Position numbers and translations under genes: made by a program. Shown one piece after another: positions 1 through 64,000 of a stretch of DNA of 64,000 nt. Source of the DNA: Tepidiformaceae bacterium (GTDB taxonomy: Bacteria; Chloroflexota; Dehalococcoidia; Tepidiformales; Tepidiformaceae); NCBI GenBank assembly GCA_965208185.1, contig OZ242321.1:192163-256162 (forward strand), given 5' to 3'. Under the pieces are notes generated by a model. The model saw only the letters and a list, made by a program, of their open reading frames with translations. It did no database searches and had not been told where the DNA came from. Within the stretch, counting starts at the first letter, position 1; each line of letters opens with the position of its first letter.

Positions 1-289
1 GCGCGTTCGCCAGCCCGGCCGCCTCCCCGCCCAGGATCTCTGTCAGCTCCCGGTTGACGATGTCGATGACCTGCTGCGCGGGCGTCAGGCTCTTGAGCAC
101 GTCCGCGCCCAGCGCCTGCTCCCGCACGCTCGACGTGAACTGCCGAACGACGCGGAAATTCACGTCCGCTTCGAGCATCGCCAGCCGCACGTCGCGGAGA
201 ACCCGGTCGAGGTCCTCCTCGGTCACGGTGCCGCGACTCCCGAACCGCTGGAACGCGCCCTGCAGCTTGTCGGTGAGCGCTTCGAACAT
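1..289 (-). CDS. ffh: signal recognition particle protein Ffh, N-terminal fragment (gene runs off the left edge)
   Basis: Reverse translation from CAT at 287-289 reads MFEALTDKLQGAFQRFGSRGTVTEEDLDRVLRDVRLAMLEADVNFRVVRQFTSSVREQALGADVLKSLTPAQQVIDIVNRELTEILGG, a canonical Ffh/SRP54 N-domain. It is absent from the ORF track because it is truncated. The + ORF 54..323 is its antisense shadow. Confidence 0.85.
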   Translation of the reverse strand, partial: MFEALTDKLQGAFQRFGSRGTVTEEDLDRVLRDVRLAMLEADVNFRVVRQFTSSVREQALGADVLKSLTPAQQVIDIVNRELTEILGGEAAGLANA

Positions 290-319
290 GGCTCCGAGTG
301 TACCCCTGCGAGACGAGGA

Positions 320-1336
320 CTAGAGGCCGCGCTCCACGAGCATCGCGCTCAGGTCGCTCAGGCGGCAGGCGTAACCCCACTCGTTGTCGTACCAGGCCGC
401 CACCTTCACGAGGTTCCCGCCGACCACGTTCGTCGACCGCCCGTCGACGACGCTCGACCGCTCGTCGCCCTTCAGGTCCATCGAGACGACCGGGTCGTCG
501 GTGATGCCGAGGATGCCCTTCATCTGCTCCCCTGCCGTCTCCGCGACGATCGCGTTCACCTCTTCCTTCGAGGTCTCCTTCTCCGTCAGGGCCACGATCT
601 CGACGATCGAGACGGTCGGCGTCGGCACGCGGTAGGCGAGCCCGTCGAGCTTGCCCTCGACCTCGGGAATCACGAGGCGCAGCGCCCGCGCCGCCCCCGT
701 CGACGTCGGCACGATATTGAGCGGCCCCGAGCGCATCTCGCGCGGGTCGCCCCCACCCGCCTGGTCCAGGATCTTCTGCGAGCTCGTGTAGCTGTGGACC
801 GTCGTCATCTGGCCCTTCACCAGCCCGAAGTTATCGACCAGCACCTTCACTACCGGCGCCAGGCCGTTCGTCGTGCAGCTCGCGTTGGAGATGACGTGGT
901 GCGCCGAGGGGTCATAGCGCTCGTCGTTCACGCCCAGCACGACCGTGAGGTCCTCGTTCCGCGCCGGCGCGCTGATGACGACCTTCTTCACGCTGTCGCG
1001 CCGGTGCGCCGCCGCCTTCGTCGCGTCGGTGAAGAACCCGGTGGACTCGATCACGATCTCGACGCCTGCGGAACCCCATGGAATCTGCCCCGGATCGCGT
1101 TCGCTGAAGACCCTCACCAGCCGTCCGTCCACGGCGATGCCGTCGTCGGTCGCCCGCACGTCGCGGTCCCAGGGACCGTAGTTGCTGTCGTACTTCAGCA
1201 GGTTCGCGTTCGTCTCGACGTCGACCAGGTCGTTGATGGCGACCACCTCGAGCGTGTCGCCGTGCCGCTCGCTGATCGCCTTGAAGACCTGCCTGCCGAT
1301 CCGTCCGAAGCCGTTGATTCCAATCTTGGTCGCCAC
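320..1336 (-). CDS. gap: type I glyceraldehyde-3-phosphate dehydrogenase
   Basis: ORF 320..1420 trimmed to the GTG at 1336 (V-ATKIGINGFGRIGRQ). Has the INGFGRIGR NAD motif and the SNASCTTN catalytic Cys motif; 338 aa. Confidence 0.95.
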   Translation of the reverse strand: MATKIGINGFGRIGRQVFKAISERHGDTLEVVAINDLVDVETNANLLKYDSNYGPWDRDVRATDDGIAVDGRLVRVFSERDPGQIPWGSAGVEIVIESTGFFTDATKAAAHRRDSVKKVVISAPARNEDLTVVLGVNDERYDPSAHHVISNASCTTNGLAPVVKVLVDNFGLVKGQMTTVHSYTSSQKILDQAGGGDPREMRSGPLNIVPTSTGAARALRLVIPEVEGKLDGLAYRVPTPTVSIVEIVALTEKETSKEEVNAIVAETAGEQMKGILGITDDPVVSMDLKGDERSSVVDGRSTNVVGGNLVKVAAWYDNEWGYACRLSDLSAMLVERGL

Positions 1337-1371
1337 CGTGTACCCCGTTGTGTTGAGTAGGTGGGTGAAGC

Positions 1372-2067
1372 CTAGCCCCCGTTCGGCGCAGGCGATAGCC
1401 CGACCGCCCGGAGCCCCCACAGGAGCACTTTCGCCGCCTCAGCCGGCGCCGCCAGCTCCCCGCCGCCGTCCCCTTCCGCCCGTGGCGACCACCCCGCCCG
1501 CAGCCCCACCAGCCCCATCCCCCGCGCCGCCTCTATGTCCCGCGCTTCGGCCCCCACGAACACGCACCCCTCCGCCTCCCGCCCGAAATACGAGAGGCAC
1601 TCCGCTGCCCGCGTCCCCACCGCCCACGCCTCCCCCTCCGGCGTCGCCGAAAGCACCGTCAGGAACCGGTCGACGCCCGTCGCCTGCGTCTGCTTGAGCG
1701 CGATCGCGTGCGGCAGCCGCGAGATCGCCCCGATCTCGATGCGCGCCGCCCGGATGTCGTCGAGCGCCATGCCCGTCCCGTCGAACACGAGCAGCCGTTT
1801 CATCGCGCTCCGCCCCTCAATGCGCGCGCACAGCTCCTCCGCCCGGCGCCGCTCCTCCGCGTCGTCGAGCAGAATCGCGAGGCTGTCGCGCCAGGGACGG
1901 CGGTGGTACTCCTCGACCAGCGGGCGCGCGTCGATGCGCCGGTTGGCGACGCTCATCAGCGTCTCCTCTAGCGTGTAGCGCCACGCCGGACGGCTGTCGA
2001 TGAGCGTCTCGTCGAGGTCGAAGATGACCGCCCGGTAGGCGGGCTCGAACGTGCGTCCGGAGGTCAC
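1372..2067 (-). CDS. HAD-superfamily hydrolase (phosphatase-like)
   Basis: 231-aa ORF with the N-terminal DxDxT motif (AVIFDLDETLIDS). Confidence 0.75.
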   Translation of the reverse strand: MTSGRTFEPAYRAVIFDLDETLIDSRPAWRYTLEETLMSVANRRIDARPLVEEYHRRPWRDSLAILLDDAEERRRAEELCARIEGRSAMKRLLVFDGTGMALDDIRAARIEIGAISRLPHAIALKQTQATGVDRFLTVLSATPEGEAWAVGTRAAECLSYFGREAEGCVFVGAEARDIEAARGMGLVGLRAGWSPRAEGDGGGELAAPAEAAKVLLWGLRAVGLSPAPNGG

Positions 2068-2073
2068 TGCCGG

Positions 2074-2664
2074 TTAGGAGTCGCCGGCGAGCGCGGCGAG
2101 GGCGGCCTCGTAGTCGTCCGGGGTGTTCAGGTCGAGGAGGCAGCGTTCATCGCTTGGCACGTCGACGATCTCGTTCACATGCGCCTCCATCACGCCCCGC
2201 AGCCCCCGCTCGTCCTCGGTCGCGGCCAGCAGCTCGTTCCGCAGCCGACCAGCCACCACGACGGGATGGCCGTGCCGGTCGCCATGAACCGGACGCGTCG
2301 CGCTGTCCGCGGACGTGTGCCCCTCGATGACGGACCGGATCAGGTCCGCCGGGCGCGGCTGATCGACGTTCAGCAGCACGATCGCCGAAGCCTCCGGGCT
2401 AACTGCCTTCGCCCCCGCCCGCAGAGACCCCGCCCGCCCCAGCTGGTAGACCGGGTTCAGGACGCTCCGGTAGGTGAGACCGTGCAGCTTCCGGTGGATG
2501 TCGTCAGCGCGATACCCGAGCACCACCACAACCTCATCTACCCCCGCCTCCTGCAGCTGCCGGATCTGGTAGCAGATCAACGGCTCCCCTCCCCAGTCGA
2601 GCAACGCCTTCGGCTGCCCCATGCGGGTCGACATGCCCGCCGCGAGGAGGATGCTGGAAATCAT
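2074..2664 (-). CDS. MobA/MocA-like nucleotidyltransferase (molybdenum cofactor cytidylyl/guanylyl-transferase family)
   Basis: N-terminus MISSILLAAGMSTRMGQPKALLDWGG is the LAAGxSxRMG signature of MobA-like NTP transferases. Confidence 0.75.
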   Translation of the reverse strand: MISSILLAAGMSTRMGQPKALLDWGGEPLICYQIRQLQEAGVDEVVVVLGYRADDIHRKLHGLTYRSVLNPVYQLGRAGSLRAGAKAVSPEASAIVLLNVDQPRPADLIRSVIEGHTSADSATRPVHGDRHGHPVVVAGRLRNELLAATEDERGLRGVMEAHVNEIVDVPSDERCLLDLNTPDDYEAALAALAGDS

Positions 2665-2729
2665 GCTAATCGCGCCCCTTTACGTGCCCGCAGTCTAGGC
2701 GTGGCGCGCGGTTGGGGCGAACCTTGCGC

Positions 2730-3041
2730 CTAGATTGGCTGTACGCCCCGCTTCTCCACCACCACGTCCCCCTCGACGTGCGCCTGGCACGCCAGCCGCA
2801 ACCGCGGATCCTCGATCGAACGCACCCCCCGCTGGCGGATCAGGTTCTCGCGTTCGTAGCGACCCATCGTACTCAGCCGCCCCACCCCCGAGATGACCTC
2901 CATGGCGCAGTTCGTGCACTCCCCGATCTTGTCGCAGCCGATCGGCCAGAAGTAGCCCTCCGCGCAGACGGCGTCCATCACCGTCTCGCCGTACGGCGCC
3001 TCGACTTCGATTCCCAGCGGCTCAACCCGAACGCGCGGCAT
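2730..3041 (-). CDS. 2Fe-2S ferredoxin-like protein
   Basis: 103 aa. Cys pattern C-x..-C-x5-C-x2-C ... C (CAEGYFWPIGCDKIGECTNCAMEV ... LACQAHV) and a ferredoxin-like beta-grasp N-terminus (VRVEPLGIEVEAPYGETVMDA). Confidence 0.7.
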   Translation of the reverse strand: MPRVRVEPLGIEVEAPYGETVMDAVCAEGYFWPIGCDKIGECTNCAMEVISGVGRLSTMGRYERENLIRQRGVRSIEDPRLRLACQAHVEGDVVVEKRGVQPI

Positions 3042-3053
3042 GGCTTCAGCTTA

Positions 3054-4484
3054 CTACCCCTGCACCCAGACGCCTTCCACGGGCACATCAATGGCGGTGT
3101 CGCTCCAGAACGCCCCGTTCGGCGCTGCCGCCGGCTCAGGGTCGTGCGGCCCCGCCCGGATCGCCTCGAACGCCTCGCTCATCGATGTCGCGAACGCGAC
3201 CGGCGCCCCGATCCCCTCCGCCACCTCCGCCACCGTCATGCTGTCGAGAAAGCGCTCGCCGAAGTAGTCGAGGCTCGTGCGCGGCAGCAGCACGAGGTCC
3301 GCCTCGATCCCGGCCAGGGTCCTCACGTAGTCGCCGCCACTCAGCAGCCCGCTCACGTTCACCCGTTCGCCGAACAGGGTGTTGGTCACCGGGTGGACGC
3401 TCCCGACAACGCCCGTCTCGGCGCCGAACGCCTCGGTCAGCCGCGTCAGCGTCGGCCCGATGAGCGTCCCGCACGCGATCACGACGCGCTTCCCCGCCAT
3501 CCCGGCCGCGGGCGCCGCCCGCAATCGCCGGCGTAGCCGCGACCAGTCGTCGAGCAGCGTCCGCACCATGCCGATGCCGTTCTCGTACTGCGGGAACCCA
3601 TCGTAGCGGGCTGCTGCCGGAACAGGGCGTCCCGCTGCCAGGTAGTACTCGTCTGCGCACTGCACCACGCTCTTGCCGTGCGCTTCCTCGCAGCCGCGCT
3701 GGAAGCGCCGGATCGTCGCGATCAGCGAGCGCGCGAAGCCGTGCTCGGGGGCGACGAGTTCGATCCCGTCCCGGTCCCGGGACCACTCTTCCAGCCGCGG
3801 GCTCGCCCCCACTGGCACCACCGAGACGGTCTGAACGGTCGGATACAGCCCCGTCAGGTCGCGCAGCGAGCGCTCCAGCGCCTCGCCGTCGTTCACGCCC
3901 GGCGTCAGCACGATCTGCGTGTGCGCGACCAGTCCAAGGTCCCGCAGTCGTTCGAGCTGCGCGACCACGTCCGGCGCGCGCTCGTTCCCCAGCAGCTTGC
4001 GCCGCAGATCCACGTCGGTCGCGTGCACCGAGACGTTCAGGGGGCTCAGGCGCTGCTCCTCGAGCCGCGCCCAGTCGTCCCCCGTCAGGTTCGTGAGCGT
4101 CACGAAATTGCCGTGCAGGAAGCTCAGCCGGTAGTCGTCGTCCTTCAGGTAGAGCGGCTTGCGCAGCCCCTTCGGCAGCCCCTTCAGGAAGCAGAAGAAG
4201 CACGTGTTGTTGCACACCTGCACGCCGTCCCACGTGGCCCGCTCGAACGCCATTCCCAGGTCCTCATCCGGGTCCTTCTCGAACACGACGAGGTCCTCGC
4301 TCCCGTCCGCCTTGCGGAAGCGCACCGTGATCTCGGGCTCGGCCGCATAGAACTGGTAGTCGACCGCATCGCGAAGGGCCCGTCCGTCGATCGCGACGAT
4401 CGCGTCGCCGGGTACGATGCCAGCCGCTTCAGCGAGGGAACCGTGGACGACGGACGAGACGACGCCGCCCTCCGGCGCCTTCAC
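3054..4484 (-). CDS. DUF512-family radical-SAM-like protein with N-terminal PDZ domain
   Basis: C-terminal 476 aa of ORF 3054..5120, starting at GTG 4484, which overlaps the plsC stop (GTGA). PDZ-like GSLAEAAGIVPGDAIVAIDG and a CX3CX2C motif (CNNTCFFC). The upstream part of the 688-aa ORF overlaps plsC and is not coding. Confidence 0.8.
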   Translation of the reverse strand: MKAPEGGVVSSVVHGSLAEAAGIVPGDAIVAIDGRALRDAVDYQFYAAEPEITVRFRKADGSEDLVVFEKDPDEDLGMAFERATWDGVQVCNNTCFFCFLKGLPKGLRKPLYLKDDDYRLSFLHGNFVTLTNLTGDDWARLEEQRLSPLNVSVHATDVDLRRKLLGNERAPDVVAQLERLRDLGLVAHTQIVLTPGVNDGEALERSLRDLTGLYPTVQTVSVVPVGASPRLEEWSRDRDGIELVAPEHGFARSLIATIRRFQRGCEEAHGKSVVQCADEYYLAAGRPVPAAARYDGFPQYENGIGMVRTLLDDWSRLRRRLRAAPAAGMAGKRVVIACGTLIGPTLTRLTEAFGAETGVVGSVHPVTNTLFGERVNVSGLLSGGDYVRTLAGIEADLVLLPRTSLDYFGERFLDSMTVAEVAEGIGAPVAFATSMSEAFEAIRAGPHDPEPAAAPNGAFWSDTAIDVPVEGVWVQG

Positions 4485-5143
4485 GCCGCCTCGGCCTCGT
4501 GTTCGAGCCGCAAAGCCTCCAGCTCCTCCCGGATTCGTTCGGTGAGCTCCTCCACCTGCTTCCCCAACGGCCCCTCTTCCCGTTCCACCGGAAACGGCTT
4601 CCCGATGCGCACCGTCAGCGTGGGGCGTGGGAAGAGGTTGCCCTTCTTCCCGAGGTGGTTGGTGTTGAAAACGCGAACCGGCAGGATGGATGTGTTCGTC
4701 CGCAACGCGATCAACGCGGTTCCCCCCTGCAGCGGCCCGAGATCGCCCGTCTTGCTGCGCGTGCCCTCCGGGAACATCCCCAGCAGGCCTCCACTGCGCA
4801 CCTCCGCTTCGGCCTTTCGCATGGCGTTCCGGTCGGACGCTCCCCGGTACAACCTGATCGGGTTCCAACCGACGACGAACGGCGTGAGGATGTACCGGAA
4901 CAGCTGCTCCTTCGCCATGAACCGGATATAGCGCCGGCGCGGCGCAAACGCGATCGCAAGCATCATCGGGTCCACGTTCCCCAGGTGGCTCGATGCGAGG
5001 ATGAGCGGCCCGCCCGGAACGTTCTTCCGGCCCCTCACGTGCCACCGCGCCATCAGCAACAGGATCGCGTACGAGGTCCACACCGACCACCAGTAGAAAC
5101 ACGGTACGTAGATCGACCACAGGAAGCGTCCCACTGCCTTCAC
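4481..5143 (-). CDS. plsC: 1-acyl-sn-glycerol-3-phosphate acyltransferase
   Basis: HX4D motif (SSHLGNVD) and the FPEGTRS motif; 220 aa. Its start overlaps the stop of the upstream gene. Confidence 0.9.
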   Translation of the reverse strand: MKAVGRFLWSIYVPCFYWWSVWTSYAILLLMARWHVRGRKNVPGGPLILASSHLGNVDPMMLAIAFAPRRRYIRFMAKEQLFRYILTPFVVGWNPIRLYRGASDRNAMRKAEAEVRSGGLLGMFPEGTRSKTGDLGPLQGGTALIALRTNTSILPVRVFNTNHLGKKGNLFPRPTLTVRIGKPFPVEREEGPLGKQVEELTERIREELEALRLEHEAEAA

Positions 5144-6615
5144 GTCGTTCGCTCCTCTATCGCAGCTGTCGCTGCCGCAATCATCGCACCGGCGTCCAGT
5201 TTCCCGCTGTCGATGACGATAGCCCCCTCCGGCACGACCAGGGGGCTTGCTACCCGCGTGCTATCGATCGTGTCGCGCCCGCTGATATCCCGCTCCGCCT
5301 CGGTCGCGCTCTGCCGCTCCCCCCACTCCGTCGCCTGCTCGCCCCGCCGCTGCGCCCGCACCTCCTCCGACGCATCCAGGTAGAACTTCACCGGCGCCCC
5401 TGTCAGCACCACCGACCCGATGTCCCGCCCCACCAGCAGCGACGGCTGCATCGCCGCGAAGAAGCGCTGCTGCGCGACCAGCTCGTGCCGCACTCCCTCG
5501 ATCGCTGCGTAGTCGCTCACCGCCCCCTCCACCTCCGGCGCCCGCAGCAGGTCCGTTACGTCCTCGTCGAGCAGGCGAACGCGCGCCTCGCTGCCTTCAA
5601 TAGCGAGCCGCAGGTCGCCGCTCCCCGCCAGTTCGGTGCAGGCGTCGGCGTCGCTGGCGGGCACGCCAGCGCGCTGCGCCGCCAGCGCGATCGCCCGGTA
5701 CATCAGCCCCGTATCCAGCAGGACGTACCCGAAACGCTCGACGAGCGCGCGTGCCAGCGTGCTCTTTCCGGAGGCGGCGGGCCCGTCGATCGCGATCGGA
5801 TGGGGTGGTTGCGGTTTCATCGGCGGTTCAGGTTCGGCCGTCGAGGCCGGCGCCATGCTACCGCGCTCTCGCGCTTCTGCTCGCTTCGCCGCGCCGTAGA
5901 GCGCCTCGACCTCCTCCGGCGTTAGTTCCCGGTGCTCCCCCTGCTCCAGCGTTCCCAGAGCGAGCGGCCCGATGCGGATGCGCCGCAGCGTCACGACTCG
6001 TCTCCCAACCACCGAGAGCATCCGCCGGATCTCCCGCTTGCGCCCCCCGTGCAGCGTGACCAGCAGCCAACGCGCGTCGGGATGGTCGGGCGATCCGCTC
6101 GGGCTCACCACCTGCACCGAGTCGGCCTTGAGCCGCTCCCCCTCGTGCCGCACCCCCCGCACCAGCCGCTCCCGCCCCCGCTTCCCCAGCGGCTGGTCGA
6201 TCGCGACCAGGTACTCCTTCGAGACCTCGTGCCTGGGGTGCGTGAGCAACTCCGTCAGCGCCCCGTCGTTCGTGAGCAGGATTAGCCCCTCGCTCTCGAG
6301 GTCCAGCCTGCCGACTGGGCGGAGCGTCGCGTCGGGAATGTCGACCAGCGATGTGACCGTCGGCCGCCCCCGGTCGTCCCGCACCGCCGAGAGGACGCCG
6401 GTCGGCTTGTGCAGCGCCACGTACCGGTAGCGCTCCCGCGACACCGGCACCCCGTCGACCGTAATCTCGTCCTTGTCCGGATCCGCCCGCGCCCCCAGCG
6501 TGTCGATCGTCTTGCCGTTCACGGACACGCGTCCCTCCACGATCATCGCTTCCGCCGCGCGCCGCGACGCCACGCCCGCGTTCGACAGGATTTTCTGCAG
6601 CCGCTCAACCACCAC
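5140..6615 (-). CDS. single ORF fusing an RluB-type pseudouridine synthase (N-terminal) to cytidylate kinase (C-terminal)
   Basis: Residues 1-245 carry an S4 domain (RLQKILSNAGVASRRAAEAMIVEGRVSVNG) and the RsuA/RluB catalytic motif VGRLDLESEGLILLTNDG. Residues ~266-491 carry the Cmk P-loop IAIDGPAASGKST and LLDTGLMYRA. There is no stop between the two domains. An internal ATG (M266) lies at 5820. Confidence 0.85.
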   Translation of the reverse strand: MVVERLQKILSNAGVASRRAAEAMIVEGRVSVNGKTIDTLGARADPDKDEITVDGVPVSRERYRYVALHKPTGVLSAVRDDRGRPTVTSLVDIPDATLRPVGRLDLESEGLILLTNDGALTELLTHPRHEVSKEYLVAIDQPLGKRGRERLVRGVRHEGERLKADSVQVVSPSGSPDHPDARWLLVTLHGGRKREIRRMLSVVGRRVVTLRRIRIGPLALGTLEQGEHRELTPEEVEALYGAAKRAEARERGSMAPASTAEPEPPMKPQPPHPIAIDGPAASGKSTLARALVERFGYVLLDTGLMYRAIALAAQRAGVPASDADACTELAGSGDLRLAIEGSEARVRLLDEDVTDLLRAPEVEGAVSDYAAIEGVRHELVAQQRFFAAMQPSLLVGRDIGSVVLTGAPVKFYLDASEEVRAQRRGEQATEWGERQSATEAERDISGRDTIDSTRVASPLVVPEGAIVIDSGKLDAGAMIAAATAAIEERTT

Positions 6616-7486
6616 GACGCCACCTCCCTATCCCTACCTGCCACGCCCCCCGCAGGGCCACCAGTACCAGCACGATACTCGCCCCCGCCGCCGCTCCCAG
6701 TACGATCCATGGCGTGGGACCGCCCGGCTCCCGCTCGAACCGGGTCGGCAGCGGGACCGGCGTCCGCACAGGCTGGGGGGTCCCATCGGGAACGGCAGCC
6801 ATCGTCCCGACCGGAGCCGGCGTGGGCGCCGCCTCGGCCGCGACCGGCGACCCGTGCTCGGCTGGCGTCGCTGTCGCCGTCACGCTAGCGAACGCGTTTG
6901 CGCCGCCGGGCGACGGACGCTGCGTCACGCCCCAGCGTTCCGAGCCCGCGACGCCCTCGTAGGCGCGCGCGCCAAGCGTCGCGCCGGACCCAGCAGCGGC
7001 AGGCGGTGAGTCGAACACCTCCCTATTCTCCCCAAACGACAGCGCATCGACGACTTCCCCTGCCGGCGACAGCAGCCGGATCGAGTCCCCGGCGTTGTTC
7101 AGACCGTTCCCGATAGTCCCGTCCGGCGCCCGCACCACGAGCACGTTCACCGGCAGAACGGCCGCCTCCGCCGCCACCACCACGAACCCGCCCGGCGGCA
7201 CCTCCACCCCCGGCAGCACGTCGATCGAGCTCCCGTCGCCAATCGCCCACCCTGCCGTGCTCACGACCACCGAAGAGGTGTTCACGAGCTCGACCCACTC
7301 GTAGGCGCGGTCCACCCCCGGCTCGACCGGGTCCGCCAGCACCTCCGAGATTCGCAACGCGGGCGGCCCATCCTCCCTCTGTTCCGGAACGGCCTCAGTG
7401 GCAGGGGAAGACGGCATGGAGGTAGCTACCGATGACGCTGCGGTCGGGGTCGGCCTCTCGGTCGGAGCGGGGGCCGTTCTTGGGGT

Positions 7487-7727
7487 GGTGGGTGTAGGAG
7501 TGGCCGTCGGGGTGGGTGTTGGGGTGGGCGTAGGAGTCGGTGTGGGAGTAGGCGTGGGAGTCGAAGTGGGAGTAGGCGTGGGAGTGGGTGTAGGTGTAGG
7601 TGTAGGAGTGGCCGTCGGGGTAGGTGTTGGGGTGGGCGTAGGAGTCGGAGTGGGGGTAGGAGTGGGCGTGGGAGTGGGCGTGGGTGTAGGCGTAGGCGTA
7701 GGCGTGGGAGTCGGCGTAGGGGTGGGC
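7487..7727 (-). repeat. imperfect hexanucleotide tandem repeat encoding a ~75-residue (Pro-Thr)n linker, with a ~108-nt higher-order duplication
   Basis: The plus strand shows repeated ggtgt/ggcgt/ggagt units. The block gtaggagtggccgtcggggtRggtgttggggtgggcgtaggagtcgg occurs twice (about 7494-7540 and 7602-7648). Confidence 0.85.
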
Positions 7728-8192
7728 GCCTCCCCGACCCCGAACCGAGCGTCGTCGAACACCACCACCGCCCCGCTCTCCGACCACGGCTGGAACATCA
7801 GCCGCAGCACCGCCGACCGCGCCCCCACCGGCGCCTGTGCCGGTCCCACCGACAGTGCCGTCCACGACCGGCTTCCCGACCCCTCCCCCGTCACCGTCCG
7901 CAGCTGCCGCCCGCTCCCGTCCCCCGACGCGTACCAGCGATCCGCAGAAAGACCTGCCCCTGCCCCGTCACCACCCGGCCCCACGCCTGCCCCTCGTACC
8001 ACCCCCCGCCCTCGACCGTGACCGCCTGGTACAGCCACTTCGTCGAGGACGTTGCCGACGTGAGAAAGGCGGCCCGCTCCCCGGTGCGTGCCAGGGAAGC
8101 CGCCCCCATCCCCCCGCCCTGGCCCCACCAGCCCACCGGCCTCCCGTCCCGCGTTTCCTCGAACCCGCCGTTGTACAGACCCGGACCGATGG

Positions 8193-8262
8193 GAGGAGGT
8201 GTCGGCGTGGGCGTTGGCGTGGGGGTGGGTGTTGGCGTTGGTGTAGGCGTGGGCGTCGGGCG
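8193..8262 (-). repeat. second, shorter (Pro-Thr)n-coding hexanucleotide repeat in the same gene
   Basis: ggtgtcggcgtgggcgttggcgtgggggtgggtgttggcgttggtgtaggcgtgggcgtcggg encodes RPTPTPTPTPTPTPTPTPTPP. Confidence 0.85.
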
Positions 8263-8711
8263 TGCCCTGACCGGACGCGGCGCCGTCACCTGCACGACCC
8301 CCAGCCCCTCGAGGCTCGTGCCCGCGCACCCCGCCGTCCCCGCCACCTGCACGGTCGCGATGTACAACGCCGCCCCCTCCGGCGCGACCACGCTCGCTGT
8401 GAGGGTCACCGGAGTCCCGTACAGGTTGGCCGGCTCCACCTCCCGGGCCATCGGCCGGGCGTTGTCGTCGAGGATCTCGAGCGTCAGCCTCGCCGTCTCC
8501 GCCCCCTCCCCCGGCCGCACCGTCACCGACGCCCGGTAGGTCGCGCCCGTCGCCAACCCGCTCACCCTCCCGCATTCCTCGCGTTCCTGCCCGCGAACCG
8601 ATCCGCCCCAGCCCAGCACAACGACAGCCGTGATCACGGCCGCAACCACTGCCACCAGCACCTTTGGCGAAAACAACGGTGGAGACTAGCACACTCGTCC
8701 TCCCTACAGCG

Positions 8712-8740
8712 TTGACACCCGCCCCACCGGCCCGAACAAT
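8712..8740 (+). promoter_or_regulatory. putative sigma-70-type promoter for the ADH gene
   Basis: TTGACA (8712-8717), 17-nt spacer, AACAAT (8735-8740). This lies ~75 nt upstream of ATG 8817, which is preceded by AGGAGG. Confidence 0.35.
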
Positions 8741-8816
8741 GCGGCCCGTCCCCGGTTCGGATCGACCGGTCGTGGACCCGCTCCCGGGGCGAATCTGAGC
8801 ACTCCAGGAGGTCCCC

Positions 8817-9893
8817 ATGAAGGCCGCAGTCATGTACGGCGTCGACCAGCCCCTCGTCATCGAGGACGTCGATATTGACGAGCCCCGCGCCAACGAAGTC
8901 GTCATTCGCACCAGCGCCACCGGCGTCTGCCACTCCGACCTCCACTTCATGGAGGGCAAGTACCCGATGGCCTGCCCCGCCGTCCTCGGGCACGAGTCCG
9001 CCGGCACCGTCGAGAAGATCGGCGACGAGGTCACCAACGTGCAGGTCGGCGACCGCGTCGTCGTCGCCTTCGTCGCCTCCTGCGGCTTCTGCGACCAGTG
9101 CGTCCAGGGCCGCCCCTTCCTCTGCTTCCAGACCAACCGCCTCGGCCGCCAGGACCGCCTCAGCATGGGCGGCCAGGTCGTCACCCAGTTCGCCGGCATG
9201 TCCGCCTTCGCCGAGCAGCAGCTCGTCAGCGCCACCGCCCTCGTCCACGTCCCCGATGACGTGCCCATGGAGGCCGCCGCCCTCGTCGGCTGCAGCGTCA
9301 TGACCGGCGTCGGCGCCGCCACCAATACCGCCCGCGTGCAGGCCGGCCAGACCGTCGCCGTCGTCGGCTGCGGCGGCGTCGGCCTCAATGTCATCCAGGG
9401 AGCCGTCGCCGCCGGTGCCTCCCGCGTCATCGCCGTCGACATGCTCGAGAACAAGCTCGCCGCCGCGAAGGAGTTCGGCGCCACCGACATCGTCGACGCC
9501 TCCGAGGGCGACCCCGTCGAGGCTGTCAAGGGAATCGTCCGCGGCGGTGTCGACTACGCCTTCGAGGCCATCGGCCTCGTCAAGACCGCCGAGCAGTGCT
9601 TCGAGATGGCCAAGCGCGGCGGACGCGCCGTCATCGTAGGCATGCTCCCCTTCGACTCACAGGTCACCCTGCCCGGCGCCGCCTTCCTCAACGAGAAGGG
9701 CATGATCGGCAGCTTCTACGGCTCCACGCGCCAGACCTACGATATGGCCTGGCTCATGGAGCTCTACCGCCAGGGACGCCTCAAGATCGACGAGCTCATC
9801 TCCCGACGCTACGAGCTTGGCGAGATCAACGAGGCCTACGACGCCCTCAAGGCCGGCGAGGTCAACCGCAGCGTCCTCGTTCTCGATAACTAG
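8817..9893 (+). CDS. zinc-dependent alcohol dehydrogenase (class III/mycothiol-dependent-formaldehyde-DH-like)
   Basis: GVCHSDLH and GHESAG zinc motifs, the structural-Zn Cys cluster CGFCDQCVQG, and the GCGGVG Rossmann motif. Confidence 0.9.
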   Translation: MKAAVMYGVDQPLVIEDVDIDEPRANEVVIRTSATGVCHSDLHFMEGKYPMACPAVLGHESAGTVEKIGDEVTNVQVGDRVVVAFVASCGFCDQCVQGRPFLCFQTNRLGRQDRLSMGGQVVTQFAGMSAFAEQQLVSATALVHVPDDVPMEAAALVGCSVMTGVGAATNTARVQAGQTVAVVGCGGVGLNVIQGAVAAGASRVIAVDMLENKLAAAKEFGATDIVDASEGDPVEAVKGIVRGGVDYAFEAIGLVKTAEQCFEMAKRGGRAVIVGMLPFDSQVTLPGAAFLNEKGMIGSFYGSTRQTYDMAWLMELYRQGRLKIDELISRRYELGEINEAYDALKAGEVNRSVLVLDN

Positions 9894-9980
9894 TGATTGG
9901 TGGTTGGTGACTGGTGACTGGTGGGCTCGCTTCGCTCACCTGGTCGCCAGCCACCACCGACCACTAGCCGCTAGTCACTA
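9891..9980. repeat. long imperfect inverted repeat (about 35 bp per arm) between convergent genes; likely bidirectional terminator
   Basis: tagtgattggtggttggtgactggtgactggtgggc pairs, with a few mismatches and bulges, to gctcacctggtcgccagccaccaccgaccacta...tcacta. The centre is near 9927-9933. The left arm contains a tandem ggtgact ggtgact. Confidence 0.5.
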
Positions 9981-9995
9981 TTCACGGCGAGCGCA

Positions 9996-10019
9996 GCGTC
10001 GCCGGCTAGCCGGCGACGC
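9996..10019. terminator. perfect 24-nt palindrome (10-bp stem) centred on the peroxiredoxin stop codon
   Basis: gcgtcgccggctagccggcgacgc was verified base by base. The stop codon (complement of 10006-10008) lies in the centre. Confidence 0.45.
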
Positions 10020-10476
10020 AAGCGAGCACCGGACCATAGTCCGGCAGCTCGACCACCGCCGGCGCCGTCTCGATGTGCGCCACGTTCCCGTCGCCGTCGA
10101 CCACCACCACCACGCGGTTCGCCATGTTCATTCCCGGCAGCAGGACGCCGTACGCCTCCGCCGTCGCCCCGATCGGGTTGAAGTCGCTCAGGACCGGGTA
10201 GCTCACGCCCGTCTGCTGCGCCCAGGCCGCCAGCGTCCAGGTGTTGTCCGTCGCGATCGCGACCGTGACCGCCCCCTCGAGGCTCCCCAGCTGCTCCTCG
10301 ATGATCGGGAGCTGGTTGCTGCACACCGGCGAGAACGCCGCCGGCACGAAGTTAATCACCACCGTCGACCCACGATGGTCGCTCAGCTTGAACGGACCCG
10401 GGTCGCCCATGGGGCTCTGGGGAAGTTCGAAATCCGGGGCCGCATCGCCCACCTTCAAAGTCGCCGTCTCAGACAT
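10006..10476 (-). CDS. peroxiredoxin (AhpC/TSA-redoxin family, Cys-type)
   Basis: MSETATLKVGDAAPDFELP ... VVINFVPAAFSPVCSNQLP, i.e. a PxxxSxxC active site. The ATG at 10476 is preferred over the GTG at 10488 because GAGG lies 6 nt upstream. Confidence 0.85.
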   Translation of the reverse strand: MSETATLKVGDAAPDFELPQSPMGDPGPFKLSDHRGSTVVINFVPAAFSPVCSNQLPIIEEQLGSLEGAVTVAIATDNTWTLAAWAQQTGVSYPVLSDFNPIGATAEAYGVLLPGMNMANRVVVVVDGDGNVAHIETAPAVVELPDYGPVLACVAG

Positions 10477-10533
10477 GTCACGCCTCACAGTACAAATTGG
10501 AGCCGCGATCGTACGGGCTAGGGAGGAGGGGCG

Positions 10534-12048
10534 CTACTCGCTCAGCGCGGCCCGCAGCTCCTTGAGAGCGGCCTCGAGCTCGCGGCCTTGCGCCTCGATC
10601 TCGTCGAGAAGTTCCTCCGGCGTCCGCTTGTCGGAGTCGTCTGGACGGTGCGGGTTGACCGCCTTGAGGTCGTATCCGTTCGCCTCAATCTCCTCGCGCG
10701 TGATTGTCCACGAACGCTCCGAGTCTGCCCGCTCAGGCAGCAGCTCGAAGAACTCCTCGAATTGCGCCAACGTGAGCGGTGATGTCTTTGTGAAACGCTC
10801 GCGGTCCGTTGGGTTGAGTTCGTAGTACCAGACGCGCTCCGTCCGCTCCCCCTTGTTGAAGAAGAGCAGGTTGCTCTTGACGCCTGAACCCGCCGACGTG
10901 AAGACGCCTGGCGCAAGGCTGACGATGCAATACAGGTCGCACTCGTCGAGGAGTTTGCGCTTGGTCTGAACGAAGGCGTTTTCGCTCGTCCGGAAGAGCA
11001 GCCCCTCGTCAACAACGAACCCAGCACGACCGCCCTTCTTGAGGCTCTCTATGACTGTTTGTAGGAAGAGCACCTGCGTGGACGAGGTTGGGTAGTCGAA
11101 GTTCTGCTGGGCGTCTACACCCTCTCTCCCGCCGAAGGGGGGATTCGTAAGGACCACATCAAATTGGTCGGGGGCTCCTTCGTAGAGACCGCCGTATTCC
11201 ACTGCGTTGGTCAGCGTGTTGCCGTGAAGGATGTGCGGTTCGTCGATGCCGTGAAGCACTAAGTTGGCCAGTGCGATCGGGTAGACGATGTTGTCCTTCT
11301 CGCATCCATAGAACGTGGCCGTGCTGAGTTGTTCGAGGGCTTGTCCTGTCGCCTCGGGAGGAAGCTGCTTGCGTACGTGGTCGTGAGTCTGGGCTAGGAA
11401 GCCGCCTGTCCCGCAGCAAGGATCGAAGACCGTCTCACCTAGGTGGGGATCTACAACTTGAACCATCGCCCGGACGACTTCCCGTGGTGTGAAGAACTGT
11501 CCCCCGTCGTTGTTCTTCTCTCCCATCGATAGGAGCAAACCCTCGTAGGCTCCCGAGAGCGGGAACAAGTGTTGATCGCTCACCGCCTCTTGGCGGATTT
11601 CGTGGACGCGATCAACCACGTCGAAGAAGTTGCGCTCCGTGTCCACACGCGTCTCGGTCACGCTGGAGAGAATCTGACTGATTAGCCTCTGGCGAGGAGA
11701 GCCACCGTTGTCTCCCAACGAGTGGAGGTACGGAAGGAGATCCGTTTCCAGGAACTCGAAGGCGGACGTTCCCGATCCATGCTGGAGCAGGTGTCGCTTC
11801 GCTCCCTCCGGCGCGGCCCAGTCGCGCCATCGGTAAGGCTCCGGAATGGACTCTTCGTATCGTCGCCTGAGCACGCCTGCTTCGAGCGCCTCCCGCTCTT
11901 CGCGCTCATCGAGGAACCTAAGAAAGAGAAGCCACGTCAGCTCAGGCACGTACTGGAGCGCGCCAGCGCAATTTGAGCGTCGAAGCACGTCACAGACGGC
12001 CTTTATCCGTGTGTCAAGATCTGACGAGGAGTCGATGAAAGTGGTCAT
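10534..12048 (-). CDS. hsdM: Type I restriction-modification system, DNA methyltransferase subunit
   Basis: HsdM N-domain (ELTWLLFLRFLDERE), motif I DPCCGTGGFL, motif IV NPPFGG. The ATGA overlaps the upstream hsdS remnant. Confidence 0.93.
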   Translation of the reverse strand: MTTFIDSSSDLDTRIKAVCDVLRRSNCAGALQYVPELTWLLFLRFLDEREEREALEAGVLRRRYEESIPEPYRWRDWAAPEGAKRHLLQHGSGTSAFEFLETDLLPYLHSLGDNGGSPRQRLISQILSSVTETRVDTERNFFDVVDRVHEIRQEAVSDQHLFPLSGAYEGLLLSMGEKNNDGGQFFTPREVVRAMVQVVDPHLGETVFDPCCGTGGFLAQTHDHVRKQLPPEATGQALEQLSTATFYGCEKDNIVYPIALANLVLHGIDEPHILHGNTLTNAVEYGGLYEGAPDQFDVVLTNPPFGGREGVDAQQNFDYPTSSTQVLFLQTVIESLKKGGRAGFVVDEGLLFRTSENAFVQTKRKLLDECDLYCIVSLAPGVFTSAGSGVKSNLLFFNKGERTERVWYYELNPTDRERFTKTSPLTLAQFEEFFELLPERADSERSWTITREEIEANGYDLKAVNPHRPDDSDKRTPEELLDEIEAQGRELEAALKELRAALSE

Positions 12049-12459
12049 GTCGCGACGGGCTCGAGAGCGCGTCGCAGGATAGCACCAGCAAGTTCCTCGG
12101 TTGCGGCCCGTTGCGCCTCTATAGCCTTACGAACGCCTCTTGCGGCAGCTAGCTGACTCTCGATCTCGGCGACAATTTGCTGCTGCTCGTCGAGAGGGGG
12201 CAGTGGGACGGGCAGCTGGCACAAGAGACGTAGAGCAGGCTTCGTAGCCCGCTTGCGTAATGGTTCGCTCAGAGGAACCAATCTCGGGGCTATCCATCGC
12301 TCCAAGGTCAGTTGGCGTAATCCAGCAGATGTCCCCGCCCCAATACTCCGGAATGCCTGACTTTGGTGTCGAGCCGTTTACGATCTGACAGACGTCTCCG
12401 AGAGGGGCCCACCGCCAGCCAGCAGGCAAGGCGTCACCGGGGTTCACAGGTCGCTCCAC
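12045..12459 (-). pseudogene. hsdS: remnant of the Type I specificity subunit (internal deletion plus frameshift)
   Basis: ORF 12127..12459 starts as a normal TRD (LPAGWRWAPLGDVCQIVNGSTPKSGIPEYWGGDICWITPTDL...ERTITQAGYEA) and then becomes nonsense. The conserved C-terminal helix (LPVPLPPLDEQQQIVAEIESQLAAARGVRKAIEAQ) is in another frame (ORF 12045..12305). The whole locus is 415 nt, versus ~1.2 kb for an intact two-TRD hsdS. Confidence 0.8.
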
Positions 12460-14756
12460 TCTTCGTCGCTCGCAAGTACCTGGCGTCTCACATCCTGCAA
12501 TGCCGTACTCGGCTCGGGGCCGAGTGCGGCGATCCCACCCGCATCTCGGACCGAAGGGACACTAAAGAGTTCCCTGCTTTCGAGGGCACGAGTCCCCTCG
12601 TACGCGAACTGACGGGCGAGAGCCCGGAGCAGTAACTCGTCGCCTTCCAACCGGTCCTCGAAGCGGTCGGCTCGCTCCATGCGCTCTCGCGCCGTCTCGT
12701 CAAAGAAAGCGTGCGCCAGCACGTCGTACTCGTCGCATGCACGTAGACCAGACGCGGCCTGAAGGACAGCGACGCTGTTCGCCCCTTCGGGCAGTCCTTC
12801 AACGAGCTCGCGTCGCTCTTCTGGCTCAACCCACCGCTCTCGAAACTCTTCAAGGCTCGTGACCTCTGACAGCAAGCTGTCGGCGACGCGCTCGCGGTAG
12901 TCATCAAGCGTTACCCGCTCAAGATTGCCGTTGGCGCCCGGGACCATAATCGCCGCCCCCTCCGGCTCGATCCGTACCTCCACGCCGTCTGCCTCGAAAA
13001 TGCGGATGGGTTCCGGGTCGCGTTCCGTACCCCTTTGCTCCTCTTCGGACGGCGCCGGCTGGGCAAGGGAGGCGTCCATCAGCCGTGTAGCGTTGGTGTA
13101 GTCATACACGGTGAAGTGGCGCTTGCCGCTCTCCTCGTGAATACGTGTGCCCCTCCCCAGCATCTGGTGGAACGTAATCGGGGATTTGAGGTAGCGGAAG
13201 TAGACGATGTTCTGCAGCCGAGGCACGTCGACGCCTGTGCTGATCAAATCGACCGTGCAGGCCACGAAGGCTCGCGTGGCTGCACCCTTGAGGTCGGCCA
13301 GGTGGGCTCCTTCGCTCTTGCCTGTGCACTTGAAGGCGTAGGGATCCACCAGCTTCTCCTGCTCCTGTGCAGCCCACTCCGCGTAGAGGTTGTTCATGGC
13401 GGCGGCAACGCGGTCCGCATGGTCGTCACGGGCACAGAAGATCAGTGTCTTTTGTCGCGGCCCGCCGGTCTTGAGTAGCTGTTGGAACAGGTCTTCGCAC
13501 ATCGCATTGACGCGGTCAGGAAGCATGAGCCGCTCTTCAAGCGCTCCTGGAGCATAGACGGACGAGAGGTCCGCGACGTCGGCCAATTCGCCCGTCTTGG
13601 CATCACGAATCCTTGCGGCCTTGAGACGTTCGCGCTCGACGCCCTGGTCTCTCTCGCGCAGCCCTGCAGTGATGATATCGGAGGCCACAAGCCGCATCGC
13701 GGCCAGGAACCCATCATCCATGGCGCTCGCGATGGAGTACTCGTAAACCGGCTGGCCGAAGTAGGCGTGATTGTCGTTCTGGATGCGCTCGTCCTCTTCG
13801 GTCGCATACAAGAAAGTGCGAGGAGTGGCGGTGAGACCGATGTGCACGGCGTCGGGTTTGCGGTCGAGCACTGTCCGCCACCTACCCCACGCCGAGCGGT
13901 GGCACTCGTCGATGATGATGTGACTGAAGTAGTTCTCGGGGTAGTGCTGCGTGAGGAACGACGCATCGCCATCCTCCCCGTCGATTCCAAGCGTCTGGTA
14001 CGTCGCCACGATCACGCGTGCGTTCTTCTCGGGGTTGCGGGTGGTCGCTTTGGCCGCATCGGACTTGAACTCGTTCGACAGGGCACTCAGAGCTTGGGTT
14101 CGCAGCGTGTCACGGTCGCAGAGGAAGAGCGCCCGCGTCAGCTGTCTTGCATCGCGTAAGGCTCGCAGGAGGCTCACGGCGATGCGGGTCTTTCCGGTAC
14201 CAGTAGCCAATGAGAGCAGGGCACGCTTCTCACCGGCGGCGACCTTCTCCAGCACAGCCCTCACCGCGGCTCGCTGGTAGTAGCGGTCCCCCTCGCGAAC
14301 TGACCGGAGCAGCGGCGCTGCCCCCGCGGAATCAAGCTCAACCTTGCGGTGCTCGGCCCACCGATTGAGCAAGTCTTCCCACGTAGGGAATTGACCCAGG
14401 GGCGCTGGGCTGGTGGTTTTCCCGGTCTCAAAATCATGCTCCACAAACTGGTGCCCGTTCGTGGCAAAGACGAAGGGGACGTGGTGCTGGCGGCCGTAGC
14501 CCTTCGCCTGTTCCAGGCCCTCGCCAGGCGCATGGTTTTCCGCCTTAGCCTCAAGCAGGGCGATTGGGAGGGTTCTGTTCTCCACCGGCGCGTGCAGGAG
14601 GTAGTCCATCCGTTTGCGTCCATGCCGCCCGCCACTGCCCACGATCGCGATACGCCCCGGCGTCTGCTCACGCCTGATTAGGCTTTCAGGCCAACCGCGC
14701 CCATGGAGCGCCGGATCAATCAGCTTCGCCCGCGTATCGGCCTCGTTTAGGGGCAT
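12444..14756 (-). CDS. hsdR: Type I restriction enzyme, R (helicase-nuclease) subunit with EcoEI-R-like C-terminal domain
   Basis: Trimmed to the ATG at 14756 (MPLNEADTRAKLIDPAL). PD-(D/E)xK region MDYLL...LLEAKA, Walker A ATGTGKT, DEAH-like IIIDECHRS. The upstream 58 codons of the ORF are low-complexity. Confidence 0.9.
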   Translation of the reverse strand: MPLNEADTRAKLIDPALHGRGWPESLIRREQTPGRIAIVGSGGRHGRKRMDYLLHAPVENRTLPIALLEAKAENHAPGEGLEQAKGYGRQHHVPFVFATNGHQFVEHDFETGKTTSPAPLGQFPTWEDLLNRWAEHRKVELDSAGAAPLLRSVREGDRYYQRAAVRAVLEKVAAGEKRALLSLATGTGKTRIAVSLLRALRDARQLTRALFLCDRDTLRTQALSALSNEFKSDAAKATTRNPEKNARVIVATYQTLGIDGEDGDASFLTQHYPENYFSHIIIDECHRSAWGRWRTVLDRKPDAVHIGLTATPRTFLYATEEDERIQNDNHAYFGQPVYEYSIASAMDDGFLAAMRLVASDIITAGLRERDQGVERERLKAARIRDAKTGELADVADLSSVYAPGALEERLMLPDRVNAMCEDLFQQLLKTGGPRQKTLIFCARDDHADRVAAAMNNLYAEWAAQEQEKLVDPYAFKCTGKSEGAHLADLKGAATRAFVACTVDLISTGVDVPRLQNIVYFRYLKSPITFHQMLGRGTRIHEESGKRHFTVYDYTNATRLMDASLAQPAPSEEEQRGTERDPEPIRIFEADGVEVRIEPEGAAIMVPGANGNLERVTLDDYRERVADSLLSEVTSLEEFRERWVEPEERRELVEGLPEGANSVAVLQAASGLRACDEYDVLAHAFFDETARERMERADRFEDRLEGDELLLRALARQFAYEGTRALESRELFSVPSVRDAGGIAALGPEPSTALQDVRRQVLASDEEWSDL

Positions 14757-14765
14757 AGGCCGCGC

Positions 14766-14771
14766 AGTATA
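14766..14771 (-). promoter_or_regulatory. possible -10 box (TATACT) only 9 nt upstream of the hsdR ATG (near-leaderless transcript?)
   Basis: The reverse strand reads ggcTATACTgcgcggcctATG. No SD is visible. Confidence 0.25.
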
Positions 14772-14951
14772 GCCAACCCGTGCCACCCGCCCCTTCCCCC
14801 TCCCGGCCACCCGACCCCACCCTCCCGCCAAGGGCTGCCGCTGGGACTGGACTACGGTGACGAGTCGTAGCACGGACGGGCCGGGTGGGACCGCAGCGCC
14901 CAACGTCTGACCGGGACCGGGCCCCCACACGCCCGCGTATCATCCTCTCCC

Positions 14952-16187
14952 ATGCCCGGCCTCCCCCTCTCCGGCATCCGCGTCATCGACCTCACCTGGA
15001 TCATCGCCGGACCTACCGCCACCCGGTACCTCGCCGATTTCGGCGCCGATGTCATCAAGGTCGAGCACGAGCAGGCCGTCGACCCCATCCGACTCGGACG
15101 CCCCATCGTCGGCGATAGCCCCACCCTCAACAACTCCGGCTTCTTCAACTACGTCAACCGCAACAAGCGCAGCATCCTCCTCAACGTCCGCCACCCTTTC
15201 GGCATGGACCTGCTCAAGCGCCTCATCGCCGTCTCCGATGTCGTCGTCGAGAACTTCTCCGCCGGAACCCTCGCCTCCTGGGAGCTCGACTATCCCGAGA
15301 TGCGCGACATCAACGAACGCATCATCTACTGCTCCATCTCGGGTTTCGGGCACACCGGCCGCGACCGCGACCACACCACCTGGGGACCCACCGCCCAGGC
15401 CCTCGGCGGCCTCACCCTCACCTCCGGCCTCCCCGGCATCACCCCCGCCGGCTGGGGCTACAGCTTCATGGACCACACCGCCGGCTACTCCGCCGCCATC
15501 GCCATCCTCATGGCCCTCCACCACCGCAACCGCACCGGCGAGGGCCAGCACATCGATATGTCCCAGGTCGAGGCCGCCACCGTCCTCAACGGCCCCGCCG
15601 TCCTCGACCGCACCGTCAACGGCCGCAGCTGGCGTCGCGAGGGATTGCCCCCCGGCAACCGCGCCTGGGAGCCCGCCGTCGCCCCCCACAACACCTACCC
15701 CTGCGCCGGCGAGGACCGCTGGATTGCCGTCGCCGTCACCAGCGACGCCGAGTGGGAGGCCCTCGTCCGCGCCATGGGCGAACCCGCCTGGGCCCGCGAA
15801 GCACGGTTCGGGTCGAACGCGGACCGTCTTGCCAACCAGGACGCCCTCGACGAGCACATCGCTGCCTGGACCGCTGAGCGCGACGACTACGACCTGATGG
15901 CCCTCCTCCAGGCGTCGGGGGTGCGCGCGGCCGTCTGCCAGAAACCCGGGGATCGCGTCGAGAGCGATCCCCAGTTCGCCGCGCGCGGCTGGTGGCAGAC
16001 CCTCCCCCACCCCGACATGGGTGACACCCTCCACGACGGCGTCGCCCCCCGCCTCTCCTCCACCCCCGGCGTCCTGCAGCGCGCCGCCCCCCGCATCGGC
16101 GAGCACACCCGCGAGATCCTGGCCGAGGCGCTCGACCTGTCCGAAGCGGAGATCGACGAGTTCGCGGAAGCGGGGGTGTTCATGTGA
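14952..16187 (+). CDS. family III CoA-transferase (CaiB/BaiF family)
   Basis: LSGIRVIDLTWIIAGPTATRYLADFGADVIKVE N-terminal signature; 411 aa. Confidence 0.9.
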   Translation: MPGLPLSGIRVIDLTWIIAGPTATRYLADFGADVIKVEHEQAVDPIRLGRPIVGDSPTLNNSGFFNYVNRNKRSILLNVRHPFGMDLLKRLIAVSDVVVENFSAGTLASWELDYPEMRDINERIIYCSISGFGHTGRDRDHTTWGPTAQALGGLTLTSGLPGITPAGWGYSFMDHTAGYSAAIAILMALHHRNRTGEGQHIDMSQVEAATVLNGPAVLDRTVNGRSWRREGLPPGNRAWEPAVAPHNTYPCAGEDRWIAVAVTSDAEWEALVRAMGEPAWAREARFGSNADRLANQDALDEHIAAWTAERDDYDLMALLQASGVRAAVCQKPGDRVESDPQFAARGWWQTLPHPDMGDTLHDGVAPRLSSTPGVLQRAAPRIGEHTREILAEALDLSEAEIDEFAEAGVFM

Positions 16188-17407
16188 GCGGTCCCCTGGC
16201 CGGCCTGCGCGTCGTCGAGATCGCCGATGAGCTGGGGCAGTACGCCGGCAAGCTCCTGGCCGACATGGGCGCCGACGTCGTCAAGATCGAGCCCCCCGAA
16301 GGCTCGGAGGCGCGGCGCGTCGGCCCCTTCGTCAACGACGAGCCCGGCCCCAATCGCTCCCTCAACTTCTGGTACCACAACACGAACAAGCGCTCCGCCG
16401 TCCTCGACCTCGAAGGCTCCGAATCCGACCGCGAGACCGCCCGCGCCCTCCTCGCCCGCGCCGACATCTTCCTCGAGGCCCTGCCCCCCGGCCGCGGCGC
16501 CGCCCTCGGCCTCGACTACGACACGCTCGTCCCCGCCAATCCCCGCCTCATCCACTGCGCCCTCACCCCCTTCGGCCAGGACGGCCCCTGGGCGCACTAC
16601 CGCGTCACCGACCTGGTTGCGCTGGCGGCCGGCGGCCCCATGAACATGAACGGCTACGACCCCGAGGACGCCCCCGGCGCCCCGCCCATCCACGGCAAGG
16701 GCGACCAGGCCTACAACACCGCCGCCCACTTCGCTGCCATGGGCATCCTCACCGCGCTCGTGGGCCGCGACGCCGGTGGGGAAGGACAGTACATCGACTG
16801 CTCCATGCACGAGGCCCTCTCCTCCGCCACCGAGGTTGGGCTGCCCCACTGGCTCTACACGAAGACGAACATCATCCGGCAGACCGGCCGGCATGCGGCC
16901 ACCATCCGCACGGAGCCGTGGATCCACCGCGCCCGCGACGGCAAGGACGTGCTCGTCTTCAACATCGGGCGCAGCAACGAGTCCTGGGGGAAGCTGAAGC
17001 GCTGGATGCAGTCCCACGGCTTCGGCGCGCAGTTCGACGAAGAGCGCTTCGATGACCCCATGAACCGAATGGCCGCCCGTGGCACGCCCGAGGCCAAGGA
17101 GATCTTCGCGGAGGTCTCAAGCTTCGTCGGCACTCTCGATGCCGAGGAGGTGTATCGCGGCTCGCAGGCCTGCGGCCTCCCCTGGGGCACCGTGCGCTCC
17201 CCCGACGAGGCCGTCGACGACCCCCACCTGCACGACCGCGGCCACTTCGTCGCGACGACGGGCGAGGGGCTGGGTGGGGAGGCGCTGATGCCGGGCGCCC
17301 CCTATGTGCTCACCGCGAGCCCCTGGGAGCTGCGCCGTCCCGCCCCGAAGCTCGGCGAACACACGGACGAGGTGCTGGCGGAGCTGCGCGCCCCTACTCC
17401 GGAATAG
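16184..17407 (+). CDS. family III CoA-transferase (CaiB/BaiF family), second copy
   Basis: LAGLRVVEIADELGQYAGKLLADMGADVVKIEPPEG. The ATGA overlaps the preceding paralogue. Confidence 0.9.
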   Translation: MSGPLAGLRVVEIADELGQYAGKLLADMGADVVKIEPPEGSEARRVGPFVNDEPGPNRSLNFWYHNTNKRSAVLDLEGSESDRETARALLARADIFLEALPPGRGAALGLDYDTLVPANPRLIHCALTPFGQDGPWAHYRVTDLVALAAGGPMNMNGYDPEDAPGAPPIHGKGDQAYNTAAHFAAMGILTALVGRDAGGEGQYIDCSMHEALSSATEVGLPHWLYTKTNIIRQTGRHAATIRTEPWIHRARDGKDVLVFNIGRSNESWGKLKRWMQSHGFGAQFDEERFDDPMNRMAARGTPEAKEIFAEVSSFVGTLDAEEVYRGSQACGLPWGTVRSPDEAVDDPHLHDRGHFVATTGEGLGGEALMPGAPYVLTASPWELRRPAPKLGEHTDEVLAELRAPTPE

Positions 17408-17975
17408 TCACTTCCTGCCCAACCTGGAGCGTGAGGCAGGACTCCTCGTCCAGTCCGTTGGCCACCATGAACGTCTGCACGGAGATGTCGTGGTCCTGGG
17501 CGATGGCAACGCAGGTGTCGCCCGGTACGACGATGTAGGTCCGCCCCGCGCCCGGGCGCTCCTCGACTTCCTCTTCCGTCACGACGTCTGGGTCCGCTGG
17601 CGGAATGTTGAGGGTTTCGTCGACGTGGAGGTTCGTGCAGTCCTCGTTGATGCGGGGATTCGCCGCGAGCAGCTCCGCGACGGAGATGTTGTGCTGCGCG
17701 GCGATGGCGCCGCAGTTGTCCCCTTCCCGAACGACGTAGGTGCGCGCCGGTTGCGGCTCCGGCTCGACGGTGGCGGGTGGCGTGTCGCCGGGGGCGTACA
17801 CGTGTGGCGGGTCGATGATGAAGGGGTCGCGTTCCTCGTCGGGCACGGCTGTGGGAACGCTCGCCGGATCGCTTAGCGTCGGACGCCCCTGCGGCTCAAC
17901 CACATCGTCGTCGTCACCGCAGCCCACGATGAGCAGAGCAAAGAGACAGGCCACAGCGAACGTTCGGGTGAGCAC
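17394..17975 (-). CDS. lipoprotein with two LysM domains
   Basis: Lipobox LLIVGC. Two LysM repeats (YVVREGDNCGAIAAQHNISVAELLAANP; YIVVPGDTCVAIAQDHDISVQTFMVANG). Confidence 0.85.
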   Translation of the reverse strand: MLTRTFAVACLFALLIVGCGDDDDVVEPQGRPTLSDPASVPTAVPDEERDPFIIDPPHVYAPGDTPPATVEPEPQPARTYVVREGDNCGAIAAQHNISVAELLAANPRINEDCTNLHVDETLNIPPADPDVVTEEEVEERPGAGRTYIVVPGDTCVAIAQDHDISVQTFMVANGLDEESCLTLQVGQEVTIPE

Positions 17976-17995
17976 CGTGGGCCATGCTAGGTTCG

Positions 17996-19333
17996 CTACG
18001 GGCCTCCGGCAATCTCCGCCAGCAGAACGCCCAGCATGAAGGCGGCGCCATCGCCGATCCGGTCGAGGGCCTCGGGTTCGACGAGGTCAATGACATCGGC
18101 GGGCGTATGGATCAGCGAAACGTCGCCGTCTGAGAAGAAGAGCACCGGCACGCCGACATCAGCGAAGCTCGAGTGGTCGCTTCCGTACCCCTCCGGCAGG
18201 GCCGACGCATACGCGGGCAAGCCCTCCCCCTCTAGGAGTGCTACCGTCCGGTCCACCAGCGCTCGCGTGCCGATGACCTCGATGGCGTCTCCCCTCGCGG
18301 TCACGTCGAAGTTGACCATGACCTCCGGGAGCTCGCCGTTCTCGGCCAGGCTCCGGGCCAGCGCCCTGCTCCCGAACAGTCCCGACTCCTCCGCCCCGAA
18401 CGTTACGAAGCAGAGCCCTTCGTCGAGACCGTCGGCGGCGAAGGCGCGCGCCAGTTCGAGGATGATGGCCACGCCACTTGCGTTGTCCACGGCGCCCGGC
18501 GATGCCGACACGGTGTCGTGGTGTCCTCCCGCGAGGATGTCGCAGCGAGCGTCCTCGTCGGGGCGTGCGATGACGTTCATGGCCACCGGACGTGCGGGAC
18601 CGATCTCGATGCTGATCGGTGCTCCCTCCGCGATCGCTCGCGAGAAGCGTTCCGCCTCGGTGTGGGCCACGAGGACGACGGGAATGGCGTCGCGGGCGGG
18701 AATCGGGAACCCGGCCAGCCGCCACGGTTCGTGGTTCACGATCACAAGCCCGGCCGCCCCGTTTCTGGCGGCGGCCATGTACATCATCGCGTCCTGGGGC
18801 CGGGACGTGCTCCGGCTCCCAATGGGGATCGCGCCTCCGAAAGAAGCGTTGCCGGTGAGCCCACCGTCGACCGCCCGCCCTTCCGCCGACCTCGCCGACG
18901 TGGCCTCGCCATTCAGCGCGATCCCTTCGATCGTCTCCCCTCCCACGGTGACGGTCGCCTGCCGGAAACGTGTCTCATACGTGAACTCCGTCACCTCGAC
19001 CGCGTAGCCGTAGCTCCGGAGTGCTTCGGCGATGTACGCGACCGTCTCCCGCGCCTCCTGCGAGCCGGACACCCTCGGACCGATGCCCACGGAGAGCACA
19101 CGCACGTGCTCCATCGCGTTCTCGAGGTTGTGGTCGAGGCGCTCGCCGATCTCGGATGGTGCGGCGGCCGGAGTGGCCGGCTCGGTCGGTGTGGCCTCCG
19201 CAGCTGTGGGCGTTGCCGTCGTCGTCGGTGCCGGAGCCGCCGGCGTGGGGGACGCGTCCTCGGAACCGCCACCCGAGCACGCTGCTGCAAGCACTGCGGC
19301 CAGCGCGATGGCAGCCAGGAATCGGGTGGTCAT
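17996..19333 (-). CDS. M28-family aminopeptidase with PA domain, lipoprotein signal and PT/A-rich linker
   Basis: Trimmed to the ATG at 19333 (MTTRFLAAIALAAVLAAAC). Metal ligand motifs GGHHDTV, VDNASGVA and GAEESGLFGS. Confidence 0.88.
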   Translation of the reverse strand: MTTRFLAAIALAAVLAAACSGGGSEDASPTPAAPAPTTTATPTAAEATPTEPATPAAAPSEIGERLDHNLENAMEHVRVLSVGIGPRVSGSQEARETVAYIAEALRSYGYAVEVTEFTYETRFRQATVTVGGETIEGIALNGEATSARSAEGRAVDGGLTGNASFGGAIPIGSRSTSRPQDAMMYMAAARNGAAGLVIVNHEPWRLAGFPIPARDAIPVVLVAHTEAERFSRAIAEGAPISIEIGPARPVAMNVIARPDEDARCDILAGGHHDTVSASPGAVDNASGVAIILELARAFAADGLDEGLCFVTFGAEESGLFGSRALARSLAENGELPEVMVNFDVTARGDAIEVIGTRALVDRTVALLEGEGLPAYASALPEGYGSDHSSFADVGVPVLFFSDGDVSLIHTPADVIDLVEPEALDRIGDGAAFMLGVLLAEIAGGP

Positions 19334-19370
19334 GAGCAGTCCGGGACGGGCGACGCGTCGGTTGTCGCCC

Positions 19371-19820
19371 CTAGCGACCGCGAAGCGCACGCCTGATCCG
19401 TGCCAGCACACCCGGCGGGGCGGGCTCGTACTCGACGTAACGTCCGCGCCAATGGGCGCCCTTCGCGGCTGGCGGGGCCGAGACCGAAGCTCGTCGCGGG
19501 CGCACGAACGACCAGATGAACGCGGCGAGGAAGAGCACGACGCCGATGAAGGCCATCCAGATGAGCGCGGCCCAGATGGCAGCCAGGATGAGACCCGCCA
19601 CCATCACCCCCGCCCCGGTGAAGAGCATCGAGGCGGGAGTCGGACCGTTCACCTTCAGACCGAATGCAGAGGCGATACGGGACGAGAAGGGTTGACCCCG
19701 GTTCCGCCGGTGGCTTTCCAGCGAGATCGGCTCCTCGCCCGGCTTTGGAGGCTCCTCTCCGAGGCGGGCCAGGATCTCCTCGATCTCGCGATCGATGCGG
19801 TCGGGCATGGCACTGTCCAC
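19371..19820 (-). CDS. hypothetical membrane protein (two predicted TM helices)
   Basis: 149-aa ORF with good GC3 bias and a hydrophobic core LFTGAGVMVAGLILAAIWAALIWMAFIGVVLFLAAFIW. No family recognised. An alternative start lies at 19808. Confidence 0.55.
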   Translation of the reverse strand: MDSAMPDRIDREIEEILARLGEEPPKPGEEPISLESHRRNRGQPFSSRIASAFGLKVNGPTPASMLFTGAGVMVAGLILAAIWAALIWMAFIGVVLFLAAFIWSFVRPRRASVSAPPAAKGAHWRGRYVEYEPAPPGVLARIRRALRGR

Positions 19821-19851
19821 GATAGGGGATCAGCGAGTAAACCGTCGATGG

Positions 19852-21414
19852 TCAGCCGTGGGCGTCCTTACCCCAGCCTCCCCCGCCGGGTGTATGCACC
19901 TCCACGCGTTCGCCGGCTGCTACCCGAAGCTGCTGCTGGCCGGCGAGGGGCTCGCGCTCCCCGTTCGCGCGGATCAGCGTGTTCTCGCCGTGCTCTGCCG
20001 CCTCTCCGCCCTGCGTCCCCGGTGGCCCGACGGCCCTGCGGTCGCCGATGAGGGAGACGTCCGCCTCCGTCAGGAATTCGATCTCGCGCACCACCCCGTC
20101 ACCCCCACGGTGCCGCCCCTCGCCCCCGCTCCCGTCGCGTAGCTCGAAACGCCGGACTCGTACGGGAAAGGCGTTCTCGATCGACTCGGCGGGGGTGTTG
20201 GCGGTGTTGGTCATGTGCGTCTGCACACCGCTTTCGCCATCTCCGTCGGGCCCCGCTCCGGCGCCGCCCGGAACCGTCTCGTAGTAGGCGAAGGGCTCGC
20301 CACTGGCTCGTACGCCACCAAACGTGAAGTTGCTCATCGTGCCGGCACTCGCCGCCGGGATTCGTCCCGGAAGCGCTTCCGCAAATGTCGCGAGCACGAC
20401 GTCGGTCACGCGCTGCGAGGTCTCGACATTGCCGGCGGAAACGGCGCGCTGGGGCCGGGCGTTGACGATCGAGCCCTCGGGAAGGATGACCTCAATGGGC
20501 CGGAAGACGCCCGCGTTGGAGGGAGCATCCGGGGGCAGGAGGCAGCGCACACAGTAGGCCACCGCCGATCGCGTCACGGCGGCCACGGCGTTGATCGAGG
20601 CGGCCTGCTCCGCCGCCGAGCCGCTGAAGTCAACCGTGACCTCCTCCCCGCGTAAGGAAACCCGGGCACGGATGGGGAGCAGCGTTCCGTACGCGCCCTC
20701 CATCACGTCCTCGGCCGCGTAATCGCCCTCGGGGACCTCGGCAAGGGCTGCCCGCGTGAGCCGCTCGGCGTAGTCGGTGAGAGCGGCCATCCAACGCGCG
20801 AGCTCGTCGCTTCCGTAGCGGGTGGCAAGCGCCTGGAGGCGAGCGGCGCCGGTACTGAGCGCCCCGAGCTGGGCGTCGAAGTCGCCGCGCCGCTCGGCGG
20901 GGGTGCGGACGTTCCGCAAGATCAGCGCGAAGAGCGCCTCGTTCAGCCGTCCCGCCTCGCGCAGCTTGAGCGGCGGGATGATGACGCCCTCCTGGTACAG
21001 CTCCGTGGCGACCGGCATCGAACCTGCCGACATACCTCCGATGTCGGCGTGGTGCGCGCGGTTCGCGACGAACCCGATGAGCTCCCCGCCGGCGAAGACG
21101 GGCGCCACCAGCGTCACGTCGGGGAGGTGGGTGCCACCGAGATATGGGTCGTTGACGATGGCCACGTCACCCTCGCTCCAGGGTGCGAGCGTAGACACCG
21201 CGGCGATCGACTCGGGCATGGCTCCCAGGTGGACGGGGATGTGAGCGGCCTGCGCCACCATCTCACCGTTTGCATCGAAGACGGCGCAGGAGAAGTCGCG
21301 GCGCTCGCGGATGTTGGGTGAGTGGCTTGTGCGCCACAGCGTTACGCCCATCTCCTCCGCAGCCGAAGCGAGGAGCGCGTTCCAGACGGCGAGGCGGGCG
21401 GGATCGTCGGTCAT
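19852..21414 (-). CDS. hydantoinase B/oxoprolinase family protein
   Basis: 520 aa with HyuB-type sequence (SPNIRERRDFSCAVFD...HIPVHLGAM). Its start overlaps the A-subunit stop. Confidence 0.9.
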   Translation of the reverse strand: MTDDPARLAVWNALLASAAEEMGVTLWRTSHSPNIRERRDFSCAVFDANGEMVAQAAHIPVHLGAMPESIAAVSTLAPWSEGDVAIVNDPYLGGTHLPDVTLVAPVFAGGELIGFVANRAHHADIGGMSAGSMPVATELYQEGVIIPPLKLREAGRLNEALFALILRNVRTPAERRGDFDAQLGALSTGAARLQALATRYGSDELARWMAALTDYAERLTRAALAEVPEGDYAAEDVMEGAYGTLLPIRARVSLRGEEVTVDFSGSAAEQAASINAVAAVTRSAVAYCVRCLLPPDAPSNAGVFRPIEVILPEGSIVNARPQRAVSAGNVETSQRVTDVVLATFAEALPGRIPAASAGTMSNFTFGGVRASGEPFAYYETVPGGAGAGPDGDGESGVQTHMTNTANTPAESIENAFPVRVRRFELRDGSGGEGRHRGGDGVVREIEFLTEADVSLIGDRRAVGPPGTQGGEAAEHGENTLIRANGEREPLAGQQQLRVAAGERVEVHTPGGGGWGKDAHG

Positions 21415-23354
21415 CGTGGGGTCACCAGGAGGTTGCCGCCGGCGTCGACGGTCGCCTGCCAGCCCTCCGGAATGAAGGTAGTTGCGTCCGGCTGGGTGAT
21501 AACCGCAGGCCCGCCGAGCGTCGAGCCGACGGCAAGCGCTGCTCGGGAGGTCTGGGCTGCGGCGACGCCGCCTGCCAGCGTGATCGGTTCGGACGCCCCG
21601 GAATCGTCAGTGGTCTCGGCGGCCAGGTCCGGAAGAGTACGCGTTGCCCCCTGCGCGCGGCAGCGCAACGCGACCAGCTCGACGCTCCGCTCGGGAGTCG
21701 AGAAGCCGTACTCGCGCTCGTGGGCGGCGTGGAAGGCGGTGACGATTGCGTCGGGAGCGGGCAGGGCGATGGCGACTCGCAGCTCGTGGGCCTGGCCCTG
21801 GTAGCGCACGTCCGCCGCCCAGGTCAGAGCCGTGAGCGTCCCGCCCGCGGCCTGCAAATCCGCCTTCGCCTGCCCCTCCAGCGCCCTGGCCGTGTTGTTG
21901 ATGGAGGTCGACGCTTCCGGTCCCAGGGTGATCAGCAGGCCCTGTCCCCGCTCGATGACCTCCGGGGCGGTGGCAATGCCGACGGCCGAGAGAACTCCGG
22001 CATGGCGGGGCACGAGCACCTGTCCGATGCCAAGCTCGGCCGCGAGCTCGCAGACGTGGAGCGGGCCGGCGCCGCCAAAGGCCACGAGCGTGAAGCCGGC
22101 GGGGTCGTACCCCCGTTCCAGGCTGACGCGCCGCAGGGCTCGCGCCATGGTCGCGTTCGCGACCTCGACCACCGCAGCCGCCGACGGTTCTGGCTCGCCG
22201 AGGGTGGCCAGGGCGTCGCTGGCGCGTTCGAGGTCGGGGATCACGCTGCCACCCAGCGGCGCGTCGGGACGGAGGCGTCCCAGCACGAGATTGGCGTCGG
22301 AGACGGTTGGGAGCTCGCCGCGTCCGTAGCAGGCGGGACCGGGATCGGCGCCTGCGCTCTGCGGCCCCACCGCCAGCGCCCCGCCCGGGTCGAGGCGGGC
22401 GATCGATCCGCCGCCGGCGCCCACCGTCACGATGTCGACCATGGGCGTGTGCACGGCGAGGCCGTCGACCTCGGTGGCGGAGCGGTAGCGCGGTTCGCCC
22501 GGGCAGAGCGAAACATCGGTGCTGGTGCCGCCCATATCGAACGTGATGACTTGCTCGTGGCCCGCCGCCTTCGCGACGGCAAGGGCGCCGAGCACGCCGC
22601 CGGCGGGTCCGCTCGTGACCATCGAGACAGGACGCTCACCGCTGGTCGCCGCGTCCGTGAGGCCGCCGGCCGAGTGCATCACGCGCAGCCCGGGGAAGCG
22701 CTCGTCGATGCCGTTCAGGTAGCGGCGGGCGGCTGGCTGGAGGAAGGCGTTGATGGCGGTTGTGCTGGCGCGCTCGTACTCGCGGTGCTCGGGAAGCGTC
22801 TCGTGGGAGGCGCTCACCGGGAAACCCGCTTTGCGCAAGGCGCCGGCGAGACGGGCCTCGTGTTCGGGTCGCAGATAGGCGAACAGCAGGCAGATCGCGA
22901 CCGCCTCCGCCCCCAACGCCCGCGCCTCCTGGACCACCCGCGCGACCTCGCCGTCGTCGAGGGGCATCACGACGTTGCCGCCGGCGCCGATCCGCTCCCG
23001 CACGGTGATGACGTCGCCACGTGCGACGACGTGCGGCGTTCGGCGTGGTTCGAGGTCGTAGAGGGCGGGGCGCTCCTGCCGCCGGATGACGAGCAGGTCG
23101 CGGAAGCCCTCGGTCGTGACGAGAACGGTGCGCGGTCCCCGACGCTCGAGGAGGGCGTTGGTGGCGACGGTGCTGCCGTGCGCCAGCCGCTGGTCGGTCA
23201 GGCCACCCGCGCCGGCCAGGACGGCTTCTTCCGGAGCGGAGGGCGTCGAGAGGCGCTTCCAGGCGCGGATGCCCGTCTCCTCGATGGCGACGAAATCGGT
23301 GAACGTGCCGCCCACGTCCACGCCGAGGACGCCTCCTTCCAGCGCCTCGGCCAC
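21411..23354 (-). CDS. hydantoinase A/oxoprolinase family protein
   Basis: 647 aa. N-terminal GVDVGGTFTDFV ATPase motif and a second DMGGTSTDV motif. Confidence 0.9.
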   Translation of the reverse strand: MAEALEGGVLGVDVGGTFTDFVAIEETGIRAWKRLSTPSAPEEAVLAGAGGLTDQRLAHGSTVATNALLERRGPRTVLVTTEGFRDLLVIRRQERPALYDLEPRRTPHVVARGDVITVRERIGAGGNVVMPLDDGEVARVVQEARALGAEAVAICLLFAYLRPEHEARLAGALRKAGFPVSASHETLPEHREYERASTTAINAFLQPAARRYLNGIDERFPGLRVMHSAGGLTDAATSGERPVSMVTSGPAGGVLGALAVAKAAGHEQVITFDMGGTSTDVSLCPGEPRYRSATEVDGLAVHTPMVDIVTVGAGGGSIARLDPGGALAVGPQSAGADPGPACYGRGELPTVSDANLVLGRLRPDAPLGGSVIPDLERASDALATLGEPEPSAAAVVEVANATMARALRRVSLERGYDPAGFTLVAFGGAGPLHVCELAAELGIGQVLVPRHAGVLSAVGIATAPEVIERGQGLLITLGPEASTSINNTARALEGQAKADLQAAGGTLTALTWAADVRYQGQAHELRVAIALPAPDAIVTAFHAAHEREYGFSTPERSVELVALRCRAQGATRTLPDLAAETTDDSGASEPITLAGGVAAAQTSRAALAVGSTLGGPAVITQPDATTFIPEGWQATVDAGGNLLVTPR

Positions 23355-23355
23355 C

Positions 23356-25227
23356 CTAGACGTACTCCTTGACCTTCTCCGCGAGTGAGCGGGTGTAGCC
23401 GGCCGTGCTCGCGATCTCCTCGACGCCCGCCTCGCCCACGGCCTTCAGCGAGCCGAACTTGCGCAGGAGGGCGCGCTTCCGTTTCGGCCCGACGCCGGGG
23501 ATGGAGTCGAGGACGCTGGCGGTGGCGGCCTTGCGGCGCACCTGGCGGTGGTAGGTGATGGCGAAGCGGTGGGCCTCGTCACGGACGCGCTGGACGAGGT
23601 AGAGGGCTTCGGAGCCGCGCGGCAGGATGATGGGCGCCTCCTCATCCGGGGCGAACAGCTCCTCGTGACGCTTCGCCAGCCCGAACGTCGGGATGTGGTA
23701 CACCCCGAGCTCGCGCATCACTTCGACGGCGGCGCTCAACTGGCCCTTGCCACCGTCGACGATGACGAGGTCGGGCAGGTCCCAGCCATCGTCGTCGGTT
23801 GTCTCGTCGTCGCCGCCTTCGAGGGTCTGCTGCTCGATGCGTTTGGCGGCTCGCTTGAAGCGGCGGCGCAGGACCTCCTGCATGGTGGCGAAGTCGTCGG
23901 GCCCCTCGACCGTCTTGATGCGGAACTTGCGGTACTGCCGAGGGGCCGGCTGTCCGTCGAGGAAGACGACCATGCTGGAGACGGGGCTGGCGCCCTGGGT
24001 GTTCGAGTTGTCGTAGCACTCGATGCGGTGAGGCGCCTCGGGCAGGGCCAGCTCCTCGCGCAGTTCGTCGAGGGCGGTGGCGGTCTTGGTCTGGTCGCTG
24101 AGCCAGCGCACCTTGAGGTTGTCCAGCGCCTCGGCCGCGTTCTCGCGGGCCATCTCCAGGAGCTGGCGCTTCTCGCCGCGCTGGGCCACGCGAATCTCGA
24201 CGTTGGCGCCACGCTTCTCCGTGAGCATCGCCTCCAGATCGGCCCGCCCTTCCGGCTCGATTGGCACGACGACCAGCTTCGGGATCGACTGCGCGCTCTC
24301 GTAGTACTGCTGCAGCAGGCTGCCGAGCACGGCCTCGTCGGACTCGCCGGTGACGCCTTCCATGACGAAGTGGTCACGACCGGTCATCTGGGTGCCGCGG
24401 ACGAAGAAGACCTGCACGCAGGCACGGTCGCCCTCGCGGGCGAGGCCGTAGACGTCGAGCTCCTCCTTCTTCGTGGTCGAGAGCATCTGGCGCTCGACGG
24501 TGCGCTCGATGGCCCGGATCTGGTCGCGGAGCATGGCGGCGCGCTCGTAGTCGAGGGACTCGGCGGCACCCTCCATCTGGTCCCCGAGTCGGTCGAGCAC
24601 ATCCGAGGCCTTCCCTTCGAGGAAAAGGATGATCTGGTCGATGACCTCCGTGTACTCCGCGGGCGTGCAGTAGGCCGTGCAGGGGGCGATGCAGCGCTTG
24701 ATGTAGTAGTCGAGGCAGGGGCGCGGATCCTTCCCCGTGATCTCCTTGGTGCAGGAGCGGTAGGGGAAGAGCTTCTTGAGCAGGTCGAGGGTGGCTCGCA
24801 CGGAGCCGGCGCTGGCGTACGGGCCGAAGTAGCGGGCCCCGTCCTTCTCGATACGGCGCGTGATGTAAACGCGCGGCCACGGGTTCTGCACGTCGATCTT
24901 GAGGTAGGGATAGCGCTTGTCGTCCTTCAGGCGGATGTTGAAGAAGGGCTGGTGCCGCTTGATCAGCGTCGCCTCAAGGATGAGCGCCTCGCCCGCGTTG
25001 GCGCAGACGATGTACTCGAAGTCCTCGATGTCGGCGCGCAAGGCGCGGGTCTTCGGCTCCAGGCTGCGGGGCGAGCCGAAGTAGGAGCGCACACGGTCCT
25101 TCAGGCGCGCTGCCTTGCCGACGTAGATGACCTCGCCCTTCTCGTTGCGCATGAGGTAGACGCCGGGCCTCGCGGGGAGCGCCTCGATCTGCTTCTTGAG
25201 CCGGTCGGGAAGGGCGGTTGCGACCAC
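23356..25227 (-). CDS. uvrC: excinuclease ABC subunit C
   Basis: GIY-YIG module (PGVYLMRNEKGEVIYVGKA), UVR domain, and C-terminal (HhH)2 (IPGVGPKRKRALLRKFGSLKAV). Confidence 0.95.
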   Translation of the reverse strand: MVATALPDRLKKQIEALPARPGVYLMRNEKGEVIYVGKAARLKDRVRSYFGSPRSLEPKTRALRADIEDFEYIVCANAGEALILEATLIKRHQPFFNIRLKDDKRYPYLKIDVQNPWPRVYITRRIEKDGARYFGPYASAGSVRATLDLLKKLFPYRSCTKEITGKDPRPCLDYYIKRCIAPCTAYCTPAEYTEVIDQIILFLEGKASDVLDRLGDQMEGAAESLDYERAAMLRDQIRAIERTVERQMLSTTKKEELDVYGLAREGDRACVQVFFVRGTQMTGRDHFVMEGVTGESDEAVLGSLLQQYYESAQSIPKLVVVPIEPEGRADLEAMLTEKRGANVEIRVAQRGEKRQLLEMARENAAEALDNLKVRWLSDQTKTATALDELREELALPEAPHRIECYDNSNTQGASPVSSMVVFLDGQPAPRQYRKFRIKTVEGPDDFATMQEVLRRRFKRAAKRIEQQTLEGGDDETTDDDGWDLPDLVIVDGGKGQLSAAVEVMRELGVYHIPTFGLAKRHEELFAPDEEAPIILPRGSEALYLVQRVRDEAHRFAITYHRQVRRKAATASVLDSIPGVGPKRKRALLRKFGSLKAVGEAGVEEIASTAGYTRSLAEKVKEYV

Positions 25228-25248
25228 GTGGCTAGTGTAGCGCGGGGC

Positions 25249-26019
25249 TCAGGGGGACAGCTTCCCGCTCAGATCCCGAAGCTCCCGCAGCCTGCGCCGC
25301 GCGTAGTCGGACTCCAGTTGCCAGCAGACCGCGACTTCCCAGGCGACCGATGCCAGGCGGGCGCGGTCGAAGTCTGCGGATGGCAGACCAGCGCTCTCGG
25401 CATCCGGCAGGGCGCCGAGGTCGAGGAGCGGGGAGTCGACGCGGGCTTCATCCCAGTCCAGCAGGCTAACCCGGTCGCCGTCGATGCGGATGTTGGTGGG
25501 GGAGGGGTCGCCGTGAATCACCGTCGGCTCCCGCTCGGGCAGTTCCCTCCAGGCGGAGCGGCACAGGGAAGCGTCCTCGGGCGGGAGGAGGGACATGTCG
25601 ACGTCGCCACCACTGTCGGTCGGGATCAATTCGTGACATGTGCGGAAGCCGGGGCGCTGGGGACCCGCCGGCATCAGGCTGTGCAGCCGCCGCAGTTCAT
25701 CGCCGACGAGCTCTGCGTCTCGTTTGCCCGCGGGCTCCCTCCCCTCGATGAAGGACAGCACGACCAGCCCACCAACGCGGCGCTCGCCCGACGCAGTCGC
25801 GATCGGGAGGGGGACTATGAAGCCCTCGTCGTGCAGGGCGCCGAGCAGGTCGAGTTCCCAGTCGAGAGCCTCGCCGCTGCGGTCGTTCTGGCGGGCGACG
25901 CAGCGCTCACCATGCAGGCGGATGGTCCATACGCGGTTGCGCAGGCCGCTCACTTCCGCGTCGACCTCGACGGCGCCCCAGGGTTCGAGGGCTTTCTGGA
26001 GATCGGCATGAGTTGTCAT
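25249..26019 (-). CDS. aminoglycoside/choline-kinase-like phosphotransferase (APH family)
   Basis: Catalytic loop VIHGDPSPTNI and LLDWDEA. The ATG at 26019 is preferred (GGAG 7 nt upstream) over the TTG at 26037. Confidence 0.75.
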   Translation of the reverse strand: MTTHADLQKALEPWGAVEVDAEVSGLRNRVWTIRLHGERCVARQNDRSGEALDWELDLLGALHDEGFIVPLPIATASGERRVGGLVVLSFIEGREPAGKRDAELVGDELRRLHSLMPAGPQRPGFRTCHELIPTDSGGDVDMSLLPPEDASLCRSAWRELPEREPTVIHGDPSPTNIRIDGDRVSLLDWDEARVDSPLLDLGALPDAESAGLPSADFDRARLASVAWEVAVCWQLESDYARRRLRELRDLSGKLSP

Positions 26020-26085
26020 GGGGGAGTCTCCGTGCAATCAGCGTACGGCGTGTGCGCTCGCGAGCCAGCTAACGCTCCCCGCCGG

Positions 26086-26091
26086 TACAAT
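26086..26091 (+). promoter_or_regulatory. possible -10 box (TACAAT) 7 nt upstream of the crotonase GTG start
   Basis: ccggTACAATcgccgccGTG. This would give a leaderless or near-leaderless mRNA. Confidence 0.25.
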
Positions 26092-26098
26092 CGCCGCC

Positions 26099-26905
26099 GT
26101 GGACTACGAACACATCCTCTACGACGTGGCGGACGGAATCGCGACGATCACGCTGAACCGCCCCGAACGCCTGAACGCTTTCGACAACCTGATGCTGAGC
26201 GAGTGGCGGGACGCCATCGAGCGTTCGGATGCGGATGGCGACGTGCGCGTCATCATCCTGACCGGCGCCGGGCGCGGGTTCTGCAGCGGCATGGATGTCG
26301 CCCACGAAACCGCGGGCGAGGGCGTGTTGCGCACGGAGGAGAGCGTCGCGGAGCGGCGGCACAGCCTCCGCAACAGCGTCCACCACATCCCCCGGGCGCT
26401 GGTGCAGCTCGAGAAGCCGTACATCGCCGCCGTCAACGGCGCGGCCGTGGGCGCGGGGATGGACATGGCCTCGATGGCGGACATCCGCTTCGCCAGCGAG
26501 CGGGCGCGCTTCGGCATGGGCTATGTGCGCATGGGCCTCATTCCCGGCGACGGCGGCGCCTTCACGCTCCCCCGGATCGTGGGCACGGCCAAGGCGCTGG
26601 AGCTGATCTGGAGCGGCGAGCTGATTGACGCCCAGGAAGCGCTGCGCCTCGGCTACGTGAGCGAGGTCTACCCGCCCGAGGAGCTGCAGGAGCGCACGCG
26701 CGAGTTCGCTCAGAAGATCGCGCGGGGGCCGGCGACGGCCATCCAGCTCGCGAAGAAGCTCGTCTACCGTTCCGCCAACCTGACCTTCGACGAACACCTC
26801 GATTTCGCCCAGATGGCGATGACCCTCGCGCAGTCCACCGAGGACGCGAAGGAGGGCCCCCTCGCCTTCACCGAGAAACGCGAGCCCAACTTCAAGGGCT
26901 ACTAG
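26099..26905 (+). CDS. enoyl-CoA hydratase/isomerase (crotonase) family protein
   Basis: [12 protein letters not shown] and the oxyanion-hole motif [11 protein letters not shown]. Start assigned to the in-frame GTG at 26099 (VDYEHILYD), giving 268 aa. The upstream part of ORF 26018.. would collide with the divergent gene. Confidence 0.85.
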
Positions 26906-26921
26906 CGACAAGGAGAACAAC

Positions 26922-27383
26922 ATGCCTCCAGCACCTGGTGACCGCGCCCCGGCGTTCACCCTGATGAACAAGGACCGGGAACAGGTCACGCTCGACTCGT
27001 TCCCCGGCAAGAACATCGTCCTGGCGTTCTATCCGCTCGCCTTCACCGGTGGGTGAACGTCCGAGATGATCGGCTTCCGCACGCACACGGATGCGTTCGC
27101 GGAGGCCAACGCCCAGGTTCTGGGCGTGAGCGTCGACTCCTTCGCCGCCGTCGGCGAGTTCCAGGAGAAGCTCGGGTTGGAGTTCCCCCTCGTCTCGGAC
27201 TTCCCGAAGAACCAGGCGGGACGCGATTACGACATCTTCAACGAGGACTTCGGTTTCCATAACCGCGCGACCTTCGTGATCGACAGCGAAGGTGTTGTGC
27301 GGGATGTCTACCTTGAGCCGCGCGACTTCGAATCGCACGCTCCGCACGCGCTCGAAGCACTGCGCGAACTGAACGAGGGCTAG
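26922..27383 (+). CDS. peroxiredoxin (AhpE/BCP-like) with in-frame TGA (27054-27056) at the peroxidatic-Cys position; predicted selenocysteine-containing Prx
   Basis: AGGAG lies 6 nt upstream of ATG 26922. The frame reads [61 protein letters not shown]..., continuing in frame into track ORF 27066..27383. The motif PxxxTxxC becomes P38-LAF-T42-GG-U45. Total is 153 codons. Confidence 0.75.
27072..27107 (+). promoter_or_regulatory. candidate bacterial SECIS stem-loop, starting 15 nt downstream of the in-frame UGA
   Basis: Checked base by base. Lower stem 27072-27080/27099-27107 is 9 bp (one G-U). Upper stem 27081-27085/27092-27096 is 5 bp. There is a 2-nt bulge (27097-27098) and an apical loop CACGGA (27086-27091). 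Confidence 0.55.
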
Positions 27384-27389
27384 GTTCCC

Positions 27390-28562
27390 GTGCTCTTTCG
27401 CGACTCGCCCGAGCAGGCCGCTTTCCGTGCGGAGATCCGCGACTTCCTCGACGCGGAGCTGCCCGCGGAGATGTGGAACATGCGCAGCGATCGCGAGGAG
27501 ATGGACGAGGAAGAGGCGGCCTTCGCGAAGCAGTTCCGGGCGCAGCTCGCCGACCGCGGCTGGCTGACCCTGGGCTGGCCGAAGGAGCATGGCGGAGGCG
27601 GCGCGGACTTCGTCACGCAGACCGTCTACATGGAGGAGATGAGCTCGCGCGGCGCTCCCGGAGCCTACGACCAGGGCGTCTGGCTGGCCGGCCCGGCGCT
27701 CATGCACGAAGGCACAAAGGAGCAGCAGGATCGGTGGCTCCCCGGCCTGCGCGAGGGCACCTCCCGCTTCTGCCAGCTCTTTTCCGAGCCGGGCGCGGGT
27801 TCGGACCTCGCCTCGCTGCAGTCGAGCGCCATCCGCGACGGCGACGAGTACGTCCTGAACGGCCAGAAGATCTGGACGAGCTGGGCGACGGGCGCGAAGT
27901 GGGGCATCCTGCTGGCGCGCACGGACCCGGACGCGCCCAAGCACCGCGGCATCAGCTACTTCATCCTCGACATCGAGTCGCCGGGGGTGAGCGTTCGACC
28001 GCTGGTGAACATGATGGACGCGGCCCACTTCAACGAGGTCTTCTTCGACGACGTGCGCATCCCCATCGACAACCGCATCGGCGAGGAGAACCGGGGCTGG
28101 TACGTGGCGGCGGCGACGCTCGATCAGGAGCGCAGCTCGATCAACCGCATCGTCATGACGCGCTCGACGTTGGAGGCGCTCGTCGACTACGTGCGCGAGC
28201 GCGACGGCGGGTCGACGTCGCACCACATCCGGCACGAGCTGGCCTCGCGGGCTATCGACTTCGAGTTGGGGCGCTGGCTCTGCTACCGGGTCGCGCAGAT
28301 GCAGAGCGAAGGGGAGAACCCGAACTACGAGGCCTCGATCTCGAAGGTGTTCGGCACGGAGCTTCAGCGGCAGATGGGACAGACGGGGATGCGCGTGCTC
28401 GGCATGGAGGGACAACTCGAGCCGGGCAGCCCGTACGTCCCGCTGCAGGGGCGCGTCGAGCGCTGGGCGCTGGCGGGCCCGAGCTACACGGTGGCCGGCG
28501 GCACGAGCGAGGTGAACCGCAACATCATCGCGACGCGGGGCCTGGGACTGCCGCGCTCATAG
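27390..28562 (+). CDS. acyl-CoA dehydrogenase family protein
   Basis: 390 aa with ACAD N/M/C domain sequence (GWLTLGWPKEHGGGG ... FSEPGAGSDLASL ... GGTSEVNRNIIA). GTG start. Confidence 0.9.
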   Translation: MLFRDSPEQAAFRAEIRDFLDAELPAEMWNMRSDREEMDEEEAAFAKQFRAQLADRGWLTLGWPKEHGGGGADFVTQTVYMEEMSSRGAPGAYDQGVWLAGPALMHEGTKEQQDRWLPGLREGTSRFCQLFSEPGAGSDLASLQSSAIRDGDEYVLNGQKIWTSWATGAKWGILLARTDPDAPKHRGISYFILDIESPGVSVRPLVNMMDAAHFNEVFFDDVRIPIDNRIGEENRGWYVAAATLDQERSSINRIVMTRSTLEALVDYVRERDGGSTSHHIRHELASRAIDFELGRWLCYRVAQMQSEGENPNYEASISKVFGTELQRQMGQTGMRVLGMEGQLEPGSPYVPLQGRVERWALAGPSYTVAGGTSEVNRNIIATRGLGLPRS

Positions 28563-28568
28563 AGGCTT

Positions 28569-29264
28569 CTAGAGCCGCTTCGGATTGGTCCAGTGGGGCT
28601 CGTCGTGGATCGCGAGCAGCTGGTCCTCGGGGATGTGCGCGTAGGTGGGGATGGGCCAGGCGGGGTCGGGGCGCCATTCGCGCATGTCGTCGGTGAAGGG
28701 CCAGGCGCCGCGCTCGATGTCGGCGATGGCGGCTTCGCCTTCGGCGCGGGCGCGTTCGGCAACGGGTTTGGAGATGAGGCCCCGGTTCAGCACGCGCTCC
28801 AGGTGATCCTCGTCCTTCCAGCGCCACTGGCGCTCGGGGTCGGCCACGACATCGAGCCACAGGTCGCGCGCATCGAAGCCGAGGGGCGTGCGCCGAATAG
28901 GCTCTTGGAGGTTGACGTACCAGCCGAGGAACTCCCAGTCGGGTGTCCACCACACCCACGTCGCGCGCCACTGCCCCGGGACCATGAGGAAGAGCGCGTT
29001 CCAACGCTCCCAGACGCTGTCGACCAACTCCCACTCTCCTTCGAGCCAGGGGATGGGCTGGTCGCGGACGATGGGCAGCGAGAGCTTTGTCGGTGTACCC
29101 GACGGCAGCCAGAGCGAGACGAGGTCGGGGGTGTCTTCGACCACGACCATCGGCTTCACGTCGACGATGACGGGGCCGTACTCGCCATTCTCGGCAACCA
29201 GGGGGATGCGGTGGATGACCACGTCGCCCGACTGGAAGCGAGCCGGCTCCTCGGGGGTGGCCAT
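28569..29264 (-). CDS. DUF402-family protein (FomD-like nucleoside diphosphatase fold)
   Basis: 231 aa. Core WYVNLQEP...GFDARDLWLDVVADPERQWRWKDEDHLE resembles DUF402. Confidence 0.6.
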   Translation of the reverse strand: MATPEEPARFQSGDVVIHRIPLVAENGEYGPVIVDVKPMVVVEDTPDLVSLWLPSGTPTKLSLPIVRDQPIPWLEGEWELVDSVWERWNALFLMVPGQWRATWVWWTPDWEFLGWYVNLQEPIRRTPLGFDARDLWLDVVADPERQWRWKDEDHLERVLNRGLISKPVAERARAEGEAAIADIERGAWPFTDDMREWRPDPAWPIPTYAHIPEDQLLAIHDEPHWTNPKRL

Positions 29265-29274
29265 AGAGACAGGG

Positions 29275-29315
29275 TAGCAGGGGCGTGGAAAACGGCCTGC
29301 TAAAATCCGCGCCCC
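29275..29315 (+). promoter_or_regulatory. candidate preQ1-class-I-like riboswitch (H-type pseudoknot) in the yhhQ leader
   Basis: P1 is (ua)GCAGG 29275-29281 paired with CCUGC(ua) 29296-29302, enclosing a 14-nt loop. An A-rich tail (AAAAUC) follows. Loop GGCG 29282-29285 can pair with CGCC 29310-29313, immediately 5' of AUG 29316. No SD is visible. The downstream genes are preQ0/preQ1 genes. Confidence 0.4.
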
Positions 29316-30065
29316 ATGACCCAGACGATGATGACCGAGTCAGGCGAGCGCCACTTTCGCTACCTGATGCCCGTCGCCGTCATGTTCGCGGGGGCGTTGA
29401 TCGTCTCGAACATCATCGCCATCAAGATCGTCGATATCTCCGGACTGGTCGGGGGAGCGTTCGACTACTTCCAGCCCGCTGCGATCATCATCTTCCCGGT
29501 CTCCTACATCATCGGCGACATCCTCACGGAGGTGTACGGCTACTCCGTTGCGCGGCGCGTCATCTGGTCCGGGTTCTTCGCCAATGCACTGGTGGTTCTC
29601 GCCATCTTCGTCGCTCAGGAGATACCGTCGGCGCCGTTCTGGGCGGACCAGGAGGCCTACGAGACGATCCTGGGGCAGACGTGGAGGATTGTGGGCGGCA
29701 GCTTCCTCGCGTTCCTCGTGGGCGAATTCGCGAACTCGTACGTGCTGGCGCGCCTGAAGCGGGTGACGCAGGGGCGGTTCCTGTGGACGCGCACCATTGG
29801 CTCCACGATCGTGGGGCAGGGAATCGACTCGGCGGTGTTCCTCACGATTGCGTTCTTCGGGACCGCCACGATTCCGAACGGCGAAGCGCTCTGGGCGTTC
29901 GTCTGGCGGGCGTGGCTCATCAAGACCGTTTACGAAGTGATCGCGACGCCGCTCACCTACCTGGTCGTGAACACGATGAAGCGGCTGGAGGGCGTGGACG
30001 TGTACGACACGGACACGGACTTCAACCCCATCCCGATACTCTCCGCGCTTCGTCGGGGCCGGTAG
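29316..30065 (+). CDS. yhhQ: queuosine-precursor (preQ0/preQ1) transporter, YhhQ/DUF165 (VUT) family
   Basis: Multi-TM 249-aa protein with the family motif FPVSYIIGDILTEVYGY. Confidence 0.8.
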   Translation: MTQTMMTESGERHFRYLMPVAVMFAGALIVSNIIAIKIVDISGLVGGAFDYFQPAAIIIFPVSYIIGDILTEVYGYSVARRVIWSGFFANALVVLAIFVAQEIPSAPFWADQEAYETILGQTWRIVGGSFLAFLVGEFANSYVLARLKRVTQGRFLWTRTIGSTIVGQGIDSAVFLTIAFFGTATIPNGEALWAFVWRAWLIKTVYEVIATPLTYLVVNTMKRLEGVDVYDTDTDFNPIPILSALRRGR

Positions 30066-30109
30066 GCAAGCGCTTGCGCGCTCGCGCCGTGAGTCGCACG
30101 CTGACGCGG

Positions 30110-30475
30110 ATGGGCAGCAACGAATTTGCCACCGACGGCACCATCGACTCGTTCGAAAACCAACACCCCGGGCGCGACTACGAGATCCGTTTCGACGCGC
30201 CGGAGTTCACGAGCGTGTGTCCGATGACGGGCCAGCCGGACTTCGGGACAATCACGCTGATCTACGTGCCCGAGGCTCGCTGTATCGAGCTGCGCAGCTT
30301 CAAGTTCTACCTGCAGTCGTTCCGCGAGCGGGGCATCTTCTACGAGGACGTGGTGAACGTGATCCTCGACGACGTGGTGGCTGCGATCGCGCCGCGACGG
30401 GCAACCGTTATCGGTGACTTCCACGCACGCGGGGGGATCACCGCGCGGGTGACCGCCACGCACCTGCAGGCGTAG
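30110..30475 (+). CDS. queF: NADPH-dependent 7-cyano-7-deazaguanine (preQ0) reductase, unimodular type
   Basis: C-terminal 121 aa of ORF 29285..30475, starting at ATG 30110. Catalytic Cys context FTSVCPMTGQPDFG and QueF motif ELRSFKFYLQSF. Confidence 0.9.
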   Translation: MGSNEFATDGTIDSFENQHPGRDYEIRFDAPEFTSVCPMTGQPDFGTITLIYVPEARCIELRSFKFYLQSFRERGIFYEDVVNVILDDVVAAIAPRRATVIGDFHARGGITARVTATHLQA

Positions 30476-30488
30476 CATCGGTGCGCTC

Positions 30489-31265
30489 ATGGCGGTGAAA
30501 GGGAATCCCGGCGGCTTTCCCCAGCGAAAGTTGAAGGACACGCCGACCGTCACGCCCGGGCAGATGCGCGAGATCCAGCGCGCCGCCCAGGAAGTCTTTC
30601 ACTTCGACATCCTGCAGGCGGTCGAAAACGCGGGCCTGGCGACGGCACAGCTCGTGCTGGCGATGCTGGGCGGGAGCGCGAAGGGTCAGCGGGTGGTGGT
30701 GCTGGCAGGGGGTGGGCACGTGGGGGCGGCGGGACTGTCGGCGGTACGGCACCTCGACAACTGGGGAGTGCAGGCAGAGCCGCTGCTCGGTGAGGTCGAG
30801 AGTCAGATGAGCTTCGTGACGCGCCGGCACCTGCACATCCTGGCGGAGTCGGGCATCGCGGAGCCGCACGACAGCGATACGAGCGAGCACACCGCCGAGG
30901 ATCATCTGCAGCGCGCCGCTCTTGTCGTGGATGCGCTGGTGGGCTACGGCCTTGAGGGTGCGCCGACGGGGCTTGCCGCGGCCGTCACGCAGATCGCGGC
31001 AGCGGCGCGCCGGCCGATCCTGGCGCTGGACATCCCAACCGGCGTGAACGCGGAGACAGGTGCTGTGAGCAGTCCGGCGGTGACCGCGGCCACAACGCTC
31101 GTGTTCGACCTCCCGAAGACGGGGCAGGTGCTGCCCGTCTGCCAGAAGCACGTGGGCGAGCTGTACGCAGCGGACCTCGGCGTTCCGCGCGCCGCCTACG
31201 AGCGCCTCGGTATCAGCACGCGGGGGGTCTTCGCCGAGGGCCACATCGTGCGGCTGCGGCGGTAA
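30489..31265 (+). CDS. nnrE: NAD(P)H-hydrate epimerase (YjeF N-terminal domain protein)
   Basis: VVVLAGGGHVGAAGLSAVRHL, VDALVGYGL and LDIPTGVN motifs of the YjeF_N family. Confidence 0.8.
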   Translation: MAVKGNPGGFPQRKLKDTPTVTPGQMREIQRAAQEVFHFDILQAVENAGLATAQLVLAMLGGSAKGQRVVVLAGGGHVGAAGLSAVRHLDNWGVQAEPLLGEVESQMSFVTRRHLHILAESGIAEPHDSDTSEHTAEDHLQRAALVVDALVGYGLEGAPTGLAAAVTQIAAAARRPILALDIPTGVNAETGAVSSPAVTAATTLVFDLPKTGQVLPVCQKHVGELYAADLGVPRAAYERLGISTRGVFAEGHIVRLRR

Positions 31266-31268
31266 CGG

Positions 31269-31835
31269 CTAGAACCTGCGCGAGTCCCAGAGCACGTCGC
31301 CGTGGCCGCCGAGCTGGTTCTGGAGGCGGGAGGCGACGAAGAGCAGGTCGCTGAGGCGGTTCAGGTAGGAGGAGACGTACTCGCCCACCTGCTCCTCGCG
31401 GCTGAGGGCGAAGGTGAGGCGCTCGGCGCGGCGGCAGATAGTGCGCGCGAGGTGGAGGTGTGCGGCTGTGGGGTCGCCGCCGGGAAGGACGAAGCTCGTA
31501 AGGGGCTCCAGGTCGTCGTTCCAGTCATCGATCCAGGATTCGAGCTGGTCGACGTGACGGCTCTCGACGTGGGGGCCGGTAGGCTCCTCACCAGGTTCGC
31601 GGGGCGTGGCCAACTCGGCCCCGAGGTTGAAGAGCACCTGCTGGATGACGCCGAACGGCTCGGCGAGTGGAGCCTCCAGCCCGGCAGCGACGGCGATTCC
31701 GATGGCGCTGTTGAGCTCGTCTACGGTGCCGTAGGCCTCAATGCGGAGGCTCTCCTTGGGGACGCGCTGGCCTCCGGCAAGGGCGGTCGTGCCGTCGTCC
31801 CCGGCGCGGGTGTAGACGCGGTTGATGCGAACCAT
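31269..31835 (-). CDS. ATP:cob(I)alamin adenosyltransferase, PduO type
   Basis: N-terminus RVYTRAGDDGTTAL and EAYGTVDELNSAIG are PduO-family signatures. Confidence 0.9.
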   Translation of the reverse strand: MVRINRVYTRAGDDGTTALAGGQRVPKESLRIEAYGTVDELNSAIGIAVAAGLEAPLAEPFGVIQQVLFNLGAELATPREPGEEPTGPHVESRHVDQLESWIDDWNDDLEPLTSFVLPGGDPTAAHLHLARTICRRAERLTFALSREEQVGEYVSSYLNRLSDLLFVASRLQNQLGGHGDVLWDSRRF

Positions 31836-31907
31836 GAGTCAAGCATGCCGGAGGGCGTGGCCGCGGGCCAGCCGCCCCCCTCTCGCCGGCGCGCCCGGAC
31901 GCGGAGA

Positions 31908-32159
31908 ATGCGGGCGGAGGGTTTCGTGCCAGAGACGATCCGTTGCGGGCGTTGCCTCATCCCCATCGACGGTGAACCCCACATGATGTCGACGCGCCGC
32001 TACTGTTGCGCGAGTTGCTCCGTGGGCTCCGTGTGCGAGCACCAGGGAGTGCGCCGGGGCTCGGCCGTCCGCCGTTACGACGGCAACTTCGACCGGTTCC
32101 GCGAGGTCGCCCGACACTCGGGGCCGTATGAGCGGGAGCGCACCTCCCGCTCGGGTTGA
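31908..32159 (+). CDS. small Cys-rich protein (SmtA/TRASH-like zinc-ribbon pattern), hypothetical
   Basis: 83 aa from ATG 31908 inside ORF 31302..32159, with strong GC3 bias. The pattern CGRCLIPIDG-x10-YCCASCSVGSVC resembles the CxxC...YYCSxxC metal-binding fold. Start uncertain. Confidence 0.45.
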   Translation: MRAEGFVPETIRCGRCLIPIDGEPHMMSTRRYCCASCSVGSVCEHQGVRRGSAVRRYDGNFDRFREVARHSGPYERERTSRSG

Positions 32160-32190
32160 CCTAGCGGGCGACCCTCTCCACCATCGCGGC

Positions 32191-32496
32191 ATGGCTCTTT
32201 ACGAATACCAGTGTGCCGAGTGCGGCGAGCGCTTCGAAAAGCGCATGCCGATGGGCGACGCCCTGCAGCTCGCGCCGTGCCCGGCGTGCGGCGCGCAGGC
32301 AAGGAAGGTCATCGGGAACTTCGCGGTCGTGGGGCGAGCGGAGGCTGGGGTGGGCGACGGCCCGGCGCCCTGGGAGGACGGCGGTGACGGGGAAGGCGAG
32401 GGCGATGCCGAGGCCGCGGGCGCGGATGACCTCACACACCACGGCCACAGCCACGGCCCCGGTGGGCACTCGCACGGGCACCCCCATCCCCACTAG
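32191..32496 (+). CDS. FmdB-family zinc-ribbon protein with C-terminal His-rich tail
   Basis: MALYEYQCAECGERFE...CPACG from ATG 32191. The tail is HHGHSHGPGGHSHGHPHPH. Confidence 0.8.
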   Translation: MALYEYQCAECGERFEKRMPMGDALQLAPCPACGAQARKVIGNFAVVGRAEAGVGDGPAPWEDGGDGEGEGDAEAAGADDLTHHGHSHGPGGHSHGHPHPH

Positions 32497-32539
32497 GGCA
32501 GCCGGAAGACGGTGCTTGTAAGTCCTGGAACAATGATAT

Positions 32540-32932
32540 ATGGTTGTCCATATGAAGAAGACGACGATCAACATTGAGGATGCCATCATGGAACGGCTGA
32601 AGGAAGAAGCCGCTCGCCGCAAGACGACCATGACTGCGCTCATCGAGGCCGGGATCCGGCGAATACTCGCGGAAGGCGAGACGCCCGCGCCGGTAGGCGG
32701 CGAGCTACCGCCGCTGCCCATCTACGACATGGGCGAACCCCTTGTGGACGTGGCCGATCGTGACGCCCTCTATGAAGTGCTCGACCGGGAACGGGATGAG
32801 CGTCTCTATGGGGCTGGGCAGAACAGTGCCGGGAGCAGCGGTCTCCGCACCCTGAAAGCGAGGACCGCAGCCGAGGATTTGGCGCCCTACGATGCAGATG
32901 GAGAGGCGCGCGAGCGGACGGGCCACGACTAG
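32540..32932 (+). CDS. vapB: type II antitoxin, VapB-like (ribbon-helix-helix) with extended C-terminus
   Basis: MKKTTINIEDAIMERLKEEAARRKTTMTALIEAGIRRIL...VDVADRDALYEVLD. An alternative start lies at 32552. The stop abuts the vapC GTG. Confidence 0.75.
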   Translation: MVVHMKKTTINIEDAIMERLKEEAARRKTTMTALIEAGIRRILAEGETPAPVGGELPPLPIYDMGEPLVDVADRDALYEVLDRERDERLYGAGQNSAGSSGLRTLKARTAAEDLAPYDADGEARERTGHD

Positions 32933-33367
32933 GTGCTGGCGGTCGACACCAATGTGCTGCTGTATGCCGCGAACGCCCGCTCCGAACACCGGGACGCTTG
33001 CCGGGAGAAGCTCGAGGGGTGGCGTCGAGACGCCACCCCCACGTTCCTGACCTGGAGCGTGGTCTACGAGTTTCTACGGGCGAGTACTCATCCCGGTACG
33101 TTCCCCTCGCCGCTGCGAGCCGGCGAAGCCTGGGGCTTCATTCGTGGTCTTCTGGAGTCGCCCGGGTTCGAAGTATTGACTGCGACGAGGCGGCACCCCG
33201 CCGTACTCGCCCAGACACTCGCCGAAGTGCCTGATGTACAGGGAAACTTCGCCCACGATGTCCACATCGCGACGGTGCTCCGAGAACACGGCGTCAGCCA
33301 GATCTGCACGAACGACCGGGACTTCCACCGGTTCCCGTTCCTGACCGTTGTCGACCCGTTGGAGTGA
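32933..33367 (+). CDS. vapC: type II toxin, PIN-domain ribonuclease VapC
   Basis: PIN acidic residues in context: VDTNVLLYA (D5), VVYEFLR, DVHIATV and TNDRDF. Confidence 0.88.
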   Translation: MLAVDTNVLLYAANARSEHRDACREKLEGWRRDATPTFLTWSVVYEFLRASTHPGTFPSPLRAGEAWGFIRGLLESPGFEVLTATRRHPAVLAQTLAEVPDVQGNFAHDVHIATVLREHGVSQICTNDRDFHRFPFLTVVDPLE

Positions 33368-33373
33368 CGCGAA

Positions 33374-33399
33374 GAGGCCCCGCCAGATGGCGGGGCCTC
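33374..33399. terminator. perfect 11-bp GC-rich hairpin between convergent vapC and an acyl-CoA dehydrogenase gene
   Basis: gaggccccgcc-agat-ggcggggcctc, verified base by base. Confidence 0.6.
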
Positions 33400-33424
33400 G
33401 CGCCTGATTGCCGGTGCCGCCTGG

Positions 33425-34534
33425 CTAGATCTCCAGCATGGCCGCGACTTGCTCGCGGTGGAAGTCGGCGTCGCCCCAAAAGAGCTCGGCGCGCTTCTGG
33501 CGGCGGAAGTAGAGCTGGATGATGTAGTCCTTGGTGAACCCGATACCGCCGTGAATCTGCTGGCCGTGGGCGACTACGCGCCGGCTGGCCTCGCTGCACC
33601 ACGCCTTCGCCATGGAGGTGTCCATGTTTTGCGAAGGCTCGTTCTCGCTGGTGGCCCAGGCGGCCTTGTAGGTGATGAAGCGCATGCCGTCGACGTCGGT
33701 GACCATGTCGGCGGCCTTGTGCTGGATCGCCTGGAAGGAGCCGATGGGGCGCCCGAACTGGACGCGCTCCTTGGCGTAGTTGACCGCGATCTCGAAGTCC
33801 TTCTGGGCAAGGCCGACGAGGTAGGCGTTCTCAAGGTTCACGGCGATGTTGCGGCCGCGCATGCTCGTCTCGCTATCGACGGGCATGACGTCCTCAGCGC
33901 TCACGCTGACGTTGTTCAGGACGACCTCGGCCTGCTTGTCGCTGGCGATGGTCTTGAGGAGGTTGACCTCCACGCCGGTCTGGTCGCGGGCGATGATGAA
34001 GTTCGCGAGCCTGCCGTCGGGCGTGTTGGCGATGACGTGCAGGTAGTCAGCTACGTTCGCGTCGGGCACGAACAGCTTCGTGCCGTTGAGCACGTAGCCG
34101 TCGCCATCGGCGGCCGCGGTGAGGGCGTAGCCGCCGCGGTCCCAGCGGCCTGTCTCCTCGGTGACGGCGTAGGTGTGGATGGCGGTGCCGCTGGCGATGC
34201 CGGGAAGGTACTTGGCCTTCTGCGCGTCGCTTCCGGCGATGACGAGCCAGGCGGCGCAGGTGGCGTTGGGGATGAAGGGACCGGGGACGAGGGCGCGGCC
34301 GAACTCCTCAACGAGGACGCAGAGGTCCAGGTAGGAGAAGCCGGAGCCGCCGTGCTCCTCGGGGATCATGAGACCCTGCCAGCCGAGCTCGGCCATCTTC
34401 TTCCAGAGGTCGGGACTGTAGCCCGCCTCATCTTCTTCCATGGCCCGCACGTGCTCTTCGGGGCACTCGTTCTCGAGGAAGTCGCGCGCCGACTCGCGTA
34501 TCAGGGTCTGCTCTTCGCTGAGGCTCAGATCCAT
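33425..34534 (-). CDS. acyl-CoA dehydrogenase family protein
   Basis: 369 aa with ACAD domains (ELGWQGLMIPEEHGGSG ... QIHGGIGFTKDY). Confidence 0.9.
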   Translation of the reverse strand: MDLSLSEEQTLIRESARDFLENECPEEHVRAMEEDEAGYSPDLWKKMAELGWQGLMIPEEHGGSGFSYLDLCVLVEEFGRALVPGPFIPNATCAAWLVIAGSDAQKAKYLPGIASGTAIHTYAVTEETGRWDRGGYALTAAADGDGYVLNGTKLFVPDANVADYLHVIANTPDGRLANFIIARDQTGVEVNLLKTIASDKQAEVVLNNVSVSAEDVMPVDSETSMRGRNIAVNLENAYLVGLAQKDFEIAVNYAKERVQFGRPIGSFQAIQHKAADMVTDVDGMRFITYKAAWATSENEPSQNMDTSMAKAWCSEASRRVVAHGQQIHGGIGFTKDYIIQLYFRRQKRAELFWGDADFHREQVAAMLEI

Positions 34535-34634
34535 CGTTGTCCGTCCTTCACCAGGGTCGCGAAAACAGGCGCACGTAAAGGCGCCCCCTTCGCGGGGGTT
34601 AGCCGCGCGAGTCTAGCACGCGCCTTCGTGAGCG

Positions 34635-34991
34635 TCAGGCGAGCTCCACCCAGGAGTCGAAATAGCGCTCCTGGAAGTCGACGGCGGCGACTATTGCGGG
34701 GGCGTCCCAGGCGCCTGTGTCGTCGAGGACGGCCACGAGCTTGTCCTCAACGTCGTCGCGGCGCCGGACGATGGCGATGACGGTTGCCTCGCAGCGGTCG
34801 AGGCGCTCTTCGGCGTCGAGCACGTAGACGTCGATGGGGTAGCCGTCGGGGGCGAGTGTTCCCGGGACGAAGCCGTAGTTGATGGGGTAGACCATGTCAT
34901 CCTCCCTCGGGTGGATGCTGCCGAGGGGGCGGTCGATCTGGACGGTCACGCGCCGGCCTAGCCAGTCGGCGAGGTGAAGGTTGGGGTCCAT
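34635..34991 (-). CDS. small inorganic-pyrophosphatase-like protein
   Basis: 118 aa. YPINYGFVPGTLAPDGYPIDVYVL resembles the family I PPase core (YP.NYGFIP.T...DGDP.DVLVL). Confidence 0.6.
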   Translation of the reverse strand: MDPNLHLADWLGRRVTVQIDRPLGSIHPREDDMVYPINYGFVPGTLAPDGYPIDVYVLDAEERLDRCEATVIAIVRRRDDVEDKLVAVLDDTGAWDAPAIVAAVDFQERYFDSWVELA

Positions 34992-35000
34992 GGGGAACTG

Positions 35001-36182
35001 CTAGCGGTTGCGCTGGACGAAGCGGCCGATGCGCTCGAGGGCGCGCTCGATCTGCTCGTAGCCGCTGGCGTAGCAGGCGCGTACGAAGCCCTCGCCACAG
35101 GCGCCGAAGGCGGAGCCGGGGACGACGGCGACGCGCTCCTCGGCGAGGAGGCGCTCGCTGAAGGTGGTGCTGTCCAGGCCCGTGGGGCGGATGTCGGGGA
35201 AGGCGTAGAAGGCGCCGCGGGGGCGGAAGGCGGGGAGGCCGACGGCGTGGAGGCCATCGACCATGAGGCGGCGGCGGCGGTCGTACTCGGCCAGCATCTC
35301 CTGGACGAAGCTCTCGCCCTGCCGGAGGGCGGCAAGGGCCGCGTACTGGGCGGCGGTGGGGGCCGACATCATGACGTACTGGTGGACCTTCATGGCGGCT
35401 TCGGCGAGCGGTGCGGGTGCGGCCAGCCAGCCGATGCGCCAGCCGGTCATGGCGTAGGTCTTGCTGAAGCCGCCGATGAGGATCGTGCGGTCGCGCATGC
35501 CCTCGATGGAGGAGAAGCAGGTGTGCTCGCCCTCGTAGGTGAGGCGGGCGTAGAGCTCGTCGCTGATGACGGCGAGGTCGTTGGCGGCTGCCACTTCGGC
35601 AACGGCTTCGAGGCTGGCGCGGTCCATGGTCGCGCCCGTGGGATTGGCGGGGTAGCCGAAGAGGAGAGCCTTCGTCAGCTCGGTTACGCGCTCGGAGACA
35701 TCGCTGGCGAGGAGGCGGAACTCGTGCTCGGCGGTGGTGGGGACCGGCCGGAAGCGGCCCTTTGCCATGGTGACGGCGGGCTCGTAGGCGACGTAGCTGG
35801 GGTCGGGGCAGAGCACCTCATCGCCGTCGTCGAGGAGGGAGCGGAGGGCGATGTCGAAGGCCTCGCTGGAGCCGCTGGTGACGACGATCTCGGTGGCGGG
35901 GTCGTAGGAGACGCCGTAGAGGGTCTCGAGCTCCTCGCTGAGGGCCTCGCGCAGCTCGATCAGGCCGTAGTTCGAGGTGTAGTGGGTCTCGCCCTTCTCG
36001 ATGCTATCGAGGGCGGCGCGGCGGATGGGCTCCGGCGTTACATAATCTGGCTCGCCGACGCCGAGGGAAATGACGTCGTCGATCGTGCTGAGCAGGTCGA
36101 AGAACTTGCGGATGCCGCTGGCGGGCACGGAGGCGAGGCTCCGAGAGATGAAGCGTTCGGCTCCGGGGGAATCGTTCTCCAC
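35001..36182 (-). CDS. pyridoxal-phosphate-dependent aminotransferase, class I (aspartate/aromatic type)
   Basis: SGIRKFFD, GVGEPDY, and the PLP-Lys motif GFSKTYAMTGWRIGW. Start assigned to the GTG at 36182, with GGAAGGA upstream. Confidence 0.88.
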   Translation of the reverse strand: MENDSPGAERFISRSLASVPASGIRKFFDLLSTIDDVISLGVGEPDYVTPEPIRRAALDSIEKGETHYTSNYGLIELREALSEELETLYGVSYDPATEIVVTSGSSEAFDIALRSLLDDGDEVLCPDPSYVAYEPAVTMAKGRFRPVPTTAEHEFRLLASDVSERVTELTKALLFGYPANPTGATMDRASLEAVAEVAAANDLAVISDELYARLTYEGEHTCFSSIEGMRDRTILIGGFSKTYAMTGWRIGWLAAPAPLAEAAMKVHQYVMMSAPTAAQYAALAALRQGESFVQEMLAEYDRRRRLMVDGLHAVGLPAFRPRGAFYAFPDIRPTGLDSTTFSERLLAEERVAVVPGSAFGACGEGFVRACYASGYEQIERALERIGRFVQRNR

Positions 36183-36224
36183 GGCCCCGTTCCTTCCGCC
36201 CCCCGCCGGTGGCGGATACGAAAG

Positions 36225-36243
36225 AGCCGCCCCGCGGGCGGCT
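36225..36243 (-). terminator. 8-bp GC hairpin followed by CTTTCGT on the minus strand, downstream of gatA
   Basis: Minus strand reads AGCCGCCC-GCG-GGGCGGCT-CTTTCG. Pairs were checked. Confidence 0.4.
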
Positions 36244-36402
36244 TCGTGTCCTGTGCGTCGTTGAACCGCTCGCATGCTACCTGCGCGCTTGCGCCGCCGC
36301 CGCAGCGGCAGTGGGGAGACACGTGGCAGTGAGCTGACGGTCCACGATTCGGACTCTGGGCATGGGGGCCATTACGGTCAAGGGTTGGGGAGGGGCCGCG
36401 GC

Positions 36403-37860
36403 CTAGAGCGGAGCGAGCCTGTTGGCCTCGTCGAGGGCCCCCTCGAAGGCGTGGCCGATCTGCAGGATTGTGCCCTCGGCGCCCACGTCTCCGATGATCT
36501 GGAGACCGACCGGCAGGTCCTCGCTGAGGCCGCAGGGGAGGCTGAGGGCGGGGAGGCCGGCGACGGCGCTGGGAAGCGTGTAGATGTCGTTGAGGTACAT
36601 CGCGTAAGGGTCGTCGAGCTTGTCGCCGACGGGGAAGGCGACGCCGGGGGTGGTGGGGGTCACAAGGGCGTCGTAGCGGGTGAAGGCGTCGCGGAACTCG
36701 TTGGTGATGAGGGTCCGGACCTTCTGCGCCTTCAGGTAGAACTGGTCGTAGTAGCCGGCGCTGAGGGCGTAGACGCCGAGCATGATGCGGCGCTTGACCT
36801 CGTCGCCGAAGCCCTGCTCGCGGGTCTGCTCCATGTTCTCCCACATGCTGCCGCCGCGCTCGCTGAGGCCGTACTTGACCCCGTCGTAGCGGGCCAGGTT
36901 GGAGCTCGCCTCGCTGGGGGCGATGAGGTAGTAGACGGCGAGGGCGTGCTCGGTCATGGGGAGGGAGAGGTCCGTGTCGACCTCGCAGCCGAGCGACTCG
37001 AGGTGGCGGAGCGCCTCGTCGATGCGAGCGCGGACGCCGTCCTCCATTCCCTCCACGAAGTATTCGCGGGGCACGCCGATCTTCTTGCCGGCGACGTCGC
37101 GGCCGAGGTAGTGACGCATGTCGGGTCGGGGAGCAGGATCGCTGGTGGAGTCGCGGGGGTCGTGGCTGCCGATGCCGTCGAGGATGGTGGCGACGTCCTC
37201 GACATCGCGGCCGATGGGCCCCACCTGGTCGAGCGAGCTGCCGAAGGCGATGATGCCGAAGCGGCTGACGCGGCCGTAGGTGGGGTCGAGGCCGACGACG
37301 CCGCAGAGGGCGGCGGGCTGACGGATGCTGCCGCCGGTATCGCTGCCGAGAGCGGCAATGCACTCGCCTGCCGCCACCGCGGCGGCGGAGCCACCGGAGC
37401 TGCCTCCGGGCACGCGGTCGGTGTCCCAGGGGTTGCGGGTGACGCCATAGGCGGAATGCTCGGTGCTGGAGCCCATGGCGAACTCGTCCATGTTCGCCTT
37501 GCCGACCATGACGGCGCCGGCGCGCTTCAGCTGCTCGTAGACGTGGCTGTCGTAGGGCGGGACGAAGTCGCCGAGCATGCGCGAGCCGGCGGTCGTGCGG
37601 ACGCCCTTCGTGACAATGAGGTCCTTGACGGCGAAGGGGATGCCGGTGAGGGGGGTGGCGGTGCCGGCGGCAAAGCGGCCGTCGGCCTCGCGGGCCTGCT
37701 CGCGCGCGACCTCGTCGGTACGCGTGATGTAGGCGTTGACGCGGTCCTCGACGGCATCGACGCGGGCGAGGACCGACTCCGTCAGCTCGACCGAGGAGAA
37801 GTGCTTCTCGCGGAGGCCATCCTGGGCCTCATGCGCCGTCAGCTCCCAGAGCTCGCTCAT
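36403..37860 (-). CDS. gatA: Asp-tRNA(Asn)/Glu-tRNA(Gln) amidotransferase subunit A
   Basis: Amidase signature GGSSGGSAAAVA; 485 aa. It overlaps the gatC stop. Confidence 0.95.
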   Translation of the reverse strand: MSELWELTAHEAQDGLREKHFSSVELTESVLARVDAVEDRVNAYITRTDEVAREQAREADGRFAAGTATPLTGIPFAVKDLIVTKGVRTTAGSRMLGDFVPPYDSHVYEQLKRAGAVMVGKANMDEFAMGSSTEHSAYGVTRNPWDTDRVPGGSSGGSAAAVAAGECIAALGSDTGGSIRQPAALCGVVGLDPTYGRVSRFGIIAFGSSLDQVGPIGRDVEDVATILDGIGSHDPRDSTSDPAPRPDMRHYLGRDVAGKKIGVPREYFVEGMEDGVRARIDEALRHLESLGCEVDTDLSLPMTEHALAVYYLIAPSEASSNLARYDGVKYGLSERGGSMWENMEQTREQGFGDEVKRRIMLGVYALSAGYYDQFYLKAQKVRTLITNEFRDAFTRYDALVTPTTPGVAFPVGDKLDDPYAMYLNDIYTLPSAVAGLPALSLPCGLSEDLPVGLQIIGDVGAEGTILQIGHAFEGALDEANRLAPL

Positions 37861-38144
37861 TCGAGGACGGCGCGCACGCGGATCAGGCCGTCTTCGACCT
37901 CGGGCGCGTTGCTGAGCGCATCATCACGCGCAAGGGAAGGCGCGACGGAGTCGGTGCGCATGACGTTCTGGAGGGGCAGGGGGTGGGCGGTCGGCTCGAC
38001 ATCGTCGGTATCGACGGCGGCCAGCGCCTCGAAGTGTTCGAGGATGTCGGAGAGCTGAACCGTGAGGCGGTCAATCTCGTCGTCGCTCAGGCCGAGGCGA
38101 GCGAGGCGGCCGATATGGAGCACCTGGTCGCGGGAGATGGGCAT
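37857..38144 (-). CDS. gatC: Asp-tRNA(Asn)/Glu-tRNA(Gln) amidotransferase subunit C
   Basis: From ATG 38144: MPISRDQVLHIGRLARLGLSDDEIDRLTVQLSDILEHFEAL...VEPTAHPL. Confidence 0.9.
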   Translation of the reverse strand: MPISRDQVLHIGRLARLGLSDDEIDRLTVQLSDILEHFEALAAVDTDDVEPTAHPLPLQNVMRTDSVAPSLARDDALSNAPEVEDGLIRVRAVLE

Positions 38145-38271
38145 GGCGCGATCGTACACACGGTCTCCCGCACGTGCCCGCAAGGGGCCGTTTTGCTAGG
38201 CTCGATGGTGATGCGGCACCCCGCCCATCCCTCGCACTTGAACCCGACCGCATTGCCAGTCGACTGCGCTT

Positions 38272-41200
38272 TTGCCGATGTCTAGCCGCGTCGTTATCCG
38301 CCGCCGGCTGCGCGCGCGCCGGGCCCGGCAGAAGCGGGGCGGGCTCCCGATCTGGGCGATTCTCGTACTGGTGGTGGGATTCATCGGTTCGGCCACGCTG
38401 GCGGCGGGGGCGGGGAGCGTCTTCGCGGTCTATCAGCACTACGCCCGTGACTACGTCCCGATCGAGGACCTGCTGATCGAGCGGCAGGTCGGAATCACGC
38501 GCATCTTCGACCGGACGGGCGAGGTCGAGCTGGGGGTGCTGACCAACCCCGCCCAGCAGCTCCTTCATCCCGTGGCGCTGGAAGACATCTCGCAGAGCAT
38601 GATCGACGCCACCGTCTCGACGGAGGACAACGCCTTCTGGACGCATCCCGGGGTGAACTACCGGGGCCTCGCGCGGGCGGCCTGGGAGAACTACGTGGGA
38701 GGGGGAATCGGCACGGGCACGGGCGGTTCCTCGATCACACAGCAGCTGATCAAGAACGTTTACATCTGCGGGAGCTTTACCGATCCCGATGACCCCTGCG
38801 TGGCCGAACGCACAGTCGACCGGAAGCTGCGTGAGATCGCCTACGCGATCGAGCTGGAGCAGGACTACACGAAGGTGCAGATCCTCACCTGGTACCTGAA
38901 CCAGATCTCGTACGCGGATCGCTACGTTGGGGTGCAAGCGGCGGCGCAGGGGTACTTCCGCAAGGATGCGGCCGACCTGACCCTTGCGGAGTCGGCGATG
39001 CTGGCGGGCATTCCGCAGTTCCCCACGCTGTACCACCCGCGGTTGAACTGTCTGCGGGACGACGAGGACAACTGCGTTCTCGACTCGCTCGGGCGGATGA
39101 CCGTGGGCGGCCCGGCGAAGGTCCGCCAGGAGGACGTCATCGACCTGATGGTGACCCACGGCTGGATCACGTTCTCGGAGGCTTCGGACGCGAAGGCGGA
39201 GACGCTCTATGTGTACCCCGCCGCGACGACCGCAGCCCAGGACGCATCCGCGTTCATCGATAACCAGGTCGAGCCGCGGCTGGTGCGGATGTGCGAGGCG
39301 GGCCTGCTGCCCAAGCTGGAGAACGTCGACGATTGCCTCACGAGCGTGCACAGCGCCGGCTGGACGGTTCGCACCACGCTGGACTGGACGGCAACCCAGG
39401 ATGCGCTGGCGATGGCGCGGGAGGCCATCGAGCGGGGGCTGGAGGCGGGCTGCGAGTGCCACAACGCGGCAGTCGTGACGATCGAGCCGGAGACGGGTGA
39501 GCTGCTGGTCTACGCGCCCAATCGTGACCCGTCGGTCACGGCAGACCCGCGGGTGGCAGGAAACGTCGACCAGCTCGTGGAGATCAACCAGCCGGGGTCG
39601 GCGTTCAAGCCGGCGGTGTACCTGGCCTGGTTCGAATACGCGCAAAAGGCGCCGATGAGCATCCTCTGGGATACCAACCCGCTCGAGCTCGAGGGTGAGG
39701 AGGTCGAGATCATCAATCCGCGCACGGAGCCACGAACGGAGGGGCTGATCTCGGCGCGGGCGGCACTGGGCGGCTCGCAAAACGTGGCCGCCTACCGGGC
39801 GGCGCAGGAGGCGGGCATCGACAACGTGATCACGATGGCGAAGCTCCTGGGGATCACGACGATCGATCAGCAGTTCGACCCGACCTTCGTGTCGCACCTC
39901 GATATCTACTACGGCGCCTCGATCGCGACCGGAGGCGCCAATATCCGCGCTGTCGACATGGCCTACATGAACGCAACCATCGCCAACATGGGGGTGATGG
40001 TGGGGGTGCCCCACCACGCCACGACTGTCGCGCCCGACACCCTCAACAACACCGCCTTCGACGAGGGCGTCGACTACGAGAGTGCGCTCCAGCAGAAGCT
40101 CGATTTCCAGCGCGGGCACCTGCGGCTGCCGGGGACGCGTCCGCTCGACCCGGTGGTGGTGCTGGAGGTACGCGACATCAACAACCGCGTCATCTTCCAG
40201 CACCAGGGGCCGCAGCGGATCCGCACGGTGGACGCGGGGAGCGTCTGGCTGCTGCACAGCGTCATGTCGGACTGCACGGCTCGCTTCGTCATCTGGAGCT
40301 GCGGTGAGAGCAACGAGGACATCCGGCTTGATACGTTCGTGAACGGCGAGAAGCTCCCGGCCGGGATCAAGACGGGGACGCAACAGGGGCCGCTGGACGC
40401 CGACGACACGCTGGAAACGTGGATGAACGGCTACTCGCGTCACGCTGCCACGGCGGTGTGGGTCGGCAACGCCACGAACGAGCTCGTGATCGACGGGCGC
40501 AGCGGCGAATACGCCTCGGCCCGGACAACGCTGTGGCTGTTCAAGAACTGGATGGGGGAGTACCACAACTACCTGCTGGACGAAGCGCGGATCGAGGCGA
40601 TCGCGGACTTCGAAGAGCTGCAGCCCGACAACGTCGAGCTCCAGGACTTCGCCACGCCGGCGACCGACCGCATTCTTGATGGAGGCTGCGAGCAGGTCGT
40701 GGAGGCGTGGGTTCGCACGGATGTCGAATACGAGGAACCGTGCGAGCCGGCGGTGATCGACACGCGCAACGGGCTTCTCGCCTCGAGCAAGACGCCGCTG
40801 CGCTTCCGCGAGGTCCAGCAGTTCGTGAAGCTTCCAGGGTGGGAGCCAGAACTCGCGATCAAGCTGGTGGAGGAACCCCCCGAGGACCTGGACGTGTTCA
40901 TTCCTCTGATGCCGGAGGAGGAGAGCACAGGGTTGCGCGCCGTCGAGATCGCCTGGCCGCCCCCCAGTGGTGACGTCGGGCGGGGGACACAGGTGCTGGG
41001 CAGCGTGAACGTTGGGCGCCTGACCGAGTGGCTTCTGGAGATCGGTCCTGGGGCCAATCCCGGGGAAGACGACTGGGTCGTGCTCGCGTCGGGCGAGGAG
41101 AACGTGTTGAGCGAGCTGCTGGGCACTATCGAACTGGAGGAGTTCGCACCGCGGGTGTACACCTTGCGGCTCACGGCGCGTCAGGGGTTGCTGGCGCCGC

Positions 41201-41364
41201 TGCGCTCCACGATCCAGGTGAACGTGAACGACGGACCACCGACGCCTCCCTTCAGGACGGTGAGCTCAGACCCCACATCGCCGAGCATCCCGTTCGACGA
41301 CGGACCGCCGGAACCGCCAGAGCCTGACGAGCCGCCAGAGCCTGATGAGCCAGAGGAGCCGTAG
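38272..41364 (+). CDS. bifunctional class A penicillin-binding protein (GT51 glycosyltransferase + transpeptidase) with long C-terminal extension
   Basis: GT51 motifs STEDNAFWTHPG and GGSSITQQL, SxxK (GSAFKP), and an N-terminal TM helix. The C-terminal ~350 aa carry no recognised domain and end in PEPPEPDEPPEPDEPEEP. Confidence 0.9.
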   Translation: MPMSSRVVIRRRLRARRARQKRGGLPIWAILVLVVGFIGSATLAAGAGSVFAVYQHYARDYVPIEDLLIERQVGITRIFDRTGEVELGVLTNPAQQLLHPVALEDISQSMIDATVSTEDNAFWTHPGVNYRGLARAAWENYVGGGIGTGTGGSSITQQLIKNVYICGSFTDPDDPCVAERTVDRKLREIAYAIELEQDYTKVQILTWYLNQISYADRYVGVQAAAQGYFRKDAADLTLAESAMLAGIPQFPTLYHPRLNCLRDDEDNCVLDSLGRMTVGGPAKVRQEDVIDLMVTHGWITFSEASDAKAETLYVYPAATTAAQDASAFIDNQVEPRLVRMCEAGLLPKLENVDDCLTSVHSAGWTVRTTLDWTATQDALAMAREAIERGLEAGCECHNAAVVTIEPETGELLVYAPNRDPSVTADPRVAGNVDQLVEINQPGSAFKPAVYLAWFEYAQKAPMSILWDTNPLELEGEEVEIINPRTEPRTEGLISARAALGGSQNVAAYRAAQEAGIDNVITMAKLLGITTIDQQFDPTFVSHLDIYYGASIATGGANIRAVDMAYMNATIANMGVMVGVPHHATTVAPDTLNNTAFDEGVDYESALQQKLDFQRGHLRLPGTRPLDPVVVLEVRDINNRVIFQHQGPQRIRTVDAGSVWLLHSVMSDCTARFVIWSCGESNEDIRLDTFVNGEKLPAGIKTGTQQGPLDADDTLETWMNGYSRHAATAVWVGNATNELVIDGRSGEYASARTTLWLFKNWMGEYHNYLLDEARIEAIADFEELQPDNVELQDFATPATDRILDGGCEQVVEAWVRTDVEYEEPCEPAVIDTRNGLLASSKTPLRFREVQQFVKLPGWEPELAIKLVEEPPEDLDVFIPLMPEEESTGLRAVEIAWPPPSGDVGRGTQVLGSVNVGRLTEWLLEIGPGANPGEDDWVVLASGEENVLSELLGTIELEEFAPRVYTLRLTARQGLLAPLRSTIQVNVNDGPPTPPFRTVSSDPTSPSIPFDDGPPEPPEPDEPPEPDEPEEP

Positions 41365-41376
41365 GGCCCAGAGGCG

Positions 41377-42294
41377 CTAGCGGAAGCGGGCGCCCACCTT
41401 CAACCCGACCTCGGCGGCCCACTCGCCGGCGTTCACCTTGCGCGCGCCCTGGGGCTGCACGCGCTTCACGTGAAGGACTCCCCCGTTGAGGCGCAGATCG
41501 ATGCCGTCTTCCTCGATGCGGAGGACGGCGCCGGGCATGCCGGGCTCGTCGCGCAGCGAGAGGCGGCAGTCGAAGACGCCGAGCCGCTCGCCGCGGCGGG
41601 TGGTCCAGGCGCCGGGCTGCGGATTGCAGCCACGGATGAGGTCGTAGACCTGCTGGGCGGGAAGGTGCCAGGGAATGCGGGCGTGTTCCCCGCCGCAGGG
41701 CGGTTCGTAGGTCGAGAGGGCGTGGTCCTGCTCGAGGCGGGGCGCCTCGCCGGAATCGACGAGGGCGACGGCCTCGGCCATGGCGTCGACGCCCATGGGG
41801 AAGAGGCGCTCGAAGTAGAGGGAGCCGAGGGTGTCGTCGGGGCCGATCTCGCAGGTCTTCTGGAGGAGGACGGGACCCGTATCCATGCCCTTGTCGGGCC
41901 AGAAGATGCTGAGGCCCGTCTCGGTTCTGCCGAAGATGATGGGCCAGTTCATGGCGGAAGACCCGCGGTGGAGGGGCAGGAGGCTGGGGTGGTACTGGAT
42001 CGTGCCGTGTTCCGGGGCGGTGAGGGCTTCCTCGGGCAGCATCTCCGTGACGAAGGCCATGACGCCGAGTTCGGCGCCGGCGGCCTGCCAGGCAGCAAGG
42101 CCCTCCTCGCCCTTGAGGGTGGCGGTATCGATGGGGGTGAGCCCCGCTTCCTCGGCCGCAACCCAGAGGGGGTCGGGGCGGTCGCCCTCGCGCGGCTCGG
42201 GGGCAGAGGCGGCAACGATCTCCACGCCGTCCTCGATCAGGCGCTTCAGCACAGCTTCCCCGAAAGCGGCCTGACCGATGATCGAGACGCGCAT
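41377..42294 (-). CDS. formyltransferase-family protein (Fmt / 10-formyl-THF-hydrolase-domain-like)
   Basis: HPSLLPLHRGSSAMNWPI motif and a C-terminal Fmt_C-like domain; 305 aa. Confidence 0.8.
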   Translation of the reverse strand: MRVSIIGQAAFGEAVLKRLIEDGVEIVAASAPEPREGDRPDPLWVAAEEAGLTPIDTATLKGEEGLAAWQAAGAELGVMAFVTEMLPEEALTAPEHGTIQYHPSLLPLHRGSSAMNWPIIFGRTETGLSIFWPDKGMDTGPVLLQKTCEIGPDDTLGSLYFERLFPMGVDAMAEAVALVDSGEAPRLEQDHALSTYEPPCGGEHARIPWHLPAQQVYDLIRGCNPQPGAWTTRRGERLGVFDCRLSLRDEPGMPGAVLRIEEDGIDLRLNGGVLHVKRVQPQGARKVNAGEWAAEVGLKVGARFR

Positions 42295-42523
42295 GCCTTC
42301 CTCCCCGGGCCGAGTCGGCTCAGCGGGAGCCTACACCAGCACGCAGGGCGAGCGTGTAAGCCCCAATGGGGCCTACACTCACCCTACGATGCTGCAGCGA
42401 CCAGTATCCGAAGGAGCCCCTCAGGGCGGCGTTCAAGCCGCCCTGGCGCGCGGCGGAGCCGGGGCCGGGCCAAGGGCCTGAGCCTCGTTAGCCGTTCCGT
42501 CCCGCGTACCTGGAGGTTTTCCA

Positions 42524-42991
42524 ATGGTCTGTGTCGAACCGGCCCGCCTGAGCGATGCCGACGCCATCCATGCCCTGATCGATGACTGGGCGCAGCGTGG
42601 CGAGATGCTCGAACGCCCGCTCGGCGAAATCCACGAGGCGATCCGCGACTTCAAGGTCGCCCGCGAGGGGGACGAGGTGGTGGGGTGCGGCTCGCTCCAC
42701 ATCATGGGGACCGATCTCGCCGAGATTCGCTCGCTGGCGGTGCGCGAGGACCAGCACGGCAAGGGCGTCGGCGCGATGATCGTGGAGGAGTGCGTCGAAG
42801 AGGGCAGGGAGATGGGCATCGAGCGTGTGTTTGCGCTCACCTACCAGCCCGGATTCTTCGAGCGCCAGGGGTTTGTTCTCGCGAACGTAATGGACTTTCC
42901 CCAGAAAGTCTGGAACGAGTGCGTGCGCTGTCCGTTCTTCACCGACTGCCGGGAGATCGCGGTGGTGCGTGACCTGAGGGCCGAGGGCTAG
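42524..42991 (+). CDS. GNAT N-acetyltransferase (ArgA C-terminal-domain-like)
   Basis: Acetyl-CoA motif LAVREDQHGKGVGAMIVEE. GGAGG lies upstream of the ATG. Confidence 0.8.
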   Translation: MVCVEPARLSDADAIHALIDDWAQRGEMLERPLGEIHEAIRDFKVAREGDEVVGCGSLHIMGTDLAEIRSLAVREDQHGKGVGAMIVEECVEEGREMGIERVFALTYQPGFFERQGFVLANVMDFPQKVWNECVRCPFFTDCREIAVVRDLRAEG

Positions 42992-43038
42992 CGAGTCCAG
43001 GATCCTTCCCCTGTTGGTAGCGCTATGGGCGCAGGGAC

Positions 43039-43557
43039 TCACTCAGGGCTACAGGTGCAGGCGCTCTCGACGTTGAGCTGGCACCGACCGTAGTCTCCTT
43101 GGTCCGATAGGTACCGGCACTGGTCGTAGGGGGTGCCCTGTTGCGGCGGGTAGATGACTTCTACTTCGCAGGTATCGAACTGCAGCCTGCCAAGTATCCG
43201 CATGGCCTTACGCCGGGGGTGCGAGAAGACCATCGTCAGTTGAACCTCGCCGTCCTTGTCGGGATCTCCTATCCCATGAAGGGTGCGGTCGATCTCGATG
43301 TCGGAGCCCTCGATGAGCGAGTACGCATACTGCTCGAGTACGGGGTGATTCCCCTGCGAGTCCAGACAGGCTTCGATTTTCTGCAGGACGGATAGTGGTG
43401 CGTCCGGGGTGGATGGCGATGGCTCCGGGACAGACGGTGGGGGACTGCCGCAGGCCATTGCGGCGATGAGGGCGAACGCAAGCAGGAACCAGGTAAAAGG
43501 ACGCACGCCGTGCGTCCTTGCGGGTCTGCCCGAGTCCCCGGGGGCGAATCTCCTCAT
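43039..43557 (-). CDS. hypothetical lipoprotein
   Basis: From ATG 43557: signal peptide plus lipobox (FLLAFALIAAMAC). 172 aa, six further Cys. Visibly lower GC. The remainder of the 295-aa track ORF is an upstream artefact. Confidence 0.6.
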   Translation of the reverse strand: MRRFAPGDSGRPARTHGVRPFTWFLLAFALIAAMACGSPPPSVPEPSPSTPDAPLSVLQKIEACLDSQGNHPVLEQYAYSLIEGSDIEIDRTLHGIGDPDKDGEVQLTMVFSHPRRKAMRILGRLQFDTCEVEVIYPPQQGTPYDQCRYLSDQGDYGRCQLNVESACTCSPE

Positions 43558-43594
43558 GGAGCCTTCCAGAGGGCCCCTTCGAGCAAGGGAAGCC

Positions 43595-45214
43595 CTAGTA
43601 CTTCGAGATCTCGATCTCCTTCTGGGTGATGAACTCCAGGAGGGCGGGGTTGCCGGCTTCCGTCTGGGCGATGCCGCGCTTGATGGCGGGCACGATCTCG
43701 GAGGCGTCGGTGACGCGCTCGCCGTAGCCGCCGAACGCCGCGGCCATGTCGGCGTAGTTCCCGCTGATGTCGGTGCTGCGGTACTTCTCGGTGGCGGCCT
43801 GCATGATGGGCAACTCGATCGCCATGGAGAAGTTATTGAGGAGGATGGAGAGGATGGGGATGCGCTCTCGCACGGCCGTTTCGAAGTCCATGCCGGTGAA
43901 GCCGATGGCAGCGTCGCCCCAGACATTGATGCAGAGCCGGTCGGGCCGGGCGAGCTTGGCGCCCATGGCGTAGCCGAGGCCGGTTCCGAGCTGGGTCGTC
44001 TTGCCCCAGCCGATGTAGCTGAGGGGCGTGCGGCTCTCCCAGAAGGGCGAGAGCTGGTCGCGCGGGCTGCCGGCGTCGTGCGTGATGATCGTGTTGTCCA
44101 CGTCGACGGTGTGCAGCAGGTCCCAGATCACGCGGTAGGGCGAGAGGGGGGAGGAGTCATCGGTCAGCTTCGGCTTCCACTGCTCCAGCCACTCCGCCTT
44201 GATGGTGGCGATGCGGTCGGTGACGCCGTCGCGTGAGGCGCTTGCGCCGTCGAGCTCGCAGAGGAGGGCGTCGAGGGTCAGTTTGGCGTCGCCGATGAGG
44301 GCGTGGGCGGAGGCGACATCCTTGTTGACGTCGGCCGGGTCCAGGGTGGCGTGGATGATCGTCTTGCCCTTAGGCATGGCGACGCCGAACCCCGTCGCCG
44401 CGAAGCTGCAACCGATGCCGAAGATGACATCGGCGTCCTGCAGGAACTCGTGGACGGCGCGGGGTATTGAACGGCCTCCCGAACCGAGGGAGAGGGGATG
44501 GTTCTCGGGGAAGGCGCTTTTGCCCTGGAGGCTCGTCGTGACGGGAATCTGGAGGCGCTCGGCGAGCTCACGAAGCTCGTCCCAGGCCTTCGCGTAGTGC
44601 ACGCCCTGCCCGGCGTAGATCACGGGCCGCTCGGCGTTGCGGAGCACCTCGGCGACGGTCTTGACGGCCTCGGGGTCGGGGCCCGAGCGGAGGGCGGGAG
44701 CGGGCTCGTAGGCGAAGTCGTCGGGGACATCCTCCTGGAATACGTCGCCGGGAATCTCGATGAGGACGGGGCGGGGGCGGCCGTTGCGCACCTGGGTGAA
44801 AGCGCGGCGCATGACGTCGGGAACGGTCGAGCCGAGGGTGACCTGCTCGGTCCACTTGGTGACGTGCTGGAAGTTGAGGAAGGAGTTGAAGTTGGGAGCC
44901 GTGTTGGTGATGCGGCGGGCATAGCCGCCCGGCATCACGAGGATGGGGACGGAGTCGCCGTAGGCCTGGGCGACGCCGCCAAAGGCGTTCTCGGCGCCGG
45001 GCCCGTGCTGCATGGCGAAAACGCCGATGCGGTCGCCCGAATTCACGCGGCTGAAGGCGTCGGCCATGTGCAGGCCGACGCGTTCCTGGCGGACGATGAT
45101 CGTGCGGACGTCGGCGCGGGCGGCCGCCTCGATGATGGGGTTGACGGGATAGGCGACGAGGAACTCGACCCCCTCGCGCTTCAGGATTTCGGCTACGGCA
45201 TCGGCGACTTTCAT
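43595..45214 (-). CDS. thiamine-diphosphate-dependent enzyme (acetolactate-synthase-large-subunit-like family)
   Basis: 539 aa with TPP_enzyme N/M/C architecture, including QHGPGAENAFGGVAQAY and the TPP-binding region GWGKTTQLGTGLGYAMGAK...VWGDAAIGF...NN. Confidence 0.85.
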   Translation of the reverse strand: MKVADAVAEILKREGVEFLVAYPVNPIIEAAARADVRTIIVRQERVGLHMADAFSRVNSGDRIGVFAMQHGPGAENAFGGVAQAYGDSVPILVMPGGYARRITNTAPNFNSFLNFQHVTKWTEQVTLGSTVPDVMRRAFTQVRNGRPRPVLIEIPGDVFQEDVPDDFAYEPAPALRSGPDPEAVKTVAEVLRNAERPVIYAGQGVHYAKAWDELRELAERLQIPVTTSLQGKSAFPENHPLSLGSGGRSIPRAVHEFLQDADVIFGIGCSFAATGFGVAMPKGKTIIHATLDPADVNKDVASAHALIGDAKLTLDALLCELDGASASRDGVTDRIATIKAEWLEQWKPKLTDDSSPLSPYRVIWDLLHTVDVDNTIITHDAGSPRDQLSPFWESRTPLSYIGWGKTTQLGTGLGYAMGAKLARPDRLCINVWGDAAIGFTGMDFETAVRERIPILSILLNNFSMAIELPIMQAATEKYRSTDISGNYADMAAAFGGYGERVTDASEIVPAIKRGIAQTEAGNPALLEFITQKEIEISKY

Positions 45215-45321
45215 GGCTTCCCCCTTGCGTGCCGCGACGGGGCCGTTCGCGGCGGCGTCAGTCTACCGGTCGGGCGGTCGCGCTTGCCGCAAGCGCAGGG
45301 TGGCGCGCACAATTCGGCGCG

Positions 45322-46206
45322 ATGCCCCTGCTCAGCGTGATATCCGACAAACCGGGCGCCGGCAAGACCGGCGTCGCCGCCAGCGTGGCGCGCGACCTGG
45401 CCTACACAGGCCAGCGTGTCTGGCTGGTGCGGGGCGAAGGCTCGGACGCCGCCAGCAACGCAGCCGCCGACGCGCACTGGTTCTCGACCCTCGAGTTCGC
45501 GCCGGGAAGCGCCTCGACGCCCGTGGGGGCGAGCATGATCCCGCCGCCAAGCGGCGACGAGATCGTCGTCGCGGAGCTCGAGGAGGCGCTGGAGCGATCG
45601 GACGCCACGATTCTCGTGACGCGCGGTCTTCCCGACGAAGCACGCGTGGCTGAGGTTGCACCGACCGCGGTCGTGGCGCTCGACGTCGCCACCTCCGCCC
45701 TGGCGGACGCAACCGACGAGGTCGGAGGCGCGCCGCTTGTCGCGGTCGCGGAGGACCGCACGCTGGCCGGGTTCAGCGTGTCGGAGGCGCAGGCGACCCT
45801 GCGCGCAGAGACGCTGGTGGAGGGGGACGGGCTCGACCCGACCTGCGACCACCTCGTGATCGCGCCCATCGGGTCGGACTCGGGTCAGCCGTACCTTGAG
45901 CGCTTCGAGACGAAGGCGGTGGTGGTGCGGTTCGACAAGACGGACCAGCACCTGGCGGCGCTGGCCACGGAGCCCGCGTGCCTGATCCTGACGGGCGGGC
46001 GGCGCCCCAGCGAGTACCTGTTCGACGCTGCCAGCGCGCGGGGCGTGCCCGTCATGCTCTCGCGCACGGACACGGAGAACACGGTCATCGCGCTCGAGGG
46101 CATCTTTGACCGCACGCGCTTCCACGGGGAGCGCAAGCTGGAGCGGATGGCGGAGTTGCTGGGGGCGGCGGGGCTGTCGGAGCGGGTGGCGGCGGCGCTG
46201 GGCTAG
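45322..46206 (+). CDS. P-loop (BioD/CobQ-like) + DRTGG domain protein, resembling the N-terminal regulatory half of long phosphotransacetylases but lacking the PTA catalytic domain
   Basis: From ATG 45322: ISDKPGAGKTGVA P-loop, then a DRTGG-like region (LVIAPIGSDS ... CLILTGGRRPSEYLFDAASARGVPVMLSRTDT). Confidence 0.7.
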   Translation: MPLLSVISDKPGAGKTGVAASVARDLAYTGQRVWLVRGEGSDAASNAAADAHWFSTLEFAPGSASTPVGASMIPPPSGDEIVVAELEEALERSDATILVTRGLPDEARVAEVAPTAVVALDVATSALADATDEVGGAPLVAVAEDRTLAGFSVSEAQATLRAETLVEGDGLDPTCDHLVIAPIGSDSGQPYLERFETKAVVVRFDKTDQHLAALATEPACLILTGGRRPSEYLFDAASARGVPVMLSRTDTENTVIALEGIFDRTRFHGERKLERMAELLGAAGLSERVAAALG

Positions 46207-46223
46207 GCCAGGACTCCCCAACC

Positions 46224-47090
46224 CTAGCTTTTCGCTGTGAGAGTGGCCCGACGAGTTAAGCCGTCGCGAAACAGCAACTGGCTGGCGTAACCCGCGTGCT
46301 CGTCGAACCGATCCCGAGCCCACTGGGCCAACCGTCTATCGGAAGGCAGGGTCTCGCCCCAAAAGAAGTAGTTCGCCATGGCCCGTCGTACCCAGGTATC
46401 CACCGGAAACGCCCTCGTCTTGTCCAGTGCGAAGAGCGCGATGCAGTTGGCAATCTTCTCCCCGATCCCATCGCATAGCTGAAGTTGCCCGATTGCTTGG
46501 GAGGTACTCGCCTGCGCCAGGTCGTGCCAGTCGAGTTGGCCAGCAGCCGCGACAATTCTGGAGGGAAGGGAAGGAAGTCCTGTGGTTAGGCTCTTGATGT
46601 GTTCCTCACCCGCTCGGAGCACTGTCTCCTGATCCGGGAACACTCTGCGAACGTCGCCGTCAAGCTCTGTCTCCTCACCCAAGTCGCCGGCGATGCTCTC
46701 GACATTGGCGGCGATGCGCTCGACCCTGCTGTTAGCCGAACAAATGTAGGCGACCGCGCACTGCCAGGGGTCGGGATGGCGGAGCACACGCAAGTAGGGG
46801 TAGCGCCTAACGAGCCTCGACATGCTGCTATCGCGTTCGGCAAGAGCCCTTCGGCCAGCTTCGTGGCTTCCGTCTAGCCGGAAATAGGAACGAAGGACTT
46901 CGTCTAGGTCAGCCTTGGCTCGGTACTCCAGCACCTGTTGACGCTGGTTGATGTGGACTACGTGAGCGTTCAACACCCCCGACAGCCAGCCGTCCTTCCA
47001 AGTCCGCCAGCGAAAGTCCTGGGTGCCATCGAGGACTGCCTCGAGATCGAAATACTCGTCGACAGGCAGTTGGCGTGTCTGTACCGCCAC
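46224..47090 (-). CDS. ogg: 8-oxoguanine DNA glycosylase/AP lyase (Ogg1-type HhH-GPD protein)
   Basis: OGG_N-like N-terminus and an HhH-GPD motif LCDGIGEKIANCIALFAL...FPVDTWV. Confidence 0.8.
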   Translation of the reverse strand: MAVQTRQLPVDEYFDLEAVLDGTQDFRWRTWKDGWLSGVLNAHVVHINQRQQVLEYRAKADLDEVLRSYFRLDGSHEAGRRALAERDSSMSRLVRRYPYLRVLRHPDPWQCAVAYICSANSRVERIAANVESIAGDLGEETELDGDVRRVFPDQETVLRAGEEHIKSLTTGLPSLPSRIVAAAGQLDWHDLAQASTSQAIGQLQLCDGIGEKIANCIALFALDKTRAFPVDTWVRRAMANYFFWGETLPSDRRLAQWARDRFDEHAGYASQLLFRDGLTRRATLTAKS

Positions 47091-47102
47091 TCGCTGAGCT
47101 AG

Positions 47103-47654
47103 CTAGCTGTCGCGGCGGCGGACGAGCGAGGTTGAGCGGCGGACGAGTCCGCCGAGGGGACGGCGGCCGGGTTCTTCTTCGATGTGGTTGGCGGCGGGAC
47201 CGGGGGCGGCGGCGGGCGCCTTCTCGTGGCCGCAGTACGGACACGCGAGCCAGCCGAAGTCGAGGGGTTTGTCGCAGGCCTCGCAGCGTTCCTTGAGGTC
47301 GACCAGGCAGAACGGACAGACGAGGTAGTCGTCGCGCACGCGGCGGCGGCAGGCGGGGCAGGCCTTCTGGTCGTCGAGGTCCTGGAGGATGGCCTCCTCC
47401 TCAAGGGAACGCTCGTAGAGCTCGGTGAGGGTCTGGCGGGGGCGAAGGATGAGGTAGACCCAGTGTCCGGGCAGGAAGAAGGCGAGCACGAGCAGGATCG
47501 AGATGAGCTGCATGATGGGGTCGCGGGTGCGCTGCCGGATGTCACGGAAGACCCAGAAGATGAGGGCGACCCAGATGACGGCGCCGTAGATCGAGAGGAC
47601 CGTGAGGACGAGCCGAACGGTGTCCTGCCAGGAGCCGCCGGGCCAATCGAACAT
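47103..47654 (-). CDS. membrane protein with PLD-nuclease-N-like TM domain and double zinc ribbon
   Basis: TM helices (LVLTVLSIYGAVIWVALIFWVF; LISILLVLAFFLPGHWVYLIL), then CPACRRRV..CPFC..CEAC..CPYCG. Confidence 0.65.
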   Translation of the reverse strand: MFDWPGGSWQDTVRLVLTVLSIYGAVIWVALIFWVFRDIRQRTRDPIMQLISILLVLAFFLPGHWVYLILRPRQTLTELYERSLEEEAILQDLDDQKACPACRRRVRDDYLVCPFCLVDLKERCEACDKPLDFGWLACPYCGHEKAPAAAPGPAANHIEEEPGRRPLGGLVRRSTSLVRRRDS

Positions 47655-47814
47655 CGAGAATTCCTTACCTTCGGGCCACGTACTCGACGCGCCGCGCGCT
47701 CACCGCGCCGCCACGTTCTGAGGGTACAGCATCGCCCCGTAAGCGCGCGACGAAACTGTTCAGTCCGTTGATCACACTAGGGCGCGGGAGGTCGGGAGCC
47801 GATACGATAGGCGC

Positions 47815-50004
47815 GTGCCCGCTGCCCAGAATCCGTCCCCTGCCGTCGAGGGTCTGAACCCGGCGCAGCGCGCGGCTGTCGAGCACGGCGAGGGCGCGCA
47901 ACTCATCCTGGCGGGGCCGGGCAGCGGCAAGACGCGCGTCATCACGAACCGGATCGCGTGGCTGGTGGGGGAGCAGCGGATCGCGCCCTGGCGCATCCTG
48001 GCGGTGACCTTCACGAACAAGGCAGCGCGGGAGATGCGGGCCCGGGCGCAGGGTCTCCTCGGCGAGGACGCGGCCAAGCTGCATCTCGGGACGTTCCACT
48101 CAATGTGCGCACGCTGGCTGCGTATTCACGGGGAAGCGATAGGGCTGTCGCCCAACTACGTGATCTACGACGACGACGACCAGATGGCGCTCGTGCGGCG
48201 CGTCCTCGAAGAGCTCAACGTCGACAAGCACCAATTCCCGCCGCGGGATGTGCTCGCAGCAATCTCTCGCGCAAAGAGCAATCTCAAGGACGCCAAGGTC
48301 TTGGAACGGGAAGTCAAGAGCTACCTGGACGAGGTTGTTGTGCGGACCTACGAGCGATACCAACGAGGCTTGCGTTCTTCCAATGCACTTGACTTCGACG
48401 ATTTGTTGTCTGAAACGGTCCGCCTCTTTCGTGTGGGAGAGCCCACCCTTGAACGACTGTCGGACCGATACATACAAATACTTGTCGACGAATTCCAAGA
48501 CACCAACCTTGCGCAGTATGTTCTCTCAAGGCAGCTGGCCTCGGTTCACGGCAATCTTTGTGTGGTGGGAGATCCAGACCAGAGTATCTACTCGTGGAGG
48601 TCGGCCGATCCGCGGAACATCCAGTATTTCCTGCGTGACTTTCCAGAAGCGACAACCTACCTCCTGGAGCAGAACTATCGCTCCACGCAACCGATCCTTG
48701 ATGCCGCAACGGCCGTCATCGGAAACAATCCCGATCACATCGACCGCAAGCTCTGGACAGATCGCACGGAAGGAAACGCTCTCACCTACTACCAAGCCTA
48801 CGCGCCAGAAGCAGAGGCAGAGTTCATCGCCCTGCAGATCGAACGGCTCTCGGCGGCAGGTACGCCGCCCAGTGCGATCGCTGTGTTGTATCGCACGAAC
48901 AGACGGTCCCGACCAATCGAGGACGCCCTTGTTCGCCATCGTATCGAGTATCGGATGGTCGGCGGGGTGCGTTTCTATCAGCGGCGGGAGATTAAAGACC
49001 TCATCGCCTACCTTCGGCTGATCTACAACCGCTTCGATGAAGCGAGCCTGCTTCGTGTGATCAACGTGCCTACACGGGGCATCGGCAAAACCACCGTATC
49101 CCGACTAGCGGAGTATGCGCGGGCTACTGGGCTCACCATTTGGGATGCCTGCGAGGCAACCGCGCGTGGCGAACCGGTTGGGGACATCACCACCCGCGGA
49201 GCTTCGGCAGTGCGGGACTTCGTTCACCTGGTCGAGGCTCTCCAAGTCGAAGTCAACGCGCCGTTGGGCGAGACCCTAGATCGCATTGTGGCCGAGACAA
49301 AGTATGTCGACTATCTGAGCACCTATGAAGCCAAAGGGGAGGAACGCGCGGGGAACGTGATGGAACTGCGTGCGGTCATGGAACAGTACGAGGACACGAC
49401 CGGCAGCGAAGCCAGCGACCTCGCAAGCTTCTTGCAGGACGTCGCGCTCGTCAGCGATCTCGACGGCCCTGAGGGCGCTCAGGAAGTTGTGACGCTTAGC
49501 ACGCTCCACTCAGCAAAAGGGCTTGAATTCGGAGTGGTTTTCATGCCCGGAATGGAGGAGGGGACACTCCCGTTTCGCCGGGCCCTGGAAGAAACCGAGC
49601 AATTGGAGGAAGAGCGTCGCCTGGCATACGTAGGTATCACTCGCGCGAAGGACGAGGTGTACTTCACACGGGCGTTCGGGTCGCCCTCACGGTTCCTCGG
49701 GGAGATCCCCGAGCACCTGCTCCAGCCTTTCCGAAGCGGTGACAAGCGCCAGGTGCGGGAGCGGGTGGCCCCGGTGGCGGCGCCCCCTCGTCCGGCCTCC
49801 GCGGCGTCGGGGGCGGCAGCGGCGGCGGCTGCCGAGCCGCAGTGGCAGGCGGGCGAGCGCGTGCGTCACGCGCACTTTGGGGAAGGCATCGTCGTGAGTT
49901 GCCAGGAGCGCCGCGGAGACGTGGAGGTGGTTGTGGCGTTCGACGACGAGCAGGCTGGGGTCAAGCGACTCCTGCAGAGCCTGGCGCCACTGGAGCGGGC
50001 TTAG
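47815..50004 (+). CDS. pcrA: ATP-dependent DNA helicase PcrA/UvrD
   Basis: LNPAQRAAVEH, Walker A AGPGSGKT, VDEFQDTN, TLHSAKGLEF and YVGITRA motifs; 729 aa. Confidence 0.95.
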   Translation: MPAAQNPSPAVEGLNPAQRAAVEHGEGAQLILAGPGSGKTRVITNRIAWLVGEQRIAPWRILAVTFTNKAAREMRARAQGLLGEDAAKLHLGTFHSMCARWLRIHGEAIGLSPNYVIYDDDDQMALVRRVLEELNVDKHQFPPRDVLAAISRAKSNLKDAKVLEREVKSYLDEVVVRTYERYQRGLRSSNALDFDDLLSETVRLFRVGEPTLERLSDRYIQILVDEFQDTNLAQYVLSRQLASVHGNLCVVGDPDQSIYSWRSADPRNIQYFLRDFPEATTYLLEQNYRSTQPILDAATAVIGNNPDHIDRKLWTDRTEGNALTYYQAYAPEAEAEFIALQIERLSAAGTPPSAIAVLYRTNRRSRPIEDALVRHRIEYRMVGGVRFYQRREIKDLIAYLRLIYNRFDEASLLRVINVPTRGIGKTTVSRLAEYARATGLTIWDACEATARGEPVGDITTRGASAVRDFVHLVEALQVEVNAPLGETLDRIVAETKYVDYLSTYEAKGEERAGNVMELRAVMEQYEDTTGSEASDLASFLQDVALVSDLDGPEGAQEVVTLSTLHSAKGLEFGVVFMPGMEEGTLPFRRALEETEQLEEERRLAYVGITRAKDEVYFTRAFGSPSRFLGEIPEHLLQPFRSGDKRQVRERVAPVAAPPRPASAASGAAAAAAAEPQWQAGERVRHAHFGEGIVVSCQERRGDVEVVVAFDDEQAGVKRLLQSLAPLERA

Positions 50005-50007
50005 CCG

Positions 50008-50490
50008 CTATTCGCCTGCGTCGCGCCTGGGGACCATGACCTTGCGGGTGAAGGTGAGGACGGTCTCGCCGCGCTGGTTGTAGCCGCGCGTATCGACGGT
50101 GACGATGCCGCGGTCGTTGCGCGAGCGGGACTCGACCTTGTCGGTCACGGTGGTCTCGGCGTAGACGGTGTCGCCGTGGAAAGTGGGGGCGGTGTGTTTG
50201 AGTGACTCGACCTCCAGGTTGGCGATGGCCTTCCCAGAGATCTCGGTGACCGTCATGCCGAAGATGATCGAGTAGACGAGGGTGCCCACAACCACGTTCT
50301 TGCCGAACTGGGTCTCCTCCTCGGCGTAGCGGGCGTCGATGTGGAGGGGGTGGTGGTTCATGGTCTGCATGCAGTGGAGGACGTCGTCGTACTCGGTGAT
50401 GGTGCGTCCGGGCCAGTGCTTGAAGACGTCGCCGACCTCGAACTCCTCGTAGTAGCGACCGAAGTCTTCGCGCCCGTCGTGGACAGTCAT
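50008..50490 (-). CDS. MaoC-family (R)-specific enoyl-CoA hydratase/dehydratase
   Basis: From ATG 50490: MTVHDGREDFGRYYEEFEVGDVF...NHHPLHID hot-dog fold signature; 160 aa. Confidence 0.85.
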   Translation of the reverse strand: MTVHDGREDFGRYYEEFEVGDVFKHWPGRTITEYDDVLHCMQTMNHHPLHIDARYAEEETQFGKNVVVGTLVYSIIFGMTVTEISGKAIANLEVESLKHTAPTFHGDTVYAETTVTDKVESRSRNDRGIVTVDTRGYNQRGETVLTFTRKVMVPRRDAGE

Positions 50491-50530
50491 ATCTGGCTCC
50501 TGGCTGTTGGCTGTTGGTCCCCGCCCCCGA

Positions 50531-51706
50531 CTAGTCGATGGCGTAGTCGCGGAGGAGGTTGCGGGCGATGACGATCTTCTGGATGTCGCTGGTGCCCTCG
50601 GCGATGACCATGACGGGAGCGTCGCGGTAGTAGCGCTCGAGGGGAAGCTCCTTGCTGTAGCCGACGCCGCCGTGGAGCCGGAGGGCCTCGAGGACGACCT
50701 CCTGGCAGACCTCGGTGGCGAACAGCTTGGCCATGCCCGCGTCGAGGTCGGAGCGGGCACCGCTGTCCTTGCGGCGGGCGGCGTCAAAGGTGAGGAGGCG
50801 GGCGGCGCGGATCTTGGTCGCCATCTCGGCGAGGCGGATCTGCTGGGCCTGGTGCTGGGCGATGGGCTTGCCGAAGGCGTGGCGCTGCTGGGCGTAGGCG
50901 ATGGCGTCGTCGAAGGCGGCCTGGGCCACGCCGACGCCGCGGGCGGCGACGTTGATGCGTCCCACTTCGAGCGCGCTCATGACGTGCTGGAAGCCGCGGC
51001 CTTCATCGCCGCTGAGGAGGTTGCCGGCGGGGACGCGGGCATTGTCGAAGGCGAGCTCAGTGGTCTCGACGCCCTTGTAGCCGAGCTTCTCGAGCTTGCG
51101 CCCGACGAAGAAACCCTCCATGCCGGGCTCGACGAGGAAGGCGCTGATGCCGCGGTGGGCGGGCTGGGCCTCCATGTCGGTCTTGGTGAGGACGAGGTAG
51201 ACGCCGGCGCGCTGGCCGTTGGTGACCCACATCTTCTGGCCATTGATGACGTAGTCGTCGCCGTCGCGGGTGGCCTGGGTCTTGATCGCCTGTGCGTCGG
51301 AGCCGGCGTCGGGCTCGGTGATGCTGAGGGCGGCGCGGATCTCGGGGTCGATCATGCGGGGGAGGAAGCTCTGCTTCTGCTCGTCGGTGCCGTAGGTGGA
51401 GATGGCGTAGCCGACGAGGACGTGGGTGTTGAGCACGCCCGCAAGGCTCATCCAGCCGCGGGCGAGCTCGACGCAGACGCCGGCGTAGCACTCGAAGCTG
51501 AGGTCGAGTCCGCCGTATTCCTCGGGAACCTTGATGGCGAAGAGGCCCATCTCGGCCATGCCGTTGACTAGGGGCTCGGGGTACTCGTCGGCGTGCTCGT
51601 ACTCGCTGGCGACGGGCCTGACCTCGCGGTCCACCCAGACGCCGACGTTGGAGACGATCTCCTGGGCGATGGGATCGAGGATGTCGGCTGCGAAGTCACG
51701 CGCCAT
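50531..51706 (-). CDS. acyl-CoA dehydrogenase family protein
   Basis: 391 aa (LSITEPDAGSDAQAI ... RLHGGVGYSKELPLERYYRDA). Confidence 0.9.
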   Translation of the reverse strand: MARDFAADILDPIAQEIVSNVGVWVDREVRPVASEYEHADEYPEPLVNGMAEMGLFAIKVPEEYGGLDLSFECYAGVCVELARGWMSLAGVLNTHVLVGYAISTYGTDEQKQSFLPRMIDPEIRAALSITEPDAGSDAQAIKTQATRDGDDYVINGQKMWVTNGQRAGVYLVLTKTDMEAQPAHRGISAFLVEPGMEGFFVGRKLEKLGYKGVETTELAFDNARVPAGNLLSGDEGRGFQHVMSALEVGRINVAARGVGVAQAAFDDAIAYAQQRHAFGKPIAQHQAQQIRLAEMATKIRAARLLTFDAARRKDSGARSDLDAGMAKLFATEVCQEVVLEALRLHGGVGYSKELPLERYYRDAPVMVIAEGTSDIQKIVIARNLLRDYAID

Positions 51707-51753
51707 CAGGGGGCTCCTCCGGTGTTGGGTGATGCGGCCGCCCGTTCGCGGCC

Positions 51754-53007
51754 CTAGCTTCGCCCCTGTCCCTCTTCGGTGGCGCCGACGAGGATAGCCA
51801 TGTTGCCGTCGGGGTGGCGGTTTTCGAACATAAGCTGGTGGCAGGCCCCCGTGTCGTCAAAGCGGAAGACGCGGGAGAGGCAGGGGTCGATCTTGCCCTG
51901 GATGACGAGGTCGTTGAAGGCGGTCGCCTGCTCGTCGTTGGCGAAGTGGGAGCCCTGGAAGCGCTTCTGGCGCATCCAGAGGTAGCGCAGGTCGACATCG
52001 GCGTTGTAGCCGGTTGTGCCGGCGCAGATGACGACCATGCCGCCGGTGTCGCAGACGAACATGGAGGTGGGGAGGGTGTCCTCACCGGGGTGCTCGAAGA
52101 CGATGCGGGGGCTGCGGCGCTCACCGAGCACGTCCCAGATGGCCTTGCCGAACGCACGAGCGCCCTTCTGGAACTCGCCCATGCCGCCTGCGTCTTCCCA
52201 GTTCGGGAGGCGGCCCCAGTGGTCGAAGTTTTTGCGGTTGATGTAGCCGACGGCTCCGAGCTGTTTGCAGAACTCGCCCTTCTCCTCGCTGGAGACGACG
52301 GCGATGGGCTTCGCGCCCTGGAGGGCGGCGAGCTGGATGGCCATCGTGCCGAGGCCGCCGGCGCCGCCCCAGATGAGGACGACATCGTCCTCGCGGACGT
52401 CGTGCGGGGGCCAGGAGAAGAGCATGCGATAGGCGGTTGCGCCCACGAGGGTAGGGGCGGCCGCCTCCTCCCAGGTGAGGTGGGGCGCCTTGGGCAGGCA
52501 CTGGTGGGCCTGCACACGCGTGAACTGCGAGAACGATCCCCAGTTCGTCTCGTACCCCCAGATACGGTAGGAGGGGTCGTACATGGGGTCGTTGCCGGCG
52601 GTCACCCAGGGCGCGTGAATGTTCCAGATGCCGCAGTGGATGATGACTTCGTCGCCCACCTTGACGTTGGTGACGTTCTCGCCGACGGCGTAGACGATGC
52701 CGGACGCATCGGACCCGCCTATGTGGAAGTCCTCGACTTCGCCGGCCTTCTGGCGGGCGGCGATAACGTCGATGGGGACGCCGCGGCCGGCCCAGACGTT
52801 GTTGTAGTTGACGCCCGCGGCCATGACGTAGACGAGGGCATCGTCGGGGCCCACGGGGGGGATGTCGACGACTTCGGGGGCGAACGCCTGGGTGGGCTCC
52901 CCGAAGCGAGACTCGCGAATGAGCTGGGCGTGCATGCGCTTGGGGACTTCGCCCAATGGAGGCGCTTCGCCGAGCGGATACAGATCGCTGCCCGTGCCGG
53001 AGGTCAT
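51754..53007 (-). CDS. ccr: crotonyl-CoA carboxylase/reductase-like enoyl-thioester reductase
   Basis: From ATG 53007 ([14 protein letters not shown]), 417 aa. Ccr-like stretches [36 protein letters not shown] and WGGAGGLG. The upstream 275 codons of the track ORF are an artefact. Confidence 0.8.
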
Positions 53008-53131
53008 GCGGCCCCTGATCAGGAAGGTGGCCGAAATGTTACCCCCACGAGTCGCACGGGCAAATGGGGGTCGGCGTGGGGGCTTGAGGAGATGTCGGGA
53101 TGGGCGTGATGCCACGATCGTGGCGGTCCCA

Positions 53132-53160
53132 TTGACGCCCCACCGAACCGCCCCTACGGT
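53132..53160 (+). promoter_or_regulatory. possible promoter for the lysyl-oxidase-like gene
   Basis: TTGACG, 17-nt spacer, TACGGT. Confidence 0.25.
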
Positions 53161-53244
53161 GCCATACGTCCAGCCACATGTTCTTGACGCGTGGCTGCGG
53201 CAGGGGGACTCGTCCAGGCCCCTGGAGCGAGGCGAGGCAGTTCG

Positions 53245-54912
53245 ATGGCAACTGACCGCTCGGGGTGGAAGTCGCCGGGCCCGGCGAAGCTTGTAGCGCT
53301 GGCAGTCCTGACCGCGCTGGTCGTGGGCGGCGTTCTCGTGGCCTCGTGGGGCGACGGGGCCCGTGAGGTGAGCGATGCGTCGGAGAACCCGGTCCGAGCG
53401 GAGACCAAGGCGAACACCGGCGCCCAAACGGAGTCCACGTCCACACCCGAGGCCACGGATGGAGGCAAGTCCACGAAGAATGGGGTGACCTCCGCGGATG
53501 AGGAGGGACCGGACGAGCCGTCGCCAACGGCAGCTGCGACGGAACCTGCGGAGGTGTCCATCGTCGCGGCCTCGCGACTGGTCACGGAGGCAGCGCAGGC
53601 GATGTTCACCCTGACGCGCACGGGTGAGACGGGACTGGCACTGACGGTGGCGGTTGGTATAGCGGAAAGCGGCGCGATGCTTGCAGGCGACGGGCGGGAG
53701 ACGGTGACGTTCGAGGCCGGGGAGCGCACGACGACTCTGTCGGTGGCGTTGGCGGACGACAGCGTCGTCGAGGAGACGAGCAGGGTCTCGGCGACGATCA
53801 CCCCGGGGTCCGGCTATGTCGCTTCGGCGCATGCGGGCTCGGCCGACGTGTACGTGGCCGACAACGACCGTGCCTTCCTGCTTCCCGACCTGGTGGCCGA
53901 TCCTCCCGTTCCCGCGGGTGGGCCGGAGGTGGTCTGGTGGGACGGGGAGGAGATGCTGGTTCTGCGCTTCGAGGGGTATGTCACCAACCTCGGCGAAGGC
54001 CCCCTGGACATCTCGGGGAATCCCCAGCTAACGGATCCGAACGACCCGACCAGTCATGACGTGTGGCAGCGGGTCCGGACCACAACCGGCGACTGGGTGA
54101 AGCTGACCAGGCCCCCGGTACGGTTTGAGACCGACGACGGACACAACCACTTCCACCTCATGGAGATCGTGGCGTACTCGTTGTGGGACGAGGCAGGCAC
54201 GACCCAGATCCTGCCAGGGGCGAAGGTCGGCTTCTGCATGCTGGATGTGGAGAGCCTGCCCGACCGGCACTCCAATCCGGGCGAGCAGGCCTACGAGAAG
54301 TCCAACGTCGAAAACTGTCGCGCCGATGAACCGGAGGCGGACTTCCTGCGTATGGGGGTCACGGAGGGGTGGCGGGACGTGTACAAGAGCGACGTTACGT
54401 TCCAGTGGGTGGATGTCTCCAATCTGAGCCCGGGGCACTACCGGCTGGCGGCCGAGTCCGATCCCTACGACATCGTGGTCGAGAGCGACGAGACGAATAA
54501 CGGTGTCGCCATGGCGGATGAAATCAGCGTTGTGCCGGGCTATGTCGCGCAGCCGCTCGCGGTGGAGACGGAACCGGGCACGGCGGTCCAGATCGTGCTG
54601 GAGTCCACGATCTTTGGGAGACCGGGGGCGCGCGTCTTCCGCGTCGTGACGCCGCCGGCCAACGGAGCCCTCGATACCGCGCCCGGCGCGACACTGTGGG
54701 GGACGAACCTGTGGTACACGCCAGACGAGGGGTTCTCCGGCGTCGACACGTTCGAGTACATAGCCTACGACTGGCACAGCGCCTACCCGCGCACCGACCC
54801 ACGCGCGATGGTCACGATCAACGTCGGCGAAACGGGCGTTGCCCTGCCGGCGCCGGAGGGCGGGGAAGACGTCGTTGCCGGGGCGGAGGCAGAGGTCACC
54901 GCGGCGCCGTAG
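53245..54912 (+). CDS. secreted/anchored multidomain protein: signal anchor, Calx-beta-like domain, lysyl-oxidase (LOX) catalytic domain, C-terminal Ig/cadherin-like domain
   Basis: From ATG 53245 (TM helix [17 protein letters not shown]). LOX signatures: Cu site [21 protein letters not shown] (LTQ Lys), [27 protein letters not shown] (LTQ Tyr) and ESDETNN. The C-terminal [13 protein letters not shown] is typical of bacterial Ig-like repeats. Confidence 0.85.
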
Positions 54913-54981
54913 GCGTGGGTTCGCGAGGCCCGCACCGCCCGGCTGGCAGGGGTCAAGGCTTGGTCCGTTCAGGGGCGTCCG

Positions 54982-54990
54982 TGCTATAGT
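54982..54990 (+). promoter_or_regulatory. possible extended -10 promoter element (TGcTATAGT) upstream of nuoA
   Basis: gTGcTATAGT lies ~40 nt upstream of the GTG at 55031. Confidence 0.3.
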
Positions 54991-55030
54991 GCCGCGGGTC
55001 TTCGCGAGAGATTTCACAAACGGCTGAGGC

Positions 55031-55405
55031 GTGCTCCACGAATACGGCCACATCGCCATTCTTGTCATCATCGCGCTCATCTTTCCGGCGGGCGCGATCG
55101 TGCAGTCGTGGGCGTTCAAGTTCGTCAACATCCGTCCGGAAGTGCCCTCCGACCCGGTCAAGGAAGACACGTACGAGTGCGGCATGGTCACTCGCGGGTC
55201 GGCGCTGACGCAGTTCAATTTCCGCTTCTACTACGTGGCCCTGCTGTTCCTGCTGTTCGACGTCGAGATCGTCTTCCTGTTCCCGTGGGCGGTCGTGTTC
55301 GAGGATGCGGGGCTGGTGGGGCTGGGGAAGATCGCGATCTTCGTGGGGACATTCGTCGTGGGCGGCCTTTACGCCTGGCGCAAGCGCGCGCTGGAGTACG
55401 CCTGA
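55031..55405 (+). CDS. nuoA: NADH-quinone oxidoreductase subunit A
   Basis: 124 aa, 3 TM, YECGM and FLLFDVEIVFLFPWA motifs. Confidence 0.92.
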   Translation: MLHEYGHIAILVIIALIFPAGAIVQSWAFKFVNIRPEVPSDPVKEDTYECGMVTRGSALTQFNFRFYYVALLFLLFDVEIVFLFPWAVVFEDAGLVGLGKIAIFVGTFVVGGLYAWRKRALEYA

Positions 55406-55929
55406 TGACGCGCTGGTGGACCGGCGAGGAGCTCGGGGAAGCCGCTGAGCGGTTGGTTCCGGGTTCGGTCTCGCACACGACGGAGACGGCCTGCGTCCTG
55501 AAGAGTGAACACGCGGTGGAGGCGCTCCGCGCGCTGCGGGACGACCCCGAGACGAACTTCGTCCACCTCTCGAACCTGTGCGGCGTGGACCAGTGGGACC
55601 GCTTCGAGGTGGTCTACCACCTGCAGTCGCTGGAGCGGAACCAGATGGCCTGCGCCAAGGTGGAGGCGCACGACCGCGAGAACGCGTCTGTCGCGAGCGT
55701 GGTCGATGTCTGGCAGGGGGCGTGGATCCAGGAGTCAGAGACGTACGACCTGTTCGGTATCGTCTTCGAGGGGCACCCCAACCTGCAGCGCATCCTGCTC
55801 TGGGACGGCTATCCGGGGCACCCGCTGCGCAAGGACTTCCTCGCGATGCCGGGCGGGTTACAGCCCGGCCTCAACGAATTCGCAGGCACCTCGGCGAAGC
55901 CCGAGCCTCCGGTACGGCCGGTCACATGA
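55405..55929 (+). CDS. nuoC: NADH-quinone oxidoreductase subunit C
   Basis: ATG 55405 overlaps the nuoA stop (TGATG). FEVVYHLQSLERNQ...ESETYDLFGIVFEGHPNLQRILL; 174 aa. Confidence 0.9.
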   Translation: MTRWWTGEELGEAAERLVPGSVSHTTETACVLKSEHAVEALRALRDDPETNFVHLSNLCGVDQWDRFEVVYHLQSLERNQMACAKVEAHDRENASVASVVDVWQGAWIQESETYDLFGIVFEGHPNLQRILLWDGYPGHPLRKDFLAMPGGLQPGLNEFAGTSAKPEPPVRPVT

Positions 55930-57035
55930 GCGAGATCGTCCAGTCCGAGCCGTTCGTCATGAACATCGGGCCGCAGCACCCGTCGACGCACGGCGTGTTC
56001 CGGGTGAAGGCGACGGTCGACGGGGAGCGGGTGGTCGATGCGGAGATGGTGATCGGCTACCTGCACCGCTCGATGGAGAAGCTGGCGGAAGAGCGCACCT
56101 ACACCCAGAACATCCCCTTTACCGACCGCACGGACTACCTGAGCAGCATGTCGAACAACCTCGGCTACTGCCTGGCGGTGGAGAAGCTGGCTGGCATCGA
56201 GGTGCCGCCACGGGGACAGGCGATCCGCGTGATCATGGCGGAGCTGCAGCGCCTCGCGAGCCACTGCATGGGCGCCGGCGCCTTCGCCAACGACACAGGG
56301 GCGTGGCAGACGCCGATCATGTGGTTCATGCGCGAACGCGAGAAGATCCTCGACATCTTCGAGATGACGAGCGGCGCTCGCCTGACGTGCAACTACATGC
56401 GCATCGGCGGGGTCGCGTTCGAGCTGCCGGACGGGTTCGAGGAGATGGTGCGGGACCTGATCGGGCCGCTGCGCCAGACCATCGCCGACGGGGAGGGGCT
56501 GCTCTCCGGGAACGAGATATTCCTGGCGCGGGCGCGGAACGTGGCGGTGATTCCGCCCGACATGGCGGTCAATGCGTCGCTGAGCGGCCCGATGCTTCGC
56601 GGGAGCGGGGTCGCCTGGGACATCCGCAAGGCCGACCCCTACTGCGGCTACGAGCAGTACGACTTCGACATCCCGATCGGGTACCAGGGCGACGCGTACG
56701 ACCGCTTCATCATTCGGCTCGAGGAGATGCGCCAGAGCCTGCGCATCGTCGAGCAGGCTCTGGACGGGCTGCCAGGCGGCCCGCACAGCACCGAGGTGCC
56801 CTTGGCGCTGCGCCCGCCCGCGGGCGAGGCCTACGCGCGCATCGAGAGCCCGCGCGGCGAGCTCGGCTACTACCTCGTCAGCGACGAGGGGCCTTCGCCC
56901 TACCGCTTCCACATCCGCCCGCCCTCGCTCATCAACCTCAGCGTGCTGAAGGAGATGACGGTAGGCGGCTCCATCGCCGACGCCATCGTGGCGCTCGGCT
57001 CGATCGACATCGTCGTCGGCGAGATTGACCGCTGA
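55926..57035 (+). CDS. nuoD: NADH-quinone oxidoreductase subunit D
   Basis: ATG 55926 (ATGA overlap with nuoC). MNIGPQHPSTHGVFR ... IGYLHRSMEKLAE ... ESPRGELGYYL; 369 aa. Confidence 0.93.
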   Translation: MSEIVQSEPFVMNIGPQHPSTHGVFRVKATVDGERVVDAEMVIGYLHRSMEKLAEERTYTQNIPFTDRTDYLSSMSNNLGYCLAVEKLAGIEVPPRGQAIRVIMAELQRLASHCMGAGAFANDTGAWQTPIMWFMREREKILDIFEMTSGARLTCNYMRIGGVAFELPDGFEEMVRDLIGPLRQTIADGEGLLSGNEIFLARARNVAVIPPDMAVNASLSGPMLRGSGVAWDIRKADPYCGYEQYDFDIPIGYQGDAYDRFIIRLEEMRQSLRIVEQALDGLPGGPHSTEVPLALRPPAGEAYARIESPRGELGYYLVSDEGPSPYRFHIRPPSLINLSVLKEMTVGGSIADAIVALGSIDIVVGEIDR

Positions 57036-58300
57036 TGGAGATGCTCGCGACGGACCACTGGTACGACTTCCGCGATCTCTCGAACTTGTCGCGGGTGATC
57101 CTTGAGGGGATCGACAAGGTCGCGCCGTACGAGCTGGCGTACATCGTGGCGCCGATCATCGGGTTCGTGGCGGCGTTCGTGATCTTCGTACTGCCCTCGC
57201 AGCTGTTCGTGGGCGTCTACGGCGAGCGGCGGATCATCGGGCGCATCCAGTCGCGCAAGGGACCGAACCGGGTGGGGCCGTTCGGGCTGCTGCAGCCGGT
57301 GGCGGACGCGCTCAAGCTGCTGCAGAAGGAAGCGCTCACACCAACGGCCGCCGACAAGACGCTCATGTGGGCGGCGCCGGTCTTCTTCGTGGCTCCGGCG
57401 GTGCTGCTGTTCGCGGTGATCCCGTTCGGCCCGCGGATGGTGTTCGCGGATGTTCCCGCGGGGCTCATCTTTTTCATCGCCGTGTCGGGCCTGCCGGTGC
57501 TAGCAGCGTTCATCGCAGGCTGGAGTTCGAACAACAAGTACAGCCTCTACGGGGCGATGCGGATCGTGGCGATGTCGGTCAGCTACGAGGTCCCGCTCGT
57601 GCTGATGCTCCTCTGCGTGGTCGTGTTCACCAACACGATGAGCCTGCCGGGGATCGTCTGGTTCCAGAAGGACGTTGACCTGTGGCTCATCTTCATGCAG
57701 CCGCTGGCGTTCGTCGTCTATTTCATCGCGGTCAGCGCGGAGCTGAACCGCACGCCCACGGACATCGCCGAGGCGGAGTCGGAGATCGTGGCGGGCTACC
57801 TGACCGAGTACAGCGGCATGAAGTGGGGCCTCTTCTACGGGATGGACATCGGCTACGCGCTGGCGGCCTCCGCCTTCGCGGCGACGATCTTCCTGGGCGG
57901 CTGGTCGATGTGGGGGCTGGAGCAGTGGGTGCCGCCGTGGGTCATCTTCATCGCCAAGACGCACCTCTTCTACATGGTCTTCATCTGGACGCGGGGCACG
58001 CTCCCGCGGCTGCGGATCGACCAGCTGATGGGCTTTGCCTGGAAGTTCCTGCTGCCGCTGGCGGTCGTGAACCTGTTCCTGGTCTCGCTTGAGCGGCTGT
58101 GGTGGTCGGAGAGCGACCTCGGCGGCGGCATCGTGTTCGTGATCGCGGCGATCAACATCCCCGTGTCGGCTGTGGCGGTGTACCTGTGGGCGCGATTCCT
58201 CGGGTACAAGCCGGAGCGCGTCCCCACACGGCCGCGGCTCGTGCAGGACGCGGGCGGCTACGTGCCGGTCGAGGATCCCGCGACGGGAGGGGGCAAGTAG
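57035..58300 (+). CDS. nuoH: NADH-quinone oxidoreductase subunit H
   Basis: ERRIIGRIQSRKGPNRVGPFGLLQPVADALKL and AESEIVAGYLTEYSG motifs. TGATG overlap with nuoD. Confidence 0.93.
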   Translation: MEMLATDHWYDFRDLSNLSRVILEGIDKVAPYELAYIVAPIIGFVAAFVIFVLPSQLFVGVYGERRIIGRIQSRKGPNRVGPFGLLQPVADALKLLQKEALTPTAADKTLMWAAPVFFVAPAVLLFAVIPFGPRMVFADVPAGLIFFIAVSGLPVLAAFIAGWSSNNKYSLYGAMRIVAMSVSYEVPLVLMLLCVVVFTNTMSLPGIVWFQKDVDLWLIFMQPLAFVVYFIAVSAELNRTPTDIAEAESEIVAGYLTEYSGMKWGLFYGMDIGYALAASAFAATIFLGGWSMWGLEQWVPPWVIFIAKTHLFYMVFIWTRGTLPRLRIDQLMGFAWKFLLPLAVVNLFLVSLERLWWSESDLGGGIVFVIAAINIPVSAVAVYLWARFLGYKPERVPTRPRLVQDAGGYVPVEDPATGGGK

Positions 58301-58825
58301 ATGGAAGGCGCCGGCGTGCATATCGCGTTCTACGTGCTCTCCATCCTCACGCTGGTGGCGGCCGGGGGCGTGATGGTGTCACGCAACCTGCTGCACGCCG
58401 TCCTGTTCCTGATCGTCGCCTTCATCGGGGTAGCGGGGTTCTTCGTGCTGCTCTCGGCGGAGTTCATCGCGATGGCGCAGATCGTCATCTACGTGGGCGC
58501 AATCGCCGTGCTCATCCTGTTCGCGATCGTGCTGACGCCGCGGTCCGTGCGAGACAACTCGGAGACGGCGATGGTGGGCCCGGCGATCCTGCTGGGCGTG
58601 GCGCTGGCGACGGTGTTCCTGTTCGTCATCCACGACACCGGCTGGATGACCGGTGCCGGGGACCCGGGTCTCTCGGTCAGCGACCTGGGACGGGCGCTCC
58701 TCTCGACGTGGGTGCTGCCCTTCGAGATCGCGTCCGTGCTTCTAACCGCCGCGCTGGTGGGCGCGATCATGCTCGTTCGCTCCGAGACCGAGGAAAGCGA
58801 GGACGTGCCCGATGCTGACGCTTGA
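58301..58825 (+). CDS. nuoJ: NADH-quinone oxidoreductase subunit J
   Basis: Starts the base after the nuoH stop. LHAVLFLIVAFIGVAGFFVLLSAEFIAMAQIVIYVGAIAVLILF. Confidence 0.9.
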   Translation: MEGAGVHIAFYVLSILTLVAAGGVMVSRNLLHAVLFLIVAFIGVAGFFVLLSAEFIAMAQIVIYVGAIAVLILFAIVLTPRSVRDNSETAMVGPAILLGVALATVFLFVIHDTGWMTGAGDPGLSVSDLGRALLSTWVLPFEIASVLLTAALVGAIMLVRSETEESEDVPDADA

Positions 58826-59123
58826 GCACTTCCTCACCGTCGGCGCGCTGCTGTTCTGCCTCGGGCTCGTGATCGCCCTGAGCAAGCGGAACGCGATCGG
58901 CGTGCTGATGGGCATCGAGCTGATGCTGAATTCGGTCAACCTGACGCTGATCGCGTTCTCGCGATTCAGCGATGGGCCCGCGGAGATCGCGGGACACGCC
59001 TTCGTGGCGTTCATCATCACCGTCGCCGCTGCCGAGGCGGCCGTCGCGCTTGCACTCGCGGTGGCCGTCTACCGGAGCCGCCAGACCGTCGAGGTCGACC
59101 AGCTCGACCTTCTGAAGTTGTAA
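58812..59123 (+). CDS. nuoK: NADH-quinone oxidoreductase subunit K
   Basis: 103 aa, GVLMGIELMLNSVNL motif. Confidence 0.92.
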   Translation: MLTLEHFLTVGALLFCLGLVIALSKRNAIGVLMGIELMLNSVNLTLIAFSRFSDGPAEIAGHAFVAFIITVAAAEAAVALALAVAVYRSRQTVEVDQLDLLKL

Positions 59124-59127
59124 CGCC

Positions 59128-59325
59128 ATGTGGGTTGAATTCATGAGCGTGGCAAACGGGTACGTCGCTGAGACGTGGCGTGAGCTGTTCGCGGCGGAGG
59201 GGCTGCGGATCGTGATCATGCCGCCCGTGGGCCGCGGCGAAGACGCCTCCATGCGCGACGAACGCACCATCTACGTCCCCACGGGCAAGGCGCACGTGGC
59301 GCGCGAAATCCTGAGGAAGATCTGA
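59128..59325 (+). CDS. small DUF2007-like protein inserted between nuoK and nuoL
   Basis: 65-aa ORF with GC3 bias that fills the K-L gap exactly. The pattern ..AETWRELFAAEGLRIVIM...IYVPTGKAHVAREILRKI resembles DUF2007 (A..l...L...GI......V.V....a..A..iL). An alternative start lies at 59143. Confidence 0.55.
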   Translation: MWVEFMSVANGYVAETWRELFAAEGLRIVIMPPVGRGEDASMRDERTIYVPTGKAHVAREILRKI

Positions 59326-59329
59326 GCCG

Positions 59330-61282
59330 ATGATCCAACTCTTCGCAGCAGCGACGGGGGAGGTTCCCGGCATCAGCGAGGTCGTGCTGTGGGCGATCAT
59401 CCTCTGCCCGCTGGCGGCCTTCGCCGCAATCACGCTGTACGTGCGCCACCTGCCGAAGATCGCGGGCTACCTGAGCATCCTCGCGATCGGCGTTTCCTTC
59501 GTGCTCTCGCTGATCGCGCTCATCGACGTGCTGGGGGCGGGTGGCGGTATCGCCATCTACTCGCACGACTGGTTCCGGGCGGGGCCGCTTGAGCTGGCCC
59601 TCGGGGTGCGCATCGACGGTCTGACGGCGGTGATGCTGGTGGTGGTGTCGAGCGTGTCGCTGCTCGTGCAGGTGTACTCGCAGGGGTACATGGAGGGCGA
59701 CCCCGGCTACGGCCGCTACTACGCCTACATGAGCCTCTTCATCACGGCGATGCTGGGGCTGGTCCTGGCCGACAACCTGTTCATGCTCTTCATCTTCTGG
59801 GAGCTGGTGGGCCTCTCGAGCTACCTGCTCATCGGCTTCTGGTTCCACAAGCCGAGCGCGGCCTCCGCTGCCAAGAAGGCGTTCATCGTGACGCGCATCG
59901 GCGACCTCGGGTTGCTGGCGGCGATCCTGCTCATCTGGACGCGTCACGACACGCTCGCCATCCACGAGATTCACGACCTGGCACTCACCGGAGCGCTCGC
60001 CGGGACGACGCTGACGCTGTTCGGGCTGGGGCTCTTCGCGGGGGCGGTGGGGAAGAGCGCGCAGTTCCCCCTGCACGTGTGGCTCCCGGACGCGATGGAG
60101 GGCCCGACGCCGGTCTCGGCGCTCATCCACGCCGCCACGATGGTCGCGGCGGGGGTCTACCTGATGGCCCGCTTCTTCCCGGTCATCGAAGCGTCACCGG
60201 ACGCGCTCAATGTGGTCGGCTGGATCGGGGCGGCGACGGTCGCGGTGGGGGCCTCGCTGGCGCTCGTGCAGACCGACCTGAAGCGGGTGCTCGCCTACTC
60301 CACGATCAGCCAGCTTGGCTACATGATGCTGGCGCTGGGCGTGTTCGGGTACGCGGTGGCGGTCTTCCACCTGTTCACGCACGCCTTCTTCAAGGCGTTG
60401 CTGTTCCTCGGCAGCGGTTCGGTGAACCACGCGACCAACACGTTCGATATGCGGCTGATGGGCGGCCTGCGCACGGTGATGCCGATCACGTTCTGGACGT
60501 TCCTGATCGGCACGCTCAGCCTCTCGGGCATCTTCCCGCTGGCGGGATTCTGGTCGAAGGACGAGATCCTGCTGGAGGCCTGGGTGAACAACAAGGGCCT
60601 CTACGCGGTGGCGGCGATCGCTTCGTTCGTGACCGCGCTCTACATGTTCCGCGCGATCTTCCTGACGTTCTTCGGGACGTACAAAGGCGGCGAGCCGGTC
60701 GACCACGAGGACGAAGACTCGCACTTCCACGGCGATCCGGCGCACCCGCACGAGTCGAGCTGGGTCATGACCGTTCCCCTGCTCATCCTGACGGCCGGCG
60801 CCATCGCGGCGGGCTGGTGGGCCTGGGGCAAGGAGTTCCACCACTTCGTGGAGGCGGCGGTGCCGGGTGGGCTCCACAAGGCGCCCGACTTTAGCTACTG
60901 GATCGCGATCACGTCCTCGCTCATCGCCGTGGCAGGCATCGGGGCGGCGTGGGCCATCTACCACCGGGGGCTCGTCTCCTCGGCGGAGATTCGCAAGATT
61001 GCGTTCCCGCTGGTCGCGCTGCTCGAGAACAAGTTCTTCCTCGACGACCTCTACGAACGCGCCTTCGCCGTGCAGGCGTTCCAGCGGGGCTGGAACCGGC
61101 TGGTGGAGGTATTCGATACGACCGCCGTGGACGGCGCCGTGAACGGCGTGGGCTGGGTGGGGACGCAGTCGAGCCGAGTGCTGCGCCACGCCCAGACCGG
61201 CCAAGTGCAGCTCTACGGCGTGGGAATAGCCGCCGGCGTCTTCATCGTCGCCATCATCGTGTTCATCGCGAATCCGCTGTAG
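59330..61282 (+). CDS. nuoL: NADH-quinone oxidoreductase subunit L
   Basis: 650 aa, GKSAQFPLHVWLPDAMEGPTPVSALIHAATMV motif. Confidence 0.95.
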   Translation: MIQLFAAATGEVPGISEVVLWAIILCPLAAFAAITLYVRHLPKIAGYLSILAIGVSFVLSLIALIDVLGAGGGIAIYSHDWFRAGPLELALGVRIDGLTAVMLVVVSSVSLLVQVYSQGYMEGDPGYGRYYAYMSLFITAMLGLVLADNLFMLFIFWELVGLSSYLLIGFWFHKPSAASAAKKAFIVTRIGDLGLLAAILLIWTRHDTLAIHEIHDLALTGALAGTTLTLFGLGLFAGAVGKSAQFPLHVWLPDAMEGPTPVSALIHAATMVAAGVYLMARFFPVIEASPDALNVVGWIGAATVAVGASLALVQTDLKRVLAYSTISQLGYMMLALGVFGYAVAVFHLFTHAFFKALLFLGSGSVNHATNTFDMRLMGGLRTVMPITFWTFLIGTLSLSGIFPLAGFWSKDEILLEAWVNNKGLYAVAAIASFVTALYMFRAIFLTFFGTYKGGEPVDHEDEDSHFHGDPAHPHESSWVMTVPLLILTAGAIAAGWWAWGKEFHHFVEAAVPGGLHKAPDFSYWIAITSSLIAVAGIGAAWAIYHRGLVSSAEIRKIAFPLVALLENKFFLDDLYERAFAVQAFQRGWNRLVEVFDTTAVDGAVNGVGWVGTQSSRVLRHAQTGQVQLYGVGIAAGVFIVAIIVFIANPL

Positions 61283-61291
61283 GAGGGTGGA

Positions 61292-62752
61292 ATGCTGCTG
61301 ACGTTGCTCGTGTTCCTGCCCGCCTTCGCGGGGCTGCTGATCCTGCTGCTCCCGGCGGACCGCGCGCGCTATTCGCGCTGGCTGGCGCTGCTGGGGTCGC
61401 TCGTGGCCCTCGCCATTTCGATCGGGATGTTCTTCGACTTCCAGACGGGCGGGGGCTTCCAGTTCGTCGACCGGGCCTCGTGGATCGACGTGGGCTCGTT
61501 CGAGATCCAGTACTTCCTGGCGGTCGACGGGCTGAGCATGCCGCTGGTCGTCTTGACGACGTTCCTGACGGCGGCGGCGGTGCTGGTCTCGTTCAGCATC
61601 GAGCACCGGCCGCGGGCCTACTTCGCCTGCCTGATGGTGCTCTCGACGGCTGTCCTGGGCGTGTTCACGGCCATGGACTTCCTGCTCTTCTTCCTGTTCT
61701 GGGAGCTGGAGCTGTTCCCGATGTACCTGCTCATCTCGGTCTGGGGATCGGGGCGGCGCGAGTACTCGGCGATGAAGTTCGTGCTGTACACGGTGGCGGG
61801 CTCGGCCTTCATGCTCGTCGCGATCCTCGCGCTGGCGTTCAGCGCGGGCACTTTCGATATGGAGGTGCTGGGCACCTCGACCATCACGACCGCGGTGCTG
61901 CCGCTGGGCTGGGTCTTCCTGTTCCTCTTCATCGGGTTCGCGGTGAAGCTGCCGATCGTGCCGCTGCACACGTGGCTGCCGGACGCGCACAGCGACGCGC
62001 CCACGGCGGTCTCGGTGATGCTGGCGGGCGTGCTGCTGAAGATGGGCGGCTACGCGATCATCCGCACCTGCGTCACCATCCTGCCCGACCAGGCGAACGA
62101 CTACGGCATCTGGCTGGCGGCCATCGGCTCTATCAGCGTGCTCTACGGCGCGTTCGTGACCTTCAGACAGACGGACGTGAAGCGGCTGATCGCGTACTCG
62201 TCGGTGAGCCACATGGGCCTCGTGCTGCTCGGCATCGGAGCGCTGGGGACGACGGCGATGGTGGGCGCGGCCTACCAGATGCTGGCCCACGGCCTGATCA
62301 CGGGCATGCTCTTCGTGGTCGTCGGGCTGATGTACGAGCGCACGCACACGCGCGAGATCGGGCGGCTCGGCGGGCTCGCGCGGCAGATGCCGCTGATCGC
62401 GACGGGGCTCGTGTTCGCGGGCTTCGCGAGCGTGGGGCTACCGTCCCTGGCCGGGTTCATCGCGGAGATCACGGTCTTCCTGGGCGCCTTCCAGAAGCAC
62501 GAGTGGGCGGTGATCATGGCCATCTTCGGCGTGGTCCTGTCCGCGGGGTACATCCTCTGGACGCTGCAACGGGTGGTATTCGGGCCGGTGCGGCACGAGT
62601 GGGACGAGGCGGACGACCAGAAGCACTGGTGGGAGCACGCGAGCGTTATCGGGCTGGCCGCGCTGGTGATCCTGCTGGGCGTCTACCCGAGCCTGATCAT
62701 GGACATGCTTGATCCCGCCATCGGGGTCGTGAGCGCGAGGGTGGCAGGGTGA
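61292..62752 (+). CDS. nuoM: NADH-quinone oxidoreductase subunit M
   Basis: 486 aa, KLPIVPLHTWLPDAHSDAPTAVSVMLAGVLLK motif. Confidence 0.95.
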   Translation: MLLTLLVFLPAFAGLLILLLPADRARYSRWLALLGSLVALAISIGMFFDFQTGGGFQFVDRASWIDVGSFEIQYFLAVDGLSMPLVVLTTFLTAAAVLVSFSIEHRPRAYFACLMVLSTAVLGVFTAMDFLLFFLFWELELFPMYLLISVWGSGRREYSAMKFVLYTVAGSAFMLVAILALAFSAGTFDMEVLGTSTITTAVLPLGWVFLFLFIGFAVKLPIVPLHTWLPDAHSDAPTAVSVMLAGVLLKMGGYAIIRTCVTILPDQANDYGIWLAAIGSISVLYGAFVTFRQTDVKRLIAYSSVSHMGLVLLGIGALGTTAMVGAAYQMLAHGLITGMLFVVVGLMYERTHTREIGRLGGLARQMPLIATGLVFAGFASVGLPSLAGFIAEITVFLGAFQKHEWAVIMAIFGVVLSAGYILWTLQRVVFGPVRHEWDEADDQKHWWEHASVIGLAALVILLGVYPSLIMDMLDPAIGVVSARVAG

Positions 62753-64000
62753 GCGAACTCGACATCGTCGGACCCCAGCTCGCGATCCTGCTCGCAGCCG
62801 GCGCGGTGCTCGTCTGGGACGCACTCCTGCCGAGCCAGCGCAAGGCGCTTCCCTACATCGCGCTGGCGGGCATCCTCGGGGCGGCCATCTGGACCTCGAC
62901 GTGGGTCATCCGGGGCGACTTCCAGACCGCCTTCGACGGCACCTTCGCGATCGACCAGTACGCGGTGTTCTTCCAGTACGTGTTCGCCGGGATCACGGCG
63001 ATCGTCGTCCTCGCCTCGATCGACTGGGTGGACCGGGTGGGGCGGCGGCAGTCGGAGTACTTCGCGCTCGTCCTGACGGCCTCGGCGGGACTGATGTTCC
63101 TGGCGGGGGCGCGCGACCTGATCACGATCTTCCTCGCGCTCGAGCTCTCCTCCATCCCGCAGTACATCCTCGCCGGGTGGGGGAAGGACCAGCGTTCGAG
63201 CGAAGCGGGCATGAAGTACCTGCTGCTGGGGGCCATCGCCTCGGCGCTGCTGCTGTACGGCATGGCGCTGCTCTACGGCTTTGCCGGCTCGACGCTTCTG
63301 ACCGACATCTCCGCCGCCATCAGCGAGCACGGCGCTGACAACCGCTCGCTGCTCGTGGTTGCAAGCGTGCTGCTGATCGCCGGGTTCGGCTTCAAGATGG
63401 CGGTCGTCCCCTTCCAGATGTGGGTCCCGGACGTGTACCAGGGGGCGCCCACGCCCGTGGCCGCGTTCCTCTCGGTGGGGTCGAAGGCGGCGGCGTTCGC
63501 GGTCGTCATGCGGCTCTTCTTCGAGGGTCTTGGCGAGCAGTTCCTGAGCAACGACTGGGCGATGATCTTCGCGGTCATCGCGGCTGTCTCGATGACGCTG
63601 GGGAACGTGTTCGCGATCGTCCAGCGCGACATCAAGCGGATGCTGGGGTACTCCTCGATCGCGCAGGCGGGCAATTTCATGATCGGGCTTGCGGCCATCT
63701 CGATCGCGGGCGAGCACTTCGTCCAGGGCGCGAGCGGCGTGCTGCTGTTCGTGGCGGCGTACGCGTTCACGAACCTGGGCGCGTTCATTGCCGTCATCGG
63801 CATCTCGCAGCGTATCGGCAGCGACGACATCGCCGACTACGCGGGCATGTGGCGGCGGGCGCCTTTGCTCGCGCTGGCGCTTGCGTTCTGCCTCATCTCG
63901 CTGGCCGGCATCCCGCCGACGGCCGGATTCTGGGCGAAGCTGTACGTGTTCAACGCGGGCATCCAGGCCGACCTCGTGTGGCTCGTCATCATCGGTGTGC
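62749..64000 (+). CDS. nuoN: NADH-quinone oxidoreductase subunit N (3' end beyond the window)
   Basis: GTG 62749 overlaps the nuoM stop (GTGA). The frame stays open to the window end. FKMAVVPFQMWVPDVYQGAPTPVAAFLSVGSKAA motif. Not in the ORF track because there is no stop. Confidence 0.9.
   Translation, partial: MSELDIVGPQLAILLAAGAVLVWDALLPSQRKALPYIALAGILGAAIWTSTWVIRGDFQTAFDGTFAIDQYAVFFQYVFAGITAIVVLASIDWVDRVGRRQSEYFALVLTASAGLMFLAGARDLITIFLALELSSIPQYILAGWGKDQRSSEAGMKYLLLGAIASALLLYGMALLYGFAGSTLLTDISAAISEHGADNRSLLVVASVLLIAGFGFKMAVVPFQMWVPDVYQGAPTPVAAFLSVGSKAAAFAVVMRLFFEGLGEQFLSNDWAMIFAVIAAVSMTLGNVFAIVQRDIKRMLGYSSIAQAGNFMIGLAAISIAGEHFVQGASGVLLFVAAYAFTNLGAFIAVIGISQRIGSDDIADYAGMWRRAPLLALALAFCLISLAGIPPTAGFWAKLYVFNAGIQADLVWLVIIGV

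Follow-up and report, generated by a model that had tools for sequence, protein, structure and literature searches.

A predicted AhpE-type selenocysteine peroxiredoxin in Tepidiformaceae, with conserved RNA structure downstream of its in-frame UGA

Background

Does the UGA that interrupts a peroxiredoxin (Prx) gene in a Tepidiformaceae genome encode selenocysteine (Sec), and which RNA structure downstream of it would direct the insertion? The gene lies in a 64-kb stretch of DNA, referred to here as the window, for which a mechanical list of open reading frames gives only a frame of 105 aa at 27066-27383. The initial annotation read this frame as the end of a selenocysteine peroxiredoxin missed by ORF calling. 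Sec-peroxiredoxins are an established family, catalogued as 'Prx, PF00578, TxxU' (PMC13188914, PMC1794560). The prototype, PrxU of Eubacterium acidaminophilum (Sohling et al. 2001), is experimentally validated (PMC13188914), and Cys-to-Sec changes are inferred to have taken place at least five times independently within the Prx family (PMC1794560).

Results and discussion

A peroxiredoxin frame with one TGA, at the catalytic codon

Read from the ATG at 26922-26924 to the terminal TAG at 27381-27383, the gene is intact, and the TGA at 27054-27056 is its sole in-frame stop (Table 1). The start at 26922, the AGGAG upstream, the single TGA, the 153 codons and the placement of P38, T42 and U45 are all as the initial annotation had given them. 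The conceptual product has 153 aa, and beyond these three residues R115 is invariant in the alignment. With cysteine substituted at position 45, the product matches the Pfam profile AhpC-TSA (PF00578) at E 3.4e-36, with a score of 124.3 bits against a gathering cut-off of 26. The match covers profile positions 1-123 of 124, which argues that one AhpC/TSA domain spans the TGA. An alignment with Cys and Sec peroxiredoxins, which had been suggested as a check of the selenocysteine reading, is positive: the TGA falls on the peroxidatic Cys of full-length homologues and on Cys45 of Mycobacterium tuberculosis AhpE. Apart from U45 the protein has no cysteine at all, and it would therefore be a one-Sec enzyme. 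The Cys-type Prx paralogue previously noted at 10006-10476 is real; it lies on the minus strand and has the active site PAAFSPVCSNQ.

Table 1. Positions in the window of the peroxiredoxin gene, its neighbours and the RNA elements downstream of the UGA
Feature	Position	Strand	Basis
Enoyl-CoA hydratase, upstream neighbour	26018..26905	+	Pfam ECH_1, E 2.8e-61
Ribosome-binding site AAGGAG	26910..26915	+	6 nt before the ATG, read directly
Peroxiredoxin CDS, 153 codons and TAG, U45	26922..27383	+	Pfam AhpC-TSA, AhpE match, codon-position pattern
In-frame UGA, predicted Sec codon, peroxidatic position	27054..27056	+	Cys alignment, TGA in 28 further species genomes
Hairpin 1	27072..27107	+	MFE fold; structure kept, sequence variable
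Hairpin 2, candidate SelB-binding element	27109..27127	+	RNAalifold consensus, synonymous constraint
Acyl-CoA dehydrogenase, downstream neighbour	27390..28562	+	Pfam Acyl-CoA_dh N, M and C domains

The best match in the PDB is M. tuberculosis AhpE (1XXU, E 3e-22). The top seven matches are AhpE entries, six of them from M. tuberculosis (E ~3e-22) and one an AhpC/TSA protein of unstated organism (E 2e-21), and BCP/PrxQ structures rank next (E 4e-19). From best-hit similarity only, the product would be assigned to the AhpE-type subfamily.

Conservation of the TGA and of the coding frame

Homologues were sought among proteins predicted from a collection of public genomes and metagenomes, and the top 120 clusters were examined. 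Full-length relatives (152-158 aa, 55-69% identity) make up 16 of these clusters and one further sequence is partial. The remaining 103 clusters are truncated to about 105 aa, begin at a conserved Met four codons past the TGA and are without the active site. The active-site Cys motif is followed by x-EM in all ten aligned full-length clusters. This exposes a systematic annotation error in which public gene calls routinely shorten the genes of this clade.

At the level of the locus DNA, a TGA occupies the catalytic codon in 27 Dehalococcoidia species genomes (L001-L010, L012-L027 and L036), at 45-97% protein identity, and also in an Acidobacteriota genome (L056). The closest locus, at 97% protein identity, is on a MAG chromosome of 3.15 Mb and came from a scan of species-dereplicated genomes, which places the window in Tepidiformaceae (Dehalococcoidia, Chloroflexota). 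The catalytic codon is TGC in one close relative, L011, and TGC or TGT in 34 homologues at greater distance, giving 35 Cys forms in all. In a rough NJ tree the Dehalococcoidia TGA forms make up one clade with L011 nested within it, which suggests that L011 is a secondary Sec-to-Cys replacement. L011 has lost hairpin 1, as expected after such a replacement, and partly retains hairpin 2. It had been pointed out that TGC in close relatives without the hairpin, or a locus with more disruptions, would speak against selenocysteine. This is not the pattern found, since the TGA is retained in 27 of the 28 close orthologues from Dehalococcoidia, and these 27 have intact frames and RNA that is structured past the UGA.

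Pairwise differences within the close group are distributed over the first, second and third codon positions as 84/28/281 upstream of the TGA and as 227/167/604 downstream, with an excess of third-position substitutions on both sides. Judging from this pattern, the 44 codons ahead of the TGA are translated and under purifying selection. Most orthologues keep the start codon and a GGAG-type motif.

Two hairpins downstream of the UGA

Hairpin 1 had been described as a 14-bp interrupted hairpin at 27072-27107, and it is recovered there as the MFE fold with the right spacing. Folding 67 nt from the UGA gives 9 bp, a 2-nt 3' bulge and 5 bp, for a total of 14 bp and -23.9 kcal/mol, with a CACGGA loop that starts 29 nt past the UGA. 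Since the structure sits in coding sequence, synonymous recodings were used as the control: each gene was compared with 300 synonymous recodings of its own peptide at local codon usage. In the window the z score of hairpin 1 is -3.1 against these recodings (0/300) and -2.2 against dinucleotide shuffles. Across 28 TGA genes, the 48 nt with hairpin 1 have a mean MFE of -20.5 kcal/mol and a mean z of -2.2, whereas the same region in the 35 Cys genes has means of -7.5 and 0.0 (Mann-Whitney p 2e-10, for sequences that are not phylogenetically independent). The region has a z of +0.5 in L011, the nearest Cys form. Examination of the downstream structure in orthologues, a check proposed with the first reading of the locus, is also positive, in that hairpin 1 is present in 29/29 TGA genes, with 11-16 bp, -14 to -25 kcal/mol and a loop 27-31 nt past the UGA.

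It is the structure of hairpin 1, and not its sequence, that is kept. The inner stem shifts in both sequence and register among subclades (ACGCA/UGCGU, ACCG/CGGU, GGAGCUU/GAGUUCC), several pairs show double-sided changes, and 71-73% of cells are paired, as opposed to 37-57% when the structure is slid. The loops share no conserved nucleotide and several are without G (AUUA, CCAAC, CUUCA, CCCA). The MFE loop reaches 10 nt in L013-L015, three of the 29 orthologues.

Hairpin 2, ACGCCCAG-GUU-CUGGGCGU in the window (-14.0 kcal/mol), is by comparison nearly invariant, with 8 bp and a 3-nt loop G-U-N. Its loop is 60 nt from the UGA, or 24 nt when the 36-nt hairpin 1 is left uncounted. It encodes (N/D/G)AQVLG(V/I), a peptide common to the Sec and Cys forms. 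The mean z score of this region is -2.3 in the Sec forms (n=28) and -0.25 in Cys forms, in which the AQVLG peptide is identical, again for sequences that are not phylogenetically independent. The core GCC-CAG-GTN-CTG-GG(C/T) is kept in 25 of the 28 Sec genes; in two others (L010 and L022) TTG encodes the Leu and a G-U pair is preserved, and L026 has Val (GTG) at this position. The palindrome is broken in high-GC Cys forms and near-perfect in two Cys forms from Dehalococcoidia (L043 and L071).

Synonymous sites are constrained at the stems. Among pairs with the same residue, the fraction of identical codons rises to 0.67 in hairpin 1 and to 0.77 in hairpin 2, from a background of 0.52 upstream and 0.55 elsewhere in the gene. 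The codons for Ala+19 and Gln+20, in the stem of hairpin 2, are 100% identical in 378 pairs, and that for Val+21, the third base of which lies in the loop, is at background (0.40). RNAalifold identified a compensatory C-G to U-A change at columns 57/73 in seven sequences. Run on all 28 sequences at once, it recovered hairpin 2 alone, having missed hairpin 1 because the inner stem register differs among subclades; hairpin 1 was settled by explicit structures, per-sequence folds and consensus folds of subgroups. In subclades B, B2, C and D an outer helix pairs nt 5-17 past the UGA with sequence 3' of hairpin 2, resulting in a Y-shaped element; the helix is weak in the group to which the window belongs. 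The downstream structure is selected beyond the need to encode protein.

Evidence for selenocysteine decoding in Dehalococcoidia

The flanks of the related loci were scanned for TGA junctions flanked on either side by a sense-strand codon signature. Of the 29 loci that carry the Prx TGA the scan picked up 25, the other four being below the GC3/GC1 cut-offs, and it found a second TGA candidate in six group-C genomes (L020-L024 and L027), 7-9 kb from the Sec-Prx gene. This is a two-domain rhodanese (Pfam Rhodanese, E 2e-32; PDB 1UAR, E 1e-45) with the TGA on its catalytic Cys, in the context TTY-U-QGGIRAAH. The RNA downstream, AUCCGUGC-GGC-GCACGGAU, has an 8-bp stem and a 3-nt G-first loop 17 nt past the UGA, which is a canonical bacterial SECIS (bSECIS). 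The gene fits a catalogued selenoprotein family, the 'rhodanese-related sulfurtransferase, UxxG' (PF00581; PMC13188914). The TGA rhodanese is independent evidence for Sec decoding in Dehalococcoidia that have the Sec-Prx.

All other in-frame TGA candidates of the window were rejected: 25251(-) is the boundary between an APH and a UvrC gene, 55025(+) is non-coding sequence followed by NuoA, and 45887(-) is antisense to a plus-strand gene. Among the related loci, the MoaD/ThiS-like '...AVAGG*' junction of L023 and L024 proved to be an ordinary stop.

The genes for the decoding machinery were also sought. No selA, selB or selD is among the approximately 50 Pfam-annotated ORFs of the window, and tblastn with E. 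coli SelA, SelB and SelD gave no match in the window and 80 loci (1.4 Mb, from genomes of 2.6-3.1 Mb). ARAGORN found no tRNA-Sec in the window and 28 related loci. In published surveys, 46-49 selenoproteins are listed for MAGs of Dehalococcoidia, which puts these among the bacteria known to be richest in selenoproteins (PMC13326102), and selenoproteins are described from Chloroflexi as well (PMC1794560). In view of these surveys, the Tepidiformaceae genome is likely to have the Sec machinery, and the view that selenocysteine would be unusual in a genome of this kind is outdated.

Which element recruits SelB

The consensus for bSECIS elements has a loop of 3-9 nt, an upper stem of 4-16 bp, an MFE of -7.5 kcal/mol or lower, a G among the first two nucleotides of the loop and a distance of 16-37 nt from UGA to loop (PMC13188914). 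Both hairpins of the window fall within the limits for loop size, stem and energy. Hairpin 1 lies at the consensus spacing and is without a G at loop positions 1-2 in 28 of 29 genes, so the GG in its loop, stressed in the initial annotation, fails the test of conservation. Hairpin 2 has the loop G, at a spacing of 60 nt that is outside the range. No one hairpin thus combines the loop G with a distance of 16-37 nt. An Rfam scan of the 64-kb window at gathering thresholds gave no match. A minority of selenoprotein genes fail the bSECIS model (PMC13188914), and according to BSepDB 12.6% of bacterial selenoprotein genes are without a canonical SECIS (PMC13326102).

The initial annotation placed the SECIS in the hairpin at 27072-27107. 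The spacing of that hairpin stands; its loop is variable, and the invariant second hairpin at 27109-27127 was overlooked. Because this second hairpin, with a G-first loop, follows directly, the SECIS is probably not hairpin 1 alone. The form of the rhodanese SECIS indicates, moreover, that a SECIS of this class looks like hairpin 2 and not like hairpin 1. We therefore tentatively put forward, at somewhat less than even confidence, a composite SECIS in which hairpin 2 is the SelB site and hairpin 1 a folded 36-nt spacer. The folding of hairpin 1 would bring hairpin 2 to an effective distance of 15 + 1 + 8 = 24 nt, and hairpin 2 would belong to one type with the rhodanese SECIS and the apical loop of E. 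coli fdhF. If this is true, models of a single hairpin at 16-37 nt systematically miss such an architecture.

A second arrangement, a serious contender to which we would nevertheless give only about a third of our belief, is that hairpin 1 is the whole SECIS and that hairpin 2 is accessory, or incidental to the AQVLG peptide and codon bias. The position of its loop within 16-37 nt and its stability in every TGA gene favour this, as does its loss in the Sec-to-Cys revertant L011, where hairpin 2 partly stays. The near-perfect palindrome of hairpin 2 in the Cys forms L043 and L071 can also be read in this way, and the BSepDB figure shows that a gene may do without a canonical SECIS. On the other hand, SelB recognition as it is known depends on a G/U in the loop, and the loops of hairpin 1 have no shared nucleotide and in several cases no G. 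The invariance of hairpin 2 at synonymous stem sites, and its likeness to the fdhF apical loop and the rhodanese SECIS (8-bp stem, 3-nt G-first loop), would also be left out of account. What belief remains goes to both hairpins together, or to some other arrangement, as the element that recruits SelB.

How the UGA is decoded

Whichever element recruits SelB, we infer that selenocysteine is inserted at UGA 27054. The claim of a selenocysteine Prx missed by ORF calling gains support from both the alignment with Cys and the downstream RNA structure specific to TGA forms, and we consider it very probable that the UGA is decoded as Sec to give a 153-aa AhpE-type 1-Sec peroxiredoxin.

A selenium-free read-through, in which a near-cognate or suppressor tRNA or a reassigned code inserts Cys, Trp or Gly and the hairpins merely stimulate the process, is very improbable. 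It would explain why the search of the window and of 1.4 Mb of related loci found no Sec machinery and why neither hairpin on its own fits the bSECIS consensus, and the dominance of TAG among the stops of the window might hint at an unusual handling of UGA. However, TGA interrupts no other Pfam-supported gene in the 64 kb, and it ends about 15 of the 54 genes in a crude gene set for the window, some of them with complete terminal domains (for example, cytidylate kinase), which argues that the genetic code is not reassigned. The peroxidatic position needs a chalcogen nucleophile, so an enzyme with Trp or Gly there would be inactive. A TGC codon would be the simpler way to a Cys product, and just this replacement is seen in L011, together with the loss of hairpin 1. 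Selenium-free decoding is also at odds with the second gene in related genomes that has a TGA at the catalytic Cys and a canonical SECIS, and with a class documented as rich in selenoproteins (PMC13326102).

A nonsense mutation or sequencing error in a Cys-Prx gene, leaving a 105-aa remnant or no product, would fit the short ORF called in the window and for 103 of the top 120 clusters as well as the missing Sec machinery in the window and 1.4 Mb of related loci, but as far as sequence comparison can tell it is effectively refuted, because substitution is of the coding type on both sides of the TGA, with purifying selection on the 44 codons upstream, and the start codon and ribosome-binding site are kept, and because the identical TGA recurs, at identities as low as 45%, in 28 further species genomes that were assembled independently, more disruptions are lacking, the downstream RNA structure is selected in TGA forms only, and the remnant would be without the whole active-site motif.

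Operon context and proposed mechanism

The stop codon of the enoyl-CoA hydratase gene is 16 nt ahead of the Prx ATG, and the acyl-CoA dehydrogenase gene starts 6 nt past the Prx stop. Both adjacencies are conserved in L001-L007, and in two further genomes (L010 and L017) an acyl-CoA dehydrogenase gene lies within about 900 bp downstream of the Prx gene.

We propose that translation starts at ATG 26922 and that UGA 27054 is recoded by SelB and Sec-tRNA(Sec), a step that would be directed by the two adjacent hairpins at 27072-27107 and 27109-27127. The selenol of U45 would then lie within a PxxxTxxU...R active site made up of P38, T42, U45 and R115. Its selenolate would presumably attack the hydroperoxide, resulting in a selenenic acid. 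Since the protein has no resolving Cys, U45 would probably be regenerated by an external thiol reductant.

M. tuberculosis AhpE is recycled by mycoredoxin-1 and mycothiol and is reported to be efficient with fatty-acid hydroperoxides (PMC6400530). Together with the position in a beta-oxidation operon, this preference of AhpE suggests that lipid or acyl hydroperoxides may be the substrate of the Prx, and the conserved place between beta-oxidation genes suggests a dedicated role in their removal.

Comparison with known systems

M. tuberculosis AhpE (Rv2238c; 1XXU, 1XVW, 4X0X), the solved structure nearest to the Prx, also has 153 aa, its catalytic residue at position 45 and a one-Cys architecture. 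The active-site context is FPLAFTGIC in AhpE and YPLAFTGGU in the window. AhpE uses Cys where Sec is predicted here. A literature search for AhpE with selenocysteine found no description of a Sec-AhpE, and one for Tepidiforma with selenocysteine found nothing.

In common with PrxU, the Prx has the AhpC/TSA fold, a (predicted) Sec in place of the peroxidatic Cys in PxxxTxxU and structured RNA in frame after the UGA, and as in the PrxU family Cys-containing homologues are abundant. Unlike PrxU, it has no Cys and probably belongs to a short, AhpE-like branch of about 153 aa. PrxU comes from a strictly anaerobic Firmicute, whereas the Prx comes from a member of the Chloroflexota with respiratory complex I in the window. 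The NCBIfam model for PrxU (NF040737) gives 58.6 bits against a cut-off of 270, and that for Prx-SUH (NF045827) 33.7 bits against a cut-off of 298, which places the clade outside the curated Sec-Prx models of NCBI. Our results would add to the Sec-Prx family an AhpE-type, cysteine-free '1-Sec' clade that is widespread in Dehalococcoidia and includes a lineage with respiratory complex I in the window.

The rhodanese selenoproteins of the UxxG type resemble the Prx in having the TGA on the catalytic Cys. They differ from it in that they belong to another protein family and have a single canonical hairpin, and the rhodanese gene is absent from the window.

As for the RNA, the SECIS of E. coli fdhF (UGA followed by CACGGCCCAUCGGUUGCA-GGUC-UGCACC..., a sequence verified in >5,400 E. 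coli genomes) also lies in the coding region directly 3' of the UGA. Its GCA-GGUC-UGC is similar to the apical CCCA-GGU(N)C-UGGG of hairpin 2, including the GGU. The two differ in distance, in that the fdhF loop is 18 nt from the UGA, whereas the look-alike loop of the Prx is 60 nt away with a stable 36-nt hairpin in between. The RNA downstream of the Prx UGA is in this respect a natural test of how far from the UGA a loop that binds SelB may sit. It also differs from fdhF in some of the Prx subclades, in which the outer helix turns the two hairpins into a Y-shaped three-way junction.

A second candidate selenoprotein

Six Dehalococcoidia genomes carry, 7-9 kb from the gene of the predicted AhpE-type selenocysteine peroxiredoxin (Sec-Prx), a second candidate selenoprotein gene: it encodes a rhodanese/thiosulfate sulfurtransferase of two domains, and TGA occupies the codon of its catalytic Cys. 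Its catalytic motif reads TTY-U-QGGIRAAH, where U is the TGA codon, and the UGA is followed at a distance of 17 nt by a canonical bacterial SECIS element, AUCCGUGC-GGC-GCACGGAU.

Features discussed in this section (window coordinates, or locus:position for related loci in other genomes)
Feature	Position	Strand	Detail
Candidate Sec-rhodanese	L020:3248-4183	-	TGA at 3385
Candidate Sec-rhodanese, same family	L021:2528, L022:912, L023:2574, L024:2629, L027:3354
Peroxiredoxin, TGA form	L056:10121		Acidobacteriota MAG CAZHQK010000049.1
Peroxiredoxin, TGC (Cys) form	L011:10133		Dehalococcoidia MAG JAXLWZ010000014.1
Small hairpin	27043-27058		UUCACC-GGUG-GGUGAA
Outer helix	~27058-27070 with ~27132-27152
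Cys-type peroxiredoxin paralogue	10006-10476	-	motif PAAFSPVCSNQ
Type I restriction-modification genes	10537-14939	-	HsdM-like methylase, ResIII/helicase subunit
Sizeable unmatched or unassigned ORF(s)	20819-23372	+
Sizeable unmatched or unassigned ORF(s)	30438-32721
Sizeable unmatched or unassigned ORF(s)	45229-46206	+

Possible gain and loss of the TGA codon

Outside the Chloroflexota, at L056, a relative of Sec-Prx from the same protein family also has a TGA catalytic codon; both downstream hairpins are present there, and the loop of hairpin 1 is UGGC. This form could be the product of horizontal transfer or of a separate Cys-to-Sec event. The sole Cys form nested within the Sec clade, that of L011, looks like a natural Sec-to-Cys reversion. 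Hairpin 1 is gone there (z, the folding energy relative to synonymous recodings, is +0.5), Arg stands in place of the Glu whose codon base-pairs with that of Phe, and hairpin 2 is kept in part.

Further RNA structure around the UGA

The small hairpin brings the UGA itself, together with the base after it, into pairing with the Phe-Thr codons, and is found only in close relatives of the window, in which the second Gly codon is GGG as opposed to GGC elsewhere. The outer helix is formed by the codons directly 3' of the UGA and, on the far (3') side of hairpin 2, the V-D-S-F codons; the two hairpins lie inside it, which gives the whole a Y shape. It recurs consistently within each of the subclades B, B2, C and D but is weak in the group to which the window belongs, and is clearer in the related loci L008-L027 and L036 than in the window.

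Annotation and genomic setting

The whole Prx clade is systematically mis-annotated. In a protein search, 103 of the 120 top-ranking clusters are truncations of ~105 aa that begin at the conserved Met four codons past the TGA, and they go under names as varied as 'redoxin domain-containing protein', 'peroxiredoxin' and 'mycoredoxin-dependent peroxiredoxin'.

The Cys-type paralogue in the window is Tpx/BCP-like, scores under every NCBIfam cut-off and is directly adjoined by the restriction-modification genes. Five sizeable ORFs (141, 725, 276, 297 and 186 aa) had no Pfam match at E <= 1e-5; beyond these Pfam-scanned ORFs there is one more of 325 aa on the + strand, whose antisense frame was taken as the gene by GC3-based gene picking. 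Stops in the window (1-64000) are TAG-dominant, with about 36 TAG, 15 TGA and 2 TAA in a crude set of 54 genes, in a genome of 67.6% GC; the commonest stop at such high GC is usually TGA.
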